DNA of 64,000 bases. Source: Thermodesulfovibrionales bacterium. Lineage in GTDB: Bacteria; Nitrospirota; Thermodesulfovibrionia; Thermodesulfovibrionales; SM23-35. A program made the translations under genes and the position numbers. The stretch spans positions 31,543 through 95,542 of the forward strand of contig CAVQRT010000006.1 in NCBI GenBank assembly GCA_963715195.1. Reading direction: 5' to 3'. Positions 1 to 64,000 of this stretch are shown one piece after another. Each line of letters starts with the position of its first letter. Positions within the stretch are counted from its first letter, which is position 1. Below the pieces are notes generated by a model. That model did no database searches. It saw only the letters and a list, made by a program, of their open reading frames with translations, and was not told where the DNA came from.

Positions 1-9
1 CTGATTTTT

Positions 10-972
10 TTACAGCCATCTGTGTATCCTGTACCAGTCTGCTGTCCATCGAATCCCTTCTTTCATTCCAACCCTCGGTGAAAATCCCAGTTCTTGCCGT
101 GCTTTGCCGGCATCACATATCCAGTGTGAATGCCTGAAGTCCTGCACCCTGTCCCTGTTGATAATTCCCTGTTTATTAAACTTTTCGCTTATTGCGGCAA
201 AAAACGGCATAGTGAACTTTGGAACTTTCACAGGCCTCGCTTTCACCTGCAAAACGGAGGAGATTTGCATAGCTATTTCCTCACCGGTATACACATTACC
301 ATCACACAGAAAATAGATTTTCCCGGCGGCTTCCCTGGTCTCCGCAGATAATAGTATACCCTGAACGAGGTCCTCAACATATAGCAAAGAATAATAACAT
401 TTTCCGAGATCAAAGAAGAAACCTTTTTTGATCATCTGAAACATCACCAGCATGTCCCTGTCCCGCGGTCCGTACACGGCAGGGGGTCTCAGGATAGTTA
501 CGGGGAGAATGTTTCTGTATTTCAATACAGCGTTTTCACCCTCGAGTTTGCTCTTGCCGTAGTTTGAAACAGGGGATGGTGATATGTCCTCGCGTACAGG
601 AATGTTGTCCCTGCCCGGACCGGCTGCGGCAAGGCTGCTGAGATAGATGAACCGTTTCACTGATGGGTTTCTCTCTGCAACTGTTTTTACGAGGTTTTCA
701 GTGCCCCTGGCATTGACAGAGAAAAAGTCATCAGGAGAACAGGATTTTGTCAAACCGGCAAGATGAAAGACATAATCAAAATCATCGGGAACCTCGAGGA
801 GAGATTCCCTGACCGTACAGTCGCCCTGAACGCATCTGATATTCAGGGTCTCGATCCATGACTGCTTGGCAGTATTCCTCGAGAGGCAGGTGACATTGTA
901 TCCCCGCCGGATCAGCTCTTCACATAAGTGACTTCCGATGAATCCGGTTGCGCCTGTTACAAGAGCCTTCAT
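10..972 (-). CDS. NAD-dependent epimerase/dehydratase (extended SDR)
   Basis: N-terminal TGATGFIG Rossmann motif, YGKSK (YxxxK) catalytic motif, RPPAVYGP. Confidence 0.9.
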   Translation of the reverse strand: MKALVTGATGFIGSHLCEELIRRGYNVTCLSRNTAKQSWIETLNIRCVQGDCTVRESLLEVPDDFDYVFHLAGLTKSCSPDDFFSVNARGTENLVKTVAERNPSVKRFIYLSSLAAAGPGRDNIPVREDISPSPVSNYGKSKLEGENAVLKYRNILPVTILRPPAVYGPRDRDMLVMFQMIKKGFFFDLGKCYYSLLYVEDLVQGILLSAETREAAGKIYFLCDGNVYTGEEIAMQISSVLQVKARPVKVPKFTMPFFAAISEKFNKQGIINRDRVQDFRHSHWICDAGKARQELGFSPRVGMKEGIRWTADWYRIHRWL

Positions 973-1037
973 ACCGCCGAACTCTTCCGCGTAATAAACA
1001 AAGACAGAGTTAAGTCACCATACTGTCAGCTCACCGG

Positions 1038-1880
1038 TCAATGGCTCATGGACTCGAGCCGGGCGATACGCTCCTCAATCGGGGGGTGCGTACTGAAGAG
1101 TTTGAGAAATCCACGGCCCGAGAATGGTTTGACAATGAACATATGGGACGTTGCAGGGTTTGCATGCATCGGTATTTGCTGGGATGCCATATGGAGCTTT
1201 CTCAGCGCACCTGAAAGGTATCGCGGGTTTCCGGCGATACCTGCGCCGACCGAATCAGCAGCATATTCCCGTGACCGTGAGATAGCCATCTGAATGATCA
1301 TGGCAGCGATTGGTCCGACAATCATCATGATGAAGGCGGCAATCGGGCTTCCACCTTCATCATCATCTCCCCGGTGACCGCCGAAAATCATCGCCCACTG
1401 TGCCATCTGCGCGAGATAACTGATTGCACCGGCGATTGTTGCGGCTATGGTGCTGATGAGAATGTCCCGGTTTTTAATATGCGCGAGCTCGTGACCGATA
1501 ACACCCTGCAGCTCCTCCCGGGTCAATATCCGCAGAATCCCGGTTGTGACGGCAACTGCCGCATGTTTCGGATTCCTCCCGGTGGCAAATGCATTCGGCT
1601 GTTCCTGATTCATGACATACACTTTGGGCATCGGCAGCCCGGCTTTTTGGACAAGACTTCTGACGATAGTATATAGGTCCGGGGCTTCTGCTTCTGTTAC
1701 CTGTTTTGCCCTGTACATTTTGAGGACGATCTTGTCACTGAACCAGTATGAGATTAAGTTCATTGCCAAAGCAATAATGAGCGCAATCGTCATGCCCTGT
1801 TTGCCGCCCAGCGCGCCGCCTGCCCAAACAAGCACGAGGGTTAATGTGACAAGCAAAAAAAGCGTTTTTATGTTATTCAT
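1038..1880 (-). CDS. htpX: Zinc metalloprotease HtpX (M48)
   Basis: PNAFATG, HELAH (HExxH), [15 protein letters not shown] motifs; AAGGAGG RBS upstream. Confidence 0.95.
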
Positions 1881-1947
1881 CCGGTATACCTCCTTCAGAT
1901 AACCTTCATACGTATGCTATCTGAAAAAAAATGAAAGATGCAAGTGG

Positions 1948-3030
1948 CTATTGAGAACCGTATGAATGAAGTCCGGAAAGCAGCAAGTTGACCCCGAGAT
2001 AGGTAAATATGACAGCCGTGAAACCGACAACCGCGACGATTGCTACCTTTTTCCCCCTCCACCCCCGTATCATCCTGGCATGCAGATAGAATGCATAGAT
2101 TAACCAGGTGATCAATGACCAGGTCTCCTTCGGATCCCAGCTCCAGTAAACGCCCCATGCCTGGTCAGCCCAGATGGCGCCGAAGATCAGACCGCCGAGC
2201 GTGAATATCGGAAACCCCACCGCAATACTTTTGTACGTAACCTCATCGAGCATATCAGGGGTAACATTGAATTTCGTTAAGACGGTTCTCAGAAGATAGC
2301 CATATCGCCAGACGATGAGAAGACCTGCAGCACCCAGAATATAGCTCACGATCTTAACCGCAGCAGACGGATGGAGAAATGAGGTCCTGAAGAGATAGTT
2401 ATGAATAAATATTTCAGGTCTTACCCTGACATGGAAGGTCAGGAAATCGAGCCCCATAGACACCAGGAGTAAAGCGAAGAGTCCAAGCGTAACTGTCCAG
2501 AAGATATACGAAGGCTCTGTCCGTTTTTCTGTTCTGAGGATCAGGTACATGATTCCGGTGCTGAAAGAGAGTGAAAAAGCGGCATATGCTATGAAACTCA
2601 TGGTGACATGGGCGAGAAGCCAGTTGCTCTTCAGGGCCGGGACGAGCGGCTGAATATCTTTTGAGACACCCGACAAATCGATAAATGCCAGTGCAAGCCC
2701 TGCAATAGGAGTGACAAATGCTCCAAAGGAGCGGTTCTTGAACCTGAACTCGATGATCAGATATCCCAGGATCAGACACCAAACAAAGAAAACCAGCGAC
2801 TCATACAGGTTGGTCATCGGTGCGGAACGGAGGAACCCCATGCCGCTCAAATCCGCGAACTCCTTCCATCGCAGGATGATGGCAAAGGTCTGCGAGACAA
2901 GTCCTGCAACGGTTATAGTGGTAGCCATGATGCCGATTTGGGATTTCCTGAATGCCAGGTAAGCGATATATGTCATCATGGCGGTAATATACGCCATGGT
3001 TGATAGTCCGAAAAAAAGGGAACTGTCCAT
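1948..3030 (-). CDS. ccsA: System II cytochrome c biogenesis protein CcsA/ResC
   Basis: WADQAWGVYWSWDPKETW (WWD domain), PALKSNWLLAH, C-terminal GLHSYG. Confidence 0.93.
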   Translation of the reverse strand: MDSSLFFGLSTMAYITAMMTYIAYLAFRKSQIGIMATTITVAGLVSQTFAIILRWKEFADLSGMGFLRSAPMTNLYESLVFFVWCLILGYLIIEFRFKNRSFGAFVTPIAGLALAFIDLSGVSKDIQPLVPALKSNWLLAHVTMSFIAYAAFSLSFSTGIMYLILRTEKRTEPSYIFWTVTLGLFALLLVSMGLDFLTFHVRVRPEIFIHNYLFRTSFLHPSAAVKIVSYILGAAGLLIVWRYGYLLRTVLTKFNVTPDMLDEVTYKSIAVGFPIFTLGGLIFGAIWADQAWGVYWSWDPKETWSLITWLIYAFYLHARMIRGWRGKKVAIVAVVGFTAVIFTYLGVNLLLSGLHSYGSQ

Positions 3031-4467
3031 CTATTTATCTCCTTCCTGCTGTTTTCCGAGGATCGAAACGATCTTGTCAACCCTGCGCTCCAAAGCAGAC
3101 CTGTTCTTATTGGTCGTCGCCCCGATCATTACCCTTGTCGTATTTTTCTCCTCAACCAATGTGACCCACAGCCTCGGGTGGCTCATGAAAAATGCGATGA
3201 ACAGGCCGATACTCATTGCAATGCACCCGAAGTATACAATCCACACCCCGGGATCTTTTCTGACCTGAAGGCCGGTAAATTCGACTCCCCAATAGTCAAG
3301 AAACTCAACTCTGCTGCCATTGGGAAGCTGCCATGTTTCCGGATGTCTTTTCAGCAGCCAGCCGGAAAACGTATTTTTTCCGCTTTCGGAAAATTCTATA
3401 AGAACCGCAGGATTATTCATCTGGTTCGCATACGTGACGGCATGTCCATGCTCATCGACCCTGAGCGCAGGACTGAAGTCGATAATTTTTGCGCTGATTC
3501 CGGTGCCCGGTATGTCAAACGAGTCGCCGAGCCTCGGATTGATTGTAGTGCTCTTCCCATCCTTTGAGACTGTGTTGAATATAAAGATTCCCTGGTTGAG
3601 ACTGCCGGGCACGATGCCGTAACTCGACTGGTAGAAGGTGATGCCCTCGTACGTGAGGGGATCATTAACCGTGATAGACTTTCTGAGAACCTCCCTGCCG
3701 TTTTTGAAAACAGTCAGCCAACTTCTGTATTCCTTCGGCATATCCGAATTGCCGTAAAAATCAACATGGAAAGTATCACAGCGTATTTCGAACCCAAACC
3801 GGATCTCCCTGCCATTGCCCGAAAAAGCGGCCGCTGAAACCGCCCCTTCGGGGAGATTCAGGTGTGCCTTGAATCCAAAACGGATTCCGATGAGGGCGCC
3901 AATTAGAATAAAGAGAATGCTGAAATGGGTAATAAAAACACCGAGCCTGCTGTATTTGCCCTGCTGGGCAAAGAATGAGTACCCTTGCTCTTCTTTTACC
4001 TCACCGGCATGGAACCCTGCCTTTCTGAGTGCAAACACAACGGAATCCTTGGCGGAATCGGGTTTGCCTCTGATCGTGAATTCCTTTCCGACGGCGAATT
4101 TCCTGATTTTTTCCGCGGGAAGGGGGCCGATCGGTTCATGGATGAGCTTCCATATTCTCGGTAATCTGTCGATGGAACAGATGATAAGATTGACGGAAAA
4201 CAGCACCAGGAAGCCGGTAAACCACCATGAATGATACATGTCCATGAACCCGAGTTTTTCAGAGATGGAAAAGAGTGTCGGCGCAAGAGATTCTCCGAAT
4301 AGCCTGGTCAGGATCTGAAGATTATTTGCCGGGTCGCCTCTCTGTTCAAGAATGGTTCCGATGATGGAAGTAATTGCGATGAGGGCAAAAATGACAATGG
4401 CAAGTTTTACAGATGCCAGGAAGTCCCATATTTTGTCGGCTATTGTCTTCTTTTTTTCCTGTTCCAA
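3031..4467 (-). CDS. resB: System II cytochrome c biogenesis protein ResB/Ccs1
   Basis: FLASVKLAI, YHSWWF, NLIICS, THFS, VNDPL..YQSSY, DPGVWIVY motifs; TTG start; adjacent to ccsA. Confidence 0.92.
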   Translation of the reverse strand: MEQEKKKTIADKIWDFLASVKLAIVIFALIAITSIIGTILEQRGDPANNLQILTRLFGESLAPTLFSISEKLGFMDMYHSWWFTGFLVLFSVNLIICSIDRLPRIWKLIHEPIGPLPAEKIRKFAVGKEFTIRGKPDSAKDSVVFALRKAGFHAGEVKEEQGYSFFAQQGKYSRLGVFITHFSILFILIGALIGIRFGFKAHLNLPEGAVSAAAFSGNGREIRFGFEIRCDTFHVDFYGNSDMPKEYRSWLTVFKNGREVLRKSITVNDPLTYEGITFYQSSYGIVPGSLNQGIFIFNTVSKDGKSTTINPRLGDSFDIPGTGISAKIIDFSPALRVDEHGHAVTYANQMNNPAVLIEFSESGKNTFSGWLLKRHPETWQLPNGSRVEFLDYWGVEFTGLQVRKDPGVWIVYFGCIAMSIGLFIAFFMSHPRLWVTLVEEKNTTRVMIGATTNKNRSALERRVDKIVSILGKQQEGDK

Positions 4468-4596
4468 GCGCAGAATCCTTTAAAGGCTTTAAAGATATTT
4501 ATTTTAAAATTATTAATTAAATAAGACAAGGAGTTTTCGTCTTATTGCTACAGAAATGCTTATCGTGTTACAATGAGCGATATTTTAAGGGTATAT

Positions 4597-6057
4597 ATGC
4601 TTGATGATCATATCAAGATAGGATTAACCTTTGATGACGTTCTCCTGATGCCTTCCAAGTCGGAAGTCCTCCCGAAGGAAGTTGATGTCAGTACACATCT
4701 TACAAAGAATATCAGAATTAACATCCCGATCGTCAGTGCTGCTATGGATACTGTCAGCGAATCGGACCTCGCAATAGCGATCGCGCGTGAAGGTGGCATA
4801 GGTTTTATTCACAGGGCTATGAGTCCGGAAAGACAGAAAACCGAGGTTGATAAGGTCAAAAAATCTGAAAGCGGAATGATTGTGGATCCTATTACCATCC
4901 CTCCTGATGCCCCCATATCCGAGGCCCTGGCCTTAATGCAAAAATACAGGATATCCGGAGTACCGGTAACGCAAAAGGGAAAACTGATCGGAATCATCAC
5001 AAACCGCGATCTGCGTTTTGAGACGCAGTTTTCCAAAAAAGTCTCTGCCGTGATGACGAAGGATAAACTCATTACTGCATCAGTGGGGACGGACCTTGAT
5101 AAGGCACAGCGGATTCTGCATAAATACAAAATCGAAAAACTTCCAATTGTGGACAAAGACAAAGTCCTGAAAGGGCTGATTACAATTAAGGATATTGAAA
5201 AGAGGAAGAAATATCCGAATGCCTGCAAGGACACGCTTGGGAGGCTCTGTGTGGGGGCTGCCATCGGCACCGGTGCGGATGCGCTCTCCAGGGCCGAAAT
5301 GCTTATCAAGGCGGGAGTTGATGTTATTGTCATAGATACCGCACATGGACACACGAATGCGGTGATCGAGACCCTGAAGGCGTTAAAGAGAAGATGTGAT
5401 ATCGATGTGATTGCCGGGAATATCGCAACTCCTGAAGCAGCTCTGGATCTTATCAAGGCAGGAGCAGACGGCATTAAGGTCGGTATCGGGCCTGGATCTA
5501 TTTGTACTACCCGCATTGTTGCGGGCGCCGGGGTGCCTCAGATTACCGCCATCAAGAGCTGTTATGATGTCGCGAAGCGATTTTCCGTCCCGGTTATAGC
5601 AGACGGCGGTATAAAGTACTCCGGAGACATTACGAAAGCACTCGCAGTAGGCGCCTATTCGGTAATGATCGGAAGTCTTTTTGCCGGAACGGATGAATCG
5701 CCCGGAGAAATTGTTCTCCTCCAGGGACGCAGCTATAAGGTTTACCGGGGTATGGGTTCCATCGGGGCAATGGAGCAGGGGGCGAAGGACAGGTATTTCC
5801 AGGCAGGAGTAACGTCATCGAAGCTGGTGCCCGAAGGAGTTGAAGGCAGAGTTCCCTATAAGGGTCCGCTGTCCCATAGCATTCATCAATTGATTGGAGG
5901 GTTATGCTCGGGAATGGGCTACTGCGGATGCAGAGACCTCGATACCCTCAGGAAGAAGGCTCGCCTGATCAGAATTACCAGTGCCGGCCTGAGAGAAAGC
6001 CATGTGCATGATGTAATCATTACAAAGGAAGCTCCAAATTACCGGCCCGAATGGTAG
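4597..6057 (+). CDS. guaB: IMP dehydrogenase
   Basis: [11 protein letters not shown] pair, [27 protein letters not shown] 4597 chosen over 4573 (RBS-like AAGGGT; TGTTACAAT extended -10 at 4566-4574). Confidence 0.97.
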
Positions 6058-6129
6058 AACAGTAGGTAGTAGGTAGTATACGGCAAAAAGCAGACATCAC
6101 AAAGCCACTCAAGGACAGCTACAAAAATA

Positions 6130-7668
6130 ATGTACGAAAACAGAATCTTAGTTCTCGATTTCGGCTCTCAATATACGCAACTCATCGCACGGCGTGTCAG
6201 AGAAAACAAGGTCTATTCAGAGATATACCCGTATAACGCTCCTGTCGAGCGGATTGTGAATTTCCGTCCCAGGGGAATTATTCTTTCCGGGGGGCCATCA
6301 AGCATCTATGACCAGGGTGCTCCAATTCCTGACCTTAAGGTTTTTGAGCTTTCTATCCCTGTTTTGAGCATTTGTTACGGCATGCAGCTCATGGCTCACT
6401 GCCTTGGCGGAAAGGTTGCCAAGGCTCAGAAAAGGGAGTATGGCCAGGCAGAGCTCGTCATCGACCACAGGGCAGACATTTTCGATGGTATCCCTAAAAA
6501 AACCATTGTCTGGATGAGTCATGGCGACCGGATTGAACGAAGCCCTGTCCTTTTTCAACCAATTGCACATACCGTCAACTCCCCGATTGCCGCAATGGCG
6601 AACCGCCAGAGAAAATTGTACGCCCTGCAATTTCATCCCGAGGTTGTACATACCCCGCAGGGAAAGAAGATCATCAGAAATTTCGTGCTGAAGATTTGCG
6701 GCTGCAAGCCTGCCTGGACGATGGAGTCATTTATTGGGACGACGACGGATGAAATACGGCGGATGGTGGGAAAGAAAGAAGTCGTCTGCGGGGTCAGCGG
6801 GGGTGTGGATTCCACCGTTACTGCTGTGCTGGTGCATAAGGCGATAGGCAGGCAGCTTACCTGTATTTTTGTCGACAACGGCGTTCTCAGGGCGGGAGAG
6901 GCGACAAAAGTGGAAGAGACACTGAGAAGGAACTTCCATATGAACATTGACTGCGTGGATGCCTCAGAAAGATTCCTGAAAAAACTGAAGCATGTAACTG
7001 ACCCCGAGAAGAAGAGAAAGATCATCGGAAACGAGTTCATTCGGGTGTTTGAAGAGGAGGCGAAAAAAATCAAAGGTGTCGAATTTCTCGCCCAGGGTAC
7101 CCTGTACCCTGATGTCATCGAGAGCGTATCATTCAAAGGTCCGTCAGCAACCATAAAAAGCCATCATAACGTTGGCGGTCTCCTGAAGCGGATGAAACTG
7201 AAGCTCATCGAACCCCTGAGGGAACTGTTCAAAGATGAGGTTCGCGTGCTTGGAAAAGACCTGCTTATCCCTGATGAAATCATCAACCGTCACCCTTTCC
7301 CCGGTCCCGGTCTTGCAATCCGGATTATCGGTGCAGTGACGAAGGAACGATGCGATGTCCTGAGAAAGGCCGATAGGATTGTTCTTGAGGAAATAAAAGG
7401 CGCAGGCCTTTATCCGAAATTGTGGCAGGCCTTCGGGGTGCTCCTTCCTGTAAAGAGTGTCGGGGTCATGGGTGATGAGAGGACGTATGAGAATGTCATT
7501 GCAGTAAGAGCCGTAAACAGCCTTGACGGCATGACTGCCGACTGGGCACGAATCCCCTTCGAGGTGATGGGGGGGATTTCGAACCGGATCATCAATGAGG
7601 TGAGAGGCGTGAACAGAGTGGTTTATGATATCAGCTCAAAGCCGCCGAGCACAATCGAATGGGAATAA
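6130..7668 (+). CDS. guaA: GMP synthase (glutamine-hydrolysing)
   Basis: [44 protein letters not shown]. Confidence 0.98.
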
Positions 7669-7740
7669 TAACAATAGGTAGTAGGCTGTGGATAGGAGGC
7701 AGGATCCTGAATAATATCTGTAGAATCTAAGACTTTGAAA

Positions 7741-8700
7741 ATGGACATAAAGTCATATCTTGAAGAAAAACGCGGATTCATTAATGTGTATCTGAAAGCG
7801 TATTTTGCATCAACCATGTTACCTGACGCGCTTTATAAGTCGATAACATATTCCCTCTTTGCCGGAGGCAAGAGGATACGGCCGATTCTTGCTCTCGCCT
7901 CTTATGAAGCATGCGACGGACATGCACAGGACATCCTGCCGCAGGCTGCGGCCCTTGAACTTATTCATACCTATTCCCTTATCCATGACGACCTCCCTTC
8001 AATGGATGACGATGACCTGCGGCGTGGCCAGCCGACAAACCACAAGGTCTTTGGTGAGGCAATCGCCATTCTTTCAGGTGATGCACTCCTGACGGAGGCC
8101 TTTTTTATGATGTCGAATATGCAGTCTCACGATGCACGATCCACAATGCACGATACCGGTGAGGAATATCATAATCATCGTGAACATTCACCAAAATATT
8201 CCTCTCCTATAACCTGTCGCCTTTTATTAAGAGCTCTGAGTGAAGTTGCTTTTGCATCAGGTATTCGCGGCATGGTTGGGGGGCAGGCGCAGGATATCCT
8301 CGCAGAAAATTCTGAACCGGACAAGGAAACCCTCGATTTTATCCATCTGCACAAAACGGCGGCACTTATTGCTGCTTCTGTGCGTATCGGACCGATTCTC
8401 GCTGACAGCGGCACGGGGAGGCTTAACGCATTGACACGATACGGCGAAAGCATCGGGCTGGCCTTTCAGATCGTTGATGACCTGCTGGATGTCGAGGGTA
8501 CAACGCGGGAACTCGGGAAACCTGTCGGCTCAGACCGTAAAAAAAGAAAATTGACTTACCCGTCTCTTTACGGTATAGATGTCGCCAGGAAGAAGGCAGA
8601 AGATTGTCTGACGGAGGCACTGCATGCACTGAAGGAATTTTCATCGTCAGCGGATCCCCTGAGAGAGATTGCACATTATCTTGTCCTGAGGAGGCACTAA
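7741..8700 (+). CDS. ispA: Farnesyl/geranylgeranyl diphosphate synthase, with an internal insertion
   Basis: GGKRIRP, HDDLPSMDDDDLRRG (FARM), FQIVDDLLD (SARM); ispA-dxs-tlyA synteny. Confidence 0.93.
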   Translation: MDIKSYLEEKRGFINVYLKAYFASTMLPDALYKSITYSLFAGGKRIRPILALASYEACDGHAQDILPQAAALELIHTYSLIHDDLPSMDDDDLRRGQPTNHKVFGEAIAILSGDALLTEAFFMMSNMQSHDARSTMHDTGEEYHNHREHSPKYSSPITCRLLLRALSEVAFASGIRGMVGGQAQDILAENSEPDKETLDFIHLHKTAALIAASVRIGPILADSGTGRLNALTRYGESIGLAFQIVDDLLDVEGTTRELGKPVGSDRKKRKLTYPSLYGIDVARKKAEDCLTEALHALKEFSSSADPLREIAHYLVLRRH

Positions 8701-10583
8701 TGCATCTGGAGCAGATCACATCGCCGGAAGATATCAAGAGACTTTCCGTAAGGGAATTGAGACGACTTGCGCGGGAGATAAAGAATACGATCATAGAGCG
8801 TGTCTCCCTGAACGGCGGTCATCTGGCTTCAAACCTTGGTGTGATAGAACTGACCCTGGCACTTCATTATGTCTTTGATTCCCCTGACGATAAAATCATC
8901 TGGGATGTAGGACATCAGGCATATCCCCATAAGCTCTTGACCGGCCGGTACAGCCGTTTTTCGAGCATCAGGAAATATCGTGGCCTTTCCGGTTTTCCCA
9001 AGAGAAACGAAAGCGAACATGATCCGTTTGGAACCGGGCACAGTTCAACGTCGATATCTGCAGCACTGGGAATTCTTGAAGGCAGGGATAAGAACAATGA
9101 ACAGTTCAAGGTCATCGCCGTCATCGGCGACGGAGCAATGACAGGTGGCCTTGCTTTTGAGGGATTGAACAACGCAGGCCATGTCGGGAAGGATCTGATC
9201 GTAATTCTCAATGACAACGAAATGTCCATCTCGAAGAATGTCGGAGCGCTCCCTGCATATCTTAACAGGATGCTTACGGGTGATTTGTATCAGAAGATCA
9301 AGAAAGAGACGAAGTCGCGTCTTGAGAGTATTCCCAAGGTGGGTGGGAGAGCGGCGAAGTTGGCACAGAAGACGGAAGAAATGTTCAAGAGACTGTTTCT
9401 TCCCGGAATCATCTTTGAAGAACTGGGGTTTACCTATGTCGGTCCCGTTGACGGACATGATGTCGAACTGTTGATCAGAACATTGAAGCGCGTTCAAAAT
9501 GAATCGACACCGACGCTTGTGCACGTTATAACGAAAAAGGGCCGTGGGTACGAATTTTCCGAGAAATACCCTTCCCTCTACCACGGGGTTGGGCCGTTCA
9601 AACTCGAAACAGGGTCGCCGGTTCGAGCAAACCGCCTCACCTACAGTGAAATATTCGGGAATATCCTCACGGAGTTGGCAGAGCGTGATCCGAAAATTAT
9701 TGCGATTACCGCGGCCATGAAAGAAGGCACAGGTCTTGAACTATTTGCGAAAAGACATCCCGACCGGTTCTACGATGTCGGAATAGCCGAGCAGCATGCG
9801 GTCACTTTTGCCGCTGGTCTTGCAACGCAGGGGCAGAAACCTTTTGTTGCGATATATTCGACATTTCTCCAGAGAGCGTACGATCAGATTATTCATGACG
9901 TCTGTCTTCAGAATCTTCCGGTTATTTTCGCAATTGACAGGAGCGGGATTGTCGGGGAAGACGGGCCGACTCACCACGGCACATTCGATATCTCCTATCT
10001 GCGGCATATCCCGAACATTACCGTTATGGAACCGAAGAACGAAACCGAACTTGCAGCGATGATGGAACTGGCAGTCTCCTGTAAAGGCCCTGTTGCCATC
10101 CGTTACCCAAGGGGCACTGCAGAGTCTCTTCCTCAACATGCTCCGGCTCAGTGCCCGTTCAGGATCGGGGAAGCAGAGATTCTGAAGGAAGGAAAGGATG
10201 TTGCTCTCATTGCATTGGGGAGGACAGTATACGCAGCCCGGCGTGTTTCGGAGAAACTCGAAAAAGACGGTATTTCCGCAATGGTCATCAATGCACGTTT
10301 TGTAAAGCCTCTCGACCATACCCTGCTTTCTTCTGTTGTTTCCCTGGTTCCCCGGATAGTCACGATAGAAGAAAATGCCCTTCAGGGCGGATTCGGAAGC
10401 GCAATTCTCGAATTCCTGAATGAAATAGAAGCATCCCACATTCGGGTCAGACGTGTCGGCATACCGGATGTGTTTGTTGAGCAGGGTAATCAAAACGAAT
10501 TGCGACGGCAATACGGACTAGATGATGAAGGGATCTACCTTGCAGTCCATTCTTTCCTGACGGAACCGACCTATACCTATTGA
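8700..10583 (+). CDS. dxs: 1-deoxy-D-xylulose-5-phosphate synthase
   Basis: GGHLASNLG, WDVGHQAYPHK, GDGAMTGG, DVGIAEQHA, GEDGPTHHG; TAATG overlap with ispA stop. Confidence 0.97.
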   Translation: MHLEQITSPEDIKRLSVRELRRLAREIKNTIIERVSLNGGHLASNLGVIELTLALHYVFDSPDDKIIWDVGHQAYPHKLLTGRYSRFSSIRKYRGLSGFPKRNESEHDPFGTGHSSTSISAALGILEGRDKNNEQFKVIAVIGDGAMTGGLAFEGLNNAGHVGKDLIVILNDNEMSISKNVGALPAYLNRMLTGDLYQKIKKETKSRLESIPKVGGRAAKLAQKTEEMFKRLFLPGIIFEELGFTYVGPVDGHDVELLIRTLKRVQNESTPTLVHVITKKGRGYEFSEKYPSLYHGVGPFKLETGSPVRANRLTYSEIFGNILTELAERDPKIIAITAAMKEGTGLELFAKRHPDRFYDVGIAEQHAVTFAAGLATQGQKPFVAIYSTFLQRAYDQIIHDVCLQNLPVIFAIDRSGIVGEDGPTHHGTFDISYLRHIPNITVMEPKNETELAAMMELAVSCKGPVAIRYPRGTAESLPQHAPAQCPFRIGEAEILKEGKDVALIALGRTVYAARRVSEKLEKDGISAMVINARFVKPLDHTLLSSVVSLVPRIVTIEENALQGGFGSAILEFLNEIEASHIRVRRVGIPDVFVEQGNQNELRRQYGLDDEGIYLAVHSFLTEPTYTY

Positions 10584-11353
10584 AAGAACGTCTGGATAAG
10601 ATTCTTGTCTCAAGAGGCCTTGTGAAGAGCAGGGAGCTTGCGAGATCCCTTATTATAGAGGGCAGAATCTTTGTTGACGGCAGGAAGATTACCAAGGCGG
10701 GGACGCCGGTCAGCGATGTTTCTGAAATACTTCTGAGAGAAACTGGGGTGCCCTTTGTGAGCAGGGGAGGGTTGAAGCTCGATGCCGCGTTAGACTTTTT
10801 TGCCGTTGACGCGACGGACAAAGTTTTTATTGATGTCGGTTCCTCATCTGGTGGTTTTACTGACTGTCTTCTCAAAAGGGGTGCTCGAAAAATCTATTGC
10901 ATTGACGTCGGATACGGACAGCTCGCCTGGACATTGCGGCAGGATTCAAGAGTGGTACCGCTCGAGCGGACAAACATCAGGAATCTCGATGGTATGGTGC
11001 AGCAGAAAGATCCCAAAATAGAACGTGAAGTATTTGATGACCTGAAAATGAAAAGAGTGGACATGGCCGTCATCGATGTATCTTTTATTTCTCTTATACT
11101 AGTTGTTCCGGAAACGCTGAAATTCCTGAAAGAAACGGGTGAAGTGCTCGCCCTCGTGAAACCCCAGTTCGAGGTAGGCAAAGGAGAGGTAGGCAAAGGG
11201 GGAATCATAAGGGATGAAGACAAAAGATGGTCCGCGGTTAGAAGAGTTCGGGGTGAACTTGAAGCTGTCGGATTGCGAGCCGCAGGTGTTTTTGAGTCTC
11301 CCGTCCCGGGGCAGAAAGGCAATATCGAATATTTTCTGTATATGAAAAGGTAG
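10580..11353 (+). CDS. tlyA: TlyA family rRNA 2'-O-methyltransferase
   Basis: S4 domain KERLD, FVSRGGLKL, DVGYGQL, DVSFIS, LVKPQFE, GNIEY. Confidence 0.93.
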   Translation: MKERLDKILVSRGLVKSRELARSLIIEGRIFVDGRKITKAGTPVSDVSEILLRETGVPFVSRGGLKLDAALDFFAVDATDKVFIDVGSSSGGFTDCLLKRGARKIYCIDVGYGQLAWTLRQDSRVVPLERTNIRNLDGMVQQKDPKIEREVFDDLKMKRVDMAVIDVSFISLILVVPETLKFLKETGEVLALVKPQFEVGKGEVGKGGIIRDEDKRWSAVRRVRGELEAVGLRAAGVFESPVPGQKGNIEYFLYMKR

Positions 11354-11360
11354 GTGTACG

Positions 11361-12035
11361 ATGGAAAAAAGACTGTTATTGGATATCGATTATTCGAAAG
11401 CATCCCCGGTTCTGATAGAATTAATCCTTGAAGAAGCTTCAGAGCCTGCTCTTTTCGAAGAGATAGCGCAGGCGAATATGCAGAGACCAGAGATTCTTCA
11501 TATTCTCATGCACCATCCGGGCACTCCACATGAAGTGAGAGAGCCCATAGCCGGCATCCTCCGCCTTCCGGTTAAACCGAAAACCGAAATCGCAGAAGTC
11601 CGGAAAACACCTGAGGAGAGGTCGCAAACGATACTGCAGAGAATTCAGAGACTCAGCGTCTCCGAGAGAATTCAACTTGCTTTCAAGGGGGGAAAGGAGA
11701 TCAGAACAATCCTTCTGCGTGATCCGAACAAGGAAGTCTCACTGACTGTCCTGGATAATCCGAAACTGACGGACACGGAGGTCGAATTGGTCGCAAAGTC
11801 ACGCTCGATACCGGATGAAGCGCTGCGAAAGATAGCAAAAAAGAAGGAATGGATGAAAAATTATCATATCATCATGGCGCTGGTGACGAATCCGAAAACA
11901 CCCGCGGGAATTTCCATTCCCCTTGTCTCTGATATTAAGACGAAAGACCTTGCACTTCTCGGAAAGAACAAGAATGTTTCTGAGGGGGTACGATCAATTG
12001 CCAAAAAAATATTCAGGGCCCGTCAGGCTCATTAA
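11361..12035 (+). CDS. Conserved hypothetical helical-repeat protein
   Basis: Long ORF with AGGT RBS; recurring NP/HP..TP helix-turn motifs (LRV/HEAT-like). Confidence 0.75.
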   Translation: MEKRLLLDIDYSKASPVLIELILEEASEPALFEEIAQANMQRPEILHILMHHPGTPHEVREPIAGILRLPVKPKTEIAEVRKTPEERSQTILQRIQRLSVSERIQLAFKGGKEIRTILLRDPNKEVSLTVLDNPKLTDTEVELVAKSRSIPDEALRKIAKKKEWMKNYHIIMALVTNPKTPAGISIPLVSDIKTKDLALLGKNKNVSEGVRSIAKKIFRARQAH

Positions 12036-12144
12036 AACAGGAAAATCTGTTGAAAATTCGGAACAAATACCGTTAAATAAAAAACTTGTAATTATCCATT
12101 GAGAGATTCCGATAGAAAGTGAAACAGAAGTCCATACATTTAAA

Positions 12145-12260
12145 TATACTCTAATGAATTTGTCATTCCCGCTTGTCGGGAATCCTTCCGAAAAGCAAGA
12201 AAGATTCTGGTCAAGCCGGAATGACAGACTCAGTGACTGAAAATAACTTGATAAAGCATA
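12145..12260. mobile_element. REP-doublet / MITE-like element
   Basis: TGTCATTCC (12161) ... GGAATGACA (12226) perfect inverted ends; inner hairpins ATTCCCG-CTTGT-CGGGAAT and ATTCTGG-TCAAG-CCGGAAT; imperfect outer inverted repeats TATACTCTAATGAATT / AACTTGATAAAGCATA. Confidence 0.7.
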
Positions 12261-12264
12261 TTTT

Positions 12265-13428
12265 ATGCTGAGGACATTCAAAGTAGACAAGGCTCATGCA
12301 GGGATTGTCCCTGAATCAACCCTTTTCAAGACGTTGAGGTATCTCGACAGAGAGCGGGTGGAAACCCCTTTTCTCCTCATAGACAAGGATAAGGTGCGGG
12401 AGAAGACGTCCCTGATCGGACGCCGTATAAAGAATTCCCGGATATTCTATGCAGTAAAGGCGAATCCGGATATCGCCATACTCAGGTACCTCAATACGCT
12501 GAAGATGAATTTTGAAATTGCATCGGAAGGTGAACTGGAAATTGTATCTTCAATCGGAGTAAAACCTTCGCGGATCATATCGAGCAACCCCGTGAAGTCG
12601 TTGAAATTTTTGCGGATGGCAGCGATAAAAGGCATCTGTTTCTTTTCTTTCGATTCTGAAGAAGAGGTCAACAAGCTTGCAGAATTCATTCCGCATGCAA
12701 ACGTATACATCCGGCTCTCTGTTCCCAACGAAGGAAGCGAATGGCCGCTCAGCAAGAAATTCGGTGTTGAACTTGATGAGGCTCTGGACCTTCTCTCGTA
12801 TGCAAAAGACAAAGCGCTCAACCCGGTCGGTATTACCTTTCATGTCGGCTCCCAGTGCACCAATATCTACAGCTGGAATATTGCACTGGATAAGGCGAAG
12901 GTGCTGTGGGACCTTGCAGAAAGGAAGGGTATCCCCTTGCAGATTCTGAATATCGGGGGAGGGTACCCGATACGCTATACCAAGCAGGTTATCGGGATCG
13001 AAGCAATAGAAAAAAATGTCAATAGTCTTATCTTCGAACGGTTTCCGGGGGATATACACGTTCACATTGAACCGGGAAGAGCGGTTGTTGGTGATGCGGG
13101 GATACTAGTTACCACGGTTATCGGCAAGGCACGGAGAGGGGATGAAAACTGGGTTTATCTCGATGCGGGTGTTTTCAACGGACTGATGGAAAGCGTGGGC
13201 GGTATTAAGTACAGTTACCTTGTCGAGGGCAGTGAACAGGCAAGAGCACGGAAGGATTGGACGATAGCCGGACCCAGCTGCGACAGTTTCGATGTCATCG
13301 ACAAGAATGTTAAACTACCGGAGCCAACGATCGGCAGCCTCATGCTTATCCTGTCGAGTGGTGCTTATACCGTTTCCTATGCTTCAGAATTCAATGGATT
13401 TTCGATACCGAAAACAATTCTTGTATAG
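12265..13428 (+). CDS. Fold-type III PLP ornithine (ornithine/lysine) decarboxylase
   Basis: FYAVKANP (PLP lysine), KFG, FHVGSQ, NIGGGY, EPGR, GPSCDSFD, GAY; start uncertain. Confidence 0.9.
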   Translation: MLRTFKVDKAHAGIVPESTLFKTLRYLDRERVETPFLLIDKDKVREKTSLIGRRIKNSRIFYAVKANPDIAILRYLNTLKMNFEIASEGELEIVSSIGVKPSRIISSNPVKSLKFLRMAAIKGICFFSFDSEEEVNKLAEFIPHANVYIRLSVPNEGSEWPLSKKFGVELDEALDLLSYAKDKALNPVGITFHVGSQCTNIYSWNIALDKAKVLWDLAERKGIPLQILNIGGGYPIRYTKQVIGIEAIEKNVNSLIFERFPGDIHVHIEPGRAVVGDAGILVTTVIGKARRGDENWVYLDAGVFNGLMESVGGIKYSYLVEGSEQARARKDWTIAGPSCDSFDVIDKNVKLPEPTIGSLMLILSSGAYTVSYASEFNGFSIPKTILV

Positions 13429-13439
13429 AGAGGTGGACA

Positions 13440-14279
13440 ATGATTAAATTTACTGAAAGGGCTCCGTATGCGCCGGTGGAATACCAGTATGACGTTGAAG
13501 AGATTCTCTACAAGGGTAAGAGCGCTTATCAGGAGATTATGGTTATCAGAAATCCCTATTACGGGAAGATGCTGATACTGGACGACGTTGTCCAGATGAC
13601 AGAACGGGATGAATTTTTCTACCATGAGATGTTAACTCATGTTGTCTTGCATGCCCATCCGGGCCCGAAGAAAGTTATAGTTATCGGGGGGGGGGACGGA
13701 GGTGTTGTGAGAGAGGTTCTGAAACACAAAACCATCGAAAAAGTCTTCTTTGTGGAAATCGATGAGGAAGTGATCAATATCTCAAGGAAATTTTTTCCGA
13801 ATGTGTCTTCTGGTGTCGACGATCCCCGTGTCGAAATCAAGATTATGGATGGCGCGGATTTTGTGGCCAGAAGGAAGGCTTCCGACATAGATGCCGTTAT
13901 CATCGATTCTACAGATATTATCGGTTTTGCACGGAGTCTTTTTACCCCCGCATTTTTTACAGCAGTCAGGAATTGCCTTTCAGATCAGGGTATGTTTGTG
14001 ACCCATACCGAGTCACTTCACTTTCACAAGGATATGGTTATTGAAATTCAGGAAGCACTGAAAAAAATTTTCCCGCTTGTTGATCTCTATACTGCTGCCA
14101 TTGCTACCTATCCAGGCAACTGGTGGGCGTTCGCAATTGCGTCCAAAGGAGTGTCCCCTCGTGAGGTGAGGAACAAAAGAAAAATAAAAGCAAGATATTA
14201 CAGCACTGAAGTCCATCAGCAATCATTCATGCCCCGGGAATTGTATGAAAAGCTTATGAAAAGGAAACTGGAATGGTAA
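13440..14279 (+). CDS. speE: Spermidine synthase
   Basis: DEFFYHEM, GGGDGG, VEIDE, IIDSTD motifs; AGAGGT RBS. Confidence 0.92.
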   Translation: MIKFTERAPYAPVEYQYDVEEILYKGKSAYQEIMVIRNPYYGKMLILDDVVQMTERDEFFYHEMLTHVVLHAHPGPKKVIVIGGGDGGVVREVLKHKTIEKVFFVEIDEEVINISRKFFPNVSSGVDDPRVEIKIMDGADFVARRKASDIDAVIIDSTDIIGFARSLFTPAFFTAVRNCLSDQGMFVTHTESLHFHKDMVIEIQEALKKIFPLVDLYTAAIATYPGNWWAFAIASKGVSPREVRNKRKIKARYYSTEVHQQSFMPRELYEKLMKRKLEW

Positions 14280-14285
14280 TGAATT

Positions 14286-15170
14286 ATGAAGCGTAATCAG
14301 GCGACCGAAGCCTGGTTTATCGATGAGAATAGCCCGTATCACTGGATTTACCATCGCATAAAGAAGCATGTTGTTTCTGTCAGAACACCATTTCAGCATG
14401 TCGATATTCTTGATACCTATGAATACGGACGTATGGTGGTTCTCGACGGGCAGATCCAGTCTGCTGAGTCGGACGAGTTCATCTACCATGAGATCCTTGT
14501 CCATCCGGCCATGATAACGCATCCGAAACCTGTTCATATCCTGATCCTCGGGGCTGGTGAAGGTGCAACGCTCCGGGAGGTTCTCAGGCATCCAACTGTA
14601 GGGAGAGTTGTTATGATCGACATCGACAGGGACTTTGTGAGACTCTGTAAAAGATATTTAAAAAAATGGCATAGGGGGTCGTTTACAAACCAGAAAGTCG
14701 AACTGGTCTATGATGATGCTATTGCCTATCTCCAGAAGACCACAGACAAATTTGATGTGATCATCGCTGATATCAGCGACCCTGCTGATAATGGTCCCGC
14801 TCATTCGATCTATACGGAAAAATTCTATGCCCTGATCAAAAAAGCGTTGATGTCCGACGGGATCTTCGTCACACACACGACTACTGTTTATTATGTTCCG
14901 CATAAAAATTATTCCTCCGGGATTATGAAAAAACTCCTGAGAATATTTCCGAATGTCGATCCATATTACGAATATATTCCGAGTTTCGGGACCTTATGGT
15001 CCTACGCAACCGGTTCTTCTAAGTACAGTCCGAAGGCGATATCCGCAAAACTCATTAAACAGAGAATGAGAATGAGGGGAATCAAAAACCTTTCCTATTA
15101 CACCCCCGAAATGCATAAAAGATTATTCATAATGCCACCCTGCCTGAAAAAGAATCTCCCATTCGATTAA
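14286..15170 (+). CDS. Second polyamine aminopropyltransferase (Thermus SpeE / thermospermine-synthase-like)
   Basis: DEFIYHE, GAGEGATLREVLRH, DID, WHRG, ADISDP. Confidence 0.85.
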   Translation: MKRNQATEAWFIDENSPYHWIYHRIKKHVVSVRTPFQHVDILDTYEYGRMVVLDGQIQSAESDEFIYHEILVHPAMITHPKPVHILILGAGEGATLREVLRHPTVGRVVMIDIDRDFVRLCKRYLKKWHRGSFTNQKVELVYDDAIAYLQKTTDKFDVIIADISDPADNGPAHSIYTEKFYALIKKALMSDGIFVTHTTTVYYVPHKNYSSGIMKKLLRIFPNVDPYYEYIPSFGTLWSYATGSSKYSPKAISAKLIKQRMRMRGIKNLSYYTPEMHKRLFIMPPCLKKNLPFD

Positions 15171-15221
15171 GACGATATATGATATAATGAAGATTATTGG
15201 TCAGCAGGAGGTCTCGCGGAG

Positions 15222-15530
15222 ATGCCGATTTATGAATATGTATGTGATGACTGTGGTAAGCAGCGTGAAGTGATACAAAAAATTACTGATCAGCCGTTAA
15301 GGACCTGCCCCGATTGCGGGGGGAAGGTACATAAGCTTATATCACAAACGTCTTTTGTTTTAAAAGGAAATGGCTGGTATGTGACCGATTATGCCTCACC
15401 GGAAAGGAAAAAGGCGCAGGAGGCTGATGCGCCTGTTTGTTCAAAGAAACAGGAGAAAACAGATATAAGGACAGAGGGGAAGGCGGAGACAAAGGCAGAA
15501 TCCCACGCAGGGACGGTATCCAAGAGCTAG
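15222..15530 (+). CDS. FmdB family zinc-ribbon protein
   Basis: [39 protein letters not shown]. Confidence 0.9.
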
Positions 15531-16285
15531 TGGTCAATCCGCACGTTCATGTCCCCTTTGACAGGGTGGGGCAGTATCTCGGGTTTATTAACGACAAAAG
15601 AGTCAATCTTGAGCTTTATTTCCCGTCGACGGTCATTGATTCCGTCAGGAGTACTGACCTCATTCATTTCAAAAAGACTCTGAACTATACACCTGCTCTG
15701 AGCATTCATGCACCTTTTATGGATCTGTCCCCGGGTGCCGTTGATCCCAAGATCCGAGCAGTTACCATTGAGCGGTTCCTTCAGATTTTCGATATTGCTG
15801 AAATTCTTGAGCCGAAATCGATTGTGTTTCACTCAGGATATGAGAAATGGAAATATGCCTTGGATGTGAACCTCTGGCTGGAAAAAAGTCTGAAGACATG
15901 GCCGGTCCTTATAAGAAAAGCCGTTGACAGGAATATCAAAATTGTTATCGAGAATGTCTTTGAAGATGAACCGGGCAATTTACGCCTGCTGATGGAGAAC
16001 ATAGGGTCCGATCATTTCGGACTGTGCTTCGATACCGGACATTGCAACCTTTTCTCAACCGTTCCACTCGATGAGTGGATGGAACAACTGAAGCCCTACA
16101 TTCTTGAATTGCATCTCCACGACAATAGCAGGGCAGCCGACGACCACATGGCTGTAGGAGATGGAACGTTTGATTTTAATCTGCTCTTTTCATCATTGAA
16201 AGGCCGCGACATGATCTATACTATTGAAGGGCATACCCCTGAAGATGTCACGAAAAGCATGCAGAAACTGAATGAGTATCTATAG
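15530..16285 (+). CDS. Sugar phosphate isomerase/epimerase / AP-endonuclease-2 TIM barrel protein
   Basis: SIHAPF, IENV, CFDTGH, LHLHDN, DDHM metal motifs; GTG 15530 overlapping the upstream stop. Confidence 0.85.
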   Translation: MVNPHVHVPFDRVGQYLGFINDKRVNLELYFPSTVIDSVRSTDLIHFKKTLNYTPALSIHAPFMDLSPGAVDPKIRAVTIERFLQIFDIAEILEPKSIVFHSGYEKWKYALDVNLWLEKSLKTWPVLIRKAVDRNIKIVIENVFEDEPGNLRLLMENIGSDHFGLCFDTGHCNLFSTVPLDEWMEQLKPYILELHLHDNSRAADDHMAVGDGTFDFNLLFSSLKGRDMIYTIEGHTPEDVTKSMQKLNEYL

Positions 16286-17416
16286 TGTCCCCGCCTGATT
16301 TCTCATGGAAAAGCCTTGCATCTGTGGATACCCTCTCCCTTTGTATTGCACCATCACCTTATGGGTTTCACCGAGAGTGCCGGGAAAAATCAATCTCTTG
16401 ATGCGGGCAACCTCGAAGAGATAGTCCGCAGAGTTCTTTAGAAGATTTTGAATCTCCCGGTCGATTCCGAGTGATATCAGATACGTTCCCTGGCGGCAGA
16501 ATCCGATGGTCTGAAATCCCACACACTCGCCCCATTTCTTGACCGATGAGAAATTGACATGAGCGGTTATGTCCTGATGACCGATATTTATATAGGGATT
16601 TTCATGGACCTGATGTTGAAAGTAACAGAGCAGGGTGCCCCTGTTGCGATCCTCACTGTAATATTCAAGTGCAGGGTAGCCATAATCAACGGTAAGAATG
16701 AACCCCTCCGACAGGACATCAGCGGCTGAGCGTAACCATTCCTTAATTCCGAGATTAATTTCAGTTTTGTATCCCTTCGGGAGTTGTATCGCGAATTCTT
16801 GCAAGTAATCAATCAGGGAATCTGTGTGGGGATTGCGGTTCACTTCCTGAAAAGGAGGCGTTGATTGCCCACCTTGTCTGTTCAGATCAAGGTAAATTTC
16901 CCTGAGTTCCTCTTCCATCTCTATCAGGTGAACCGGGAAAGCATCGAGGAGTTCATTCGAGAGGATGCACCCCTTTCTCCTTCCCGCCTGCTCCAGGGAA
17001 GAAATCCATCTGACCTTGCCCGCATATTTATTGAGGACACTCCTCTGCTTCAGGATTACTGAGGGATTTGTCTCCACAATCAGATAGGTGAATGAGGAAA
17101 AAAAGTCACGGTTCTGAAGATAATGCAGGATATCCAGGCACATGAGTCCAGCCCCGGCGCCGGGCTCGATCGCAGAAAAGTCTGAAGGTCTTCCTAGGAG
17201 TTCCCACATCTCTTCGATTTGTCTGGCAATCATTGCGCCGAATACAGGATGAACATGCTGGCTTGTGTAAAAATCGCCAGCCTTGCCGATCTCGATATGT
17301 TCCGACGCATAATATCCGAGTCCGGGTTCATAAAGTGCCATATGCATGAACGTTTCAAAGGAAATCGGCCCTTCCGTTTTGATCTTGTCGATAATCTTTT
17401 TTTCAAGCAGATTCAT
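16280..17416 (-). CDS. MidA/NDUFAF7-family SAM-dependent methyltransferase
   Basis: GYY..IGKAGDFYTS, EPGAGAG, SNELLDAFP, DYG, QDITAHVNF. Confidence 0.9.
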   Translation of the reverse strand: MNLLEKKIIDKIKTEGPISFETFMHMALYEPGLGYYASEHIEIGKAGDFYTSQHVHPVFGAMIARQIEEMWELLGRPSDFSAIEPGAGAGLMCLDILHYLQNRDFFSSFTYLIVETNPSVILKQRSVLNKYAGKVRWISSLEQAGRRKGCILSNELLDAFPVHLIEMEEELREIYLDLNRQGGQSTPPFQEVNRNPHTDSLIDYLQEFAIQLPKGYKTEINLGIKEWLRSAADVLSEGFILTVDYGYPALEYYSEDRNRGTLLCYFQHQVHENPYINIGHQDITAHVNFSSVKKWGECVGFQTIGFCRQGTYLISLGIDREIQNLLKNSADYLFEVARIKRLIFPGTLGETHKVMVQYKGRGYPQMQGFSMRNQAGTL

Positions 17417-17535
17417 CGTCGCTATACATTTTCTCTGAAACAGCAGGTGTATATCAAGATGCCGGCTGGTTTGGGCATTTCGCCATAGTATTTACAAAGA
17501 TTACAAGACGAAGAGTTTGTTGTGAATGACGTGTT

Positions 17536-18618
17536 TTAAAGTACTTTTGACGGTTCTTTATGACTGGTTGAGAGTTTCAAAGACGGGAGCTTCAGTTTGA
17601 CGACCTTGCCTTTTTCTCCGAGAGGCCCGATATCTTGTCCGTTAAATATTATTTTCGTTCCGCCTGCATTACCAATTCTGAGAGAAAAACCACTTTTAGC
17701 CGTCCATTTTACACGAGCACCCGGTTTCAGTAACCTTTCCCTTGATTCCCTGTCATCGATGGTGACGGAAATCCAGGTTTCTTCGTTAGCGATAAGTTCA
17801 AGAGTATGGGAGGATGACTGTTGAATGACCGGATACGCTTTCTCATTTTTGTGAGGGTCTTCTACCTGGTTTCTCTGTTCTTGCTCAGTTCCTTGAACGG
17901 TATCATTCGGAATCACTCTTTCATCTGATTCTGCTGTTGCTTCTTTCGTGACTTCCTGAAGAACGGCAACAGGTTCATCTATCTGATTCTGTGAGGTTGT
18001 AACGGTGGCGTTGTTATTTTCATGATCCTTCCTCAGTGTCTGTAGTCTTGCGAGGATTTCCTTCAACTCGCCATCAAATCTGCTTGCGTCTGCTTCCAAT
18101 GCCCTCATTTTTATCTTTTCTTCTTCCAGCAGAAATCTGAGATTATCCCTCTCTTCGGTAATCTGTGTCAGAATTTTATCTGTCCGTGCTTTTTCATTCC
18201 TGAGCGCCTGAATTTCCGAGTCAATCTTTTCAATTGCGGTCTTTGTTTCTTTTCCTGCATCAGGAGTGTTTATCGTCTCCAATTCTCTCTCTGCATACAT
18301 GATAAACGGGCTGTCAGGGATTTCCTGCTTGAGTTTCGAAAAAATCTGTTTTGCCTCTTCATAACGCCGAAGCGACACGAATGACCTCCCGAGCCAGAAC
18401 AGAGCAGCGTCTTTGGCAGAGCTGTCCGGGAACTCATTCAAGAAAACATGAAAGCTTTCCACGGCTTTTTCAGGCTCGTAGGAGAGGTAATATCCATATC
18501 CCTGATCAAAAAGGGCTAACTCCTCCTGAGACGCATACGTATGAATCGCTGCAAGAAAGACTGCGAAAATGATTACTATTGCGGCAGTTCCGGATTTCTT
18601 AAGAAAATGTGTTCCCAT
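17536..18618 (-). CDS. Exported TPR + coiled-coil + RodZ C-terminal (DUF4115-like) protein
   Basis: Signal peptide; BamD/CpoB-like TPR (FLNEFPDS..ALFWLG); coiled coil; C-terminal TWISVTID..LKPG..IGNAGG..FNG. Confidence 0.8.
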   Translation of the reverse strand: MGTHFLKKSGTAAIVIIFAVFLAAIHTYASQEELALFDQGYGYYLSYEPEKAVESFHVFLNEFPDSSAKDAALFWLGRSFVSLRRYEEAKQIFSKLKQEIPDSPFIMYAERELETINTPDAGKETKTAIEKIDSEIQALRNEKARTDKILTQITEERDNLRFLLEEEKIKMRALEADASRFDGELKEILARLQTLRKDHENNNATVTTSQNQIDEPVAVLQEVTKEATAESDERVIPNDTVQGTEQEQRNQVEDPHKNEKAYPVIQQSSSHTLELIANEETWISVTIDDRESRERLLKPGARVKWTAKSGFSLRIGNAGGTKIIFNGQDIGPLGEKGKVVKLKLPSLKLSTSHKEPSKVL

Positions 18619-18648
18619 GATCTATTAACGGAAAATATCGTCCGGTAA

Positions 18649-18668
18649 GCAATCCTACCCGGGTAGGG
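18649..18668. promoter_or_regulatory. Palindromic regulator site abutting a minus-strand -35 box
   Basis: CCTACCCGGGTAGG perfect palindrome (18654-18667); 18/20 match to 34314-34333; minus-strand TTGCTT-N17-GTTAAT follows. Confidence 0.6.
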
Positions 18669-18724
18669 CATAATGATTTGATGCAAATTCTGATATGATA
18701 AAACAATAAAAAGGAGGACAGACC

Positions 18725-19027
18725 ATGGATGTGAACACATTCTGTGGAGTGATGCAAACAGAAATCAATTCGTTAAAAGCGCGGGTCTATGACATTATGC
18801 GGTCAGTTGAAAAGACGAAGGGTAAGAAGAAAAGAGCAGATGCTGCTCAACTGACAGAATTGCACGCCCTTATCGAACACCTCTCCGAGATGAATGAGAA
18901 ACTTGCAAGGGCATGCCCGCTCGACTGGAGCAAAGAAAAGAAAGTAATAGAGGAGAAAAAGGCGGAATTGGCAGAAAAAATTGATATCTGGGATTCTGAA
19001 CACCTGGCAGGATTGGTAGATAATTAG
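18725..19027 (+). CDS. Small helical hypothetical protein
   Basis: Strong AAGGAGG RBS; amphipathic helices, CPLDWS motif. Confidence 0.8.
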   Translation: MDVNTFCGVMQTEINSLKARVYDIMRSVEKTKGKKKRADAAQLTELHALIEHLSEMNEKLARACPLDWSKEKKVIEEKKAELAEKIDIWDSEHLAGLVDN

Positions 19028-19677
19028 CCCGGACGATCAGTAATCTGTCCATCTTTTATGCAGAGCACTTCGTCGCCAAGCCGTTTGGCCTGCGCCAAAT
19101 CATGGGTTGTCATGACAATGGCCCTGCTGTCCTTGCGGATTTTACGGATGATATCTTCAATGATCTCTGTATTTTTTACATCGACAGAGGCTGTCGGCTC
19201 GTCGAGAAAGATTATCTCCGGTTCAACGACAAGTGCTCTCGCAATGCCAAGTCGCTGCGATTCGCCACTCGAAAGCGTCAGTGCATTCTGATTTTTTTTC
19301 TGCAGCAGACCGACAAAATCGAGAGCATGCTCTGCTCTTGATGCACTATCGATCTTCAGGTTTCTTATCTTCAGTCCATAGGCAACGTTTTTGTATACAC
19401 TTGTATTGAAAACGCCGATTTTGGGCAAGAGGAGAGTAATTCTTCTCATCAATGAAATGTCCTTTATGACAGGCTTGCCCTCAGAATAAAAATTGATATC
19501 ACCCGAATCAGGCGCTTCGAGAAGGGCACATATCCTGAGGAACGTCGATTTGCCGCTGCCATTCGGGCCCATAAGGACATAAATTCTACTGCTATTGAAA
19601 GTGAATGAGCAGTTTTTCAGCACGGTATCATTGCTGTAACTTTTCGAGATGTCTGAAACAACTAATTCAAGACTCAT
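19024..19677 (-). CDS. tupC: Tungstate ABC transporter ATPase
   Basis: GPNGSGKST, LSSGE, FLDEPT, TTH; follows the tupB-like permease. Confidence 0.82.
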   Translation of the reverse strand: MSLELVVSDISKSYSNDTVLKNCSFTFNSSRIYVLMGPNGSGKSTFLRICALLEAPDSGDINFYSEGKPVIKDISLMRRITLLLPKIGVFNTSVYKNVAYGLKIRNLKIDSASRAEHALDFVGLLQKKNQNALTLSSGESQRLGIARALVVEPEIIFLDEPTASVDVKNTEIIEDIIRKIRKDSRAIVMTTHDLAQAKRLGDEVLCIKDGQITDRPG

Positions 19678-20381
19678 CGTATTGTCCTGACCATTCCTTT
19701 TTTCTGAATGAGGTGCAACCCGATGTTGATCAGAAGGGAGATAATCAAGAGAATGATTCCGAGGGCAAGTGCAAGCTCGAAATTCCCTTTGTCGGTCTCA
19801 AGGGCAATTGTTGTGGTCATTACCCTGGTATATCCTGCAATATTACCTCCAACGATGAGAATGGCGCCGACCTCACCCATGGCCCTGCCAAGCCCTGCTA
19901 TAACTCCAGACAGTATACCGTACCTCGCTTCTTTGACGACAGCCAATGCAGCCTGGAAGGGAGTTGCACCGAGTGTTAGTGCAGCCCGTCTTATTATCGG
20001 ATCAACACTGATGACAGCAGAGTGACAGAGGGAAGTTACGATAGGAAATATAAGAATTGTCTGTGCCATCATCATTGCAGAAGGAGTATAGAGCAGTGCC
20101 ATAAATCCGATAGGCCCTCTTCGTGAAAGCAAAAGATACACAAAGAGTCCGACGACAACCGGAGGGAGGCCCATGAAAGTATTCGAAAGGCTTATGGCAA
20201 ATCCCCTTCCTCTGAATTTCTTTAGACCAAGGATTGAGCCTGCAGGGATACCGAGGGATGAAGCGATGAGAAGAGCAATTCCAGAAACCTCCAGGGACAG
20301 TACGATAATTCTCAGCAGTTCAGGGTCGAGATGGATGATCAGAGAAAATGCCTGAACGAAACCCTCTACCATGAAATCCAT
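19674..20381 (-). CDS. tupB: Tungstate ABC transporter permease
   Basis: MGLPPVVVGL..LSRRGP, GRAMGEVGA..GGNIAGYTRVMTT motifs of TupB. Confidence 0.88.
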   Translation of the reverse strand: MDFMVEGFVQAFSLIIHLDPELLRIIVLSLEVSGIALLIASSLGIPAGSILGLKKFRGRGFAISLSNTFMGLPPVVVGLFVYLLLSRRGPIGFMALLYTPSAMMMAQTILIFPIVTSLCHSAVISVDPIIRRAALTLGATPFQAALAVVKEARYGILSGVIAGLGRAMGEVGAILIVGGNIAGYTRVMTTTIALETDKGNFELALALGIILLIISLLINIGLHLIQKKGMVRTIR

Positions 20382-20399
20382 GAATGCGTTTAACCAGGT

Positions 20400-21218
20400 C
20401 TATTTTGCATTTGGTATAAAAAGCTGATTCCCGTTTTTATCTTTGAAAGATCCGATAGCCTGCTGGCCTTCGTTCGAGATGAGCCAGTTAATAAATTCCA
20501 TCGACTCTTTGTATTTAACATGTGTGTGCTTTTCAGGATTAACTGCCATTACTCCATACTGATTAAATAAGATGGGGTCGCCTTCAAGAACAATCATCAT
20601 CTCCAGTTTGTCCTTGTTTTTTGTTGCAAGCCAGGTACCCCTGTCCGTCAGCGTATATGCGCGTTTTTCATCCGCTATTCTCTGTGTCTTTTCCATACCC
20701 TGTCCTGCTTCGAGATACCACTTCTGGCCTTTGGGTTCTGTGCCGGCTTTTTTCCATATCGTCAGTTCTTTTGTGTGCGTTCCCGAATTGTCACCGCGTG
20801 AAACAAAGAGATTAGCGCTTTCACTCAGTTTCCGGAATGCGCCTTCTGCAGATTTCAGACCCCTGATCTTTGCAGGATCATTATCCGGGCCGATAATAAT
20901 AAAGTCATTGTACATGAGGTCATGCCTGTCGACAAAATATCCTTCCTCGACTGCCTTTAATTCCTGTTCCTTGGCATGAACCATAACCATATCTGCATCA
21001 CCCCGCTTGCCCATCTCTATTGCGGCGCCTGTCCCCCGCGCAACTACCTTAACTATAATACCTGTCTTCTTTTCAAATATCGGAAGGATATAGCTGAATA
21101 ACCCGGAATTTTCTGTGCTTGTCGTTGACGCGCAGATGATCTCATTCTCTGCTGCATTTACCCAGGTGTATGTTGTTGAAAGAATAAGTAGCATGAACGA
21201 TAAACTCATTTTTAACAT
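20400..21218 (-). CDS. tupA: Tungstate-binding periplasmic protein with signal peptide
   Basis: Signal peptide ending VNA; ASTTSTENSGL, GTG, VHA, YNDF, SRGDNSGT, LTDRGT. Confidence 0.88.
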   Translation of the reverse strand: MLKMSLSFMLLILSTTYTWVNAAENEIICASTTSTENSGLFSYILPIFEKKTGIIVKVVARGTGAAIEMGKRGDADMVMVHAKEQELKAVEEGYFVDRHDLMYNDFIIIGPDNDPAKIRGLKSAEGAFRKLSESANLFVSRGDNSGTHTKELTIWKKAGTEPKGQKWYLEAGQGMEKTQRIADEKRAYTLTDRGTWLATKNKDKLEMMIVLEGDPILFNQYGVMAVNPEKHTHVKYKESMEFINWLISNEGQQAIGSFKDKNGNQLFIPNAK

Positions 21219-21239
21219 TTTCGTTCTCCTTATGAAAAA

Positions 21240-22025
21240 TTACCTATTCTTCTTTTCCATCAATGATGGAACCGCGTCAGGATAGAATAGGTTAATCCCA
21301 TGTTTCTTATATGATGCAATGAGATGTTGTCCTTCAGACGATGTTACAAAAGCGATGAAATCCATAGCCTCTCTATATTTGATTTTTGGGAATTTATCGG
21401 GATTGAGAGCAATTACACTGTAATTGTTCCTTAAAATGGGGTCACCTCTGAAAAGAGTCTTCAGATCAAGTCTGGATTCATATCTCAGAAATGTACCAAG
21501 ATCGGTCAGTGTATATGCTCTCTTCTGTGTGGCCATCAATAATGTATCTGACATATTCGCCCCTGCCTCAAAGTACCAGCCTTTTCCCTTCGGATTAATT
21601 CCGGCGTCGTCCCAGATATCCAGTTCCTTGATGTTTGTTCCCGAGTCGTCTCCCCTTGAAACAAAGGATGCTCCCTTCTCAGCAATTTCCTCAAAAACCT
21701 CGATGGCAGTTTTTGATTTCCTGATCCCGGCAGGATCTTTTGGAGGGCCGACAACAACAAAATCATTATGCATGACAGCCCTTCTGTTAACTCCATAGCC
21801 TTCGGCTACAAACTTTTTTTCGCGGAAAGGATCATGAACGAAGAGCATATCTGCATCCCCCTTCTTGGCGATTCGAATTGCTTTGCCCGTGCCGACTGCA
21901 ATGATTTCGATTTTTATATTGTATTTTGTAGATTTCTCATAGGCAGGGATTAAAATATCGAAAAGTCCCGAATTCTGCGTGCTTGTCGTTGATGCGATCA
22001 CAAGGGTTGTTTTTTCTATTGCCAT
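21240..22025 (-). CDS. TupA paralogue lacking a signal peptide
   Basis: ASTTSTQNSGL at residue 11, HNDF, SRGDDSGT; GGGAGG RBS; no hydrophobic leader. Confidence 0.82.
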   Translation of the reverse strand: MAIEKTTLVIASTTSTQNSGLFDILIPAYEKSTKYNIKIEIIAVGTGKAIRIAKKGDADMLFVHDPFREKKFVAEGYGVNRRAVMHNDFVVVGPPKDPAGIRKSKTAIEVFEEIAEKGASFVSRGDDSGTNIKELDIWDDAGINPKGKGWYFEAGANMSDTLLMATQKRAYTLTDLGTFLRYESRLDLKTLFRGDPILRNNYSVIALNPDKFPKIKYREAMDFIAFVTSSEGQHLIASYKKHGINLFYPDAVPSLMEKKNR

Positions 22026-22075
22026 CCTATCCTCCCGATATTAGTTCTGATGTCAAAATAATTCACTCAGCTCGA

Positions 22076-22819
22076 TTAGTTGAGCCGATAGATAATTGGT
22101 ATGATGATCTGGGCTTCGACAGGAGGTTTTGGAAATGGTGAAGCATTGTTTATCGCTTTTATAGCACTCTCGTCGAGAATCTCATGCCCAGAGCTTTTGG
22201 ATATCTTTACCTCTTTTGCGCACCCTGCTGAGGAAATAATAAACGAGGTGATTACCTTTCCCTCCCACCCCATCTTTTTCGCCTGGGCAGGATAGACAAG
22301 ATGTTTATGAATGAGGTCTTTTATATAGGAAAAATGAGCCTTGATATATCGCGACCTCGCCGGTGATACAGAGTCAACTCCGGCACCCCCAGAGTGACCC
22401 AACGAAGACGCTTTCTGAAATCCCGCATCAGAGCCACTGCCTTGAGAGGTATACTCAGAGAACTGGGTAAGATTAACCTTTGCCTCAAAGAAGTTTTGTT
22501 GGGCTATCACAGCAGCTGGCTGTGTCTCCACCTGCTCCATTGCCGATGATTCCAGGGTCATACGTGGCTGCTGAGTTGCTTTGGGAGTGATCTCCGGAGG
22601 TGTTGCAGGCTGTGCTACCCGTTTTTTCGGCAGCCTAAAGAGAGATCGGGTGGAAGGTGCTGAGCCCCCGTCTCTAAGAACTGGTTCATTTCCCATGGTA
22701 AAGTCCACAATAAGGACATTTTGCTGTTTCACCACCGGCGCGTGCAGAGTAATGAGAGCGAGTAAAATTATGCTATGAATAAGGAGAGAAAGCTGCAAGG
22801 ATTTCCACTGGCTCGTCAT
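22076..22819 (-). CDS. tonB: Energy transducer TonB
   Basis: N-terminal TM SLLIHS, Pro-rich linker, YPAQAKKMGWEGKV, SSGHEILD..A, PFPKPP. Confidence 0.9.
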   Translation of the reverse strand: MTSQWKSLQLSLLIHSIILLALITLHAPVVKQQNVLIVDFTMGNEPVLRDGGSAPSTRSLFRLPKKRVAQPATPPEITPKATQQPRMTLESSAMEQVETQPAAVIAQQNFFEAKVNLTQFSEYTSQGSGSDAGFQKASSLGHSGGAGVDSVSPARSRYIKAHFSYIKDLIHKHLVYPAQAKKMGWEGKVITSFIISSAGCAKEVKISKSSGHEILDESAIKAINNASPFPKPPVEAQIIIPIIYRLN

Positions 22820-22872
22820 GTTCTTATCTTCACATGTATCTGTATCAAATCGAATCTGATATGCTGAGGATA

Positions 22873-23487
22873 TCAGTAATAGTAGACCGTGTATTCTTTT
22901 AAGGTGTTATCATCAGTATAAACGGATTTTTTTATTTTTTCCCCCTTTTCGTCGTAATCATTCTTCGTGATTTGTAATATTTTCCCATGCATATCATACT
23001 TGGTCTTTGTTGTTGCTTTTCCCTGCGCGTCATATGAATACAACTCGTATGATTTTAATTGATTATCAGGAGTATATTCAGTTCTTTTCGTCTTCCTCCC
23101 GTTAGCGTCATACTCGAAGGTAAAATAACGTTTGAGCGTGCGATCCGCAGAATAGTCAGTCTTTTTCGTTCTTTTCCCTTTGGCGTTGTATTCATATGCT
23201 GTTATCGAGACCAGCTTGTCAGCGGCATCGTACTCTTGCTTTTCAAGACGTTTTCCGTCGTTATCATTGGTGTAACGGAAATAACGCAATAGTTGACCAG
23301 TTGGAGAGAAATGCTGTCTTTTTGCTTTATCGTATTGATTGTATTCATAGGTGTAGTAGGACTGCATCTCATGAGCAGCATTGTAAATCTCTTTCTTGAC
23401 TTTTTCACCTTTGGTTTTCTCCGTGGACAATGTTGTGCATCCTGACACTAACATGCAGATACAAAGAAATGAAAATAACGCTTTCAT
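22873..23487 (-). CDS. Lipoprotein built of 24-aa YD/RHS-like repeats
   Basis: Lipobox LVSG-C; about six or seven repeats of Y-x-Y-D/N-x-x-G-K...Y; GAGGAGG RBS. Confidence 0.8.
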   Translation of the reverse strand: MKALFSFLCICMLVSGCTTLSTEKTKGEKVKKEIYNAAHEMQSYYTYEYNQYDKAKRQHFSPTGQLLRYFRYTNDNDGKRLEKQEYDAADKLVSITAYEYNAKGKRTKKTDYSADRTLKRYFTFEYDANGRKTKRTEYTPDNQLKSYELYSYDAQGKATTKTKYDMHGKILQITKNDYDEKGEKIKKSVYTDDNTLKEYTVYYY

Positions 23488-23536
23488 ATCGCCTCCTCCT
23501 CAAAGTACGACTTAGATGAGTTTTTTATCCTTATCC

Positions 23537-25519
23537 CTAAAGACTGACTGTTATTCCCCCATAGATAAAGCGACCTGCCTGAGGGAATCCATAACTTTGC
23601 TCGTAGTCTTCATCAAAAATGTTATCAGCTCCCAGATAAACATCAAGTTTACCATTCAGGAAGGCTTGATCGAGCTTCAGATTGACCAATGTATAATCAT
23701 CCAAATTTCTCTTTCGTACAGGCGTAGTCCTCGAATAATAAACCTGGTCGGCTATATGCATCACATTCATGTACGCAGATAAACCGAAAGCAAAGGAATA
23801 TTTGCTTTCGAAGCTAAATGTATGTTCAGGCCTGTACTGTAGTTCGTCCCTTTCAGTGTCCGGCGACTCATCCTTCGTATATATGTAGGTATAGCCTGTC
23901 CTTAGCAAAAGATCTTGCACGTATCGATTCTCTGCAGTCAATTCAATACCCTTAAACTTATATTCACTGAAGTTCACAAATTTATCACTTACCGTTTCGA
24001 CATATTCAATATAATCCTGCATATCAATCAGGAAACCGATGAGAGTGGCCTTTGTGTTCCAGGGGAGTTTCTGTTCTATTCCGACTTCGTAATTGTTGGA
24101 TTTCTCCGTTTTCAGATCAGGATTTCCCCGACTTATATCATAGAGTTGGCGAATGTCAGGAAACCGTATCTTTCGTGCAAAAGAGCCCCTTATCCGAGTA
24201 TTTTCATAGATATCGTAATACACTCCTATGAGGTAACTCCCTTCATTGTCGTCCCCTTCGTCCTTTTCCAGCCAGTTGTAACCGTAACCAAAAACGAGGC
24301 CAAGATTCTTTACGGGTACAACTTCATATTCGAGGGCGGCTGAGTATACGGCGATATCTTTTTCATCGTGTGTATCTACCCGCCCGGTTTTCGTTATGTC
24401 GTACCCATCGGTCTCCCATTCTTCTCCCCGGCCCCTGAGACCGAGTGTTAAAACGCCTGCTGTCTTCAGATTATACGTTGTCTGGAGGGCAGCCCCCATG
24501 ACTTGTGTTTCGTTATCATGGTGAAATGCACCATTCCCGGTTATTGAGCTGTAATTGCCGTCATCATATCGGTTCTCTTCCTCTGCTAATTGGTTGAAAA
24601 AGATCCACGATCTCAGTCCGAAAGGTCCGGGCAGATCATAGCTCAGTGAAAGGTGCCCGGAATAACCCTCAAAATTATCCATTCGCTCGTATCGTTGTTT
24701 ATCTGAAAAATCATCCTGCGGGGAAATGGTGGTCGAAGGTTTGCCAAATTCTCCATTCAGGTAATTAAAAACAGCTCCGATGATAACTTTCTCACTCGGG
24801 GAAAAATTGACATTTGAGAAGAAATTATTGTTTCTTCTGTCACTATTTTCGCGAATGTCACCGTCTTCTTCAGGTGTTTCCTTAAAATCATCCGATAGGC
24901 GAAAGCCATTGCTGTCAAGCATGCTTCCGCCGATGAAGAAGTCAACCTTTTCGTGGGCCCCGGATACATTAAAGGTACCAAGATAATGATCTGCCTCTCC
25001 TGCCTCTCCTGAGACCATGCCACGAACGCCTGCCGTTCCTTTTTTCGTAATGATGTTGATAACTCCCCCAAGACCACCATCTCCGTAAAGCACCGAATGG
25101 GTCCCATATGAAACTTTTATCTTCTCGATGCTCTCCGCAGGAATCAGAGAAGGGTCAAAATTACCATCGTACGTGGAATTGATGGGAATACCATCGAGCA
25201 GAAGAATGACGTGTCTCGAACGAAAACCTCTGAGATCAACCCGGGGAACTCCGTCGGCCCCTGTTCTCATGTATAGACCTGGCAACAACTTCATTGCTTC
25301 ATCTAGAGTCCGTGCACCTTTGTTTCGAATGTCTTCAGAGGTGATCTCCCTGACCGTTCCCACCGATTCAACTCCTTCCCGCTCGCCACTCACTATGATT
25401 TCGCCAAGAGTATAAGCATGCTTATCAGGCAACATCTCGGCATGAGCATTCAGATAGAATGCATGACATGTTAGCAGAACAAATAAACTGATACAACGAA
25501 TACATTTACACGCAATCAT
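23537..25519 (-). CDS. TonB-dependent outer-membrane receptor
   Basis: Signal peptide, TonB-box-like EIIVSG, plug motifs LRGF..LLDGIP and YGDGGLGGVINIITKK, GNPDLKTE, DNIFD..GRFIYGG; AAGGAGG RBS before ATG 25519. Confidence 0.92.
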   Translation of the reverse strand: MIACKCIRCISLFVLLTCHAFYLNAHAEMLPDKHAYTLGEIIVSGEREGVESVGTVREITSEDIRNKGARTLDEAMKLLPGLYMRTGADGVPRVDLRGFRSRHVILLLDGIPINSTYDGNFDPSLIPAESIEKIKVSYGTHSVLYGDGGLGGVINIITKKGTAGVRGMVSGEAGEADHYLGTFNVSGAHEKVDFFIGGSMLDSNGFRLSDDFKETPEEDGDIRENSDRRNNNFFSNVNFSPSEKVIIGAVFNYLNGEFGKPSTTISPQDDFSDKQRYERMDNFEGYSGHLSLSYDLPGPFGLRSWIFFNQLAEEENRYDDGNYSSITGNGAFHHDNETQVMGAALQTTYNLKTAGVLTLGLRGRGEEWETDGYDITKTGRVDTHDEKDIAVYSAALEYEVVPVKNLGLVFGYGYNWLEKDEGDDNEGSYLIGVYYDIYENTRIRGSFARKIRFPDIRQLYDISRGNPDLKTEKSNNYEVGIEQKLPWNTKATLIGFLIDMQDYIEYVETVSDKFVNFSEYKFKGIELTAENRYVQDLLLRTGYTYIYTKDESPDTERDELQYRPEHTFSFESKYSFAFGLSAYMNVMHIADQVYYSRTTPVRKRNLDDYTLVNLKLDQAFLNGKLDVYLGADNIFDEDYEQSYGFPQAGRFIYGGITVSL

Positions 25520-25617
25520 GATTCCCTCCTTAAAAAACAAGAATAGTCATCTTTCATTCTTGGAGATGGCTCGCTATGATTATCCTAAAAAAAACGAGGA
25601 AAAGACGAATGCTTTGT

Positions 25618-25697
25618 TTTCATGGTAAGCATGAAATTATTGCATGACCCCTCTGGATGATTCGAGCGTTGACACCATCTTTGTGACCCCTTACAAT
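25618..25697 (+). promoter_or_regulatory. LTTR-type operator and sigma70 promoter of lysR
   Basis: TTTCATG-N5-CATGAAA (25618-25636), ATG-N9-CAT T-N11-A box (25631-25645), TTGACA-N17-TACAAT (25669-25697). Confidence 0.65.
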
Positions 25698-25704
25698 AAT
25701 GCCG

Positions 25705-26610
25705 ATGGAAGACCACAGATTAAAAGCATTCTGTCTTGTTGTAGAGATGGAAAGCTTCTCCAAAGCAGCTAAAGCGAAATTCATGACCCAATCAGCGATG
25801 AGCCATCTCATTAAAAATCTGGAAGACGAACTGGGAGTGAAACTCCTCATCAGAAAAGGAAAAAAAGTCGTTCTGACGTCTGCCGGAAAGATATTTTACG
25901 GGCATGCATGCAAAATACTCGGGCAGTATGAAACGTTAGATCATGATATCAATATGCTGCTTCATCGTGTAAGAGGGCCTTTGCACATCGGGGCAACCAC
26001 AACAGCAGCAGGTTATCTTCTGCCTCAGGTTCTCTACAGCTTTTCAAAAAATTATCCGGATGTGCAGATTACTGTGTCGGTATCGAATACAGAAATGATC
26101 CTGCATGAACTTCAGAATGCAAGAATTGAAATGGGCATAGTTGAGGGAAAGGTGAAGAATTCGTCGATATGCATGGCAGAGATCGCTGAAGATGAAATTG
26201 TTATTATTGCATCTGACGATAACCCCTTAACCGGCAAAAAACAGATTCAACAACAAGAGCTTTTGTCCCAACCCTTTATAATGCCGGAACCCGGTTCGGG
26301 CATCAGGGAGTGCATCGAGGAATTTTTCTCAAGTGCTGAGATTGATCCGAATGCACTCCTGACATCAATGACACTCGGAAGCACGGAGTTGATCGTGCAG
26401 ATGGTTAAATCGGGGCAAGGCATCTCTTTTGTATCAAAGTGGTCTGTTTTCAACGCACTTAAGGAAGGAACAATATCAATTTTGAACGTTCGCGGCAAGC
26501 GACTATTTAGAAAATTTTATCTCGTGACGATTGGCAAGGAACCGGAAACCATGATTTCGAAAACGTTTATTGAATTTCTGAAAGAATATCGCTTCTTTAA
26601 GCCCTTTTAG
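25705..26610 (+). CDS. LysR-family regulator, CysL-like effector domain
   Basis: SFSKAA..TQSAMS..IKNLEDELG HTH; IGATTT..YLLP, EPGSGIR, LGSTE. Confidence 0.92.
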   Translation: MEDHRLKAFCLVVEMESFSKAAKAKFMTQSAMSHLIKNLEDELGVKLLIRKGKKVVLTSAGKIFYGHACKILGQYETLDHDINMLLHRVRGPLHIGATTTAAGYLLPQVLYSFSKNYPDVQITVSVSNTEMILHELQNARIEMGIVEGKVKNSSICMAEIAEDEIVIIASDDNPLTGKKQIQQQELLSQPFIMPEPGSGIRECIEEFFSSAEIDPNALLTSMTLGSTELIVQMVKSGQGISFVSKWSVFNALKEGTISILNVRGKRLFRKFYLVTIGKEPETMISKTFIEFLKEYRFFKPF

Positions 26611-26623
26611 ATTGTATCTAGTG

Positions 26624-26743
26624 TTGTGTCCCTTAAAAAACTTGTCATTACGAAGTTGATTCGGAATCTCGCTGTTAGTATGAGGAAAGACCCTGAAACA
26701 AGTTAAGGGTCACAATAAATGTTTAGATATTAATGGGACACTA
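26624..26743. mobile_element. Degenerate REP-doublet / MITE-like element
   Basis: Ends GTGTCCCTTAA ... TTAATGGGACAC; inner TGTCATTACGAAGTTGATTCGGAATCT and ACCCTGAAACAAGTTAAGGGT hairpins. Confidence 0.55.
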
Positions 26744-26814
26744 ACGGGCAAGATCCTCCGGAAGTGAATGAACCTTCGGCATCTGACTGTCTTTGATATT
26801 TTATGCCTGCAACG

Positions 26815-27372
26815 CTATTTTCTGAATCTCACAAACAGATAGAATCCTATAAGAAAGGGTTCGAACCGGATAACCATGTTGTCGGTAAACCCCCAGAAAA
26901 ATTCATAGATAAAGATGCGCAATTGACTGACTGTCTCAAGTTTCATCTTCATGAGAACAGTTGTCAGTTCCTTGAGTTCAAAAGTCACAATGAAGAGCAA
27001 GTGGACAATGAGCAGTAATATGACTGCTTCACCGTAAGCTCTCAACCTTTTTCGGATGAACAAGAAGAGGGAAGACATAATAGCCAGCGTCAGGGGACTA
27101 TTGAATGTATAGGTATTTGTCCTGACCGGAATATCTATAAGGACATCACGGTTGATTCTGTAAGGGGTAAATGTTACCTGGACACGCTCGTCGTTCTGAT
27201 CAACCGCATCAATTTCCAGGTCTTTCAGCCCGGCAATGATTTTGGATGCAGTCATCGTCATTCCGTACCCGTAATAATCCTTTACCTGTATCCAGAGAAT
27301 GAGAAAAATACAATAGGACAAAATGAAGATGATAACGGTCTTCAGAATGAGATTAAGCGGCAGCTTTGGCAT
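26815..27372 (-). CDS. Exosortase H-associated membrane protein
   Basis: Multi-TM protein overlapping the exosortase stop; no Cys at the position equivalent to the catalytic one. Confidence 0.65.
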   Translation of the reverse strand: MPKLPLNLILKTVIIFILSYCIFLILWIQVKDYYGYGMTMTASKIIAGLKDLEIDAVDQNDERVQVTFTPYRINRDVLIDIPVRTNTYTFNSPLTLAIMSSLFLFIRKRLRAYGEAVILLLIVHLLFIVTFELKELTTVLMKMKLETVSQLRIFIYEFFWGFTDNMVIRFEPFLIGFYLFVRFRK

Positions 27373-27907
27373 CGGTTTTTGTAAAAGCCAAATAGAGGAA
27401 GAATGTTCCGAGAGCGATTGCTATCATGATACCCTGTGCAACATAGATATGAATGTAATGAAAGATGCTCTCAAAGTGAACTCCGGCATAGGCCAATCCT
27501 ACGATTCTTGCAATGTTGATTACCTGAATGATCAGAAACCCTGTCACGATGCCATAGACCTTTCTTTTCCACGTCGCAGGAAATGCAAGGACGGCGACTG
27601 AATATATCATGACGGCTTCGAGGCCATTGCATCCGAAACGTACGTCGAGGGAAATGGACGGGAGATGTATGATTGAGCCAGTGCATGAAGCTGTGATGTG
27701 AAGTGCGCTAAGAATCTTTGCGGTTATCAGGACCACCCCTCTGGTATACAAGCCGTTCACATCAATAATTCTCTGTAACGGCGTAAAACCGATAATGAAA
27801 AAGAAGCCAGCCATCAGTATGAGATACGTGATGATGAAGCGCCTCACGCTTACCTTCTGGATATCGTCAGGTTTGGATTGCCTGCTTTTAGTACTCTTTT
27901 TCTTCAT
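27353..27907 (-). CDS. xrtH: Exosortase H (IPTL-CTERM-specific)
   Basis: GCNGLE (Cys), INIARI (Arg), FHYIH (His); adjacent to an IPTL-CTERM tail. Confidence 0.82.
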   Translation of the reverse strand: MKKKSTKSRQSKPDDIQKVSVRRFIITYLILMAGFFFIIGFTPLQRIIDVNGLYTRGVVLITAKILSALHITASCTGSIIHLPSISLDVRFGCNGLEAVMIYSVAVLAFPATWKRKVYGIVTGFLIIQVINIARIVGLAYAGVHFESIFHYIHIYVAQGIMIAIALGTFFLYLAFTKTDAKAAA

Positions 27908-27923
27908 ATGCTGATTAGATAAT

Positions 27924-28022
27924 TAGTGTCTGTTTATTAAACCATTGTTCGTCGTCCTCCGGCTTGACCGGGGGATCCATGAGTTCAAGAATAAATTGGA
28001 TTCCCGCCAAGCGGGAATGACA
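27924..28022. repeat. REP-doublet element
   Basis: TAGTGTCTGTTTATTAA left end, then TCCTCCGG-CTTGA-CCGGGGGA and ATTCCCGC-CAA-GCGGGAAT-GAC hairpins. Confidence 0.65.
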
Positions 28023-28046
28023 AGTATTGAAACCACGTTCATTATG

Positions 28047-28080
28047 AAATAAAAGGGGCAGAGAAATATCTTCCTGCCCC
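28047..28080 (-). terminator. Rho-independent terminator of the IPTL-CTERM gene
   Basis: GGGGCAG...CTGCCCC stem followed on the minus strand by TTTTATTT. Confidence 0.7.
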
Positions 28081-28103
28081 CAAAACAAATTCTGAATGAT
28101 TAA

Positions 28104-31100
28104 TTAATTCCTGACACGTCTCCTTAGAAAATAGAGAGCAGCCAAGCCCTGCAGTAATAAGAGTATTATCATTCCCCATTCATTCATCGTTGGTACTGCA
28201 GCAGCACCACGAGATCTCCTCCATACGGTCGGGTCTCCAGGAAGGAGAGGTACCGGGATCATCCGTGCATGACGTATCTCCGCCCGGAATCTGAGCACAA
28301 CCCTGGTTTTCTACCCTCGTCACCGAGGTGCTCATCGTAGTTCTGAATGTGATGACTACTTCATTATTTGCCTGGGTTTCATTTAGCGCTCCAGGGTCTG
28401 CGGCGACTGTTCCTTCCCATATAATTCTGTTGTTCCCGCTATCAAAGGTACAGGATGACGTTGATGAAGCGCCCCTTGGGTCACATACTAAGCTTCCACG
28501 ACATAGCTCGTATTGTCGGGGATGTCATCGGTAATCATCACACCGACTGCATTAGCATTGCCGTTATTGATCCATACCATCCTCCACACCAGTTCAGGAT
28601 ACCCATCGGCGTTGACGGTCTTTGACTCCTAGGTGGATCAAAGAGACGAGGGTTCGCCAGCTGTAACAGTCTCGGTGTCGGTCGGAGAGGTTACCACGCC
28701 GTTGGTAGCAGAGGCAATGTTTGTTACCGAACCGGCATCCAGATCAGCCTGCGTGATGGTGTAGCTCGATGTGCAGGTGATTGATGCACCGGGGGCAAGA
28801 TTCGGAGTCACAGGACAGCTTTCGTTAGTTGTCTTGTTGTCATTTACCGTAAAGGGCCCACTCAGGGTGATATTACCACTGTTGGTGACAAGATAGCTGT
28901 AACTAATCAAGGTACCCACTGTGCTGTAGGTGGTCGGTGAAGCAGACTTAACGATCGTAAGAGCCGGTGATTGAACTGCAGTAACGGTCTCGGTGTCGGT
29001 CGGAGAGGTCACTGCGCCATTGGTTGCAGAAGCAATGTTGGTTACCGAACCGGTATTCAGATCAGCTTGGGTGATAGTATAGCTCGATGTGCAGGTGATG
29101 GATGCACCGGGGGCAAGAGATGCGTTGGAGGACAGCTTTCGTTGGTTGTCTTGTTGTCACTTACCGAGAACGGACCGCTCAGGGTGACATTGCCACTATT
29201 AGTCACGATATAGCTGTAATTGATCACCGTTCCTACTGCGCTGTAGGTCGTCGGCGAGGCTGACTTGGCAATGCTAAGTGCAGGGTTCGGCTTGATAACT
29301 GTCACACTGTCCGTGTTTGATGTCACACCATCTGCAGATGCAGAAGCAGTATTTGTTACAAAACCATCTGTCACATCCTGTGCCTGCACAGTATAAGTAG
29401 CCGAACAAGAAATGCTCTCGCCAGGGTCCAGATAATTGTCCAAATCGCCTACTGTGTTTACGTCCGGGCAGGTTTCATCAGCAGATTTATCGTCTGATAC
29501 TGTAAGAGGCCCGAGCAGCGGATACCCGCCATTGTTTTCAACAACATAATTGTAGGTCAATAATTCACCAACAGCATTAAATTCGGTCGGATCGGCGCTT
29601 TTATCTAATGATAGGGATTTTGTTCCATACCTTGCCGATGAAGTAGACCGGGTTTGTGGATGCGCTGTCTGGCAGTTCCGTCGAAGTATTCATAAATGGG
29701 TTCGGTGTTGGAATCGAAGTTACTGACACAGGCCCGACAATACAAGCTGGCTGATGCATCTATTGCAAGTGAAGAGGGCAGGAGAACAGCACGGGGTTGA
29801 CGTCCGGATCAGTAGACGCTTATACTGCTTAGCGCTGTTTCACCGTCGTTTGAGACCGTAAATCTGTAATATATATCTCCGAGGCAGGCTTACACCAACA
29901 AATTTAAACCAGTTTGTGCCGTCAGTAGAAATTTGTTTATTTAACCCAAGGAGTGGTTGAGGATTGCTGACAACGAGAGTTGCAGTTGCTGCACTGCCGT
30001 CTCCGCCTTCCGAGGATGTAACAGCACTGAGGTTGTATTCTCCTATGAACCGACAGCTGAACCGGTTACTGTGACATTAAAGGTACACGAGGTATTTGCT
30101 GCAAGCGACCCACCTGAAAAAGAGATTGTACTTGGTGCTGTTGTTGTTAGTGACCCACCACAGGTCGCTGTTGGTCCACTATTTGCGACAGTCAGACCTG
30201 CCGGCAACGTATCTGTGAAACCGATACCACTCAGTGATATTGTTTGATTGGGATTGGTAATCGAAAACGTCAACGTTGAAGTCTGGCCGACAAGAATCGA
30301 TGCCGGGGAGAAAGATTTTGCGAGGTCAGGAGGTGCGATCACCGTCAAAGAATCAGTGGCATATCCGTTCGAGCTGTTATTGTTACCGCTCTCATTAGAG
30401 GAAATAAACCCACTGACGTTCTCGTATATACCTTCGATCGCTCCTGTCACCGTTATTTGGGTAAGCAACTGGCTCCGGCAGCGAGAGATCCGTCTGTTAG
30501 TGAAATTGTTCTTGTCGCGGCGGTTGTAGTCAGTGTACCTCCACACACAGGTGAAACAGTGGAGTCCGAAATTGACAGACCTGCGGCAAGAACATCGGTG
30601 AAAGCAATGCCGGTCAAAGCCTTGTTCCCGGGTTGAGTGTTACTGATGGTAAAAGAGAGCGTTGAATCTGAACCCTTTATAATCGGATTAGGAGAGAAGG
30701 ATTTAATAATAGTCGGCGGTGGAGCAGGTATCGCACATCCCGTAAATGTAATTACGTCTAATTCAAGCCTGCACCGCTATTGTCATTCTTAGCGCCCGTA
30801 GCGGCAATCCGGAAAGTCGTTGTGCCTGTTGTGCTTGTCAATCCGGTAAAATCGATGCTCTCGGTGTCCAATCAGTGACAGCCGGCGGAGTTAGCGTTCC
30901 CGCAGGCAGCGTTACAAACCCCGATCCGTTGTCATACGAAACCGTCATAGTCGTGGGGCCGTTGGCAGGATCTGGCATTCTTCAGTTGAAAATCCATCCG
31001 AACATCGGTGTATGCTCGGGTGTCAACGGCAAATTGCACATAATTGCCTGTTTTGTAACCATAAGGTCAGCCAGGAAGCAGTGTCATTTGATCCAATATT

Positions 31101-32692
31101 ATCGATTGATGTATCTCGCGGGAAATTGTGCTGAAGCGGAGGCAGTGAAACCGGTATTATTTGTTGTAGGACTTCCTGCCCCTCCGGTTCCTGTATCCGG
31201 CGGCGTTTGTAGCTCCGACGGGTACAGTCCAAATCACTAGTGTTTGACCCGGCGCACAGGCCGGAGCTGAGGAAGCTGTGAGCGTATCGCTCCCGGTATT
31301 GCCTGTATCCACTGATGTATTAATAAAAAGATTCCCGGTTGTATTGGGATAGGTTCCCTCGGGTGCCGTTACAGTCAGCGAGATTGTGCAAATGCTATTC
31401 GGAGCCAGCGTACCATTCGAAAAAGAAACCGATGTCTCTCCTCCGGTTGGTGCAGGTGAAAATGTTCCTGCACCGCAGCTGTTATAGGAAACTCCTGGCG
31501 TGCTATCAACCGCTAAACCGGCAGGGAAGGCGTCAATAAAATTGACACCGGCAATCGTTTCAGAAGTCGGGTTGTTAAGCTTAAAGGTCATGGTTGAAGT
31601 CCCACCCGGGGAAATTGCTTTCGGGCTGAATGATTTGCCGATTGTCACCGACGATGGCCCCAGGATATTTATAATGCGAGCGCCAACCCCGTAGTCAGCG
31701 TTGTAGTGGAAACTGCTTCCCGAGAAGTCATAGAGCAGGCTATTGAGGGTTTGGCTGGTGCCTGCACCGCTGAGTATTTTGACTATGTAAGTGGTGACAA
31801 CATTGCTGCCGCCCGCTTTGCCGGTAAGAGGATCGACGCCGACACACGAGCGATAGTTCGGGCTGTCGGGATCGTTCTCCCAAAGGCATGCATCGGCATA
31901 CAACTTGTCATTGGGATTTGAAACATAGCCGGAGCTGTCCGCAGAGTAGGTTGTGCTCACAGAAAGAATCTGAAATATCGTATTGGGAAAATTGATAAAG
32001 GCTTCAAACTGTTCATATCCCTGGGTTGCAGTGCCACCGTAAAGTTTGATGGTATACGTATTGCCGACGATCAGTGTCATGGAACCGCCGGCCGGGACAT
32101 GACACTCCATTGAGCTGTATGTCGGATACTGAGTTGCGGTTCTGAGATATCAGGTGTTCTACGTACAACTCACGCGGCTGGGGAGAGGATCCCGTTGCGC
32201 CGGACACCGAGTCGGTGGCAGTGATATGGTAGCGACGGGTGTTGTCAAAAGCAGCTGCAACTTTTGTAACTTCAACCTCAAAATACGCATCGGAACAGCT
32301 ACTGGCCGCAAGAGAGCCGATGGTAATTGATGATAGTGAGCCAGCACGCAGATTAATGTAATCGTCAGCGTTGACATCACCAACAAACACGCCTTGTCCA
32401 TCATCCCAAAGAAAAGCGGCAGTTACATTGTTGGCATCCGTAGTTCCTGTGTTACAAACCCGTGCACCGACCGGGAAACGATAAGGACCAGTTGCCGGGC
32501 TGTTGCTGTCAAGTCCTATGATATTCCAGGTGATTGGCCTGATTTCAAGGACCGGATCAGCAATAGCCGAAGATGTTAAGGTAGATAGAAAGACCAGGAC
32601 CAGAAGACGGATTGTGATGAAATCTCTTACAGCAGAAAGCCTTGTTGCATCTCTGAAGAATCTTTCTGCGATATTTCACTGTCTAAACTCAT
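28104..32692 (-). pseudogene. Large Ig-like-repeat (DUF11/DUF7507-like) surface protein with IPTL-CTERM signal, multiply frameshifted
   Basis: AAGGAGG RBS + ATG 32692; signal peptide; ITWNIIGLDSN domain; KSFSP and KSASP..YxVTNSGN repeats; tail VPTMNEWG-TM-RRR; homology continues across about ten or more frame changes. Confidence 0.8.
28663..29290. repeat. Two tandem coding repeats of about 318 bp (Ig-like domain duplication)
   Basis: GTAAC(A/G)GTCTCGGTGTCGGTCGGAGAGG starts at 28663 and 28981, with continued high similarity. Confidence 0.85.
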
Positions 32693-32919
32693 TAGTTTCC
32701 TCCTTAAGATGCCTGTTTCTTCTCAGAACTATGTATATGATATTTGAATGGATATTATACATAAGAATGTTAAGTATAACAATATGCAAGTGCATTCTGG
32801 CATAAGGGAAGTGTGATTTCCGTTTCAGTATCGAGCGAAAATAGTTCTTCCCGGGAGCTGTCTTTCAACCGGTATTGACAGCTTATCTTTCAATTATTTT
32901 TTTGAATGTCGTTAGCGGA

Positions 32920-34233
32920 TTATTGTTGAAGAGGGTAGCATGCTCTTGAGGAACTCCTTAATCTGAACAAAGCTTTATGAGCCTCTATGCTCGACGGATG
33001 CAGATTGAGCGCCGTCTCATAACTTTCTTTGGCCCTGCCGGATAATCCCATGGCACTGTATATATTGCCTGCCTCAATCATATAATCTGAATTGAACGGG
33101 TCAAGGTTGAGTGCTTTCTGAATAGCCTGTTCCGCTTCATGCAAGTTACCGAGCTTCGCGAGTGTCTGTGCGTAAAATGAATGGTATTTTCCAGATGAGC
33201 TATCATGTGATAACGCGCATTCAAAAAGGCGTTTCGCTTTTGCGAAGTTCCCGTTCCAAAATTCGAGTTTGCCACGTTCAAAATACCTGCGCGCCGATTT
33301 TTCGTTTTTTATGATTTCCTGTGCCGTTTCTGTTTCAGAAATTTCAAAAAGTCGCCTTTGAGAGTTTTGTAGAGACCTGTCGGCCGACTCTTTATTGGAA
33401 TGATTGCACCTCTGCTGAAAGCGCATACCTAATGAGGACATTTGTTGCGCGCCATGTATTTGTATCATTGCCACGGAGGCATCAGACTCTAACACCGCAA
33501 GAAAAGATTCAATCACGTGCAGGTCGCCGGGGAACTGCATTCCCGTTAGATAAAAGGGGATATGATTTCCGCATAAATCCACAACACCTTCGACGAGCAA
33601 AGCCCACATAGCACAGGCTCTCATGGACAGAGTTTTGTCTCTATACCGAATCTTCACCGGGTATGTATATCCTACAGTCAACCTCCTGTTCGATTTGACC
33701 AGCATTCCGCTTTTAGAAATATTCATAAGGACCGCCTGAGTTGTTGCTGCAATCTCAGTTGTGACGGTTATCTTGCCGACAGAGAGTCTTCTGTGACGCC
33801 TCTTTTCAGGAAAGGTATTTTTTCTGGAAATGATGTTCGTATCATTATCGGTATGAGATAGTGTGGCGGTTTTCTGTTTAGCCTTATGGTCTCTTCTGAA
33901 ACATTCTCCTTTACACGTGTCCGCTTTTACGAAATCTATAAAAGTTTGGTCATTTTCAACGATTTGAATTCCTAATCCGTTTTTTACCGATGAAACACCT
34001 GCCCTCGAAATTCTCTTGATAATGCCCTTCAGGAAGGCAGTCTTTTTGCCGGGTAGGAGTAGTTCAAGCTCAATAGGGCTGTCGACCGCAAATTTCCTGT
34101 TTGTATTGATAAAGAGTCCGCTCTCAGAAAGATTGCCAGACATGCCCATAAAGTGCGTATGATTTATGAAGAACTTTATCGCAAGCCTGCTTGTGATTCT
34201 CGTATGTCTTCTGCTCTCTGCGGATTTCTTCAT
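32920..34233 (-). CDS. PilZ-PilZ-TPR protein
   Basis: RRHTR + NLSESG; RRHRR + NISKSG; C-terminal TPRs; ATG 34233 chosen, longer open frame to 34365. Confidence 0.8.
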   Translation of the reverse strand: MKKSAESRRHTRITSRLAIKFFINHTHFMGMSGNLSESGLFINTNRKFAVDSPIELELLLPGKKTAFLKGIIKRISRAGVSSVKNGLGIQIVENDQTFIDFVKADTCKGECFRRDHKAKQKTATLSHTDNDTNIISRKNTFPEKRRHRRLSVGKITVTTEIAATTQAVLMNISKSGMLVKSNRRLTVGYTYPVKIRYRDKTLSMRACAMWALLVEGVVDLCGNHIPFYLTGMQFPGDLHVIESFLAVLESDASVAMIQIHGAQQMSSLGMRFQQRCNHSNKESADRSLQNSQRRLFEISETETAQEIIKNEKSARRYFERGKLEFWNGNFAKAKRLFECALSHDSSSGKYHSFYAQTLAKLGNLHEAEQAIQKALNLDPFNSDYMIEAGNIYSAMGLSGRAKESYETALNLHPSSIEAHKALFRLRSSSRACYPLQQ

Positions 34234-34313
34234 TTTTGAGATAGTTTGCTTCAGGAATTGGTGATGATCATTGGGATCCTGTGTCAATATTATTATGTGC
34301 CTCCATGAAATAG

Positions 34314-34333
34314 GCAATCCTACTTGGGTAGGG
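34314..34333. promoter_or_regulatory. Second copy of the palindromic regulator site
   Basis: GCAATCCTACTTGGGTAGGG; minus-strand TTGCCT-N17-AATAAT follows. Confidence 0.6.
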
Positions 34334-34554
34334 GAATGATGCCTCATAAAGAATTGAACATGCACTATCTACTCTTCTTTTACCATGCCTGTAAATATAA
34401 GACTTCATTATGCACAAAATTATCTTCTGAAGCTCAAGCGGAATGTGATGAAATGGTTCTTGCATTGATTGACAATTATTGTCATTATGAAAACTTCCGG
34501 CACAACTGGCACATATTTTACTCAATAAATCAATAAGTTTTCAGAATATGCTCC

Positions 34555-34570
34555 TGGCATGAAAAATGCT
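34555..34570 (+). promoter_or_regulatory. Sigma54 (-24/-12) promoter
   Basis: TGGCATGAAAAATGCT, exact GG-N10-GC spacing, about 40 nt before the start codon. Confidence 0.6.
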
Positions 34571-34612
34571 TAAATATTAAGCTGATAATATCATAACGTT
34601 AAAGAGGTGATT

Positions 34613-35728
34613 ATGAAAACAGTCGAAAAAGAAGTTAATAAATTCAATTTTCCACAAATCCTTCTCGACCTTCACCGGGAGAGCAAAACAGGGACGTTAA
34701 CAGTCGATACGGCAGATGTTATAAAAAAGGTTTACCTCGATAGGGGGAAAGCTGTTTTTGCATCTTCCACAGATGAGGACGACAGACTCGGAGAAACACT
34801 CATCAAGCTTGGGAAGATTACAATCGAGCAGTACGAAAAATCTGTTGAGTTGCTGAAGGAGACAGGGAAGAGGCAGGGAACAATCCTTGTTGAACTTGGG
34901 TATCTTACGCCGAAGGATTTGGTGCTGGGGGTAAAAGCACAGGTCAGGGAGATCATATACAGCCTTTTTCAAGTTGAGTATGCAGAGTATGAATTCGATG
35001 AGAGACCGTTGCCTACACGCGAGGTTATAACCTTGCAGATGAGCATGGGAAACCTCATCTACGAAGGGATGAAGAAAATAAATAATGTAGTCCGGATAAA
35101 GAGAGACATGCCTGATATGGATGCGGTGCTGAAACTGAATGACGATCCTGCAAGTCTTTTTCAGGATATTGTGCTTACTCCACGTGATAAAGCGATGATT
35201 GAGATGATAGACGGCACAAAAACGATCAAGGAGATTATCGACAGTACACCGACCGCTACCTTTGAAGCCTTGAAGACGCTGTATATTTTATTTGTTTCAG
35301 GATTTGTTGAGGAACAAAGGAATGCTGAGAAAAGCGAAGAGCGGGAGATAATCCCCGATGAGATGGCAGAATCCCCCGGCAGGGCGGAAGAGGCCTTCGA
35401 AGGACGGGTCAATGAATTGTTCTCTAATTTATATAAGATGAATCCACATGAAATTCTCGGCATTGATGAAACGTCTGATGAACAGACTATTCAGAGCAAT
35501 TATTACAAGCTTGTAAAGGAATTTCATCCTGACCAGCACATTTCTTCAATAGATCCGCTTATGCTGGATAAGCTCATAACCATTTCAGAGGAGATACAAA
35601 AAGCATATGTGCTCCTGAAGGAAGATGACGAAAGAAGAGATTATTTTCAGGCAATAGAAAAAAATTTACAGGATGACATTGGTAATAGTATGCAGAAGAA
35701 CATTTCAGATCAGAACTCTCAAAGGTGA
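34613..35728 (+). CDS. DUF4388 (PatA-N-like) + DnaJ J-domain protein
   Basis: TGTLTV..VYLDRG..FASS..RLGETL, RQGTILVELG; J-domain HEILG..YYKLVKEFHPD; GAGGTG RBS. Confidence 0.82.
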   Translation: MKTVEKEVNKFNFPQILLDLHRESKTGTLTVDTADVIKKVYLDRGKAVFASSTDEDDRLGETLIKLGKITIEQYEKSVELLKETGKRQGTILVELGYLTPKDLVLGVKAQVREIIYSLFQVEYAEYEFDERPLPTREVITLQMSMGNLIYEGMKKINNVVRIKRDMPDMDAVLKLNDDPASLFQDIVLTPRDKAMIEMIDGTKTIKEIIDSTPTATFEALKTLYILFVSGFVEEQRNAEKSEEREIIPDEMAESPGRAEEAFEGRVNELFSNLYKMNPHEILGIDETSDEQTIQSNYYKLVKEFHPDQHISSIDPLMLDKLITISEEIQKAYVLLKEDDERRDYFQAIEKNLQDDIGNSMQKNISDQNSQR

Positions 35729-37761
35729 GTGAAGAAATACTCTTCTCACGTGACACATTCGATGAGCCGGAGATTGAGGGAAATAAAAAAGGGGAATCTT
35801 TACGCGATATTCAATCTGTTGAACCCGCTGCTTTCGAAGATTATAGGGTTGAGGAGCAGTTTGATAGGTCAGATGCAAAGAAAGACGAAGAAATACTTTC
35901 TTCACGCGACTCATCAGTTGGAGCAGACAACGAAATGGCTTGGGATGAGAATGATACCCACGAACAAACAACTGAACATACACCTGTCGACGGACACTTG
36001 GTGGAAGCACGGCCTGAAGAGACCAATAAAGAATTATATGATGAAGCACCTGATGAGACTGAACAGAATGAAGTACAGCAGAAAAGGAAGTATGCGAGAT
36101 TTCAGGTTCATGACGCTGGCGTGAATGGAGAGATGCTGTTTTCAGAGGAAGTCAATCTTGTTGACATAAGCACGAGCGGCATTGCTTTAAAAGTGGACAG
36201 ACAACTGAAAATAGGCAGAGAATATTTGCTCAGTCTGCATGCTGAAGATGAGTTTATTTCTATTAAAGGTGAGGTTATAAGATCTACTTTGAGCGAAACG
36301 AAGACTGACTCGGCCGGCAATATCATACCGCTGTACCTCGTTGGTATGGAATTCAAAAACGTATCTTCAAATAAAGCAGAGCAAATCGATGAATTTATCA
36401 ACAACCATAAAATCGATGAGGTAAAAATCGATACCGGCTGTCTATTGAGTGGTACGCGATTACGTGCCAGGTTTCAACTAGATTCAACTGATACATATAT
36501 TTTGGATTCGCAGACATCTTACAAGGTTAAGGTGCTTAGCTTGTGTGGAATGATGATTGAAAGTGAGCAGGCTATCAGTCTAAATGATTCAGTGCAAATG
36601 AAAATGTCTCTGCCAGAAGATGGAACAATAAATATTCTTGGGAGGATCGTTTCGCATAGGGAAATAGACGTTGATCCGGAGCGCTATGATATTGCAATCG
36701 AATTCATTGAGATTTCAGAGGAAGACAGGGGAAAACTCCAGACGTTTCTCGACGGGATTTCAGACCTCCAGCGGCTAAGGGTAACCTCTGATGGAAACGA
36801 TGCTCAGAATGAAGAGGTAAATGAACAGCCAGAGACTGACATGGAAGAACCAGATAGTGCCCTTGCTCATGAACAATATGATAGAGATCCAGAAGCGGAA
36901 AAAGAGGCTTCCCCACAAGATACCATCAACCTCCAGTTAATAAACCTCATTGAAGAAATAAAGTTATTGCTTACCCAGATCCGAACTGAACTACCTGGGG
37001 CGGCCGTCAGCAATACCCCGTCTATGGAAACTTTCGGTGTTTCAGCAGAGACAAAAGAATGCCAATCGCCAACCTTTACTGAACCAGAGATGCTTGATGA
37101 GGACTGTTCCGATGATCTGCAGAAGGTGTGGCAGGAAGAATACGTTACAGTGCCAGAAGCCGTACAGAAATATATTTCTGAACAAGAGCAGGAGATGCCA
37201 CCGGAAGAACAGATGACCGAATCGCAGCCAGATATTCCAGGAAAGAAAAAACTAAAGTTATGGTATATAGCGATCCCGGTGCTTTTCCTGATAGCTGCAA
37301 TTGTATCTTTTCTGGTTCTTTATTCCCCGGAAAAGCAGAAGGTAATTTCTCAACCGGTGCAACCGGCACAAGACAAAAAGCAGATTCTTCCGCCAGCGCA
37401 ACCGGCAAACGTTATAAATGAGGCTCTGCCTTCTGTCCAGAAGACTCCGGAAAGCGCGCCTGTTCCTGCTCCCGAAGTAAAAGCGGCTTCTGCGGCAGCA
37501 ACATCTCCGGCTGCTCCTCACACCCTTGAATTAATTGCCTCAGATTCGACCTGGTTGTCGGCAACAATAGACGATAAGGCAGCGAAGGAGATGATTCTGA
37601 GGCCTGGAGACCGGATAAAGTGGACGGCGAAAAACAGTATTTCGCTAATAATCGGAAATGCTGCAGGACTGAAGCTGGTATTCGACGGAAAGGAATTTGG
37701 TCCTCTTGGCGAAAAGGGGAAAGTGGTAAAAGTCAAACTGCCTTCATCCGGGAATAAATAA
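35725..37761 (+). CDS. Acidic linker-PilZ-PilZ-TM-RodZ C-terminal (DUF4115-like) membrane protein
   Basis: RKYAR + DISTSG; second degenerate PilZ; KKKLK-TM; Pro/Ala linker; TWLSATID..LRPG..IGNAAG..FDG; GTGA overlap start. Confidence 0.8.
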   Translation: MSEEILFSRDTFDEPEIEGNKKGESLRDIQSVEPAAFEDYRVEEQFDRSDAKKDEEILSSRDSSVGADNEMAWDENDTHEQTTEHTPVDGHLVEARPEETNKELYDEAPDETEQNEVQQKRKYARFQVHDAGVNGEMLFSEEVNLVDISTSGIALKVDRQLKIGREYLLSLHAEDEFISIKGEVIRSTLSETKTDSAGNIIPLYLVGMEFKNVSSNKAEQIDEFINNHKIDEVKIDTGCLLSGTRLRARFQLDSTDTYILDSQTSYKVKVLSLCGMMIESEQAISLNDSVQMKMSLPEDGTINILGRIVSHREIDVDPERYDIAIEFIEISEEDRGKLQTFLDGISDLQRLRVTSDGNDAQNEEVNEQPETDMEEPDSALAHEQYDRDPEAEKEASPQDTINLQLINLIEEIKLLLTQIRTELPGAAVSNTPSMETFGVSAETKECQSPTFTEPEMLDEDCSDDLQKVWQEEYVTVPEAVQKYISEQEQEMPPEEQMTESQPDIPGKKKLKLWYIAIPVLFLIAAIVSFLVLYSPEKQKVISQPVQPAQDKKQILPPAQPANVINEALPSVQKTPESAPVPAPEVKAASAAATSPAAPHTLELIASDSTWLSATIDDKAAKEMILRPGDRIKWTAKNSISLIIGNAAGLKLVFDGKEFGPLGEKGKVVKVKLPSSGNK

Positions 37762-37897
37762 CATATTTCCCAGCAGCTATATATGCGGCAATATTCTTTG
37801 TAAGACGGGCACCCATGCTGTTCCATCCGATGCCGGTGCAACATGGGGTTGAATTAGTCGTGCCGGTAGCCTGATTTTGAGGGGAAGGACAGAACAG

Positions 37898-38341
37898 CTA
37901 TTTACTCGAATCGAGGAGTATGGTAACCGGACCGTCATTGATCAAATGCACCTGCATGTGTGAGCCGAAATCGCCTGTAGCAACCTTCAGACCGGTCTCC
38001 TCCACCTTTTCGATGAATTTCCTATACATGTCTTTCGCCTTCAGCGGATCTTCAGCGTTACCGAAGGAAGGACGGTTGCCTCTGCGGCAATCGGCGGACA
38101 GGGTAAATTGCGATACCACAAGCATATCACCGTTGATGTCCCGAACCGACAGATTCATCTTTTGCTGATCGTCTTCGAATATTCTCAGATGAGAAACTTT
38201 TTTGACAAGATACTCAACATCTGCTTCGGTATCACCTTTTTCAACGCCCAGAAAAACGAGCATACCTTTTCCTATCTCTGAAGAAGTGCTGCCTTCTTTT
38301 GCAACTTGTGCTTTCGAAACCCGCTGTATAAGTGCTTTCAT
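37898..38341 (-). CDS. dtd: D-aminoacyl-tRNA deacylase
   Basis: [26 protein letters not shown]. Confidence 0.96.
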
Positions 38342-38354
38342 AAACAAAAAAAGT

Positions 38355-38428
38355 CAGAGGATTCGAGGTTTCAAGTCAAGCATTCAGTAATCGTATATTC
38401 ACTTGAGTTCTCGGATCCTTGAACCCTG
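38355..38428. repeat. Octamer-based intergenic hairpin
   Basis: GGATTCGA-GGTTTCAA-GT pairs with ACTTGA-GTTCTCGG-ATCCTTGA-ACCCT. Confidence 0.5.
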
Positions 38429-38432
38429 TTTC

Positions 38433-40607
38433 TTAATACCAAAGCATTGCCTCGAAATCAGGCGTCGGAACCGTCAAGGTAATATGACCCCTAAACGGAC
38501 AGCGTTCTATTTCTTCTTCATTTTTTATGACACACACGGAAAAACTGATTTCTGCTTTTTCCTCTGCGTGCAGGACACTGAACGGAATCTTTATTTCGAA
38601 AATGTCATCAACGGCAACATCAGGGATGTCCTGTATCTTTAACCATTTGTTCTCGCTTCGCCTGAGCAGTTCCGCAAGGAGAGCAGGCCTGAATGATATG
38701 AAGACCCTGCTCTGAGAAGGTTTTATGATATCGATGGATAAATGAACATCGTCGGTGAACTCCCTGAACGGCACCGTGCCGTCAAGCCTGATGAAAAGGG
38801 AGTCTTTATTAAAACCATAGTAAAGGGTTGACAGGAGACTTTCCGACTTGTGCATGCTGCCCCCGGCTTTCCGGGTATCAAGGTGCGCTCCCTGGTACCA
38901 TTCGTAATAGCTTGTGACAACGCCGTCGATTCTCGGATCGATAAATCCCCGTATGGCGACCGACGGCATGATGCTCCGGTCTTCTCTCAGCACGGGGCTG
39001 AAAAGGTGGGCTGGAATCTCTTTGCCGATTTCCCTGTATACTTTCATAAGATGTAATCTGAACAGTTCATCGAAGTCTGTCTGATTCTCGGTGATATGAT
39101 CGTCTCCGTACCACCAGTTCCAGTCACTTCCCTCCGCGATAAAGAGTGCCTTCCATGCAGCGGAAAGATCACGGTCAGCATGCATCTCCTGAAAAAGCTC
39201 AAGTGCCTCACGGGTTTCCGCGAGATAATCCCATGCAGTGTTGTCCTCTTCATGACCGATCCAAACTGCAAAATTTGCATAAATCCATGAACCTGCATGC
39301 ATTTGCTGCAACGGCGTTCCCCTGTCACGGGAATTCAGATATTCTGAAACCGTAATAGCTTCCAGCATCTCATCTTTTGATAACCCTTCGTATACATACC
39401 GCAGGAAATCATGTCCGTCATTTTTGTAGTATTCCCAGGCGTTTTCACCATCGAGGATGATCGACACAAGGTGAGGCTTGTCCTTGGGAACGGATCTCTG
39501 TATGTGAATCAGCTTTGAAATGAAGTCTTCCGCAGCTTTCCGGGGTTCCCACCGTGCGTACTCAAAACCGATGAGGTCCGAAAGGCTGTGATCTCTGAAA
39601 AGCACCGATACGCCATTGAACATGTGAGGACTATAGAGCGAAGAAGGATCGATGACGTTCCGTGAAGAATCACGCAAGGATCTTCCGAGAGAAACCGAAA
39701 GGATGTCCTCATCTGTTGCAATCCACTGGATACCCTCACGGGAAATGATCTTCAAAACTTCCTCGCTTACGGAGCCTTCGGATGGCCATATGCCCGCAGG
39801 ACGGTATCCGAAGACCTTTTCGAAGTATTCGATTCCGATCCTGATCTGTTGCCGGGCATCTTCAGGATGAGAAAATCGTTTTTTCGGAAGGCGTATTTCA
39901 GGCAACGCGATCCTTGCCACATTTGTATCGCAGATGAGAGGGAGAATAGGGTGATAGAACGGTGAGACCGAAAGTTCGATACGGCTCTCCGATGCCATTT
40001 CCCGGTAGCGGGGAATAATTTTCTTCAACAGCTCAAGCTGTTTCCCGATGAGGAGCTCTTTCTCGTCCTCGGTAAAATCTTTTCCCTTTTCGACGAGCTC
40101 GCCCAGGAAAGGGTCGTTCCTTCTGTGCATCGGGTCTATCCAGCAGAGATTGAAAAGCACCTGGAGATCAAGGAAATCGCGAACACTGAAATACGATGCC
40201 ATCCTTTTCAGTTCGCTTGCTATGAGATGGGAGCCGCGTTTCATGAGCAGTTCGTAATATCGCGGAAATGATTTTATCATGTTATCCCAGTGTGCGAGGA
40301 AGAAATGCTGGAGAATGAATATGCGGTCCTCGATATCCAGTTCAGAGGCCTTTTTCAGGGAAACTGCCAGAAACCGGTCTTGTGCCTGGTTCTCAACATA
40401 ATCGGTTATCTGCTCGAGGAGGGAAGGAGTGAAATTGAATGTCTGTTTGATCTCGGGAAAATCCTCAAGAATTTCCACCATGTCAAGATAATCCTTTGTG
40501 CCGTGGAGCCTAACCCAGGGAAGCCGGTACAAACCGGTGAAAGGGTCTTTATAGTAGGGCTGATGCATATGCCACAGGAAGGAAATGAAGAGGGGATTAT
40601 CGTTCAT
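38433..40607 (-). CDS. Glycoside hydrolase family 57 (amylopullulanase-like)
   Basis: WHMHQP, PWVRLH, PFYHPILPL, WPSEG, ILDGENAWE, AEGSDWNWW. Confidence 0.92.
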   Translation of the reverse strand: MNDNPLFISFLWHMHQPYYKDPFTGLYRLPWVRLHGTKDYLDMVEILEDFPEIKQTFNFTPSLLEQITDYVENQAQDRFLAVSLKKASELDIEDRIFILQHFFLAHWDNMIKSFPRYYELLMKRGSHLIASELKRMASYFSVRDFLDLQVLFNLCWIDPMHRRNDPFLGELVEKGKDFTEDEKELLIGKQLELLKKIIPRYREMASESRIELSVSPFYHPILPLICDTNVARIALPEIRLPKKRFSHPEDARQQIRIGIEYFEKVFGYRPAGIWPSEGSVSEEVLKIISREGIQWIATDEDILSVSLGRSLRDSSRNVIDPSSLYSPHMFNGVSVLFRDHSLSDLIGFEYARWEPRKAAEDFISKLIHIQRSVPKDKPHLVSIILDGENAWEYYKNDGHDFLRYVYEGLSKDEMLEAITVSEYLNSRDRGTPLQQMHAGSWIYANFAVWIGHEEDNTAWDYLAETREALELFQEMHADRDLSAAWKALFIAEGSDWNWWYGDDHITENQTDFDELFRLHLMKVYREIGKEIPAHLFSPVLREDRSIMPSVAIRGFIDPRIDGVVTSYYEWYQGAHLDTRKAGGSMHKSESLLSTLYYGFNKDSLFIRLDGTVPFREFTDDVHLSIDIIKPSQSRVFISFRPALLAELLRRSENKWLKIQDIPDVAVDDIFEIKIPFSVLHAEEKAEISFSVCVIKNEEEIERCPFRGHITLTVPTPDFEAMLWY

Positions 40608-40923
40608 ACTGGAAGATCAATTCATCGGGCTTTGCTAATCCATAATCCTCCCTCGCGTGTTTCTCTTTCATGAACGGGTCTTCCTTGATAGATTTCAATT
40701 GTCCTCTCAGTTTTGCGTTGTCCTGTTCTATCTCCCTGATCTGGGTCTCCAGTTGCACCTTTGTTTTCCTGAGTTCGAGGTAGCGAAGCAAACCCATATC
40801 CCCTAAGAGACCATTCATGATGATGTACAGGATTCCCAGAAGCGCAACGGTAAAAAATACCAACCGCCGTTTCCGCAGCTCGGCAGACACCTGTCTTCTT
40901 AAAAGGTTTCCGTGCACTCCCAT
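40597..40923 (-). CDS. ftsB: Septum formation initiator FtsB/DivIC
   Basis: Single TM, GDMGL, coiled coil, EKHAREDYGLAKPDE. Confidence 0.85.
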   Translation of the reverse strand: MGVHGNLLRRQVSAELRKRRLVFFTVALLGILYIIMNGLLGDMGLLRYLELRKTKVQLETQIREIEQDNAKLRGQLKSIKEDPFMKEKHAREDYGLAKPDELIFQYER

Positions 40924-41027
40924 TCACCATCATTATAAAATACTTTAGCGCCCTTGTATACTCTCCGTATGGAGCGTGCCTCCTCAACAAGGATCGGATC
41001 GATAGCCTGCTGCACAGAAGAAATCAT
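40899..41027 (-). other. 42-codon ORF resembling a decayed enolase C-terminus
   Basis: MISSVQQAIDPILVEEARSIRRVYKGAKVFYNDGEWECTETF; ATGA overlap with the lpdA stop. Confidence 0.35.
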
Positions 41028-42409
41028 TTTCTTATGGTATGGATTGCTTCACCGTGGACGTCTGCGGCTGCTTCCTGCAGAACCTCGGATAACGTCGGAT
41101 GGGCGTGCATCATTCTCGATAGGTCTTTTGTTCTGAGGCCTGCTGATATTGCGAGGACAGCCTCATGAATGAGGTCAGAGGCATGTGGACCGATGATGTG
41201 AACGCCCAGGACCTTGTCCGATGTTTCATCAGAGATGATCTTGACCATCCCGTCGATTTCTCCGATGATGTGGGATTTTGCGAGGGTCCGGAATTGAAAA
41301 TGACCAGTGCGAACTTTGATGCCTCTTTCAGCCGCCTGCTGTTCCCTGATGCCGACCGAGGCGATCTCCGGAGAGGTGAAAATCGCAGACGGTACCGCGC
41401 TGTAATCGATGCGCTCATCAACTCCTGTGCAATTTTTTGCTGCAACGATGCCCTCTGCTGAAGCAACGTGCGCCAGAAGATGGCGGCCGGTGACATCGCC
41501 GACAGCATATATCCCGGGTATGGTTGTCTCCATTTTATCATTTACGGTGATCTCTCCAGACGGGCCTTTTTCGATACCGACGCTCTCCGTGCCGATGCCT
41601 TTGCTGTTCAAGGATCTTCCGGCTGATACAAGAGCCTTTTCCGCTATGATCTCCCGGCCACCAGCAAGCAAAATGCGAATGCTGCCGTCCTGCAAATCAA
41701 CGCTGTCGATGCTAATATTGGCAAGCAGCCTGATCCCCATTTTCCTGAGTTCACGCTCAAACAGGTCGGATATCCCGGTATCTTCAGATGCAAGGGCCCG
41801 CGGCAGTTTCTCGAGCAGGGTAACCTCGGAACCCAGCTGGCGAAAGATGCATGCGAATTCGCATCCGCTGACTCCGGCACCAATAATGGCAAGGCTTTTC
41901 GGTATGGCATCCAATCTGAATACATCGTCTGTGGATAGGATATGTGTTCCGTCAAATGGAAACCCCTGCAGTTCATAAGGCCTCGATCCCGTTGCCAGAA
42001 TTATCCGGTCTGCTGGTACTGTCTCCCGGGTGTTATTTCGCGGTGTAACGGATATTTCAGACGGTGACAGGATCTGTCCCCGTCCTTCTGTGAATGCGAT
42101 CCCGTGTGCCTTGAAAAGATTCCGTATCCCTTTTGCCTGCAGGCCGACAATTGTGTCTTTTCTCTCGAGAATTTTTGCGAAATTCAGTGCAATCTCTCCT
42201 GTTATATCGATACCGAATTCCTGCAACCTTTTTGCCCGGGAAAAATTCTCTGATGAGGAAGCGAGGATTTTTGTGGGTATGCATCCCCAGTTCAGGCAGG
42301 TTCCGCCGACGAGGTTTTCTTCAATAACGGTTACCCGTGCACCTAATTGAGCGGCTTTCACTGCTGCAACATACCCTCCAGGACCTGAGCCGAGTATTGC
42401 CAATTTCAT
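41024..42409 (-). CDS. lpdA: Dihydrolipoyl dehydrogenase
   Basis: GSGPGG, GGTCLNWGCIP, GAGVSG, HAHPTLSE. Confidence 0.95.
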   Translation of the reverse strand: MKLAILGSGPGGYVAAVKAAQLGARVTVIEENLVGGTCLNWGCIPTKILASSSENFSRAKRLQEFGIDITGEIALNFAKILERKDTIVGLQAKGIRNLFKAHGIAFTEGRGQILSPSEISVTPRNNTRETVPADRIILATGSRPYELQGFPFDGTHILSTDDVFRLDAIPKSLAIIGAGVSGCEFACIFRQLGSEVTLLEKLPRALASEDTGISDLFERELRKMGIRLLANISIDSVDLQDGSIRILLAGGREIIAEKALVSAGRSLNSKGIGTESVGIEKGPSGEITVNDKMETTIPGIYAVGDVTGRHLLAHVASAEGIVAAKNCTGVDERIDYSAVPSAIFTSPEIASVGIREQQAAERGIKVRTGHFQFRTLAKSHIIGEIDGMVKIISDETSDKVLGVHIIGPHASDLIHEAVLAISAGLRTKDLSRMMHAHPTLSEVLQEAAADVHGEAIHTIRK

Positions 42410-42792
42410 TTGGCTTCTTCTTCAACATACTTTGCATACTCAGATGAATCCATCAGATCATCCAGCTCTGATGCATCATCGATCTCAATAACCGCTATCC
42501 AGCCCTTTCCGTAAGGATCATCATTGATAACCTCGGGTGTTTCGCTCAAATCGTCGTTGACCTGTATAATTCTGCCGCTGACGGGAGCAATGATGGAAGA
42601 GGTTGCCTTTGTCGATTCAATCTCACCGATTTCACTGTTCGCTTCAGTTTCGCTGTCGGTCTCGGGCAGATCAATGTAGACGATATCTCCGAGTGCATCC
42701 TGCGCATAGTTTGTAATACCGATGGTTACCTTCTTGCCCGACAGCCTGATCCAGGTATGCTCTTTATGGTATTTCAGATCATCCGGATTCAT
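42406..42792 (-). CDS. gcvH: Glycine cleavage H protein
   Basis: HTW, GITNYAQDALGDIVY, IESTKA (lipoyl Lys), NDDPYGKGW. Confidence 0.95.
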   Translation of the reverse strand: MNPDDLKYHKEHTWIRLSGKKVTIGITNYAQDALGDIVYIDLPETDSETEANSEIGEIESTKATSSIIAPVSGRIIQVNDDLSETPEVINDDPYGKGWIAVIEIDDASELDDLMDSSEYAKYVEEEAK

Positions 42793-42879
42793 TCACACCT
42801 CCTTGAGTGTTATCTCGTTCTGATTTCTTATCATAGGTTTTTGCGCTTTGTCAAGGAAGACCCGGAAGAACCCCGCAGC

Positions 42880-42909
42880 TTGACACATTTTGAAAACACC
42901 TTTTATAAT
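42880..42909 (+). promoter_or_regulatory. Sigma70 promoter of the yceD-rpmF-plsX-fabH operon
   Basis: TTGACA-N18-TATAAT. Confidence 0.75.
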
Positions 42910-42937
42910 TAAATGCTTTGCTCCTGATCTTTTAAAG

Positions 42938-43444
42938 ATGAAGATACTCATTCCCGATATACCAAAAGATGGAATCAGCATTGATATTCAGGAAACGCTT
43001 TACACTGACAGTGTCCCGGTTACGGTACTCGGAAGATTGAATGTCGAGAAGGCAGGGGGCGAAGTTTTGGTGAAAGGCAGCCTGAAAGCTGAGGCCATGC
43101 TGCAGTGCAGCAGGTGCCTGAAAACATTCAGGGGTGATATATCGATTTCTATCGATGTGTGCTATCATCCGGTTGAAGAACTGACCGGAGGGGATTGTCA
43201 CGAGGTCACATCTGAAGAACTTGATCTGGATTTCTATGCAGGCGACGAACTGGATATTATGAATCTTCTGAGTGAACAGGTGGCACTGAATCTCCCGATG
43301 AAACCCCTCTGCAATGATATATGCAGAGGGATCTGCCCGAATTGCGGCACGGACTTGAATATCAGCGGCTGCTCATGCAGCCCCGACAATATTGATCCAC
43401 GTTTTCAAAAACTGAAAAAATTACTGAAAGAGGGAAAGGAGTAA
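42938..43444 (+). CDS. yceD: YceD/DUF177 protein
   Basis: CSRCL, PMKPLC..CRGICPNCG, IDPRF; precedes rpmF. Confidence 0.9.
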   Translation: MKILIPDIPKDGISIDIQETLYTDSVPVTVLGRLNVEKAGGEVLVKGSLKAEAMLQCSRCLKTFRGDISISIDVCYHPVEELTGGDCHEVTSEELDLDFYAGDELDIMNLLSEQVALNLPMKPLCNDICRGICPNCGTDLNISGCSCSPDNIDPRFQKLKKLLKEGKE

Positions 43445-43447
43445 CGG

Positions 43448-43636
43448 GTGGCTAATCCAACGCATAGACATACACGTTCGAGAAGGGACAAGAGGAGAGC
43501 AAACTGGAAGGGGGAACTGCCCAACCTGAGCCTCTGCCCTGATTGCAATGAATTAAAGACATCGTTTAAGGTTTGTCCTCATTGCGGTTCCTACAATGGA
43601 CGCAGAGTCCTCACCATTGTCGAAAAAGAAGAATGA
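43448..43636 (+). CDS. rpmF: 50S ribosomal protein L32
   Basis: RSRRDKRR, CPDC..CPHCGSY. Confidence 0.95.
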   Translation: MANPTHRHTRSRRDKRRANWKGELPNLSLCPDCNELKTSFKVCPHCGSYNGRRVLTIVEKEE

Positions 43637-44661
43637 AAATTGCCCTGGATGCTATGGGGGGAGACTATGCCCCCGCAGTTACCATCGAGGGTGCAGTCGA
43701 AACGGTAAACAGTTTTCAGGATATCGACGTTATCCTCGTCGGTGACGAACCCACCTTAATCCGGGAACTTGACAGCAAACGGTTTTCTCCGAACCGCATT
43801 ACCATCAAGCATGCATCACAGGTCGTCAAGATGGATGAGTCCGCAGCTTCCGCAATACGCAGGAAAAAGGATTCATCCATACGGAGGGGAATAGAACTCC
43901 TCAAGAGCAAGGAAGCGGATGGTTTCGTCAGCGCCGGGCACTCCGGTGTTGTCATGGCAACAGCGCTTCTTGTGCTCGGCGTATCTGATGTTGTCGACAG
44001 ACCTGCCATAGCCGCTATCATGCCAACGCTGAAATCTCCATTTGTTCTTATTGACGCAGGTGCGAACCTCCGTTGTAAACCGGAGAATTTGCTGCAGTTT
44101 GCCCTGATGGGAAACACGTATTACAAGTTTATCCTTGGAAAGGAAGCGCCAAGGGTAGCTCTTGTGAGCACGGGTGAGGAGGATTCGAAGGGAAACGAAC
44201 TCACTAAGGAAACCTTTAAGCTGCTCAAGGAGGCCGAGCTGAATTTTATCGGGAACATTGACGGAAAAGATATATTCACCGGGGATGCCGATGTGATTGT
44301 CTGTGACGGATTTACCGGCAATGTTATCTTAAAGACCAGCGAAGGTCTTGCGGATGCACTCATCCGCATGCTGAAAAGGGAAGTCGCAGCCCTCACAACC
44401 GGAAGGATCGGTTATTTATTATTGAAACCTGCTTTACGAAACTTTAAAAAGAAGACAGATTATGATGAGTACGGAGGTGCTCCATTGCTCGGCATTCAGG
44501 GTGCCTGCATTATAAGCCATGGCAGATCAACTGCCAAAGCGGTTAAGAATGCCATGAAGGTCGCATCGGAATTTGCACAGAAAAGGGTTCACGAGATCAT
44601 ATCATCAGCAATCGAGGACGATCTTTCGCATCACGAAAGGCTCTCTCTTGGTAAGAAGTAG
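43633..44661 (+). CDS. plsX: Phosphate acyltransferase PlsX
   Basis: IALDAMGGD, RPAI, DAGAN, VCDGFTGN, YGGAPLLG, SHG. Confidence 0.96.
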   Translation: MKIALDAMGGDYAPAVTIEGAVETVNSFQDIDVILVGDEPTLIRELDSKRFSPNRITIKHASQVVKMDESAASAIRRKKDSSIRRGIELLKSKEADGFVSAGHSGVVMATALLVLGVSDVVDRPAIAAIMPTLKSPFVLIDAGANLRCKPENLLQFALMGNTYYKFILGKEAPRVALVSTGEEDSKGNELTKETFKLLKEAELNFIGNIDGKDIFTGDADVIVCDGFTGNVILKTSEGLADALIRMLKREVAALTTGRIGYLLLKPALRNFKKKTDYDEYGGAPLLGIQGACIISHGRSTAKAVKNAMKVASEFAQKRVHEIISSAIEDDLSHHERLSLGKK

Positions 44662-45628
44662 AATAATATCTATCGGGTCCTACGTTCCTGACAGGGTTCT
44701 TTCCAATTCCGATCTCGAAGAGCTGGTTGATACGTCGGATGCATGGATAACCGACAGGACAGGCATCAAAGAGAGACGGATCGCCGATGACAATCAGGCT
44801 ACCTCAGACCTTGCATTCGAAGCTTCAAAAATTGCCATTGAACGGGCGGGTCTGAACGCCAGGGACATCGATATGATCATCGTCGCAACCATAACCGGTG
44901 ATATGCCGTTCCCTTCTACCGCCTGCTTTCTCCAGAACAAGCTTGGCGCATCACGGGCTGTCGGATTTGATATTAATGCGACCTGCTCAGGATTCCTTTA
45001 TGCACTGTACATCGCTGACGGGTTGGTGCGCTCCGGTATGCACCGCAGAATCCTTATAGTCGGAGCAGAGGTGCTCTCAAGGGTTACCGACTGGAAAGAC
45101 AGGGCAACCTGTGTTCTTTTCGGTGACGGGGCAGGGGCTGTGATTGTCGAGGCAACCAGCGAAGAGAGGGGAATACTCTCGATGTCCATCAACTCCGACG
45201 GGAGCATGTGGGAGCTTATCAATATCCCCGGCGGCGGTTCACGAAATCCGTCGTCACCAGATACCCTGAATCAGGGAATGCATTACATACGGATGAAGGG
45301 AAACGAAACCTTCAAGGTTGCAGTGCGGACTCTGGAGGAGGTCGCACTGAAAACCCTTGCCGATAATGGAATGAATCCATCACAGCTTACACTCCTCGTT
45401 CCACACCAGGCGAATCTCCGGATCATACAGGCAACGGCAGAAAGGCTTAGTTTGCCAATGGAAAGGGTCGTTGTGAATCTCGAACGGTACGGGAATACCT
45501 CTGCTGCATCTATTCCGATAGCACTCGATGAAGCAATGATGGACGGGCGGATCAAAGACGGAGATTATCTTCTCCTCGAGGCTTTCGGCGGAGGCCTCAC
45601 CTGGGCGGCTGCTTTAATAAAGTGGTAA
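44648..45628 (+). CDS. fabH: 3-oxoacyl-ACP synthase III
   Basis: ATCSGF, FGDGAGA, PHQAN, GNTSAAS, FGGGLTW; TTG start inferred. Confidence 0.95.
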   Translation: MVRSRIISIGSYVPDRVLSNSDLEELVDTSDAWITDRTGIKERRIADDNQATSDLAFEASKIAIERAGLNARDIDMIIVATITGDMPFPSTACFLQNKLGASRAVGFDINATCSGFLYALYIADGLVRSGMHRRILIVGAEVLSRVTDWKDRATCVLFGDGAGAVIVEATSEERGILSMSINSDGSMWELINIPGGGSRNPSSPDTLNQGMHYIRMKGNETFKVAVRTLEEVALKTLADNGMNPSQLTLLVPHQANLRIIQATAERLSLPMERVVVNLERYGNTSAASIPIALDEAMMDGRIKDGDYLLLEAFGGGLTWAAALIKW

Positions 45629-47764
45629 TTTCTTTTTTCCGGTATCAAGGATTCGCCGGACCGTTGCCAGGAGCTCCGTCTGATCAAAGGGCTTTTTCAC
45701 AAAGGCATCAACTGCTCCACCATCCCGGATGGCAATATCGCTGAATCCGGAGATGGCAAGAATCTTGATCTCCGGGTTGATGTTTTTCAAGATCCTGATC
45801 AGATCATTTCCTTCAACGAGCGGCATCACGATGTCGGTTATCACGAGTTTAATTTTTGTGAGATTAGCCTTGAACACATCGATAGCATTCAGGGCATTGT
45901 TGACCGGCATGACATGGTATCCATGGTTTTCAAGGAGATCTGATAGTACATTCAGGACATCGCTGTCATCGTCGACGATCAGGATACTTTCATCCCCCTC
46001 GATGATTGTCATCCGCGGTTTAACCGGTGCCTGACCGGTTCTCTCGGAAAGCGGGAAATAGATTTCGAATGTTGTGCCTTTCATGAGTTCACTGCTGACG
46101 GAGATATACCCTTTATGGTCCTTCACAATGCCGTATACCGTAGCGAGACCCAGACCAGTCCCTTTCCCTTTTTCTTTCGTCGTGAAGAACGGATCAAAAA
46201 TCTTGCTGATGATATCCGGTGAAATACCGGTACCGGTATCAGAAAACGTGAGAATGACGTATCTCCCCGGCTGAATATACAATGGGATCTTCGTCCGTTC
46301 TTCTCCGATATCTGTCAGACGAGTTGTGATGGTAACATGGCCCCCGTCAGGCATGGCATCCTTGGCGTTAATCATAAGATTCATCATGATCTGTTCGATC
46401 TGATTGGGATCACCTTCAATGATGGGTGTATGTTCGGAAAAGTTGACCTTCAGGCCTATCTTCTTATTCAGCACCCCCTCAAAGATTTTCAGGGAATCAT
46501 TGATCACATCATGGAGATTCAGGGGAAGCACTTCATGCGAGTCCCGCCGGGCAAAACTCAGGAGCTTGGTGACCATCACTCCTGCTTTGCGGGCAGAGCT
46601 CTCGATGTTCCGGACCCTCTGCCGGGATACATCATCAAGATTGCTGAACTCAAGGAGAAGTTCAGCGTACCCTAAAATGGCTGTCAGGATATTATTGAAA
46701 TTATGGGCGATGCCCCCTGCAAGAACCCCGATTGACTCCATTTTTGTTGAGTGCAACAATTGTTCCTGAAACTGTTTCTTTTCCGTAATATCCCGGTAAA
46801 AAGACTGAATATATTGTTCACCTTCGATGTCAATGGAATTGCTGCTCACCTCGAGGAGCACCTTGCTGCCGTCCTTTTTGTAATGTTCAGTTTCATAAAT
46901 CAGGGACTCCCCTTCAAGGATCCTTGCCAATCTCAGCTGGAAATGCTCCCTGTCGTACTTTGCGTCAAGAAGTTCCATGCCCACGCCTATCAAGGCATCT
47001 TTCTCAAATCCGTGCATGTCGCATGCTCTCTGGTTTACATTGATGATTCTTCCATTTTTGTCCAGCACGATAATTCCATCTGTTGCATAATTAAAAATGG
47101 CTTTATACCATTTTTCTGATATTGACAGCTCTTTGGTGCGCTCCTGAACCAGATGCTCAAGATTGGTTGAATAGATTTTCAGCTGCTCTTTTTCAGCAGA
47201 AAGATCATATTCAAGAGCAAGTTTGTTCATGAGAAGTTTTTGATTGATATATTTCCATATGAATCCGATAATGAATATAGAAATGAGGAATAAGTTATTG
47301 TTGACAAAAATCTCGAGGTCGGTAATGGTATCGATGAAAAAAATAGGGATGAGATAAATGCTGTAAATGATGGATGCCAGCAGGAAGGTGACCGGTAAGG
47401 AGACCGGCAGCATACCGATAATAAACACGAAGGTTACGATCATCCCGGCATAATAGGTCGATGCATGCCCTCCTGTGGCGAGGATCATCAATTCAACCAT
47501 GAAAGAAACGATAACTGTCGCTGTAATCGTAATGCCAAGCTGGAGATTCTTATTTAGGTAACGGTTATTCAGAATGAAGAGCCCGATAAACAATCCTATG
47601 CTCACAATTCTCATGATAAAAAATGCAGAAAAATGCTCTGGAGTTACGAGGAAATCCAAAAGGATGAGCAGACCGATGACGAATATCCCTGAAGGAAGGA
47701 CGACGGAACCCCAGGAACGGAGTAGTTTTAAAATCTCATGTTCGATATAACTCTTCTTGTCCAT
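45614..47764 (-). CDS. Hybrid sensor kinase (about 6 TM-PAS-HisKA-HATPase-REC)
   Basis: LAGGIAHNFNN, NAKDAM, DTGTG, PFFTTK, GTGLGL, VDDD..DIVMP..KKPF. Confidence 0.92.
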   Translation of the reverse strand: MDKKSYIEHEILKLLRSWGSVVLPSGIFVIGLLILLDFLVTPEHFSAFFIMRIVSIGLFIGLFILNNRYLNKNLQLGITITATVIVSFMVELMILATGGHASTYYAGMIVTFVFIIGMLPVSLPVTFLLASIIYSIYLIPIFFIDTITDLEIFVNNNLFLISIFIIGFIWKYINQKLLMNKLALEYDLSAEKEQLKIYSTNLEHLVQERTKELSISEKWYKAIFNYATDGIIVLDKNGRIINVNQRACDMHGFEKDALIGVGMELLDAKYDREHFQLRLARILEGESLIYETEHYKKDGSKVLLEVSSNSIDIEGEQYIQSFYRDITEKKQFQEQLLHSTKMESIGVLAGGIAHNFNNILTAILGYAELLLEFSNLDDVSRQRVRNIESSARKAGVMVTKLLSFARRDSHEVLPLNLHDVINDSLKIFEGVLNKKIGLKVNFSEHTPIIEGDPNQIEQIMMNLMINAKDAMPDGGHVTITTRLTDIGEERTKIPLYIQPGRYVILTFSDTGTGISPDIISKIFDPFFTTKEKGKGTGLGLATVYGIVKDHKGYISVSSELMKGTTFEIYFPLSERTGQAPVKPRMTIIEGDESILIVDDDSDVLNVLSDLLENHGYHVMPVNNALNAIDVFKANLTKIKLVITDIVMPLVEGNDLIRILKNINPEIKILAISGFSDIAIRDGGAVDAFVKKPFDQTELLATVRRILDTGKKKLPLY

Positions 47765-47917
47765 GGAATTACAGAAAAATGTCCTGAAATCAGAAAAGGG
47801 CCTGTCTTCCCCCGTGTTAAAGGCCTGGCGTTATAATACCTCAGACAAAGCAGAGATGTAAATCGTTTAATATATACTAAAGTAATTCTTTATATAATAT
47901 AAATAACAGACTGATAA

Positions 47918-48496
47918 TTATATATAATTTAAGGAACAAGCAAGAACTCCCTGTGCTCTTGGCGCAGGGAATTCTCCGGTAAGCCGGAGAATGATAATTG
48001 ATTTATAGTCTTTGTTTTTTCTGATTATCTTCGGCCTGTCCCTTTTTGCATTCACAATACAGAAGAAACCAAACGGTTGATTTGAAGTATTCTTCAACTG
48101 ATGAGGTTCACTTGGTTTAATATAGACCGTATCAAGGAATCCGATTTTGTATCTTTTCTTGCCTGCAATACAAATGCCCTGTCCCCTGATACCGATGACC
48201 ACGTGTTCGTGCTTGTGCATTTCGAAACTGCTGAATCCATCAGGAGCTATTTCAAAATATCTCAGATGGAATTTTGCTGATTCTCCATGATTGCCGATCA
48301 GGGTCTGCCTGATAATATCAGACCATTCGTCCCCTCCTGGTTTGTATTTTTCGGTAAGGATGCCCTGCCAGGTGAAGTTCCCTCTGTATTTAAAAAACCT
48401 CGTCGTGTTGAGAAATGATTCCTTGATACGCTTCTCAGGACTTCTTTTCCAATCGCAGGGAAAAGCGTTTTTTTTATTCTTTGCCGTGATGTTCAT
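47918..48496 (-). CDS. Cupin, methylthio-xylulose-5-phosphate methylsulfurylase-like
   Basis: FTWQG..KYK, IRQTL, LRYFEIAPDGFSSFEMHKHEH, EPHQ, PFGFFCIV..RDRP; start uncertain. Confidence 0.7.
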   Translation of the reverse strand: MNITAKNKKNAFPCDWKRSPEKRIKESFLNTTRFFKYRGNFTWQGILTEKYKPGGDEWSDIIRQTLIGNHGESAKFHLRYFEIAPDGFSSFEMHKHEHVVIGIRGQGICIAGKKRYKIGFLDTVYIKPSEPHQLKNTSNQPFGFFCIVNAKRDRPKIIRKNKDYKSIIILRLTGEFPAPRAQGVLACSLNYI

Positions 48497-49517
48497 CAAA
48501 TACAATGATACACTTTAGAGAATTTTTTGCCTCGGCAGTCAGCTTGAACGCCTTTGCCGTGTGCTCAATCGGGAATCGGTGCGTAACAAGCCTTTGAGCG
48601 CTTATAATCCGTTCCCTGATGATTCCAAGGGCCTCTCTGGTATCCCCTGGTCCGCAGGAATAGCTGGTGATGATATTGATGTCCCTGAAATACAAATCAT
48701 TCGGATCACAGACAAGCTGCTCTCCTGGTTTGGACGGAGTGAAAAAAAGGACGCTCCCTCCGGCTCCGGCAGCCTCAATACCCTGTTTCATTGCCTGAAC
48801 ACTGTTTGGTCCGACGACAACGATATCTGCCATTGCGCCGTGCGTCAGCTCTTTCAAGGAATCGAAAAGATGATCCTTCGATACATCAATGACCTCGTCC
48901 GCACCGCATTCTTTTGCCTTCCTGAGCCGGTATGGGACCATGTCGGCACCGATGATCCTTGCTGTCCCGTATTTTTTTGCCAGGAGAATATGCATCAGGC
49001 CCATTGTCCCGAGTCCGATAACAAGAACCGTTTCTCCGCCCTTGATATGGACTCTCTTCAATGCCTTTATGACACAAGCTGCAGGCTCTATCAGTGTTGC
49101 ATCTTCATAACTCACATTTTCAGGAATCCGTAAGGTATCGTTTTCGAGATTTATCTGGGGTACCAGAATAAATTCGGAGATCCCTCCGGGGACGAGTTTC
49201 GTATTTTGCCAGGTTCTGCACTGAACATAGTTGCCTCTGATGCAATACCTGCAAGCAAGGCACGGCGCGTGATGGTGCACAAAAACACTGTCTCCTCGCC
49301 TGAAAGAGGTAACTTCGGAGCCGACCTCGACAATCTTACCTGCAGGCTCATGGCCGATGACAAGAGGCGCTTTTTTTTCGATATACCATGGCATCACGTC
49401 GCCGGAGCATATACCGCATGTTTTCGTCCTGATCAAGGCATCATGAGGACCAATTTCGGGGATAGGAACATCCTCGATCCGGATATCATGAAAACTGTAG
49501 AGTTTCGCGACTTTCAA
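48474..49517 (-). CDS. Zn-dependent medium-chain dehydrogenase (polyol-dehydrogenase-like)
   Basis: CGICSGD, GHE, CxxCxxC..C, IEP, GLGTMG; TTG start. Confidence 0.88.
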   Translation of the reverse strand: MKVAKLYSFHDIRIEDVPIPEIGPHDALIRTKTCGICSGDVMPWYIEKKAPLVIGHEPAGKIVEVGSEVTSFRRGDSVFVHHHAPCLACRYCIRGNYVQCRTWQNTKLVPGGISEFILVPQINLENDTLRIPENVSYEDATLIEPAACVIKALKRVHIKGGETVLVIGLGTMGLMHILLAKKYGTARIIGADMVPYRLRKAKECGADEVIDVSKDHLFDSLKELTHGAMADIVVVGPNSVQAMKQGIEAAGAGGSVLFFTPSKPGEQLVCDPNDLYFRDINIITSYSCGPGDTREALGIIRERIISAQRLVTHRFPIEHTAKAFKLTAEAKNSLKCIIVFDEHHGKE

Positions 49518-49606
49518 GGTGATGGTAAGGTAATATCTATATCTTTCGTGAGTCTCGGTCCACCATAAAGAATAACTGCCTGACCAGCGATCACCATGTA
49601 GGGAAT
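49514..49606 (-). pseudogene. N-terminal fragment of a nucleotidyltransferase (AbiEii/DUF6036-like)
   Basis: Translates IPYMVIAGQAVILYGGPRLTKDIDITL, matching the G(G)xA...PRxTxDxD motif; no start codon, stops at the dehydrogenase start. Confidence 0.55.
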
Positions 49607-49781
49607 CTGAATGCTACTTCATTTTCGGCCTATTTTTGTTCGAAGCCATAGTAATTTTATCACAAAAGAGAGGATGATTGAATAACAAAATCTAGGTCAT
49701 TTGAAATAGTAATTCACATTTGCTGGAGATACCTGTACAACGTGGTGTAATTTTTAGTTTATAGAGAAGGGGACAAATGTA

Positions 49782-49955
49782 ATGTCACAAGGAACTGTGA
49801 AGTGGTTTAACAAGAGTAAAGGTTTCGGATTCATTACTGCTGAAGATGGCACTGATGTTTTTGTCCACCATACGTCCATCCAGGGTAGTGGTTTTACTGG
49901 AACCTCAAAATCAAAATTTAAAATAGTTATTGACATTTCTTTTCCTATTCATTGA
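49782..49955 (+). pseudogene. Truncated cold-shock protein
   Basis: [38 protein letters not shown] (RNP1, RNP2), then unrelated sequence after codon 38. Confidence 0.85.
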
Positions 49956-49978
49956 AAATAACAGATGTATTGATATAG

Positions 49979-50047
49979 ATAGTGGTGGCTCTTAATTTGT
50001 ACCTGTCAAGCCAAAAGTCACAGGTTCAGTTTCTACCCACCCCGCCA
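49979..50047 (+). pseudogene. Decayed tRNA-Asp(GTC)
   Basis: CT-GTC-AA anticodon loop, GGTTC T-loop, 3' CCACCCCGCCA; stems mismatched, D-arm partly deleted. Confidence 0.6.
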
Positions 50048-50095
50048 TTAATCCCTCATTTCAATTCAATAAATTCTGTGGAGGTTACGATAAAG

Positions 50096-50476
50096 ATGGC
50101 TATTAAGCAAAAAATTGCATTATTTTTTCTCTGTAAGTTTGTCGTTATTGGGATGCTATTTCTCACATTAAGATATAGTGCTGAAATTGATATGGACTCA
50201 CCTGAAAGGACAGGTATTTTTACCGCATATACTGCAAGTGTTTTTCAAACTGACAGTACCCCAATGATTACTGCAAGTAACATTAACGTGAGAAAGGGCA
50301 TTATTGCCAATAATTGCCTTCCATTTGGAACAAAGATTAAGGTGAATAATAAAATCTTTGAAATTCAGGATAGGATGAACGAGAGATACGGATGCGATAA
50401 TTTCGATATATATATGACGAAATATTATAAAGCTATAGATTTTGGGAGGCAAACATTAGAATACGAGATTATTTAA
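50096..50476 (+). CDS. 3D-domain (MltA-like/RlpA fold) exported protein
   Basis: TAYT..QTD..TAS, LPFGTKI, QDRM, FDIY, FGRQ; N-terminal TM; GGAGG RBS. Confidence 0.8.
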   Translation: MAIKQKIALFFLCKFVVIGMLFLTLRYSAEIDMDSPERTGIFTAYTASVFQTDSTPMITASNINVRKGIIANNCLPFGTKIKVNNKIFEIQDRMNERYGCDNFDIYMTKYYKAIDFGRQTLEYEII

Positions 50477-50603
50477 AAATATGGAACTAAGATGGAGAAT
50501 CTCTGATTTCCTAAACTTCTTCACGGTTTAATGAACGGATTCAGCGTGAGCTTCTTCACCTTTGGTGACTTTTTTTTCTTCTTCTATGGTTACCGGGATA
50601 TAT

Positions 50604-51701
50604 TCAGGGGATGACTGCATATTTTATTCCTCTGCCTTTCGACAGGTTTTCAAAAGCCTTCTGTATCTGCTTCAGTGAAAAATGTCCGGAAATGAGCCGT
50701 GAAGCATTGAACGTTCTTTTGCTGAGAAGCCCGCAGGCATTTTTTACATCAGCAGGAGTATAGTGGAAGACCCCTCTGAGGCTGATCTCATCATAGTGGA
50801 GTCTTTCAGCATCATAGGTAACGGTTGTCCCGGATTTACAGCCTCCAAAGAGGACGACCGTTCCGCCTCGTCTCACGTAATTTATGGAATTTTCCCAGAC
50901 ATCGGGCATACCGGTGCATTCGAAGACACAGTCGAATTTATCGAGAGTACTCTCCAATATAGGAACGCCCTCACCCTTATCCTCTCCCCCTGGGGGAGAG
51001 GGTAAGATTTTATCCCCTTCCGTCGATGGGAGGGAAGCAGGGGAGGGTGAATATTTGCTATCAGATAACGCCACAGAATCTGCGCCAAGTTTTTTTGCCG
51101 TCATTAATTTACTGTGATGTTTATCCATGACGGTAACCTGAACACCCCGATCCTTCAGGAGCAGGAGGTGAAGCAGCCCGATCGGACCTGAACCGATAAT
51201 GAGGGCATGGTCAGTTTTTCTCATATGAAGAAATTCCATGCCATGAACAACGCACGAGAGCGGCTCAAGAAGAGCTGCCTTTTCGAACGGCAGCTGTTTG
51301 GGTTTCCGGAACATATTCTGCTTTACAATATGCGGAGGCAGGAGAATATATTCTGCGAACGCACCGAGGATTTTTGTCCGCATGATGTTTTCACAGAGGT
51401 TGTAAAGCTTTTTTCTGCAGTATCCGCATGCTCGACAGGGAGCACTGTGCACCGCCATAATTTCATCGCCTTCCCTGAATCGTTTTACCCCTTTGCCGAC
51501 TGCTGCGACAATACCGGAAAATTCATGTCCGAAAGGACCCGGCATCGGAATGAAAGGATGACCCCGCCTGAATGCCTTCAGGTCAGTTCCGCAGGTGAGA
51601 GCTGCCTTGATCCTGATCAGGACTTCACCCCGTGAGGGTTTTGGAAGCGCTATCTCCAGCAGTTCGATAACGCCCGGTTTTACAAGGACCGCTGCACGCA
51701 T
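50604..51701 (-). CDS. Zn-dependent medium-chain dehydrogenase with in-frame repeat insertion
   Basis: TCGTD, GHEF, CRACGYC..C, LEPLSC, GSGPIG. Confidence 0.88.
   Translation of the reverse strand: MRAAVLVKPGVIELLEIALPKPSRGEVLIRIKAALTCGTDLKAFRRGHPFIPMPGPFGHEFSGIVAAVGKGVKRFREGDEIMAVHSAPCRACGYCRKKLYNLCENIMRTKILGAFAEYILLPPHIVKQNMFRKPKQLPFEKAALLEPLSCVVHGMEFLHMRKTDHALIIGSGPIGLLHLLLLKDRGVQVTVMDKHHSKLMTAKKLGADSVALSDSKYSPSPASLPSTEGDKILPSPPGGEDKGEGVPILESTLDKFDCVFECTGMPDVWENSINYVRRGGTVVLFGGCKSGTTVTYDAERLHYDEISLRGVFHYTPADVKNACGLLSKRTFNASRLISGHFSLKQIQKAFENLSKGRGIKYAVIP
50968..51050. repeat. CCCTCACCC..CCTCTCCC/GGGAGAGG-type palindromic element inside a CDS
   Basis: CCCTCACCCTTATCCTCTCCCCC-T-GGGGGAGAGG ... 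CCCTTCCGTCGATGGGAGGG ... GGGGAGGG. Confidence 0.8.
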
Positions 51702-51949
51702 CAGATCTCGAGTTTGCCTCCGATGATCTGACCGAGGACTGCAGCAAAAGCAAAAAATGGTATGTATTTCATTTCGATATGCGACAGGGTCCTTATGATA
51801 AAAATAACGGGAATCGGCATGTGTATATAAAGGAACCAGCGAAATGAATACCGTTTTGATTTTGCCCTTGCAAACCCGAAAGGGAGGTTAATCAGTAGGG
51901 TCAGGAAAAAGAGAAGAAGAATCGAGTAAAATTTACTCTGAAGATCCAT
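51701..51949 (-). CDS. Small membrane protein
   Basis: Three hydrophobic segments, NLPFG..WFLYIH.P; TGATG overlap with the dehydrogenase. Confidence 0.7.
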   Translation of the reverse strand: MDLQSKFYSILLLFFLTLLINLPFGFARAKSKRYSFRWFLYIHMPIPVIFIIRTLSHIEMKYIPFFAFAAVLGQIIGGKLEI

Positions 51950-52040
51950 GGTGAAAAATACCTGAAAGCACGCCATCAAGTCAAATTATTGCATGCTTTG
52001 ATGTTGCTATGATAGAACGATAACTAGGAAAGGATACTGA

Positions 52041-52262
52041 ATGGTTGGAAAATCTGAAGAGCAAACTAAACAAAAGATCAGGGAGATTCTGGAAGGTTTG
52101 GAGTGCATGCTGACTGCACATGACAGCTGTGCAGAACTGGCAGAGTACCGGGACAAAAAAGCAGTCATACACTGCGGCGGACCCTGTCTGAAATGCGACA
52201 ACAGGTGCATTGAGGGAGCGATAAGAGACCAATTACCCGACATTGAAGTAATTATTCAATAA
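52041..52262 (+). CDS. Divergent NifU-C/Nfu-like Cys-rich protein
   Basis: AAGGA RBS; GPCLKC and IE..I...LPD pattern of Nfu domains. Confidence 0.55.
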   Translation: MVGKSEEQTKQKIREILEGLECMLTAHDSCAELAEYRDKKAVIHCGGPCLKCDNRCIEGAIRDQLPDIEVIIQ

Positions 52263-52295
52263 ATGTAAGGTGCTATTTCCCAGGAAGGAAATACC

Positions 52296-54662
52296 TTACC
52301 GCATTGCGACAATGGTCACGCCTGCACCGCCTTCCTCATAAGTTCCCTTCCGGGAACTCTTTATCAGCGGGTGACCGTTCAGATGCTCATCAACTGCCTT
52401 TGAAAGAAGACCCTTCCCGATTCCATGAACAATAACAACTTGGGGCAGGTCTGAAAGTGAGGCGTCATTCAGAAAGCGCTCAAGACGTGAAAGCGCTTCA
52501 TCGACCCGCAGGCCGACAAGGGTTATTTTCAGAGAACCCGGTTCTTCAGTCTTGTCCTGCTTTGGCATGGTCGGAGAAGAAACCGGCGGCATGTCCTCCG
52601 GAAATGTTATGTCTGTCAGAGGTACTTCAATCTCCATATTCCTCGCCGAAACTTTAATGCGCCCGCTCTTTTTGATGATGTCGATGACCAGAGCATTGTA
52701 GCCGAGAGATCGTATGAAAACAGTATCCCCTTTCTTGATCTCGTCTGTTGATGGAGCCCTCATGTCTTTGACATCAAATTCCCTCAGCTTTCCGGTGACG
52801 ATCTCCCGGGATTCTTCAATGTTCCTGACGGCTTTCTGCCGTTCGCTCTTCTCTTTCTTTCTGAGCTCATCGAGAAAAATATTCATCTGGCGTTTTGTAG
52901 TGTCGATAATGCCTGATGCTTCACGATATGCATCTGCGAGTACTCTCCGTTTATTCTCATTTGCTTCTGCCAGCTTTTCGGTGAGGATATGATCCCTTTT
53001 CTCAAGGTCCGACTTCTGTTTCATGAGATCACGCAGTGCATTTTCATATTCCAGTCTCTTTGTGTTCAGATCAGAAATCATATGGTCAAGTTCAACCTTC
53101 ATACCGCCGAGCAAGTTTCTCGCATCGTGAATTACGGTGTCGGGGATACCGTATCTTTGCGCTATATCGAGGGCATGTGACTGTCCGGGTTCGCCGACTC
53201 TTAGCCGGTACAGAGGCGTGAAGGTCTTTTGATCAAATTCCATGGATGCATTGAGCATGCCTTCTGTTCTGTGAACGAAGCCCTTGATATCGGATAAGTG
53301 GGTCGTTGCGAATACAAGAGCGCCGCTTCTTCGGATATGTTTCAGTATGGAGCAGGCAAGAGCGGCTCCTTCATCGGGATCGGTGCCGGTACCGAGTTCA
53401 TCGATCAGCACCACAGTGTCAGGTTTTCTGTTTTTCAGGATCTCGGAGATATTTGACATATGGGCGGAGAAGGTAGACAGATTGTTTTCGATGGACTGCT
53501 CATCACCAATATCAACAAGGAGATTTGATACGAGAGGGATAGCAGATGACGAAGCCGCAGGCACAGGCATCCCCGACAATGCCATTACAATGAGCAGCCC
53601 GATTGTTTTGATCGCAATGGTTTTTCCGCCGGCATTTGCCCCGGTGATGACCATAACTGTATGATCACCTCCGAGCTCTGTATCGAGAGGGACAACATGA
53701 CGGGATATGTCAGGCTTTCCGAGCGACAGGTGGAGAAGCGGGTGTCTTGCATGTGCCAAATGAATGTGGATTGATTCGGTGATTACCGGAGTTTCCATGC
53801 CGAGTTGATCAGCGAACCGCGCAATGCTGCTCAGGGTGTCGATGTAGACTACGGTCCTGTATTCGTGCACGCATTCGTCAATCACTTTCCGTATCATGGA
53901 ACAGATCGTGCGGAGGATGCGCAGCTCCTCAGCCTTCTGGTCTGCAATAAGATTCTCCAGCTCATTCGAGAGGTTTATGATGCTCAGGGGCTCAATGAAT
54001 GCGGTCTCACCTGATTTTGAGATATCGTGCACAACGCCGGGTACCATGCCTTTTGAGTCCATCCTCACAGGGATTACCCACCTGCCGGATCTCATCGTGA
54101 CGAAATCGTCCTGCAGGAAGGGGAAAAGCTTCTCGTCACGTGTGAACTCTTCGAGTCTCTTCCGGATCTTCGCTTCAAGTTTCCGAATCTGCGCCCGAAG
54201 GTCAGAAAGAAGGAGCGAAGCTGAATCGAGAACATTTCCTTCGGCGTCGATCGATTTCTGAAGTGTTTTGAGGATATCCGGAAAACCCGTCAGATTGCCT
54301 GCAAGGTGACTGAGCGACGGAATGTCAAATCTTTCTCGAATCGTCTGTCCGATGCCGGAGGCAATATTCAGAATGGGAATGAAATCGGCGAGTTCTATTG
54401 CCTCGAGGACTGCTCCCTCAGGACGTAACTTCATAAGGTGTTGAGTGATGTCGAAAAACGGATACAGCTGCAAAGGCGTGCCTTCATGCGACAGTCTCCG
54501 GATTTCAGCGATCAGACACAATCGTGTTTCGATATCGGCACGGACAGTCAGCGGAGCAATTTTGAGAATATACGCTGATGACGCCTGGCTATTGGATGCA
54601 TCAGCAATAAGGCCGAGTACTTTCGGAAATTCGAGTAAATCGAGAGTGGTTTTCGGGATCAT
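52296..54662 (-). CDS. mutS2: Endonuclease MutS2
   Basis: LEF, GANAGGKT, LSTFSAH, DELGTGTDP, TTH, Smr domain VHGIGKG..EGGAG. Confidence 0.95.
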   Translation of the reverse strand: MIPKTTLDLLEFPKVLGLIADASNSQASSAYILKIAPLTVRADIETRLCLIAEIRRLSHEGTPLQLYPFFDITQHLMKLRPEGAVLEAIELADFIPILNIASGIGQTIRERFDIPSLSHLAGNLTGFPDILKTLQKSIDAEGNVLDSASLLLSDLRAQIRKLEAKIRKRLEEFTRDEKLFPFLQDDFVTMRSGRWVIPVRMDSKGMVPGVVHDISKSGETAFIEPLSIINLSNELENLIADQKAEELRILRTICSMIRKVIDECVHEYRTVVYIDTLSSIARFADQLGMETPVITESIHIHLAHARHPLLHLSLGKPDISRHVVPLDTELGGDHTVMVITGANAGGKTIAIKTIGLLIVMALSGMPVPAASSSAIPLVSNLLVDIGDEQSIENNLSTFSAHMSNISEILKNRKPDTVVLIDELGTGTDPDEGAALACSILKHIRRSGALVFATTHLSDIKGFVHRTEGMLNASMEFDQKTFTPLYRLRVGEPGQSHALDIAQRYGIPDTVIHDARNLLGGMKVELDHMISDLNTKRLEYENALRDLMKQKSDLEKRDHILTEKLAEANENKRRVLADAYREASGIIDTTKRQMNIFLDELRKKEKSERQKAVRNIEESREIVTGKLREFDVKDMRAPSTDEIKKGDTVFIRSLGYNALVIDIIKKSGRIKVSARNMEIEVPLTDITFPEDMPPVSSPTMPKQDKTEEPGSLKITLVGLRVDEALSRLERFLNDASLSDLPQVVIVHGIGKGLLSKAVDEHLNGHPLIKSSRKGTYEEGGAGVTIVAMR

Positions 54663-55888
54663 GGATTATAATATTTCTTCTTTTTTTTGAGATATTCCTG
54701 CCCTACGTATCCACCGTAATCATGCGGATACTTGTAGCCGGTTCCGCGTCCCAATTTTTTTGCTCCCGGATAATGGCTGTCTTTGAGATGATCGGGTATT
54801 TCCATGGTCTCTTCGGTTGAAACATCTTTTAACGCTGCTTCGATTGCCTGATAGCTTGCATTGCTCTTGGGGGCATGTGCGATGTATGCTGTTGCCTGTG
54901 CGAGGGGGATCTTTGCCTCGGGCATGCCGATAAATTCGACCGCACGCAATGCGGAAGAAGCGATAACCAGAGCCATCGGATCGGCATTCCCGACATCCTC
55001 AGAGGCGCAGATGACAATCCTTCGAGCAATGAACCGGGGATCTTCACCCGCGTAAATCATCTTCGCGAGATAATAAATGGCTGCATCAGGGTCCGATCCC
55101 CGCATGCTCTTGATAAATGCAGAGATCGTGTCATAATGCTGGTCGCCTTTCCTGTCATAGACGACGGCCTTTTTCTGAATCGATTCCTCTGCAATTTGAA
55201 TTGTTATATGTATTCGGCCATGATCAGGTGGTGTTGTAAGCGCAGCTATTTCGAGCGCTGACAGGGCTTTTCTTGCATCGCCGTCAGACATTTTTGCGAT
55301 ATGTTTGAGAGCGGGTTCATCAGCAGTGACACTGAGGTGTCCGAGCCCACGGTCTTTATCGTTCAAGGCGGTGCGCAGGATAGACAGAATATCTTGCCCG
55401 GAGAGCGGTTTTAGTTCGAAAATCTGGCTTCTGGAAAGAAGGGCAGCATTGACGTAAAAAAAAGGGTTTTCCACGGTTGCTGAGATCAGGGTGATATTGC
55501 CTTCCTCAACATCCGGGAGGAGGGCATCCTGCTGGAGCTTGTTGAAGCGGTGAATCTCGTCGAGGAAGAGCATTGTTTTGATGCCTCCTGACTTTTTTGT
55601 TTTTGCCTGCTGGATTACTTTTCTGATTTCATCAAGTCCGATGGTTGAGGCATTCAGCCATTCAAAATGGGCTTTGGTTTTAGCGGCGATAATGCGCGCA
55701 AGGGCTGTCTTGCCTGTGCCCGGGGGGCCGTATAGTATGATGGAAGTTATCCGGTCTGATTCGATTGCCCTCCTTAGCAATTTTCCGGCTCCGAGGATAT
55801 GAACCTGGCCCACGTATTCATCAAGATTTCTTGGGCACATTCGGTACGCCAAGGGCTCTTCAACGGGTTCTTTTCCAAACAAATCCAT
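54659..55888 (-). CDS. rarA: Replication-associated recombination protein A
   Basis: [44 protein letters not shown]. Confidence 0.95.
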
Positions 55889-56005
55889 ACTGTATGTTCA
55901 CAGAAAATAGGGAAATTTGCAAATTATCATCGGTATTTCAAAGAATGTCCGACATGATATACTATTTCAAAAAATCTGGCAGGATTCTGAAAAACAGGAG
56001 GGTTT

Positions 56006-57166
56006 ATGTTTCATACCGCAGACCCTGACGATATTATCAGAGGACACATAACCGATGTTTATTTTGAGAGAACGCTCAGGATACTCAAGGCAAAAGGGAT
56101 TAATCCGAATGTAAAGGCAGAATTCATTGGAAAGAGCCTTCCGGACAACTGGCCCTGGGCTGTATTTGCAGGTCTCGAGGAGGCACTGTATCTCATGCAA
56201 CACCTGCCGGTTAAAGTGAGGGCGATGCGCGAAGGAACCGTATTTTATCCCTATGAACCGGTGATGGAGATTGAGGGCAGGTATCAGGATTTCTGTGTGT
56301 ATGAGACCGCTATTCTCGGCCTGATCTGTCAGGCATCGGGGGTTGCAACAAAAGCTGCCCGGTTCAAGAAACTCACCGGTGAAAGAGTGCTTATCAGTTT
56401 TGGCGCCCGCAGGATGCATCCCGTCCTCGCGCCGATGATTGAGAGAAATGCATATATCGGCGGATGCGACGGTGTCTCTGTCATCAAGTCAGGAGAGATT
56501 ATCGGGGAAGATCCGATGGGCACGATGCCTCATGCCTTGATACTGTGCATGGGATCGACGGTTGAGGCTGTCAGGGCATTCGAAGAAGTTTTGGAACCGA
56601 AGGTGAAAAGGGTTGCTCTTATCGATACATTCCTTGACGAAAAGTTTGAATGCCTGAATGTTGCTGAGGCCATGGGGAAAAGGCTGTTTGCCGTCAGGTT
56701 CGATACCCCCTCGTCAAGAAGGGGTGATTTCTTCCGTATCCTCGAGGAAAGCCGCTGGGAACTTGATCTCAGGGGATATCATCATGTCCAGTTTTACGTG
56801 AGTGGCGGGATCAAGGAGGAGGACGTTCCTGTCCTGAATCCGCTTGTCGATGGTTATGGTATCGGCACATCGATCAGCAATGCACCTGTTGTGGATTATG
56901 CCATGGATATCATGGAAGTTGAAGGGGCCCCGCGCGCAAAAAGAGGCAAGTGGTCAGGGAGCAAGCGGTTATTACGGTGTCCAAAATGCGGACAGAGAAA
57001 GATTCTCCCGAACAAGGGAATGAGACATATATGTTCCTGCGGCAGGAAGTTTGAGGACATGCTGATCGCGGTTCTTGATAATGGGAAGTACCTGATCGAG
57101 ACCGCAAAACCAGCGGAGATCAGGAAATACGTCCTGAAAAACGTGAAGAACTTGCCATTAACCTGA
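56006..57166 (+). CDS. pncB: Nicotinate phosphoribosyltransferase with C-terminal Zn ribbon
   Basis: TDVYF, SFGARR, GTMPH, RFDT, SGG, GIGT; CPKC..CSC. Confidence 0.9.
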   Translation: MFHTADPDDIIRGHITDVYFERTLRILKAKGINPNVKAEFIGKSLPDNWPWAVFAGLEEALYLMQHLPVKVRAMREGTVFYPYEPVMEIEGRYQDFCVYETAILGLICQASGVATKAARFKKLTGERVLISFGARRMHPVLAPMIERNAYIGGCDGVSVIKSGEIIGEDPMGTMPHALILCMGSTVEAVRAFEEVLEPKVKRVALIDTFLDEKFECLNVAEAMGKRLFAVRFDTPSSRRGDFFRILEESRWELDLRGYHHVQFYVSGGIKEEDVPVLNPLVDGYGIGTSISNAPVVDYAMDIMEVEGAPRAKRGKWSGSKRLLRCPKCGQRKILPNKGMRHICSCGRKFEDMLIAVLDNGKYLIETAKPAEIRKYVLKNVKNLPLT

Positions 57167-57237
57167 AAAGTGCATTTTTGGTTGACATAATGGTAATGCT
57201 TCCTGCCTGCTGTCTGCTGTCTCCTATCTTCTAAGTT

Positions 57238-58065
57238 ATGGCTTCTTTCTTCATTCTTCTTGCCATCTTCCTCTGGAGCTCGCTCGGTGTTGTTGTCCGG
57301 GTCTCGGATGTTGAAATCCATATCCTTATATTCTATTCACTTCTGGTTTCTGTCATTGCTCAGGGAATAATCCTGTCCGGGAAACAATATCGCCATGAAC
57401 TATTGGATATCAAGAACCTCAAATATCCGGTGATGCTCGGTATTATTTCGTTCACGAACACTTTTCTGTTCTTCTATGCATACAAGAATACGACGATCGC
57501 AAATGCGGTCCTGACCCACTATACAGCACCGGTATTTGTAGCGTTTCTTGCACCCTTTCTCCTGAAAGAGAGGATCACCAGAAAGATCATTATCGTCATA
57601 CTTCTTGCATCAGCGGGGCTCTGGATCATGCTGGACGGTTTCTCAATACAAAAAAATCAAATGATGGGAATTGCTGCGGGCCTTGCCTCTGGTGTTGCTT
57701 ATGCCTTCATTGTTATTTTCCTGAGGATGCACTCGCAAAAATTTACCCCGCTCGTTCTCGCTTTTTTTGCGAACGTGACCATTATCGTCCTGCTCGCACC
57801 CTTTATCAGGGAATTTCCCCTGCATGCTGCAGGGAGCTATCTGTTTATGGGAATCATTCATTCAACGATTGCGCCTATACTTTACTACAGAGGCCTGCAG
57901 GAGGTAACCGCCAATAGGGCTGCAGTCCTCGGTTACCTTGAGCCGGTCTGCGCGATAATCATCAGTATGATCTTCCTCTACGAGATGCCCGGAATTCACT
58001 CAATCATCGGGGGATTGCTGATAATCTTTTCGGGGTATCTGACGTTGCGGAAATCAGTCGCGTAG
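57238..58065 (+). CDS. EamA/DMT family transporter
   Basis: About ten TM segments in two repeats, HYTAPVFV..LKE, YLEPV. Confidence 0.9.
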   Translation: MASFFILLAIFLWSSLGVVVRVSDVEIHILIFYSLLVSVIAQGIILSGKQYRHELLDIKNLKYPVMLGIISFTNTFLFFYAYKNTTIANAVLTHYTAPVFVAFLAPFLLKERITRKIIIVILLASAGLWIMLDGFSIQKNQMMGIAAGLASGVAYAFIVIFLRMHSQKFTPLVLAFFANVTIIVLLAPFIREFPLHAAGSYLFMGIIHSTIAPILYYRGLQEVTANRAAVLGYLEPVCAIIISMIFLYEMPGIHSIIGGLLIIFSGYLTLRKSVA

Positions 58066-58079
58066 CATAGAAATCCTAG

Positions 58080-59303
58080 TTATGCCTTTATCACGTCAAC
58101 CGGTTGGATGCGGATCGCCTTCTGGGAAGGGTAGATGCCTGCGAGGATGCCGATGGTTATGCTTGCAAAAAACGAGAGAAGGTATCCTGCCGGTGAAACC
58201 GTAAAAGGAAGTTTCGCAAACCAGAAGATGAGGATGCTTGCGATGCCACTCAGCAAAACTCCTACAGTGCCGCCAGTGAATGAGATGAAGGAAGCCTCAA
58301 GAAGAAACTGGAGGACAATATCCCTTTTCCGTGAACCGACTGCCCTTCGTATCCCGATTTCGAGCTTTCTCTCGTTTACGATGAGGATCATGATCGAGAG
58401 AATGCCGAGCCCGCCGATGAGAAATGAGACGACTGCGGAAATCCGACCGAGGACTTTGATCATCGACATCGCCTGTGTCTTCAGCGCCATTACGTCTTTG
58501 AGATCGATAACCGTGAAGTCATCACTCTGGCTGTTTTTTATCTTGTGTCGTATGCGCAGAATTTCTTCAATCTGGCTTTTGGCAGCAGGTAGAAACCGTT
58601 CATCAATGACCTGAACAGAGATATTATTAATATAATCTTTGTTCACAAAGCGTCTCAGGTACGTGTTCAGAGGTACAAAGATCTGGTTGTCCTGATCAAC
58701 TCCTGAGATATCCACACCCTTCTCCTGCATTATGCCAATCACCTCGCATGGTACGCGCCAGATGAGGATGTGGTTGCCAATCGGGTCTTTTTTCCCAAAA
58801 AGCCTCTCGGCAACCTTAGTTCCGAGGACGGCAACCTTACTGAGTGTTCTGTCATCTTCAGGAGAAATGAAGCGGCCTTCGCCGGCCGAGAAATTTCTTA
58901 TTTTCGGGTAATTCGATGGAACGCCAACGACGAGTATGGACTTTAGGACAGTATTTTCGTACCGGACCGGGAACAGTGTGTTTCCTGATGCCGATACATC
59001 GCTGATAAATCCTGACCCATGAACCACTGCCTGAGCATCTTCAATTGTGAGAGTTGTTGCCTCACTCAGCAATCTCGTTCTGGCACCAAATTTTCTCACA
59101 ATGCCGCTCCTCACAATCAGGAGGTTTTTCCCGAAGCTCTCCGCCTCTTTTTCGGTTTTTATCATAAGAGAATCGGAGAGGTTTGAAACAACAATCAGTG
59201 AAAAGGTTCCGAGAAAGACGCCGAGGATAGCAAGGGCAGTCCGCAGTTTGAAGTTCAAAAGGGAACGGACCGCAATTCTGAGGTTCAAGAAGATTCTCTT
59301 CAT
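58080..59303 (-). CDS. MacB/FtsX-family ABC permease
   Basis: LRTALAILG, ERKLEIGIRRAVG, QFLLE, GIYP. Confidence 0.9.
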   Translation of the reverse strand: MKRIFLNLRIAVRSLLNFKLRTALAILGVFLGTFSLIVVSNLSDSLMIKTEKEAESFGKNLLIVRSGIVRKFGARTRLLSEATTLTIEDAQAVVHGSGFISDVSASGNTLFPVRYENTVLKSILVVGVPSNYPKIRNFSAGEGRFISPEDDRTLSKVAVLGTKVAERLFGKKDPIGNHILIWRVPCEVIGIMQEKGVDISGVDQDNQIFVPLNTYLRRFVNKDYINNISVQVIDERFLPAAKSQIEEILRIRHKIKNSQSDDFTVIDLKDVMALKTQAMSMIKVLGRISAVVSFLIGGLGILSIMILIVNERKLEIGIRRAVGSRKRDIVLQFLLEASFISFTGGTVGVLLSGIASILIFWFAKLPFTVSPAGYLLSFFASITIGILAGIYPSQKAIRIQPVDVIKA

Positions 59304-59325
59304 ACATTCTCTCTCTCTTATTTCT

Positions 59326-60540
59326 TTATCCTTTGATAGCCTCGATCGGTTTCAAATTGGCTGCTCTATTGGCTGGCTGAAGGCCGAATCCTATTCCCAC
59401 TGCCCATGACAGGAGCAGGCCGATAACAAACGCCTTCCAGGAAAAATGAATAGGAAACTGCGCAATCGACATGAGCAGCCTCGCAGCAACGAGGGCGAGC
59501 AGAAAACCGCAAAGCCCACCGAGCGTTGTAATAAGGACAGACTCTCCGAGAAACTGTATGAGAATGTCCCGTTTTTTGGCACCGGTGGCCCTTCTAATGC
59601 CTATCTCCTTTGTCCTTTCCCTGACTGAGAGAAGAAAAAGGTTTGCGAGCACAAACCCTGCAACGATAAGAGCGATTAAGCCTGTTACCCCAAGGAATGC
59701 GACCAGTGAACCAGTGAGAGCAACGAGGAACTTGACGATTTCACGAGGGGAGATGATCGTAAAATCGTCAGGCTCTTCCTGATGAAGCCTGTGTCGCTTG
59801 CGCAGAAATGACCGCATTTCATCGACATACGTATAGAGATTCTGCTGATCGAGGAATCGTATCCGCATGGCAGACACATATTTTGTCTCGTTTTGAAGCT
59901 TCCTCATTATGGTTGTGATCGGCATAATGACACGGTCGTCGAGGCGATTACCTGTAGGTGTTGTACCTCGTTCCGACAGAACTCCAACAATCTGTACAGG
60001 GATTCTCCTGACCAGAATTGTCTTGCCAACAGGATCCTCATCGCCGAACAGTTCAGCAGCAAGAAACTGTCCGATCAGTCCCACATTTCGCAACCCCTTC
60101 ACATCTTCACCAGTGAAGTCGGAGCCCTGCATGACAGGCCATGTCCAGACCTGGCTGTAATCGCTTGTTGATCCAACGATCAATGTCTGATATTTTTTAT
60201 CTTTATATGAGACCTGAATGTCCCGCATGGAGGTCATTGGAACGACCAGATATGCACTGTAGAAAGACTGCTTTACTGCGTCGATATCATCGAGTGTGAT
60301 CGTTTTCTGGCGCTGACCTGTTGCTCTCGCCTCCTCACCACCGCCGAAGACGAGCAGTGCATCGGGGCCGAAGCGCCCAACAATCTCAAATGCCTTCTGA
60401 TAGGCCCCCTCTGTTGCCGCCACAATGACGGTGATCGAGGCGATGCCGAGAGCCACGCTGATCAGACAGAAGACTGTCCTTAGTTTGAAAGCCCAAATGG
60501 CGTGTATTGACTGGAATGTTATTTTGAGAAGCCTGTGCAT
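59326..60540 (-). CDS. MacB/FtsX-family ABC permease
   Basis: LRTVFC, ERTKEIGIRRATGA, QFLGE, PANRAA. Confidence 0.9.
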   Translation of the reverse strand: MHRLLKITFQSIHAIWAFKLRTVFCLISVALGIASITVIVAATEGAYQKAFEIVGRFGPDALLVFGGGEEARATGQRQKTITLDDIDAVKQSFYSAYLVVPMTSMRDIQVSYKDKKYQTLIVGSTSDYSQVWTWPVMQGSDFTGEDVKGLRNVGLIGQFLAAELFGDEDPVGKTILVRRIPVQIVGVLSERGTTPTGNRLDDRVIMPITTIMRKLQNETKYVSAMRIRFLDQQNLYTYVDEMRSFLRKRHRLHQEEPDDFTIISPREIVKFLVALTGSLVAFLGVTGLIALIVAGFVLANLFLLSVRERTKEIGIRRATGAKKRDILIQFLGESVLITTLGGLCGFLLALVAARLLMSIAQFPIHFSWKAFVIGLLLSWAVGIGFGLQPANRAANLKPIEAIKG

Positions 60541-60556
60541 ATTGGAATCAAAATAT

Positions 60557-61234
60557 TCATTGCATGATCACGCCATCTTGAATCCTTACTGTTCTTCCCG
60601 CATATGCGGCGATGTTTGGGTCATGCGTTATTACGATGACCGTCTTGCCGTCCCTGTTCATCTGAGCGAGCAGATCCATGATCTCGACGGCAGTTTTACT
60701 GTCGAGCTGGCCTGTCGGTTCATCGGTGAGGAGTAAATCAGGATCATTCATCAATGCACGCGCAATTGCTACCCGCTGCTGTTCACCGCCTGATAACTGG
60801 GGTGGCTTGAATTTTATGCGTTCCTTGAGTCCTACGGTCTGGAGAAGTCCTGCCGCCTTTTGTTCGAAGTTATCCCTGCGTTTGTCAATGTAGAGCGACG
60901 GGAGAAGAACGTTTTCCAGAACCGTTGCGTAGGGAAGAAGATAAAAGTTCTGAAATACGAAACCGATATGCTCGTTTCTTATGACTGACAATTCGTCATC
61001 AGAGAGGCGGGAAATTTCCCTATCAGCTAACATGTACCGTCCAGAGGTGGCAACATCGAGGCACCCGATGATGTTCATGAGTGTTGTTTTACCCGACCCG
61101 GAGGTACCCATGATTGCCACAAACTCTCCTTGTTCGACCTGAAGATGAATGCCTCTGAGCACTTCGATGGCTACATCACCCATTTTGTAAGTTTTTCTGA
61201 TATCGTCAAGGAGGCATAATGGCATATCTGACAC
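60557..61234 (-). CDS. MacB/LolD-type ABC ATPase
   Basis: GTSGSGKT, GFVFQ, LSGGEQQR, DEPTG, ITH. Confidence 0.93.
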   Translation of the reverse strand: MSDMPLCLLDDIRKTYKMGDVAIEVLRGIHLQVEQGEFVAIMGTSGSGKTTLMNIIGCLDVATSGRYMLADREISRLSDDELSVIRNEHIGFVFQNFYLLPYATVLENVLLPSLYIDKRRDNFEQKAAGLLQTVGLKERIKFKPPQLSGGEQQRVAIARALMNDPDLLLTDEPTGQLDSKTAVEIMDLLAQMNRDGKTVIVITHDPNIAAYAGRTVRIQDGVIMQ

Positions 61235-61241
61235 TTAAAAT

Positions 61242-62432
61242 CTATTGAGTTTCGGGTTTTGAAGAGGCAGGGAGAATTAATTTTGTTGCAAGCACATCTC
61301 CTTCCGAAACGCCTGAAATGATCTGGGTATTGTCCTCTCCGCGGAGGCCTGTTTTGACTTCCACTTGCTGGATTTTGTCTACCCCAGTCACTTTGTAGGC
61401 GACCTGCTTCCCTTTTTCAAATTTTATTGAGGCGTTTGGGGCGATCAGAATATTCTGCTGCTCTGAAAAGATTATCTTAATGTGCGTCGTCATCTCCGGC
61501 TTGAGGAAACTGCTGTCTTCTTTTGATACCCGTACGATAGCGAGATAATAGACAATATTTTCCTTCACGGCCGGCTGCGGGTAGATCTTCTCAATCGCTC
61601 CATAAAAAAGCTTGTCCGGATATGTGTCGACATAATACTCAACCTGTTGTCCTATTTTAACTTTTCCTATGTCTGTCTCATCAACGTAAATCCACATTTC
61701 AAGAAGCGTCGGGTCAAGCACCGTCACGAGATTCGCAACCTGGAGGCCTGCAACTATGGTTTCACCTTCCTGAGCTGTAACATCAGATACAATTCCGTCG
61801 ATTGGAGAATAGATCTTTGTATAAGTCAGTATTGTTTCCTGCCGCATCAACTGGGCTGAGATATCGTCGATGTTAGCTTTTGCAATTTTGATCTGTGTCC
61901 CATATTCACTCTGGAGTCTTTTTAGGTTTGCTTCAGACGCCTCAAACTGGCTTCGTGTCCTGTCAACTGAATCTTTTGTTGTGTATTCGTGCTTTAAAAG
62001 CTCGGTTTCCCTTTCGTAGGTAATCTTGGCGTATTCATGGTTGGCAGTGGCTTCCCTGATGCGTTCCGGATAGGTTTGCTCGACCTGTATGAGTGCATTT
62101 TGCGCAGAACGGAGTGAAGCCTTCTGCTGTTCGACCGCCTTCTGGGTCTCCCTATCATCTATCAGAGCAATGAGCTGTCCGTTCTTAACTCTGTCACCTA
62201 TCTTGACATTCATTTTCATGATCGTCCCTGTTGCACGTGCACCGATTTTGACGACTGCACCTACCTGCGGTTTGATAATCCCGGTTTCGACAATAACACC
62301 GCGTATGTTTCCTTTTGTTACCCTGGCTGTCTCAAGCACCTGTGTCGATGGTTTCGTGATATAACGATAGAGCAAAATTCCTCCAACGATTGAGGTAATC
62401 GCAAGGGCAATAATGAAAAAAGTTTTTTTCAC
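61242..62432 (-). CDS. MacA-type periplasmic adaptor
   Basis: N-terminal TM, GDRVKNGQL lipoyl half, coiled coil, IYSPIDG, VDETDIG. Confidence 0.9.
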   Translation of the reverse strand: MKKTFFIIALAITSIVGGILLYRYITKPSTQVLETARVTKGNIRGVIVETGIIKPQVGAVVKIGARATGTIMKMNVKIGDRVKNGQLIALIDDRETQKAVEQQKASLRSAQNALIQVEQTYPERIREATANHEYAKITYERETELLKHEYTTKDSVDRTRSQFEASEANLKRLQSEYGTQIKIAKANIDDISAQLMRQETILTYTKIYSPIDGIVSDVTAQEGETIVAGLQVANLVTVLDPTLLEMWIYVDETDIGKVKIGQQVEYYVDTYPDKLFYGAIEKIYPQPAVKENIVYYLAIVRVSKEDSSFLKPEMTTHIKIIFSEQQNILIAPNASIKFEKGKQVAYKVTGVDKIQQVEVKTGLRGEDNTQIISGVSEGDVLATKLILPASSKPETQ

Positions 62433-62448
62433 GGGTTTGTTCCTCTGT

Positions 62449-63726
62449 CTACTTGGTCAGCGATTCCAGTTTATCTAGCCCCACAATCCTCTCAAGAATT
62501 GCCTTGGAAAGCATAAGATTTAGTTTTGATAACACAACCTGCTCCCGTGATTCTGCCAGAAGGCTCTCCGCCTGTATAAGTGACAGAATATCGGCTTTCC
62601 CCACTTTGTATTCACCAAATGCCTGGGAATAGTTGTGCTCTGCTTGTCTCAGTTGGGTTTTGGCAACCTTCAGCTTATTCTGTGAAGTCAGAAGATCTTC
62701 AAAGGCCTTCCGGACATCAAGGGCCACTCTTCTCTTAATGTCATTGAGATTCTCTACAGAAATATTCTTTTCCAGTTCTGCGGAGCGGTAGGTATAGAAT
62801 TTTCCAAGTTCGAATACATTCCATGTAGCCCTCAGTGTTGCAGTTTTTTCTTCCCTGAAGAGGGATCCGATAATATCTCCTCCCGAATTGCTATATGATG
62901 CATCCACAGAAAAAGTCGGCAGAAACGAACTGCGTATTATGGATTTGCTGTTTTCGCTGATACGAATAGAATCCTCAGCCTGTCTAATTTCCGGTATGTT
63001 AAAAGCTGATGTAGAGAGTTTTTCAATGTCCGGAACAGGAATTTCCATCTCGGAAATACTTTGCAGGTCATAAGCGCTGTCAAGCGGCCTTCCGATGAGC
63101 GAGTTGAGATCTGATAAACTTTTCTTGTAATTGCCCTCAGTCTGAATAAGATTGAATCTAGCCTGTTCAAGCCTGACTGAAGCCTGCAGGACATCAGAAA
63201 GCTTTGTGACCCCAAACTGATATCTTCCGTCAGCTACTTCGTAATCCTTTTCGGCATCTTTGAGCTGTATTTTCCTCTGTTCTATGGCTTCATATAATGC
63301 CTGTACAGTATAAAATGCGGACTTGACTCCAAATTCGAGATCAAGAAGGCTTTTATGTAAATCCTCTGCGCTGATGTCTAGGTTTAAGCGCGCAATATCC
63401 CTGTTCGCCTTTCTGCTGCCCCAGTCGAACAGCAGGTAACTGAGTGTAAGGTCATAGGACTGCCTCCTGAATTCCTCCGTTGATGTGAATATGCGCCCAT
63501 GAGAGGAACTTGCATCAAGGGACGGCAGGTATGGCGATAAGGATGCTGTATAGAGTGCATCTGAGGACTTTACCCGTTCCGTGGCCGCCTTGTAAGATGG
63601 AAGGGATTCCTTCGCCAGTGATATGGCCTCTTCAAGGGTGAGGGCATATAGTGTGCGGGAAGGAAAGAGAATAAGAAAAACGGTTATGTAGATATACAAG
63701 AGGCTACGAATAAAGGACTCTCTCAT
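62449..63726 (-). CDS. TolC-family outer-membrane channel
   Basis: Signal peptide, LTLEEAI, YLPSL/FLPTF repeats, RYQFG / EYKVG motifs. Confidence 0.9.
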   Translation of the reverse strand: MRESFIRSLLYIYITVFLILFPSRTLYALTLEEAISLAKESLPSYKAATERVKSSDALYTASLSPYLPSLDASSSHGRIFTSTEEFRRQSYDLTLSYLLFDWGSRKANRDIARLNLDISAEDLHKSLLDLEFGVKSAFYTVQALYEAIEQRKIQLKDAEKDYEVADGRYQFGVTKLSDVLQASVRLEQARFNLIQTEGNYKKSLSDLNSLIGRPLDSAYDLQSISEMEIPVPDIEKLSTSAFNIPEIRQAEDSIRISENSKSIIRSSFLPTFSVDASYSNSGGDIIGSLFREEKTATLRATWNVFELGKFYTYRSAELEKNISVENLNDIKRRVALDVRKAFEDLLTSQNKLKVAKTQLRQAEHNYSQAFGEYKVGKADILSLIQAESLLAESREQVVLSKLNLMLSKAILERIVGLDKLESLTK

Positions 63727-64000
63727 ATCGTCTCCTGTCTAATATTTTGAAAGATTTCTTTCCCCGCTATTATAATTTACCTCAACAACGAAATTAAACG
63801 ATGAATCTCATGCCACTATTCACATCTGCATCGAAAGGGAATGAAACAATTATGTTCTCAAGTGATGATTTACTGCAAAGCCGCATCTTTTATAGCCGCC
63901 CGCGCATAATTTTATGTCGACAGCCTTTTATTTTATGGAAACGTTACACAGAGAACTGCGCACGCCGGAAGGTTTTGGATCTCAGTTTGGTACTTCATCA

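Follow-up and report, generated by a model that had tools for sequence, protein, structure and literature searches.

A candidate tungsten (molybdenum) scavenging operon of Nitrospirota joining a TonB-dependent receptor, TupABC and a signal-less TupA paralogue to a LysR-type regulator

Seven co-oriented genes of a Thermodesulfovibrionales bacterium, encoding a TonB-dependent receptor, a YD-repeat protein, TonB, two TupA-type proteins, TupB and TupC, lie divergently from a gene for a LysR-type regulator (Table 1) and, on balance, appear to constitute an operon for the scavenging of tungsten (molybdenum). Porins are commonly assumed to give both metals passage across the outer membrane. In the mechanism proposed here, the TonB-dependent receptor would pull tungsten- or molybdenum-bearing species, likely bound ones, across the outer membrane, the basic YD protein would help to pass the cargo on, and TupABC would carry released tungstate into the cytoplasm. 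There, the second TupA, hereafter TupA', would sense tungstate and then act on a LysR protein with an altered anion pocket.

Table 1. Features of the locus, with positions in the window.
Feature	Position	Strand	Description
TonB-dependent receptor	23537..25519	-	660 aa, ATG behind AGGAGG site; signal peptide, plug, barrel
Exported YD-repeat protein	22873..23487	-	204 aa, RHS/YD repeat matches
TonB	22076..22819	-	247 aa, PF03544 E 1.5e-20
TupA' (signal-less TupA paralogue)	21240..22025	-	Intact tungstate-site residues
TupA (periplasmic tungstate-binding, with signal peptide)	20400..21218	-	PDB 3LR1, 5MY5 matches
TupB permease	19674..20381	-	NF038017 above cut-off
TupC ATPase	19024..19677	-	217 aa, ABC_tran, without TOBE domain
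Tandem LysR-type operator	25609..25645	-	Two 15-bp boxes ATG-N9-CAT, 7 bp apart
lysR sigma70-like promoter	25669..25697	+	TTGACA-17-TACAAT
LysR regulator (YeiE/CysL/CcmR neighbourhood)	25699..26610	+	Candidate operon regulator, conserved C-terminal YRFFxPF tail

The gene layout had been described in an earlier note on the stretch of 64,000 nucleotides that was analysed (the window), and it was borne out: all eight open reading frames are open at the positions claimed, with Pfam and NCBIfam in agreement, the seven genes are tightly spaced (intergenic gaps of 49, 53, 50, 21, 18 and -4 bp), and none of 21 terminator-like hits between 16 and 30 kb falls within these gaps. Since the genes follow this order in a further Nitrospirota genome (L001 = G517) and in metagenome loci as well, the arrangement is more than chance; the position of TonB is conserved in L001, L012, L013, L017 and L022. 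An RNA run and an unlabelled run gave small shares of 0.20 and 0.26, in short contigs of which none, among the pieces shown, crosses a junction between operon genes, and RNA libraries can contain DNA. The operon is very probably one transcript from the operator-linked promoter. As had also been claimed, exbBD is missing from the window, where ExbB/MotA gave no match. The sole MotA/ExbB match of the whole assembly is TolQ in a tol-pal cluster (contig C3), contig C15 ends within a second tonB, and exbBD is found inside the cluster at L001 and L118. The motor would be an ExbBD missing from the assembly, or would come from cross-talk with TolQR.

TupA matches PDB entries 3LR1 (E 6e-73) and 5MY5 (E 4e-61), its site motif reads STTS, and the equivalents of His59, Arg118, Thr124 and Asp170 are kept. 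In this it resembles the TupABC systems of E. acidaminophilum, C. jejuni, D. alaskensis G20 (TupA 5MY5) and G. sulfurreducens (3LR1), which likewise combine a periplasmic TupA, with a TTTS-type motif and a His, Arg, Thr and Asp site, with a ModB-like permease and an ABC ATPase. Walker A, signature, Walker B and H-loop are all kept in TupC. The NCBIfam equivalog cut-offs were not passed by TupA (251 versus 400, NF041772), TupB (170 versus 320, NF041773, its best named family) or TupC (126 versus 400); no TupA match in 41 related genomes exceeds the TupA cut-off either, so these models look lineage-narrow. What the present operon adds to TupABC as described in the sections of the literature cited is a receptor in the outer membrane together with TonB and a YD protein, a second TupA that carries no signal peptide, and a LysR that has an operator of its own.

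The earlier designation of the second TupA as a TupA paralogue needs amending: TupA' keeps the tungstate site but has no signal peptide. A hydrophobic leader was found in none of 120 TupA' homologues, 115 of which have 12–13 residues before the motif; the gene has its own ribosome site, with an in-frame stop 5 codons upstream. Its invariant residues T13-T14-S15, H64, R124, T130 and D175 correspond to TTTS, His59, Arg118, Thr124 and Asp170 of D. alaskensis TupA. Being signal-less, TupA' is predicted to be cytoplasmic. LysR is present alongside it in 39 of 47 TupA' genomes, and in three genomes (L108, L110, L111) a ModE-N protein is found upstream of TupA' without this LysR, so that TupA' is not an exclusive LysR partner. 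The absence of a signal peptide, the kept tungstate site and the co-occurrence with LysR make it a candidate cytoplasmic sensor partner of LysR.

The receptor displays the traits of a TonB-dependent transporter: besides its signal peptide, it has a TonB-box-like motif, TLGEIIVS, and Plug and barrel domains by Pfam. It scores below every substrate-specific NCBIfam cut-off. An AlphaFold2 model (pLDDT 86.6) shares the plug-plus-barrel fold with BtuB, PfeA (which binds protochelin), OprC and PqqU (TM-score 0.73–0.78), at identities of only 15–19%, so that no substrate is transferable from these proteins. Structure prediction, a check proposed in the earlier note for the plug site, yielded by model and fold search a generic fold with no readable ligand site. 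In 51 homologues many arginines are invariant or nearly so, including R85 (plug apex loop RTGADG), R279 and R563/H566; to our knowledge, conserved arginines are common to all TonB plugs.

The link between the receptor and tungsten or molybdenum was upheld by a survey of the neighbourhoods of its clade. Among 26 informative loci (dereplicated, with a flank of at least 6 kb, and including kin, so that the counts are not independent), tupA/B were present in 13 and any W/Mo marker in 18, or 20 when the riboswitch at L073 and the operator at L032 are counted; six (L033, L039, L058, L067, L071, L084) had no W/Mo marker. The markers spread over at least six subclades of a quick IQ-TREE tree that was read for subclade counts alone. 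Four types of control occur on the clade, namely LysR with its operator, TaoR-like regulators (HTH_17+PBP_like; domain definition from PMC11980592), ModE-N and the Mo/W riboswitch, which precedes the clusters of L076 and L065 in tandem copies; among the neighbours are MoSto (PDB E 3e-64) and WtpA above cut-off. In 41 related genomes, 3 of 92 TonB-barrel matches lie within 10 kb of a tupA, all three in the receptor clade or its sister clade, and none of the other 89 does, a control weakened by fragmented assemblies in which only 15 of the 92 share a contig with a tupA. Across 251 genomes of the order, all ten full-length matches of the clade or sister clade lie in LysR/tup loci. A single-protein scan of named genomes gave only one locus, so that database names are the basis for the taxonomy of the deeper clade. 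The receptor was found in 9 of the 47 TupA' genomes and its cassette is broken in G016 (L089); it is therefore dispensable, and is an accessory part of the LysR/TupA' system. As for the demand for these metals, the genome has five PF00384 matches to Mo/W-pterin enzymes, two of them with an in-frame TGA, together with selA. ModA, WtpA and TOBE have no match in the genome, where TupABC is the only tungstate importer. AOR was not found either, so it is FDH-type enzymes and TupA, rather than a WOR, from which the need for tungsten is deduced.

Control of the operon by the divergent LysR, proposed at the outset, found support in gene neighbourhoods and in a conserved operator. The latter follows the pattern of LysR-type regulators of divergent operons, with T-N11-A dyad boxes between the divergent genes, beside the -35 element, and its copies in orthologues run straight into TTGAC(T). 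Only a tandem matrix, trained on 12 other loci, was used, since a single-box matrix was unspecific (118 hits). With it, the operator scored 35.2 bits and the next distinct site of the 2.8-Mb genome 18.6, making it unique; no internal copy precedes tupA' in the window, where the best other score was 1.7. In relatives the operator precedes receptor, tonB, tupA', porin and wtpA genes, at L085 also a cluster of FmdE and a molybdopterin oxidoreductase, and it stays in front of the receptor where an inserted module displaces LysR (L001, L012, L013). The lysR promoter is the best of 28 promoter-like hits in the region (11/12 matches); LysR orthologues mostly have 301 aa and start at the Met equivalent to ATG 25705, where a leaderless lysR mRNA likely begins. 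We hold it likely, with good confidence, that LysR controls the operon in response to W/Mo supply. In other receptor-clade members or before the tup operon, the same position is taken by ModE and TaoR (DVU3193) regulators or the Mo/W (Moco) riboswitch RF01055, which likewise control W/Mo uptake genes. ModE and TaoR have a fused Mop/TOBE or PBP domain, in contrast to the canonical LysR-type regulator found here, likely with a separate soluble binding protein.

How the metal would be perceived is a separate matter. The regulator had been taken for a CysL-like sensor of oxyanions, a view that its pocket does not support. Its close PDB sequence neighbours are YeiE and CysL, and YeiE of C. sakazakii (7ERP; PMC8931317) is a sulfite-sensing regulator whose Arg191 binds the anion. 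The equivalents of Ser/Thr96, Asn126, Glu145 and Ser195 are largely kept in LysR (Glu145, Asn126 and Ser195 in 117, 105 and 118 of 119 homologues, respectively), whereas Arg191 is replaced by Pro in 118 and by Ala in one, Thr197 is variable (Thr in 33), and the YRFFxPF tail is conserved. The targets differ as well, being cysJI for YeiE/CysL and tup and TonB genes here. Moreover, a signal-less TupA' travels with LysR, and sensing of tungstate by TupA' acting on LysR is a reading that comes close to probable. A more doubtful one is that LysR itself binds tungstate, molybdate or a sulfur or selenium oxyanion, TupA' serving as a cytoplasmic tungstate buffer, chaperone or TupC modulator. It would account for the kept pocket residues (S/T100, N130, E149, S200), with a pocket possibly enlarged by the loss of the Arg, and for the persistence of TupA' where ModE-N replaces LysR; the nearest NCBIfam family, NF040786, a label that some orthologues carry, is moreover a "selenium metabolism-associated LysR". 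However, the ionic contact is lost in all 119 homologues, positions 101 and 202 vary freely, and the replacing ModE-N proteins are also devoid of a metal-binding domain, so that a separate sensor fits both cases. A selenium-specific reading was rejected: LysR misses the NF040786 cut-off (246.7 versus 250), and operator copies in relatives precede tup, wtpA, porin, tonB, receptor and molybdopterin-enzyme genes, with no selenium gene seen behind any of them.

The cargo of the receptor quite probably contains tungsten or molybdenum, and the receptor likely feeds TupABC. Bound cargo (a chelate, thio- or polytungstate, or a pterin complex) is more likely than the free ion, because anion porins for the latter sit in the same operons; at L006, L028, L088, L090 and L092 such porins stand under the same operator, either by themselves or next to the receptor. 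One alternative, which we consider rather unlikely, is import of an intact pterin cofactor (Moco/Wco) or precursor that is passed to an ECF transporter and a TiaS-like kinase, or is left in the periplasm, without feeding TupABC; the receptor would then share its regulation with tupABC since both are there for W/Mo enzymes. Vitamins and cofactors are the typical cargo of ECF transporters. ECF genes occur in 10 and a TiaS-like protein in 13 of the 26 informative loci, an ABC ATPase comes after the receptor in 7 of 21 close loci and represents the ECF module at every one with sufficient flank, and receptors 84–87% identical swap ECF and YD modules (L006/L007 versus L011/L013). The ECF and TiaS-like genes point to an organic cofactor that would bypass TupABC, and the ECF module in sister loci hints at bound W/Mo or a pterin cofactor as cargo; in favour of a pterin cofactor, Oxidored_molyb (pterin-binding fold) and methylase-fold proteins accompany receptors of the sister clade, and Moco-type riboswitches occur on the clade. 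Yet the present genome, with no detectable ECF S/T or TiaS-like homologue, keeps an intact receptor, ECF transporters carry metal ions too, and the only hit of the S component is a weak cobalt-type one. Free Moco is labile. Binding of free tungstate or molybdate at a plug site lined with arginines, in the way that OprC binds copper ions, would raise the periplasmic level for TupA, and fits both the conserved arginines and the fact that TupABC is the only inner-membrane importer in the operon; we regard it as unlikely, since a costly receptor for the free ion is less necessary given the porins and the pM affinity for tungstate that the part of PMC5517513 cited gives for TupA-type proteins. Very improbable, finally, is an importer of B12, iron or another unrelated substrate that neighbours tupABC by chance, even though many homologues are labelled "vitamin B12 transporter" in databases, BtuB heads both the PDB and the fold hits, and FecCD/BtuF-like genes occur in 2 of the 26 loci. 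The receptor is 17% identical to BtuB and scores 149 versus 600 and 131 versus 836 bits against the TonB-B12/BtuB models TIGR01779 and PRK10641; no cobalamin riboswitch was found in the window or in 25 clade loci scanned, while one leads a separate btuB-like receptor gene of the genome. On this divergence, the riboswitch result and a W/Mo context recurring under four regulator types, the B12 and chance-neighbour readings were rejected.

The YD gene is the first after the receptor in 13 of the 21 close loci and never shares a locus with the ECF/TiaS-like module. Its product is basic (pI about 9), with 14% Tyr, and matched no named family of the ESM Atlas at 0.9 or more. The description of it as a lipoprotein holds in part: a lipobox, LVSG-C, is present here and missing in several orthologues. 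It possibly binds anionic cargo, and a role in cargo hand-over is suggested tentatively.

A literature search found no experimentally shown TonB-dependent importer of tungsten or molybdenum, and such receptors may already appear in the papers on TaoR (Rajeev 2019) and TunR (Kazakov 2013), in their supplementary material or in regulon databases. The sections of Rodionov 2004 and Aklujkar 2009 cited draw no connection between TonB receptors and either ModE or tup. An annotated TonB receptor beside the mod genes of an aerobe, placed inside a Mo-acquisition cluster in the portion of the source cited, embodies the same idea at the level of annotation. The full combination, TonB-energised import of bound tungsten together with a new two-protein sensor in which cytoplasmic, tungstate-binding TupA' switches a LysR deprived of its own anion contact, the two acting through a 37-bp operator in a whole group of Nitrospirota, is put forward as a speculative proposal. 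The receptor clade, found under four W/Mo control elements, supplies a definite protein for experiments, whose ligand would reveal what W/Mo species are usable for anaerobes when only traces are present. Small, soluble and directly testable, the LysR/TupA' pair and its defined operator form a candidate for a metal-sensing design of a new kind, and for this group "vitamin B12 transporter" and "selenium-associated/cysJI LysR" would be corrected as database labels.

All eight genes described in the earlier note, seven on the minus strand and the divergent lysR, were found in place with open frames, and domain searches returned the same identities. The gaps between the seven genes measure 49, 53, 50, 21, 18 and −4 bp, and the note's view that no terminator lies inside the operon was borne out, with no terminator-like site in any of the six gaps. 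A 100-aa ORF convergent with tupC, which had no match in Pfam or NCBIfam, overlaps the tupC stop by 4 bp and thus leaves no space for an intergenic terminator. The window covers positions 31543-95542 of contig C6, and the names of homologues indicate Nitrospirota. The source assembly (2.8 Mb, completeness 97.8%) encodes three TonB receptors and one tup set; ModA, WtpA, TOBE and AOR had no match in it. Besides selA it contains five molybdopterin-oxidoreductase matches, and in two of these an in-frame TGA is present. A formate-dehydrogenase-like gene on contig C3 is split into three ORFs, and the TGA at one of the breaks likely encodes selenocysteine. The only gene of the MotA/ExbB family is tolQ; exbBD may be unassembled, since the second tonB is truncated at the start of contig C15. 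Near exosortase H, a repeat surface-protein gene split into several ORFs in differing frames reflects decay or assembly error.

Coordinates of features in the window, in other contigs (C) of the source genome G000, and in fetched loci of homologues (L)
Feature	Location	Strand	Further loci or remarks
Operon: receptor, YD-repeat gene, tonB, tupA', tupA, tupB, tupC	window 19024-25519	-	
lysR	window 25699-26610	+	
Operator	window 25609-25645		
100-aa ORF	window 18725-19027	+	
Large repeat surface-protein gene, exosortase H, associated membrane protein	window 26815-32110	-	exosortase and membrane protein behind the DUF11/DUF7507/DUF7933 repeat gene
Molybdopterin oxidoreductase, TauE/TSUP permease	G000:C6:22098-25170		outside window, ~26 kb from operon
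Formate-dehydrogenase-like gene	G000:C3:44948-47640		
Porin-like homologue	G000:C30:35375-37123		56% to form in L012/L022
MoSto homologue	L066:5220		L040, L051, L076; PDB E 3e-64
GEGP-motif diheme protein, Porin_O_P	L054:10208-13685		L053, L056, L065
TupA-like paralogue with GSPGE	L006:17462-18337		L013, L014, L090, L096
Double-ATPase, EcfT, TiaS-like N-terminal-domain protein, small S-component	L006:12004-15323		many others
Sister receptor and following genes	L001:2068-9581		L012, L013, L087, L115, L118, L120
Unnamed porin-like protein	L001:15429-17333		relatives

The link of the receptor to tungsten and molybdenum, as proposed in the note, was upheld by a gene-neighbourhood survey. When metagenomes were scanned with an alignment of 51 sequences, 489 matches resulted, of which the best 80 were retained; in 77 of these plus L001 the called receptor ORF reached 330 aa and 40% identity. 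Dereplication at 90% reduced the 78 loci to 56, and 26 of the 56 had 6 kb or more of flank. Among these 26, drawn from L001 and the best 80 of 489 matches, 13 contained tupA/B and 18 at least one of tupA/B, a TaoR-type (HTH_17 plus PBP_like) regulator, MoSto, ModE-N or WtpA, neighbour labels having been checked with Pfam, NCBIfam and PDB. By Rfam, tandem Mo/W riboswitches precede the cluster in L076 and in L065, and L073 has a Mo/W riboswitch as well; with the L073 riboswitch and an operator in L032 added, 20 of the 26 loci were linked to W/Mo, and no marker was found in L033, L039, L058, L067, L071 and L084. On a quick tree, the markers were spread over six or more subclades. The close relatives of the receptor (58% or more) are accompanied by this LysR; distant ones, under database names including Desulfobacterales, Deltaproteobacteria and Poribacteria, often face, on the opposite strand, a TaoR-type gene with tupABC behind it. 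As a control, 92 TonB-barrel matches in 41 related genomes were examined: three, namely the window receptor and two of the sister clade, lay within 10 kb of tupA, only 15 shared a contig with it, and the remaining 12 of the 15 were at least 31 kb away. Searched with Rfam, neither the window nor any of 25 clade loci yielded a cobalamin riboswitch; the B12-type receptor of this genome, encoded at another site, is preceded by one. Judged from these neighbourhoods, the receptor cluster is real, conserved and W/Mo-linked.

Homologues of the molybdenum storage protein MoSto lie beside the receptor in four loci, which appear to come from anaerobes. Elsewhere, genes for a diheme protein and Porin_O_P adjoin TaoR-type and wtpA genes; in L065 the tandem riboswitches stand ahead of them. 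The TauE/TSUP permease on contig C6 is 84% identical to TauE genes adjoining tupC in L012 and L022.

A tandem LysR-type operator was defined by a seed of two ATG-N9-CAT boxes spaced 7 bp, a match requiring 17 or more of 20 positions. It was matched in 16 of 17 lysR intergenic regions, mostly with TTGAC right after it, and in the seventeenth (L027) once ORF overlap was disregarded. With a matrix trained on 12 loci, the window left out, the window site scored 35.2 bits, and 18.6 was the highest score of any other distinct site genome-wide; TaoR-type loci had none above 20 bits. The operator still precedes the receptor where lysR is 8-9 kb off, and in other loci it stands before tonB, tupA-type genes, wtpA, porins and the sister receptor; in genome G004 a second copy lies ahead of fmdE and a molybdopterin oxidoreductase. 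A LysR-type site abutting the −35 element is an established pattern of activation, which the predicted position of the operator would fit. A third, exported TupA-like paralogue, with GSPGE replacing the TTTS motif, often has its own operator copy upstream and may bind a different anion.

The proposal that the CysL-like LysR itself senses an oxyanion was not supported in that form. In the YeiE study (PMC8931317), sulfite is bound by Arg191 and a Ser/Thr/Asn ring, with selectivity from Glu145; by contrast, the equivalent of Arg191 is Pro in 118 of 119 LysR homologues, and that of Thr197 is variable. The homologues conserve a C-terminal YRFFxPF tail; a paralogue on contig C7 is tail-less and has retained the Arg. 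None of 120 TupA' homologues carries a leader, and TupA' retains every tungstate-binding residue named for D. alaskensis TupA (PMC5517513). The tup/receptor loci of 20 relatives (G105 and 19 of 31 tupA genomes, chosen with preference for two TupA matches) contained LysR, operator and TupA' together in 11 cases, operator with TupA' in one, at the edge of a contig, and none of the three in eight, four of which had ModE-N instead. Across 251 genomes, whose kin are not independent, TupA' occurred in 47, LysR in 42 and both in 39, within 15 kb of each other in 37 of the latter. Six of the eight TupA'-only genomes were inspected: LysR was cut by a contig end in one, another has a diverged LysR (42%) that retains both Pro and tail, ModE-N stood directly upstream in three, and the sixth showed no clear arrangement. 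The three ModE-N cases indicate that TupA' is not tied to this LysR alone. Since these three ModE-N proteins are devoid of a metal-binding domain, a separate sensor is still compatible with them, as is a buffer or chaperone; ModE-N is also found without TupA'.

By its distribution, the receptor is an accessory component. The 251 genomes of the order contained a full orthologue in three, a fragment, followed by ECF-type genes, in one, and seven sister-clade matches; all ten full-length receptor or sister matches lay in LysR/tup loci. Neither receptor nor TupA was matched in three genomes of the same genus, and in G016 the receptor cassette is broken. In other loci, Porin_O_P-type or unnamed porin-like genes lie under the same operator. 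An unnamed porin-like protein, with an N-terminal coiled coil and no match in Pfam or NCBIfam, lies between tupA and tupB in relatives. The sister receptors, 28-31% identical and under the same operator, are followed by genes for CcsA-like, ResB-like and Oxidored_molyb proteins (with or without a TP-methylase domain), an APC permease and sometimes exbBD.

The first gene after the receptor was the YD gene in 13 of 21 close-relative loci and an ABC ATPase in seven, with an ECF module and a TiaS-like gene where flank allows, the two arrangements being mutually exclusive even at 84-87% receptor identity. This suggests one cargo handled in two ways, and it is mainly for this reason that bound W/Mo is preferred as cargo while an intact pterin cofactor or precursor is retained as a less likely rival. 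An AlphaFold2 model of the receptor (pLDDT 86.6) has a standard plug and barrel, with 15-19% identity to solved receptors, and neither model nor fold comparison indicated a ligand.

With bound W/Mo as cargo, the mechanism most likely from gene content, residues, motif and co-occurrence would be one in which W/Mo shortage is signalled via LysR to what is most likely a single operon transcript, and the TonB-energised receptor imports a W/Mo-bearing species. Tungstate released in the periplasm would be captured by TupA and imported by TupBC, its level being reported by cytoplasmic TupA'. A full-text literature search, covering listings and the openings of abstracts, returned no TonB receptor with tupABC, no LysR-type tungstate regulator and no cytoplasmic TupA; an earlier mention at regulon level may exist. 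Passages of PMC545781, PMC2700814, PMC2408646, PMC11980592, PMC10102598 and PMC11672702 deal with the Moco riboswitch, TaoR/tupR and ModE, and none of them makes a TonB-receptor/tup link. LysR and TupA' represent a candidate new regulator design, and the operon, as read from its genes, is a variant of tungstate uptake with an added putative outer-membrane step.

What the first reader, a model, noticed from the sequence alone, without database searches (positions are those of the whole stretch)
47918..51949. Cupin plus two polyol-type dehydrogenases: possible RLP-independent MTA-isoprenoid shunt
Seen: membrane protein, dehydrogenase, (islet), dehydrogenase and cupin are co-oriented with overlapping ends. 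By eye the cupin resembles the Rhodospirillum rubrum methylsulfurylase that converts 1-methylthio-xylulose-5-P to DXP; there a RuBisCO-like protein supplies that substrate from 5-methylthio-ribulose-1-P. Known: MDR-family arabitol-phosphate dehydrogenase oxidises D-arabitol-1-P to xylulose-5-P. Inference: C2 reduction to methylthio-arabitol-1-P and then C4 oxidation by the two dehydrogenases yields the xylulose stereochemistry, replacing the RLP; 5-deoxyribulose-1-P would give DXP directly. MTA-producing aminopropyltransferases are encoded in this window.
Basis: inference. Interest (0 to 1): 0.7.

Follow-up and report, generated by a model that had tools for sequence, protein, structure and literature searches.

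The report
Dehydrogenase pair replacing RuBisCO-like isomerase
Two zinc dehydrogenase genes and a small cupin gene travel together in these bacteria, and the pair was never found together with the RuBisCO-like enzyme that normally feeds this cupin, so it likely forms an undescribed route from S-adenosylmethionine waste to the isoprenoid precursor DXP, possibly the only source of DXP in relatives where no DXP synthase gene is found.

Summary
The genes are as described. The cupin's best sequence and fold matches include R. rubrum methylsulfurylase Rru_A2000, and it groups with RLP-fused cupins. The genome has MtnP, MtnA and Dxr; no RLP or class II aldolase was found. In 231 genomes of the class, 152 have the cupin: 130 with dehydrogenase 1, 18 with a DeepYkr RLP, none with both. 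In 131 genomes of the phylum, 12 lack Dxs on two tests; all 12 carry both dehydrogenases and the cupin. A 2023 paper lists Thermodesulfovibrio yellowstonii as cupin+, RLP-, Dxs-, unexplained. So the pair likely replaces the RLP (about 0.7). I differ on order: dehydrogenase 2 is sister to a dehydrogenase lying beside the thiolase LsrF in 28 of 29 places, which suggests C4 oxidation first, through a 2,4-diketone. Against: no enzyme data; no mtnA/mtnP in 160 loci; no glutathione synthetase or MetY found; kin are not independent. This scan noted the same module before on other DNA (six notes). Not found in print in nine searches of the open-access library.

The parts
51701..51949 (-). Small membrane protein (82 aa from the ATG at 51949), no known family; likely a lineage-specific passenger of the operon
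   Evidence: ORF; no Pfam family; Atlas clusters named hypothetical; in 44 of 80 related loci, usually just upstream of ADH1
50604..51701 (-). ADH1, Zn-dependent MDR dehydrogenase; predicted reductase of the keto group next to the phosphate
   Evidence: PF08240 + PF00107; catalytic Cys/His/Glu and four structural Cys invariant; own clade, support 100; found in 139 of 231 class genomes, in 0 of 21 that have a DeepYkr RLP
50950..51050 (.). In-frame palindromic insert in ADH1 (about 27 aa longer than most orthologs)
   Evidence: Inverted repeat 50976-50990/50992-51006; 365 aa against a typical 338; weak matches elsewhere in the genome
49518..50603 (+). Islet between the dehydrogenases: truncated cold-shock gene copy (49782-49955) and an unnamed ORF (49982-50476); not part of the module
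   Evidence: Translation; 49699-49896 is 75-86% identical to ten other places in the genome; no Pfam or NCBIfam family for the ORF; no Rfam match of note
48474..49517 (-). ADH2, Zn-dependent MDR dehydrogenase with an NAD-type Asp; predicted C4 dehydrogenase of 5-methylthio- or 5-deoxy-ribulose-1-phosphate
   Evidence: PF08240 + PF00107; Asp192 in 53 of 53; sister to the LsrF-linked dehydrogenase, support 94, about 40% identity; orthologs in 35 of 131 phylum genomes
47918..48496 (-). Cupin of the 1-methylthio-xylulose-5-phosphate methylsulfurylase type
   Evidence: Rru_A2000 E 9.6e-19, about 40 of 124 aligned residues identical by eye; Foldseek rank 1 is 3jzv; 51% identical to the cupin domain fused to a DeepYkr RLP in G080; one clade with RLP-fused cupins, support 99
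47933..48003 (.). Small repeated element that lengthens the cupin's C-terminal tail; absent from two strain contigs
   Evidence: Joints skipping 68-71 bp in runs X1 and X2; 15 blastn matches in the genome
13440..15170 (+). Two polyamine aminopropyltransferases (likely MTA producers); unlinked context
   Evidence: Both over the PRK00811 cut-off
8604..10583 (+). DXP synthase (Dxs): this genome keeps the canonical route as well
   Evidence: TIGR00204 over cut-off at G000:C6:40251-42098

Best explanation
The two zinc dehydrogenases likely do the job of the RuBisCO-like isomerase: they would turn 5-methylthio-ribulose-1-phosphate, left over from S-adenosylmethionine use, into 1-methylthio-xylulose-5-phosphate, which the neighbouring cupin likely converts to the isoprenoid precursor DXP. 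Shown here: the genes, their families, their linkage, presence of MtnP, MtnA and Dxr, failure to find an RLP, and mutual exclusion with the DeepYkr RLP across genomes. Inferred: MtnP and MtnA make the ribulose-1-phosphate analogue; ADH2 oxidises C4 with NAD+ to a 2,4-diketone (the methylthio analogue of the LsrF substrate); ADH1 reduces the keto group beside the phosphate, which flips the chain head to tail and gives D-xylulose stereochemistry; the cupin removes the methylthio group with a thiol other than glutathione. 5-Deoxyribulose-1-phosphate from radical-SAM waste would give DXP with the two dehydrogenases alone. Confidence is for the net role; within it I put oxidation-first at about 0.55, reduction-first at 0.3 and the order ADH2, cupin, ADH1 at 0.15.
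For: (1) Cupin placement. (2) Own genome: MtnP over the TIGR01694 cut-off, two mtnA, Dxr, no PF00016, no PF00596, no lsrG/lsrB/lsrR match. (3) 231 class genomes: cupin 152, ADH1 139, DeepYkr RLP 21; cupin+ADH1 130, cupin+RLP 18, ADH1+RLP 0. RLP genomes fall in five families, three of which also hold ADH1 genera, so the swap is not a single event; in 13 the RLP is fused to the cupin, and in 5 of 6 loci fetched from the others a divergent cupin follows it. (4) 131 phylum genomes: all three genes in 34; 0 of 35 pair genomes have a DeepYkr-type RLP; their 7 RuBisCO-family hits score 32-35% identity, and the two typed were form III RuBisCO and a Photo/NonPhoto-like RLP. (5) Dxs not found on two tests in 12 of 131, all 12 with the full trio; four of these 12 were tested further: Dxr in 4 of 4, HMG-CoA reductase in 0 of 4, two being single-contig genomes. 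(6) PMC10663253 Table S2: T. yellowstonii and three Chloracidobacterium are cupin+, RLP-, Dxs-, other MEP genes +, MVA-. (7) Order: ADH2's sister clade lies beside LsrF in 28 of 29 places (compared by eye; tree); in family f18, 4 of 5 genomes have that pair and mtnA but no RLP, aldolase or cupin was found. (8) The trio or parts of it recur in metagenome loci of 34-73% G+C: ADH2 76, ADH1 37, cupin 31 of 80.
Against: No enzyme, metabolite or expression data; the single RNA run covers only scraps. No mtnA, mtnP, RLP or LsrF in 80 genome loci or 80 metagenome loci. mtnA is near universal (128 of 131) so it does not discriminate; family f21 (10 genomes) has mtnA and none of RLP, cupin, pair or LsrF, and 67 of 231 class genomes show none of cupin, ADH1 or RLP. 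The trio is within 5 kb in only 5 of 34 genomes (ADH2-cupin 18 of 34, ADH1-ADH2 13 of 35). The Dxs loss is mostly one genus (10 of 12); the other two are fragmented assemblies; the first Dxs search gave two false negatives (G013, G099). That genus also has a class II aldolase in 9 of 10 genomes that could drain the same substrate. No glutathione synthetase and no MetY over cut-off, so the known thiol partner and the methionine-closing step are not seen. LsrF follows the RLP-cupin fusion in f7, and in f15 the LsrF pair coexists with a DeepYkr RLP, so the sister enzyme's substrate is not fixed. Near relatives on plasmids sit in sugar-catabolic clusters with FGGY kinases and class II aldolases. 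The NAD/NADP split I looked for is not clean (ADH1: Gly 66%, Asp 26%).
Confidence: 0.7

Rival explanations
1. Same net route but reduction first: ADH1 reduces C2 to 5-methylthio-D-arabitol-1-phosphate and ADH2 oxidises C4.
For: All the profiling evidence fits equally. A stable polyol-phosphate intermediate has precedent: arabitol-phosphate dehydrogenase links arabitol-1-P and xylulose-5-P (PMC6685057, passages); E. coli SorE/SorD are annotated as sorbose-1-P and sorbitol-6-P dehydrogenases.
Against: Neither enzyme is close to GatD (28-29%) or SorE (23%); ADH2 is about 40% identical and sister to the LsrF-linked enzyme, whose product must be a diketone if LsrF keeps its named reaction. The E. 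avium enzyme itself was not in the tree.
Confidence: 0.2
2. Order ADH2, cupin, ADH1: the cupin strips the methylthio group from the diketone and ADH1 reduces the resulting 3-hydroxy-2,4-pentanedione-5-phosphate to DXP.
For: ADH2-cupin linkage (18 of 34) is tighter than ADH1-ADH2 (13 of 35); it would give one shared intermediate for LsrF and ADH1.
Against: The cupin lies in one clade with RLP-fused cupins that receive methylthio-xylulose-5-P, which argues for an unchanged substrate.
Confidence: 0.1
3. The dehydrogenases serve an unrelated sugar or polyol redox route, the cupin is a paralog with another substrate, and the pattern reflects shared ancestry.
For: No mtnA/mtnP linkage in 160 loci; relatives at 36-41% identity lie in sugar-catabolic clusters; sources name ADH2 relatives L-iditol 2-dehydrogenase; genomes are kin.
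Against: No kinase, PTS or transporter is conserved beside the trio; it does not explain 0 of 21 overlap with the DeepYkr RLP in several families, nor that every Dxs-less genome has the trio.
Confidence: 0.2
4. The module detoxifies SAM waste but its product is not used as DXP; Dxs-less relatives get DXP from a promiscuous transketolase-like enzyme.
For: Weak transketolase-like matches exist in the Dxs-less genomes (E about 1e-8 to 1e-12); PMC10663253 names promiscuity as a possible cause (Discussion); this genome keeps Dxs.
Against: The only characterised product of this cupin type is DXP (PMC5893883, PMC4334135, passages); Dxs loss is confined to trio-bearing genomes in the sample.
Confidence: 0.1

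Closest known systems
MTA-isoprenoid shunt of Rhodospirillum rubrum and Rhodopseudomonas palustris (MtnP, MtnA, DeepYkr RLP, cupin Rru_A2000/RPA2170; PMC5893883, PMC4334135, passages read)
   Same: Cupin of the same sequence and fold type; MtnP, MtnA and Dxr present; predicted end product DXP.
   Different: No RLP found; two MDR dehydrogenases occupy its place in the profile; no glutathione synthetase or MetY found; genes not clustered with mtnP/mtnA.
D-arabitol-phosphate dehydrogenase (Enterococcus avium, Bacillus methanolicus AtlD; PMC6685057 passages) and E. coli GatD
   Same: Zn-MDR acting on a phosphorylated pentitol/pentulose; gives the right stereochemical precedent.
   Different: GatD is only 28-29% identical; no PTS genes nearby; APDH itself was not compared.
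L-sorbose route SorE + SorD
   Same: A ketose-1-phosphate is turned head to tail by two redox steps (mechanism recalled; gene names).
   Different: SorE is about 23% identical and far out in the tree; SorD is an SDR; the intermediate is a polyol phosphate.
LsrG/LsrF breakdown of phospho-AI-2 (PMC8016206 passage; NCBIfam NF006081)
   Same: The predicted diketone intermediate is the LsrF substrate or its methylthio analogue; ADH2's sister enzyme sits beside an LsrF over the family cut-off.
   Different: No lsrG, lsrB or lsrR match in this genome; the trio itself has no LsrF beside it.
DHAP shunt / 5-deoxyribose salvage (DrdK, DrdI, DrdA; PMC6079011 passages)
   Same: Same predicted entry metabolites from MtnP/MtnA.
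   Different: Uses a class II aldolase, not found in this genome; yields DHAP plus an aldehyde.

Membership tests
MTA-isoprenoid shunt (R. rubrum type) | MTA phosphorylase MtnP | tested here: met
   G000:C3 ORF, TIGR01694 305 bits over cut-off 274.85
MTA-isoprenoid shunt (R. rubrum type) | Methylthioribose-1-P isomerase MtnA | tested here: met
   Two TIGR00512 matches over cut-off; one may be contamination (6.6%)
MTA-isoprenoid shunt (R. rubrum type) | DeepYkr-clade RLP 1,3-isomerase | tested here: not met
   No PF00016 match and no match to a DeepYkr query; genome 97.8% complete. So not a member of the canonical shunt.
MTA-isoprenoid shunt (R. rubrum type) | Glutathione as thiol partner of the cupin | tested here: not met
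   No PF02955 match; other thiols not tested
MTA-isoprenoid shunt (R. rubrum type) | O-acetylhomoserine sulfhydrylase to recapture methanethiol | tested here: inconclusive
   One strong PF01053 protein, below the TIGR01326 cut-off and below every listed cut-off
MTA-isoprenoid shunt (R. rubrum type) | Dxr to consume DXP | tested here: met
   TIGR00243 over cut-off
MTXu-5P methylsulfurylase cupin (Rru_A2000 type) | Closest solved relatives are 3jzv/3kgz/3ibm by sequence and fold | tested here: met
MTXu-5P methylsulfurylase cupin (Rru_A2000 type) | Shared motifs W-x-YK, RYFE, E-x-H-x-H-x-H, GF-x-C-x-VN-x-x-RD-x-P (taken from the alignment, not from a paper) | tested here: met
   a divergent RLP-adjacent subtype lacks YK and RDxP
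MTXu-5P methylsulfurylase cupin (Rru_A2000 type) | Thiol-dependent conversion of MTXu-5P to DXP | not testable with these tools
   Needs an assay; the KOfam profile used in PMC10663253 is not held here
Zn-dependent MDR dehydrogenases | GroES-like + Rossmann domains, catalytic and structural Zn ligands, GxGxxG | tested here: met
   for both enzymes
Threonine, galactitol-1-P, sorbose-1-P or idonate dehydrogenase | Score over the family cut-off or grouping with the E. coli enzyme | tested here: not met
   Tdh 163/141 bits against 458; GatD 111 against 550; 23-29% identity, separate clades
Arabitol-phosphate dehydrogenase (APDH) | Grouping with the E. avium enzyme and a PTS context | not tested
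   No APDH sequence was at hand; no PTS genes in the conserved neighbourhood

The most novel reading that the evidence does not exclude
A redox relay through a 2,4-diketone phosphate is a widespread, undescribed hub of SAM-waste salvage in anaerobes: one dehydrogenase family oxidises 5-deoxy- or 5-methylthio-ribulose-1-phosphate, and the diketone is either reduced to DXP (this module) or split by LsrF to DHAP and acetyl-CoA. In the Dxs-less genus this would be the main way into the MEP pathway, so that all isoprenoids derive from the ribose of SAM, filling the gap left open for Thermodesulfovibrio yellowstonii and perhaps Chloracidobacterium.
Probability: 0.35. Interest if true: 0.85.

Novelty: new variant of a known kind. 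Interest (0 to 1): 0.72.

Why it matters
It offers named candidate enzymes for an open question in print: how bacteria with a full MEP pathway but no Dxs and no RLP make DXP (PMC10663253). It would be a non-homologous replacement of a RuBisCO-like isomerase by two NAD(P) enzymes, a Dxs bypass of use to terpenoid engineering, and a possible methanethiol source in sediment anaerobes. The test is cheap: three small soluble enzymes and known substrates.

Tried and rejected
Viral contigs: no relative of ADH2. Plasmids: no close ortholog of either dehydrogenase (best 36% and 41%) and two cupin hits not followed up. Rfam: nothing of note in 47700-52300; my guess of a tRNA remnant in the islet found no support. 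NAD/NADP division of labour: not clean, dropped. First Dxs count of 14 was corrected to 12 after G013 showed a full and G099 a partial Dxs. Four cupin hits (G089, G105, G117, G129) are a divergent subtype. Long ADH2 relatives (P0179, P0207, P0223, P0245) showed no fusion to MtnA, cupin or LsrF. Cluster look-up gave almost no organism names, so the range outside Nitrospirota rests only on unnamed metagenome loci. RNA run X20 covers 13 of 30 bins with short contigs and shows nothing about transcription. The MDR tree is the quick method (careful search unfinished), with 20 of 87 ADH1, 20 of 52 ADH2, 21 of 21 sister-clade rows and long reference branches. No complex prediction was run. The islet ORF looks like a 3D-domain protein by eye only; untested. 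Warlick 2012, Erb 2012 and Marques 2014 were not held and were not read; their content comes from other papers' passages.

Full report
Observation. The four genes are on the minus strand as described: membrane protein (51701-51949), ADH1 (50604-51701), ADH2 (48474-49517) and cupin (47918-48496). The membrane gene and ADH1 overlap by TGATG, and ADH2 and the cupin by 23 nt; ADH1 and ADH2 are parted by a 1,086-bp islet with a truncated cold-shock gene copy and an unnamed ORF. Three DNA runs from three studies cover the stretch, islet included. Two small inserts are incidental: a palindrome inside ADH1 and a 68-71 bp repeat in the cupin's tail that two strain contigs lack. Relatives named by the tool are Nitrospirota, mostly Thermodesulfovibrionales.

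The proteins. ADH1 and ADH2 are Zn-dependent MDR dehydrogenases with all zinc ligands, about 30% identical to each other and 23-29% to E. coli GatD, Tdh, IdnD, YdjJ, YdjL and SorE, far below each named family cut-off. The cupin's three best PDB sequence matches are 3ibm, 3jzv (Rru_A2000, E 9.6e-19) and 3kgz; the predicted fold's best match is 3jzv (mean pLDDT 70, core above 90). It is 51% identical to the cupin domain fused to a DeepYkr RLP in G080, and pair-linked, RLP-fused and RLP-operon cupins form one clade with support 99 in a 30-row quick tree.

Own genome (G000, 97.8% complete, 6.6% contamination). Found: MtnP, mtnA twice, Dxr twice, Dxs in this window, two aminopropyltransferases. Not found: RuBisCO/RLP, class II aldolase, glutathione synthetase, a MetY over cut-off, lsrG/lsrB/lsrR. 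So the canonical shunt has a hole between MtnA and the cupin.

Linkage. Of 80 genome loci fetched with ADH1, 44 hold ADH1, ADH2 and cupin, 5 the pair only and 31 ADH1 alone, many of them short. Of 80 metagenome loci fetched with a diverse ADH2 alignment (G+C 34-73%), 76 are ADH2-type, 37 hold ADH1 and 31 the cupin, in several orders. In whole genomes the linkage is looser: of 34 with all three genes, ADH2-cupin are within 5 kb in 18 and all three in 5. No mtnA, mtnP, RLP or LsrF was seen in any of the 160 loci.

Profile. In 231 genomes of the class: cupin 152, ADH1 139, DeepYkr RLP 21; cupin+ADH1 130, cupin+RLP 18, ADH1+RLP 0; 4 cupin genomes showed neither (G022 has ADH1; the other three are 89-94% complete), 9 ADH1 genomes showed no cupin, and 67 showed none of the three. 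ADH2 was not searched in this set. The RLP genomes lie in five families; 13 are RLP-cupin fusions of one family, and 5 of 6 loci fetched from the others have a divergent cupin right behind the RLP. In 131 genomes of the phylum, 0 of 35 pair genomes have a DeepYkr-type RLP; 7 have other RuBisCO-family genes, of which the two typed were form III RuBisCO and a Photo/NonPhoto-like RLP. The two samples overlap, and kin are not independent, so I give no P value. mtnA is in 128 of 131 and does not discriminate; family f21 has it without any exit I looked for.

Dxs loss. TIGR00204 missed 14 of 131 genomes. A second test with PF13292 on all 14 found a full Dxs in G013 and a partial one in G099, leaving 12: all 10 of genus g6, G098 and G119. 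All 12 carry ADH1, ADH2 and the cupin and no DeepYkr RLP. Four of the 12 were tested further (with G013 as fifth): Dxr in all, HMG-CoA reductase in none; G053 and G077 are single contigs. PMC10663253 (passages, Discussion, supplement parts 1 and 34 and searched rows) lists T. yellowstonii and three Chloracidobacterium as cupin+, RLP-, Dxs-, rest of MEP+, MVA-, and leaves the mechanism open. I could not test those named genomes; two loci labelled Thermodesulfovibrio sp. (L038, L053) hold all three genes.

Order of steps. A second ADH2-like clade (38-43% identity) is in 29 places in the phylum sample, 28 of them next to an LsrF-family thiolase over its cut-off, including G000:C25. It is sister to ADH2 with support 94, together with one Marinovum plasmid enzyme from a sugar-catabolic cluster, and both keep the NAD-type Asp (53 of 53, 21 of 21). 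The family name gives LsrF's substrate as 3-hydroxy-5-phosphonooxypentane-2,4-dione, split to DHAP and acetyl-CoA (PMC8016206 passage). By structure, that compound is the C4-oxidation product of 5-deoxyribulose-1-P, and also of DXP. In family f18, 4 of 5 genomes have this pair and mtnA while no RLP, aldolase or cupin was found, which favours the ribulose-1-P analogue; f7 and f15, where LsrF goes with a DeepYkr RLP, leave it open. By inference ADH2 oxidises C4 first and ADH1 reduces the keto group beside the phosphate.

What is known. The shunt with RLP and cupin is described in R. rubrum and R. palustris (PMC5893883, PMC4334135, PMC6302742; passages). PMC6079011 (passages) and PMC10986504 (passages) cover the aldolase route and mention no such dehydrogenase pair in the passages seen. 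Nine searches returned no paper that, by listing or passage, describes a dehydrogenase pair replacing the RLP; most subscription journals and bioRxiv supplements are not covered, and Erb 2012, Warlick 2012 and Marques 2014 were not read. That the R. rubrum RLP may also act on 5-deoxyribulose-1-P is recalled, not checked. This scan noted the same module on six other genomes and the LsrF-dehydrogenase pair on six more; these notes are not independent evidence.

Verdict. Not a member of the canonical shunt (RLP not found), but it likely works like it, with two redox steps in place of the isomerase. Confidence 0.7 for the net role, about 0.4 for the exact order I favour. New variant of a known kind; interest 0.72, because it makes a published open question directly testable.

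Noticed in passing
G000:C25:42447-44526 (outside the window); L090, L112-L131: Zn-dehydrogenase beside an LsrF-family thiolase with no other lsr genes; adjacent in 28 of 29 places in 131 genomes; candidate oxidative exit from 5'-deoxyadenosine/MTA salvage to DHAP and acetyl-CoA.
   Followed up: partly
L085:963-8432, L150, L151: DeepYkr RLP fused to the cupin (526-528 aa) in 13 of 13 genomes of family f7; in L085 and L151 followed by LsrF and a RhaD-like aldolase/SDR fusion.
   Followed up: partly
L086:4712-6264, L239-L242, L244: A divergent 127-aa cupin subtype lacking the YK and RDxP motifs lies right behind DeepYkr RLP genes; possibly a second methylsulfurylase type. In L086 it is followed by hgcA (mercury methylation).
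   Followed up: partly
L087:4216-7996: G057 has RLP, an alpha/beta-hydrolase-like gene, cupin and O-acetylhomoserine sulfhydrylase in one run: a canonical-looking shunt operon.
   Followed up: partly
L088:3-5355: Form III RuBisCO with a kinase-like gene, transaldolase-like gene and split transketolase in a genus-g6 genome, about 11 kb from ADH2; neighbours named by eye.
   Followed up: no
window 47926-48003: Short repeated element with 15 matches in the genome, polymorphic among strains; here it extends the cupin's reading frame.
   Followed up: partly
window 50950-51050: Palindromic in-frame insert of about 27 codons in ADH1.
   Followed up: partly
window 49782-50476: Truncated cold-shock gene copy with its upstream region, and an ORF of no known family that looks like a 3D-domain protein by eye.
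   Followed up: partly
family f21 of the phylum sample (10 genomes): mtnA present but no RLP, cupin, dehydrogenase pair or LsrF found, and a class II aldolase in only 1 of 10: a further unknown exit may exist.
   Followed up: no
window 27900-32900: Several short minus-strand ORFs with repeated beta-rich surface-protein-like motifs, apparently pieces of one large broken gene next to exosortase-like genes (26815-27907); by eye only.
   Followed up: no
G000:C7/C17 and C14/C19: mtnA and dxr each occur twice, the mtnA copies in look-alike neighbourhoods; fits the 6.6% contamination figure.
   Followed up: no
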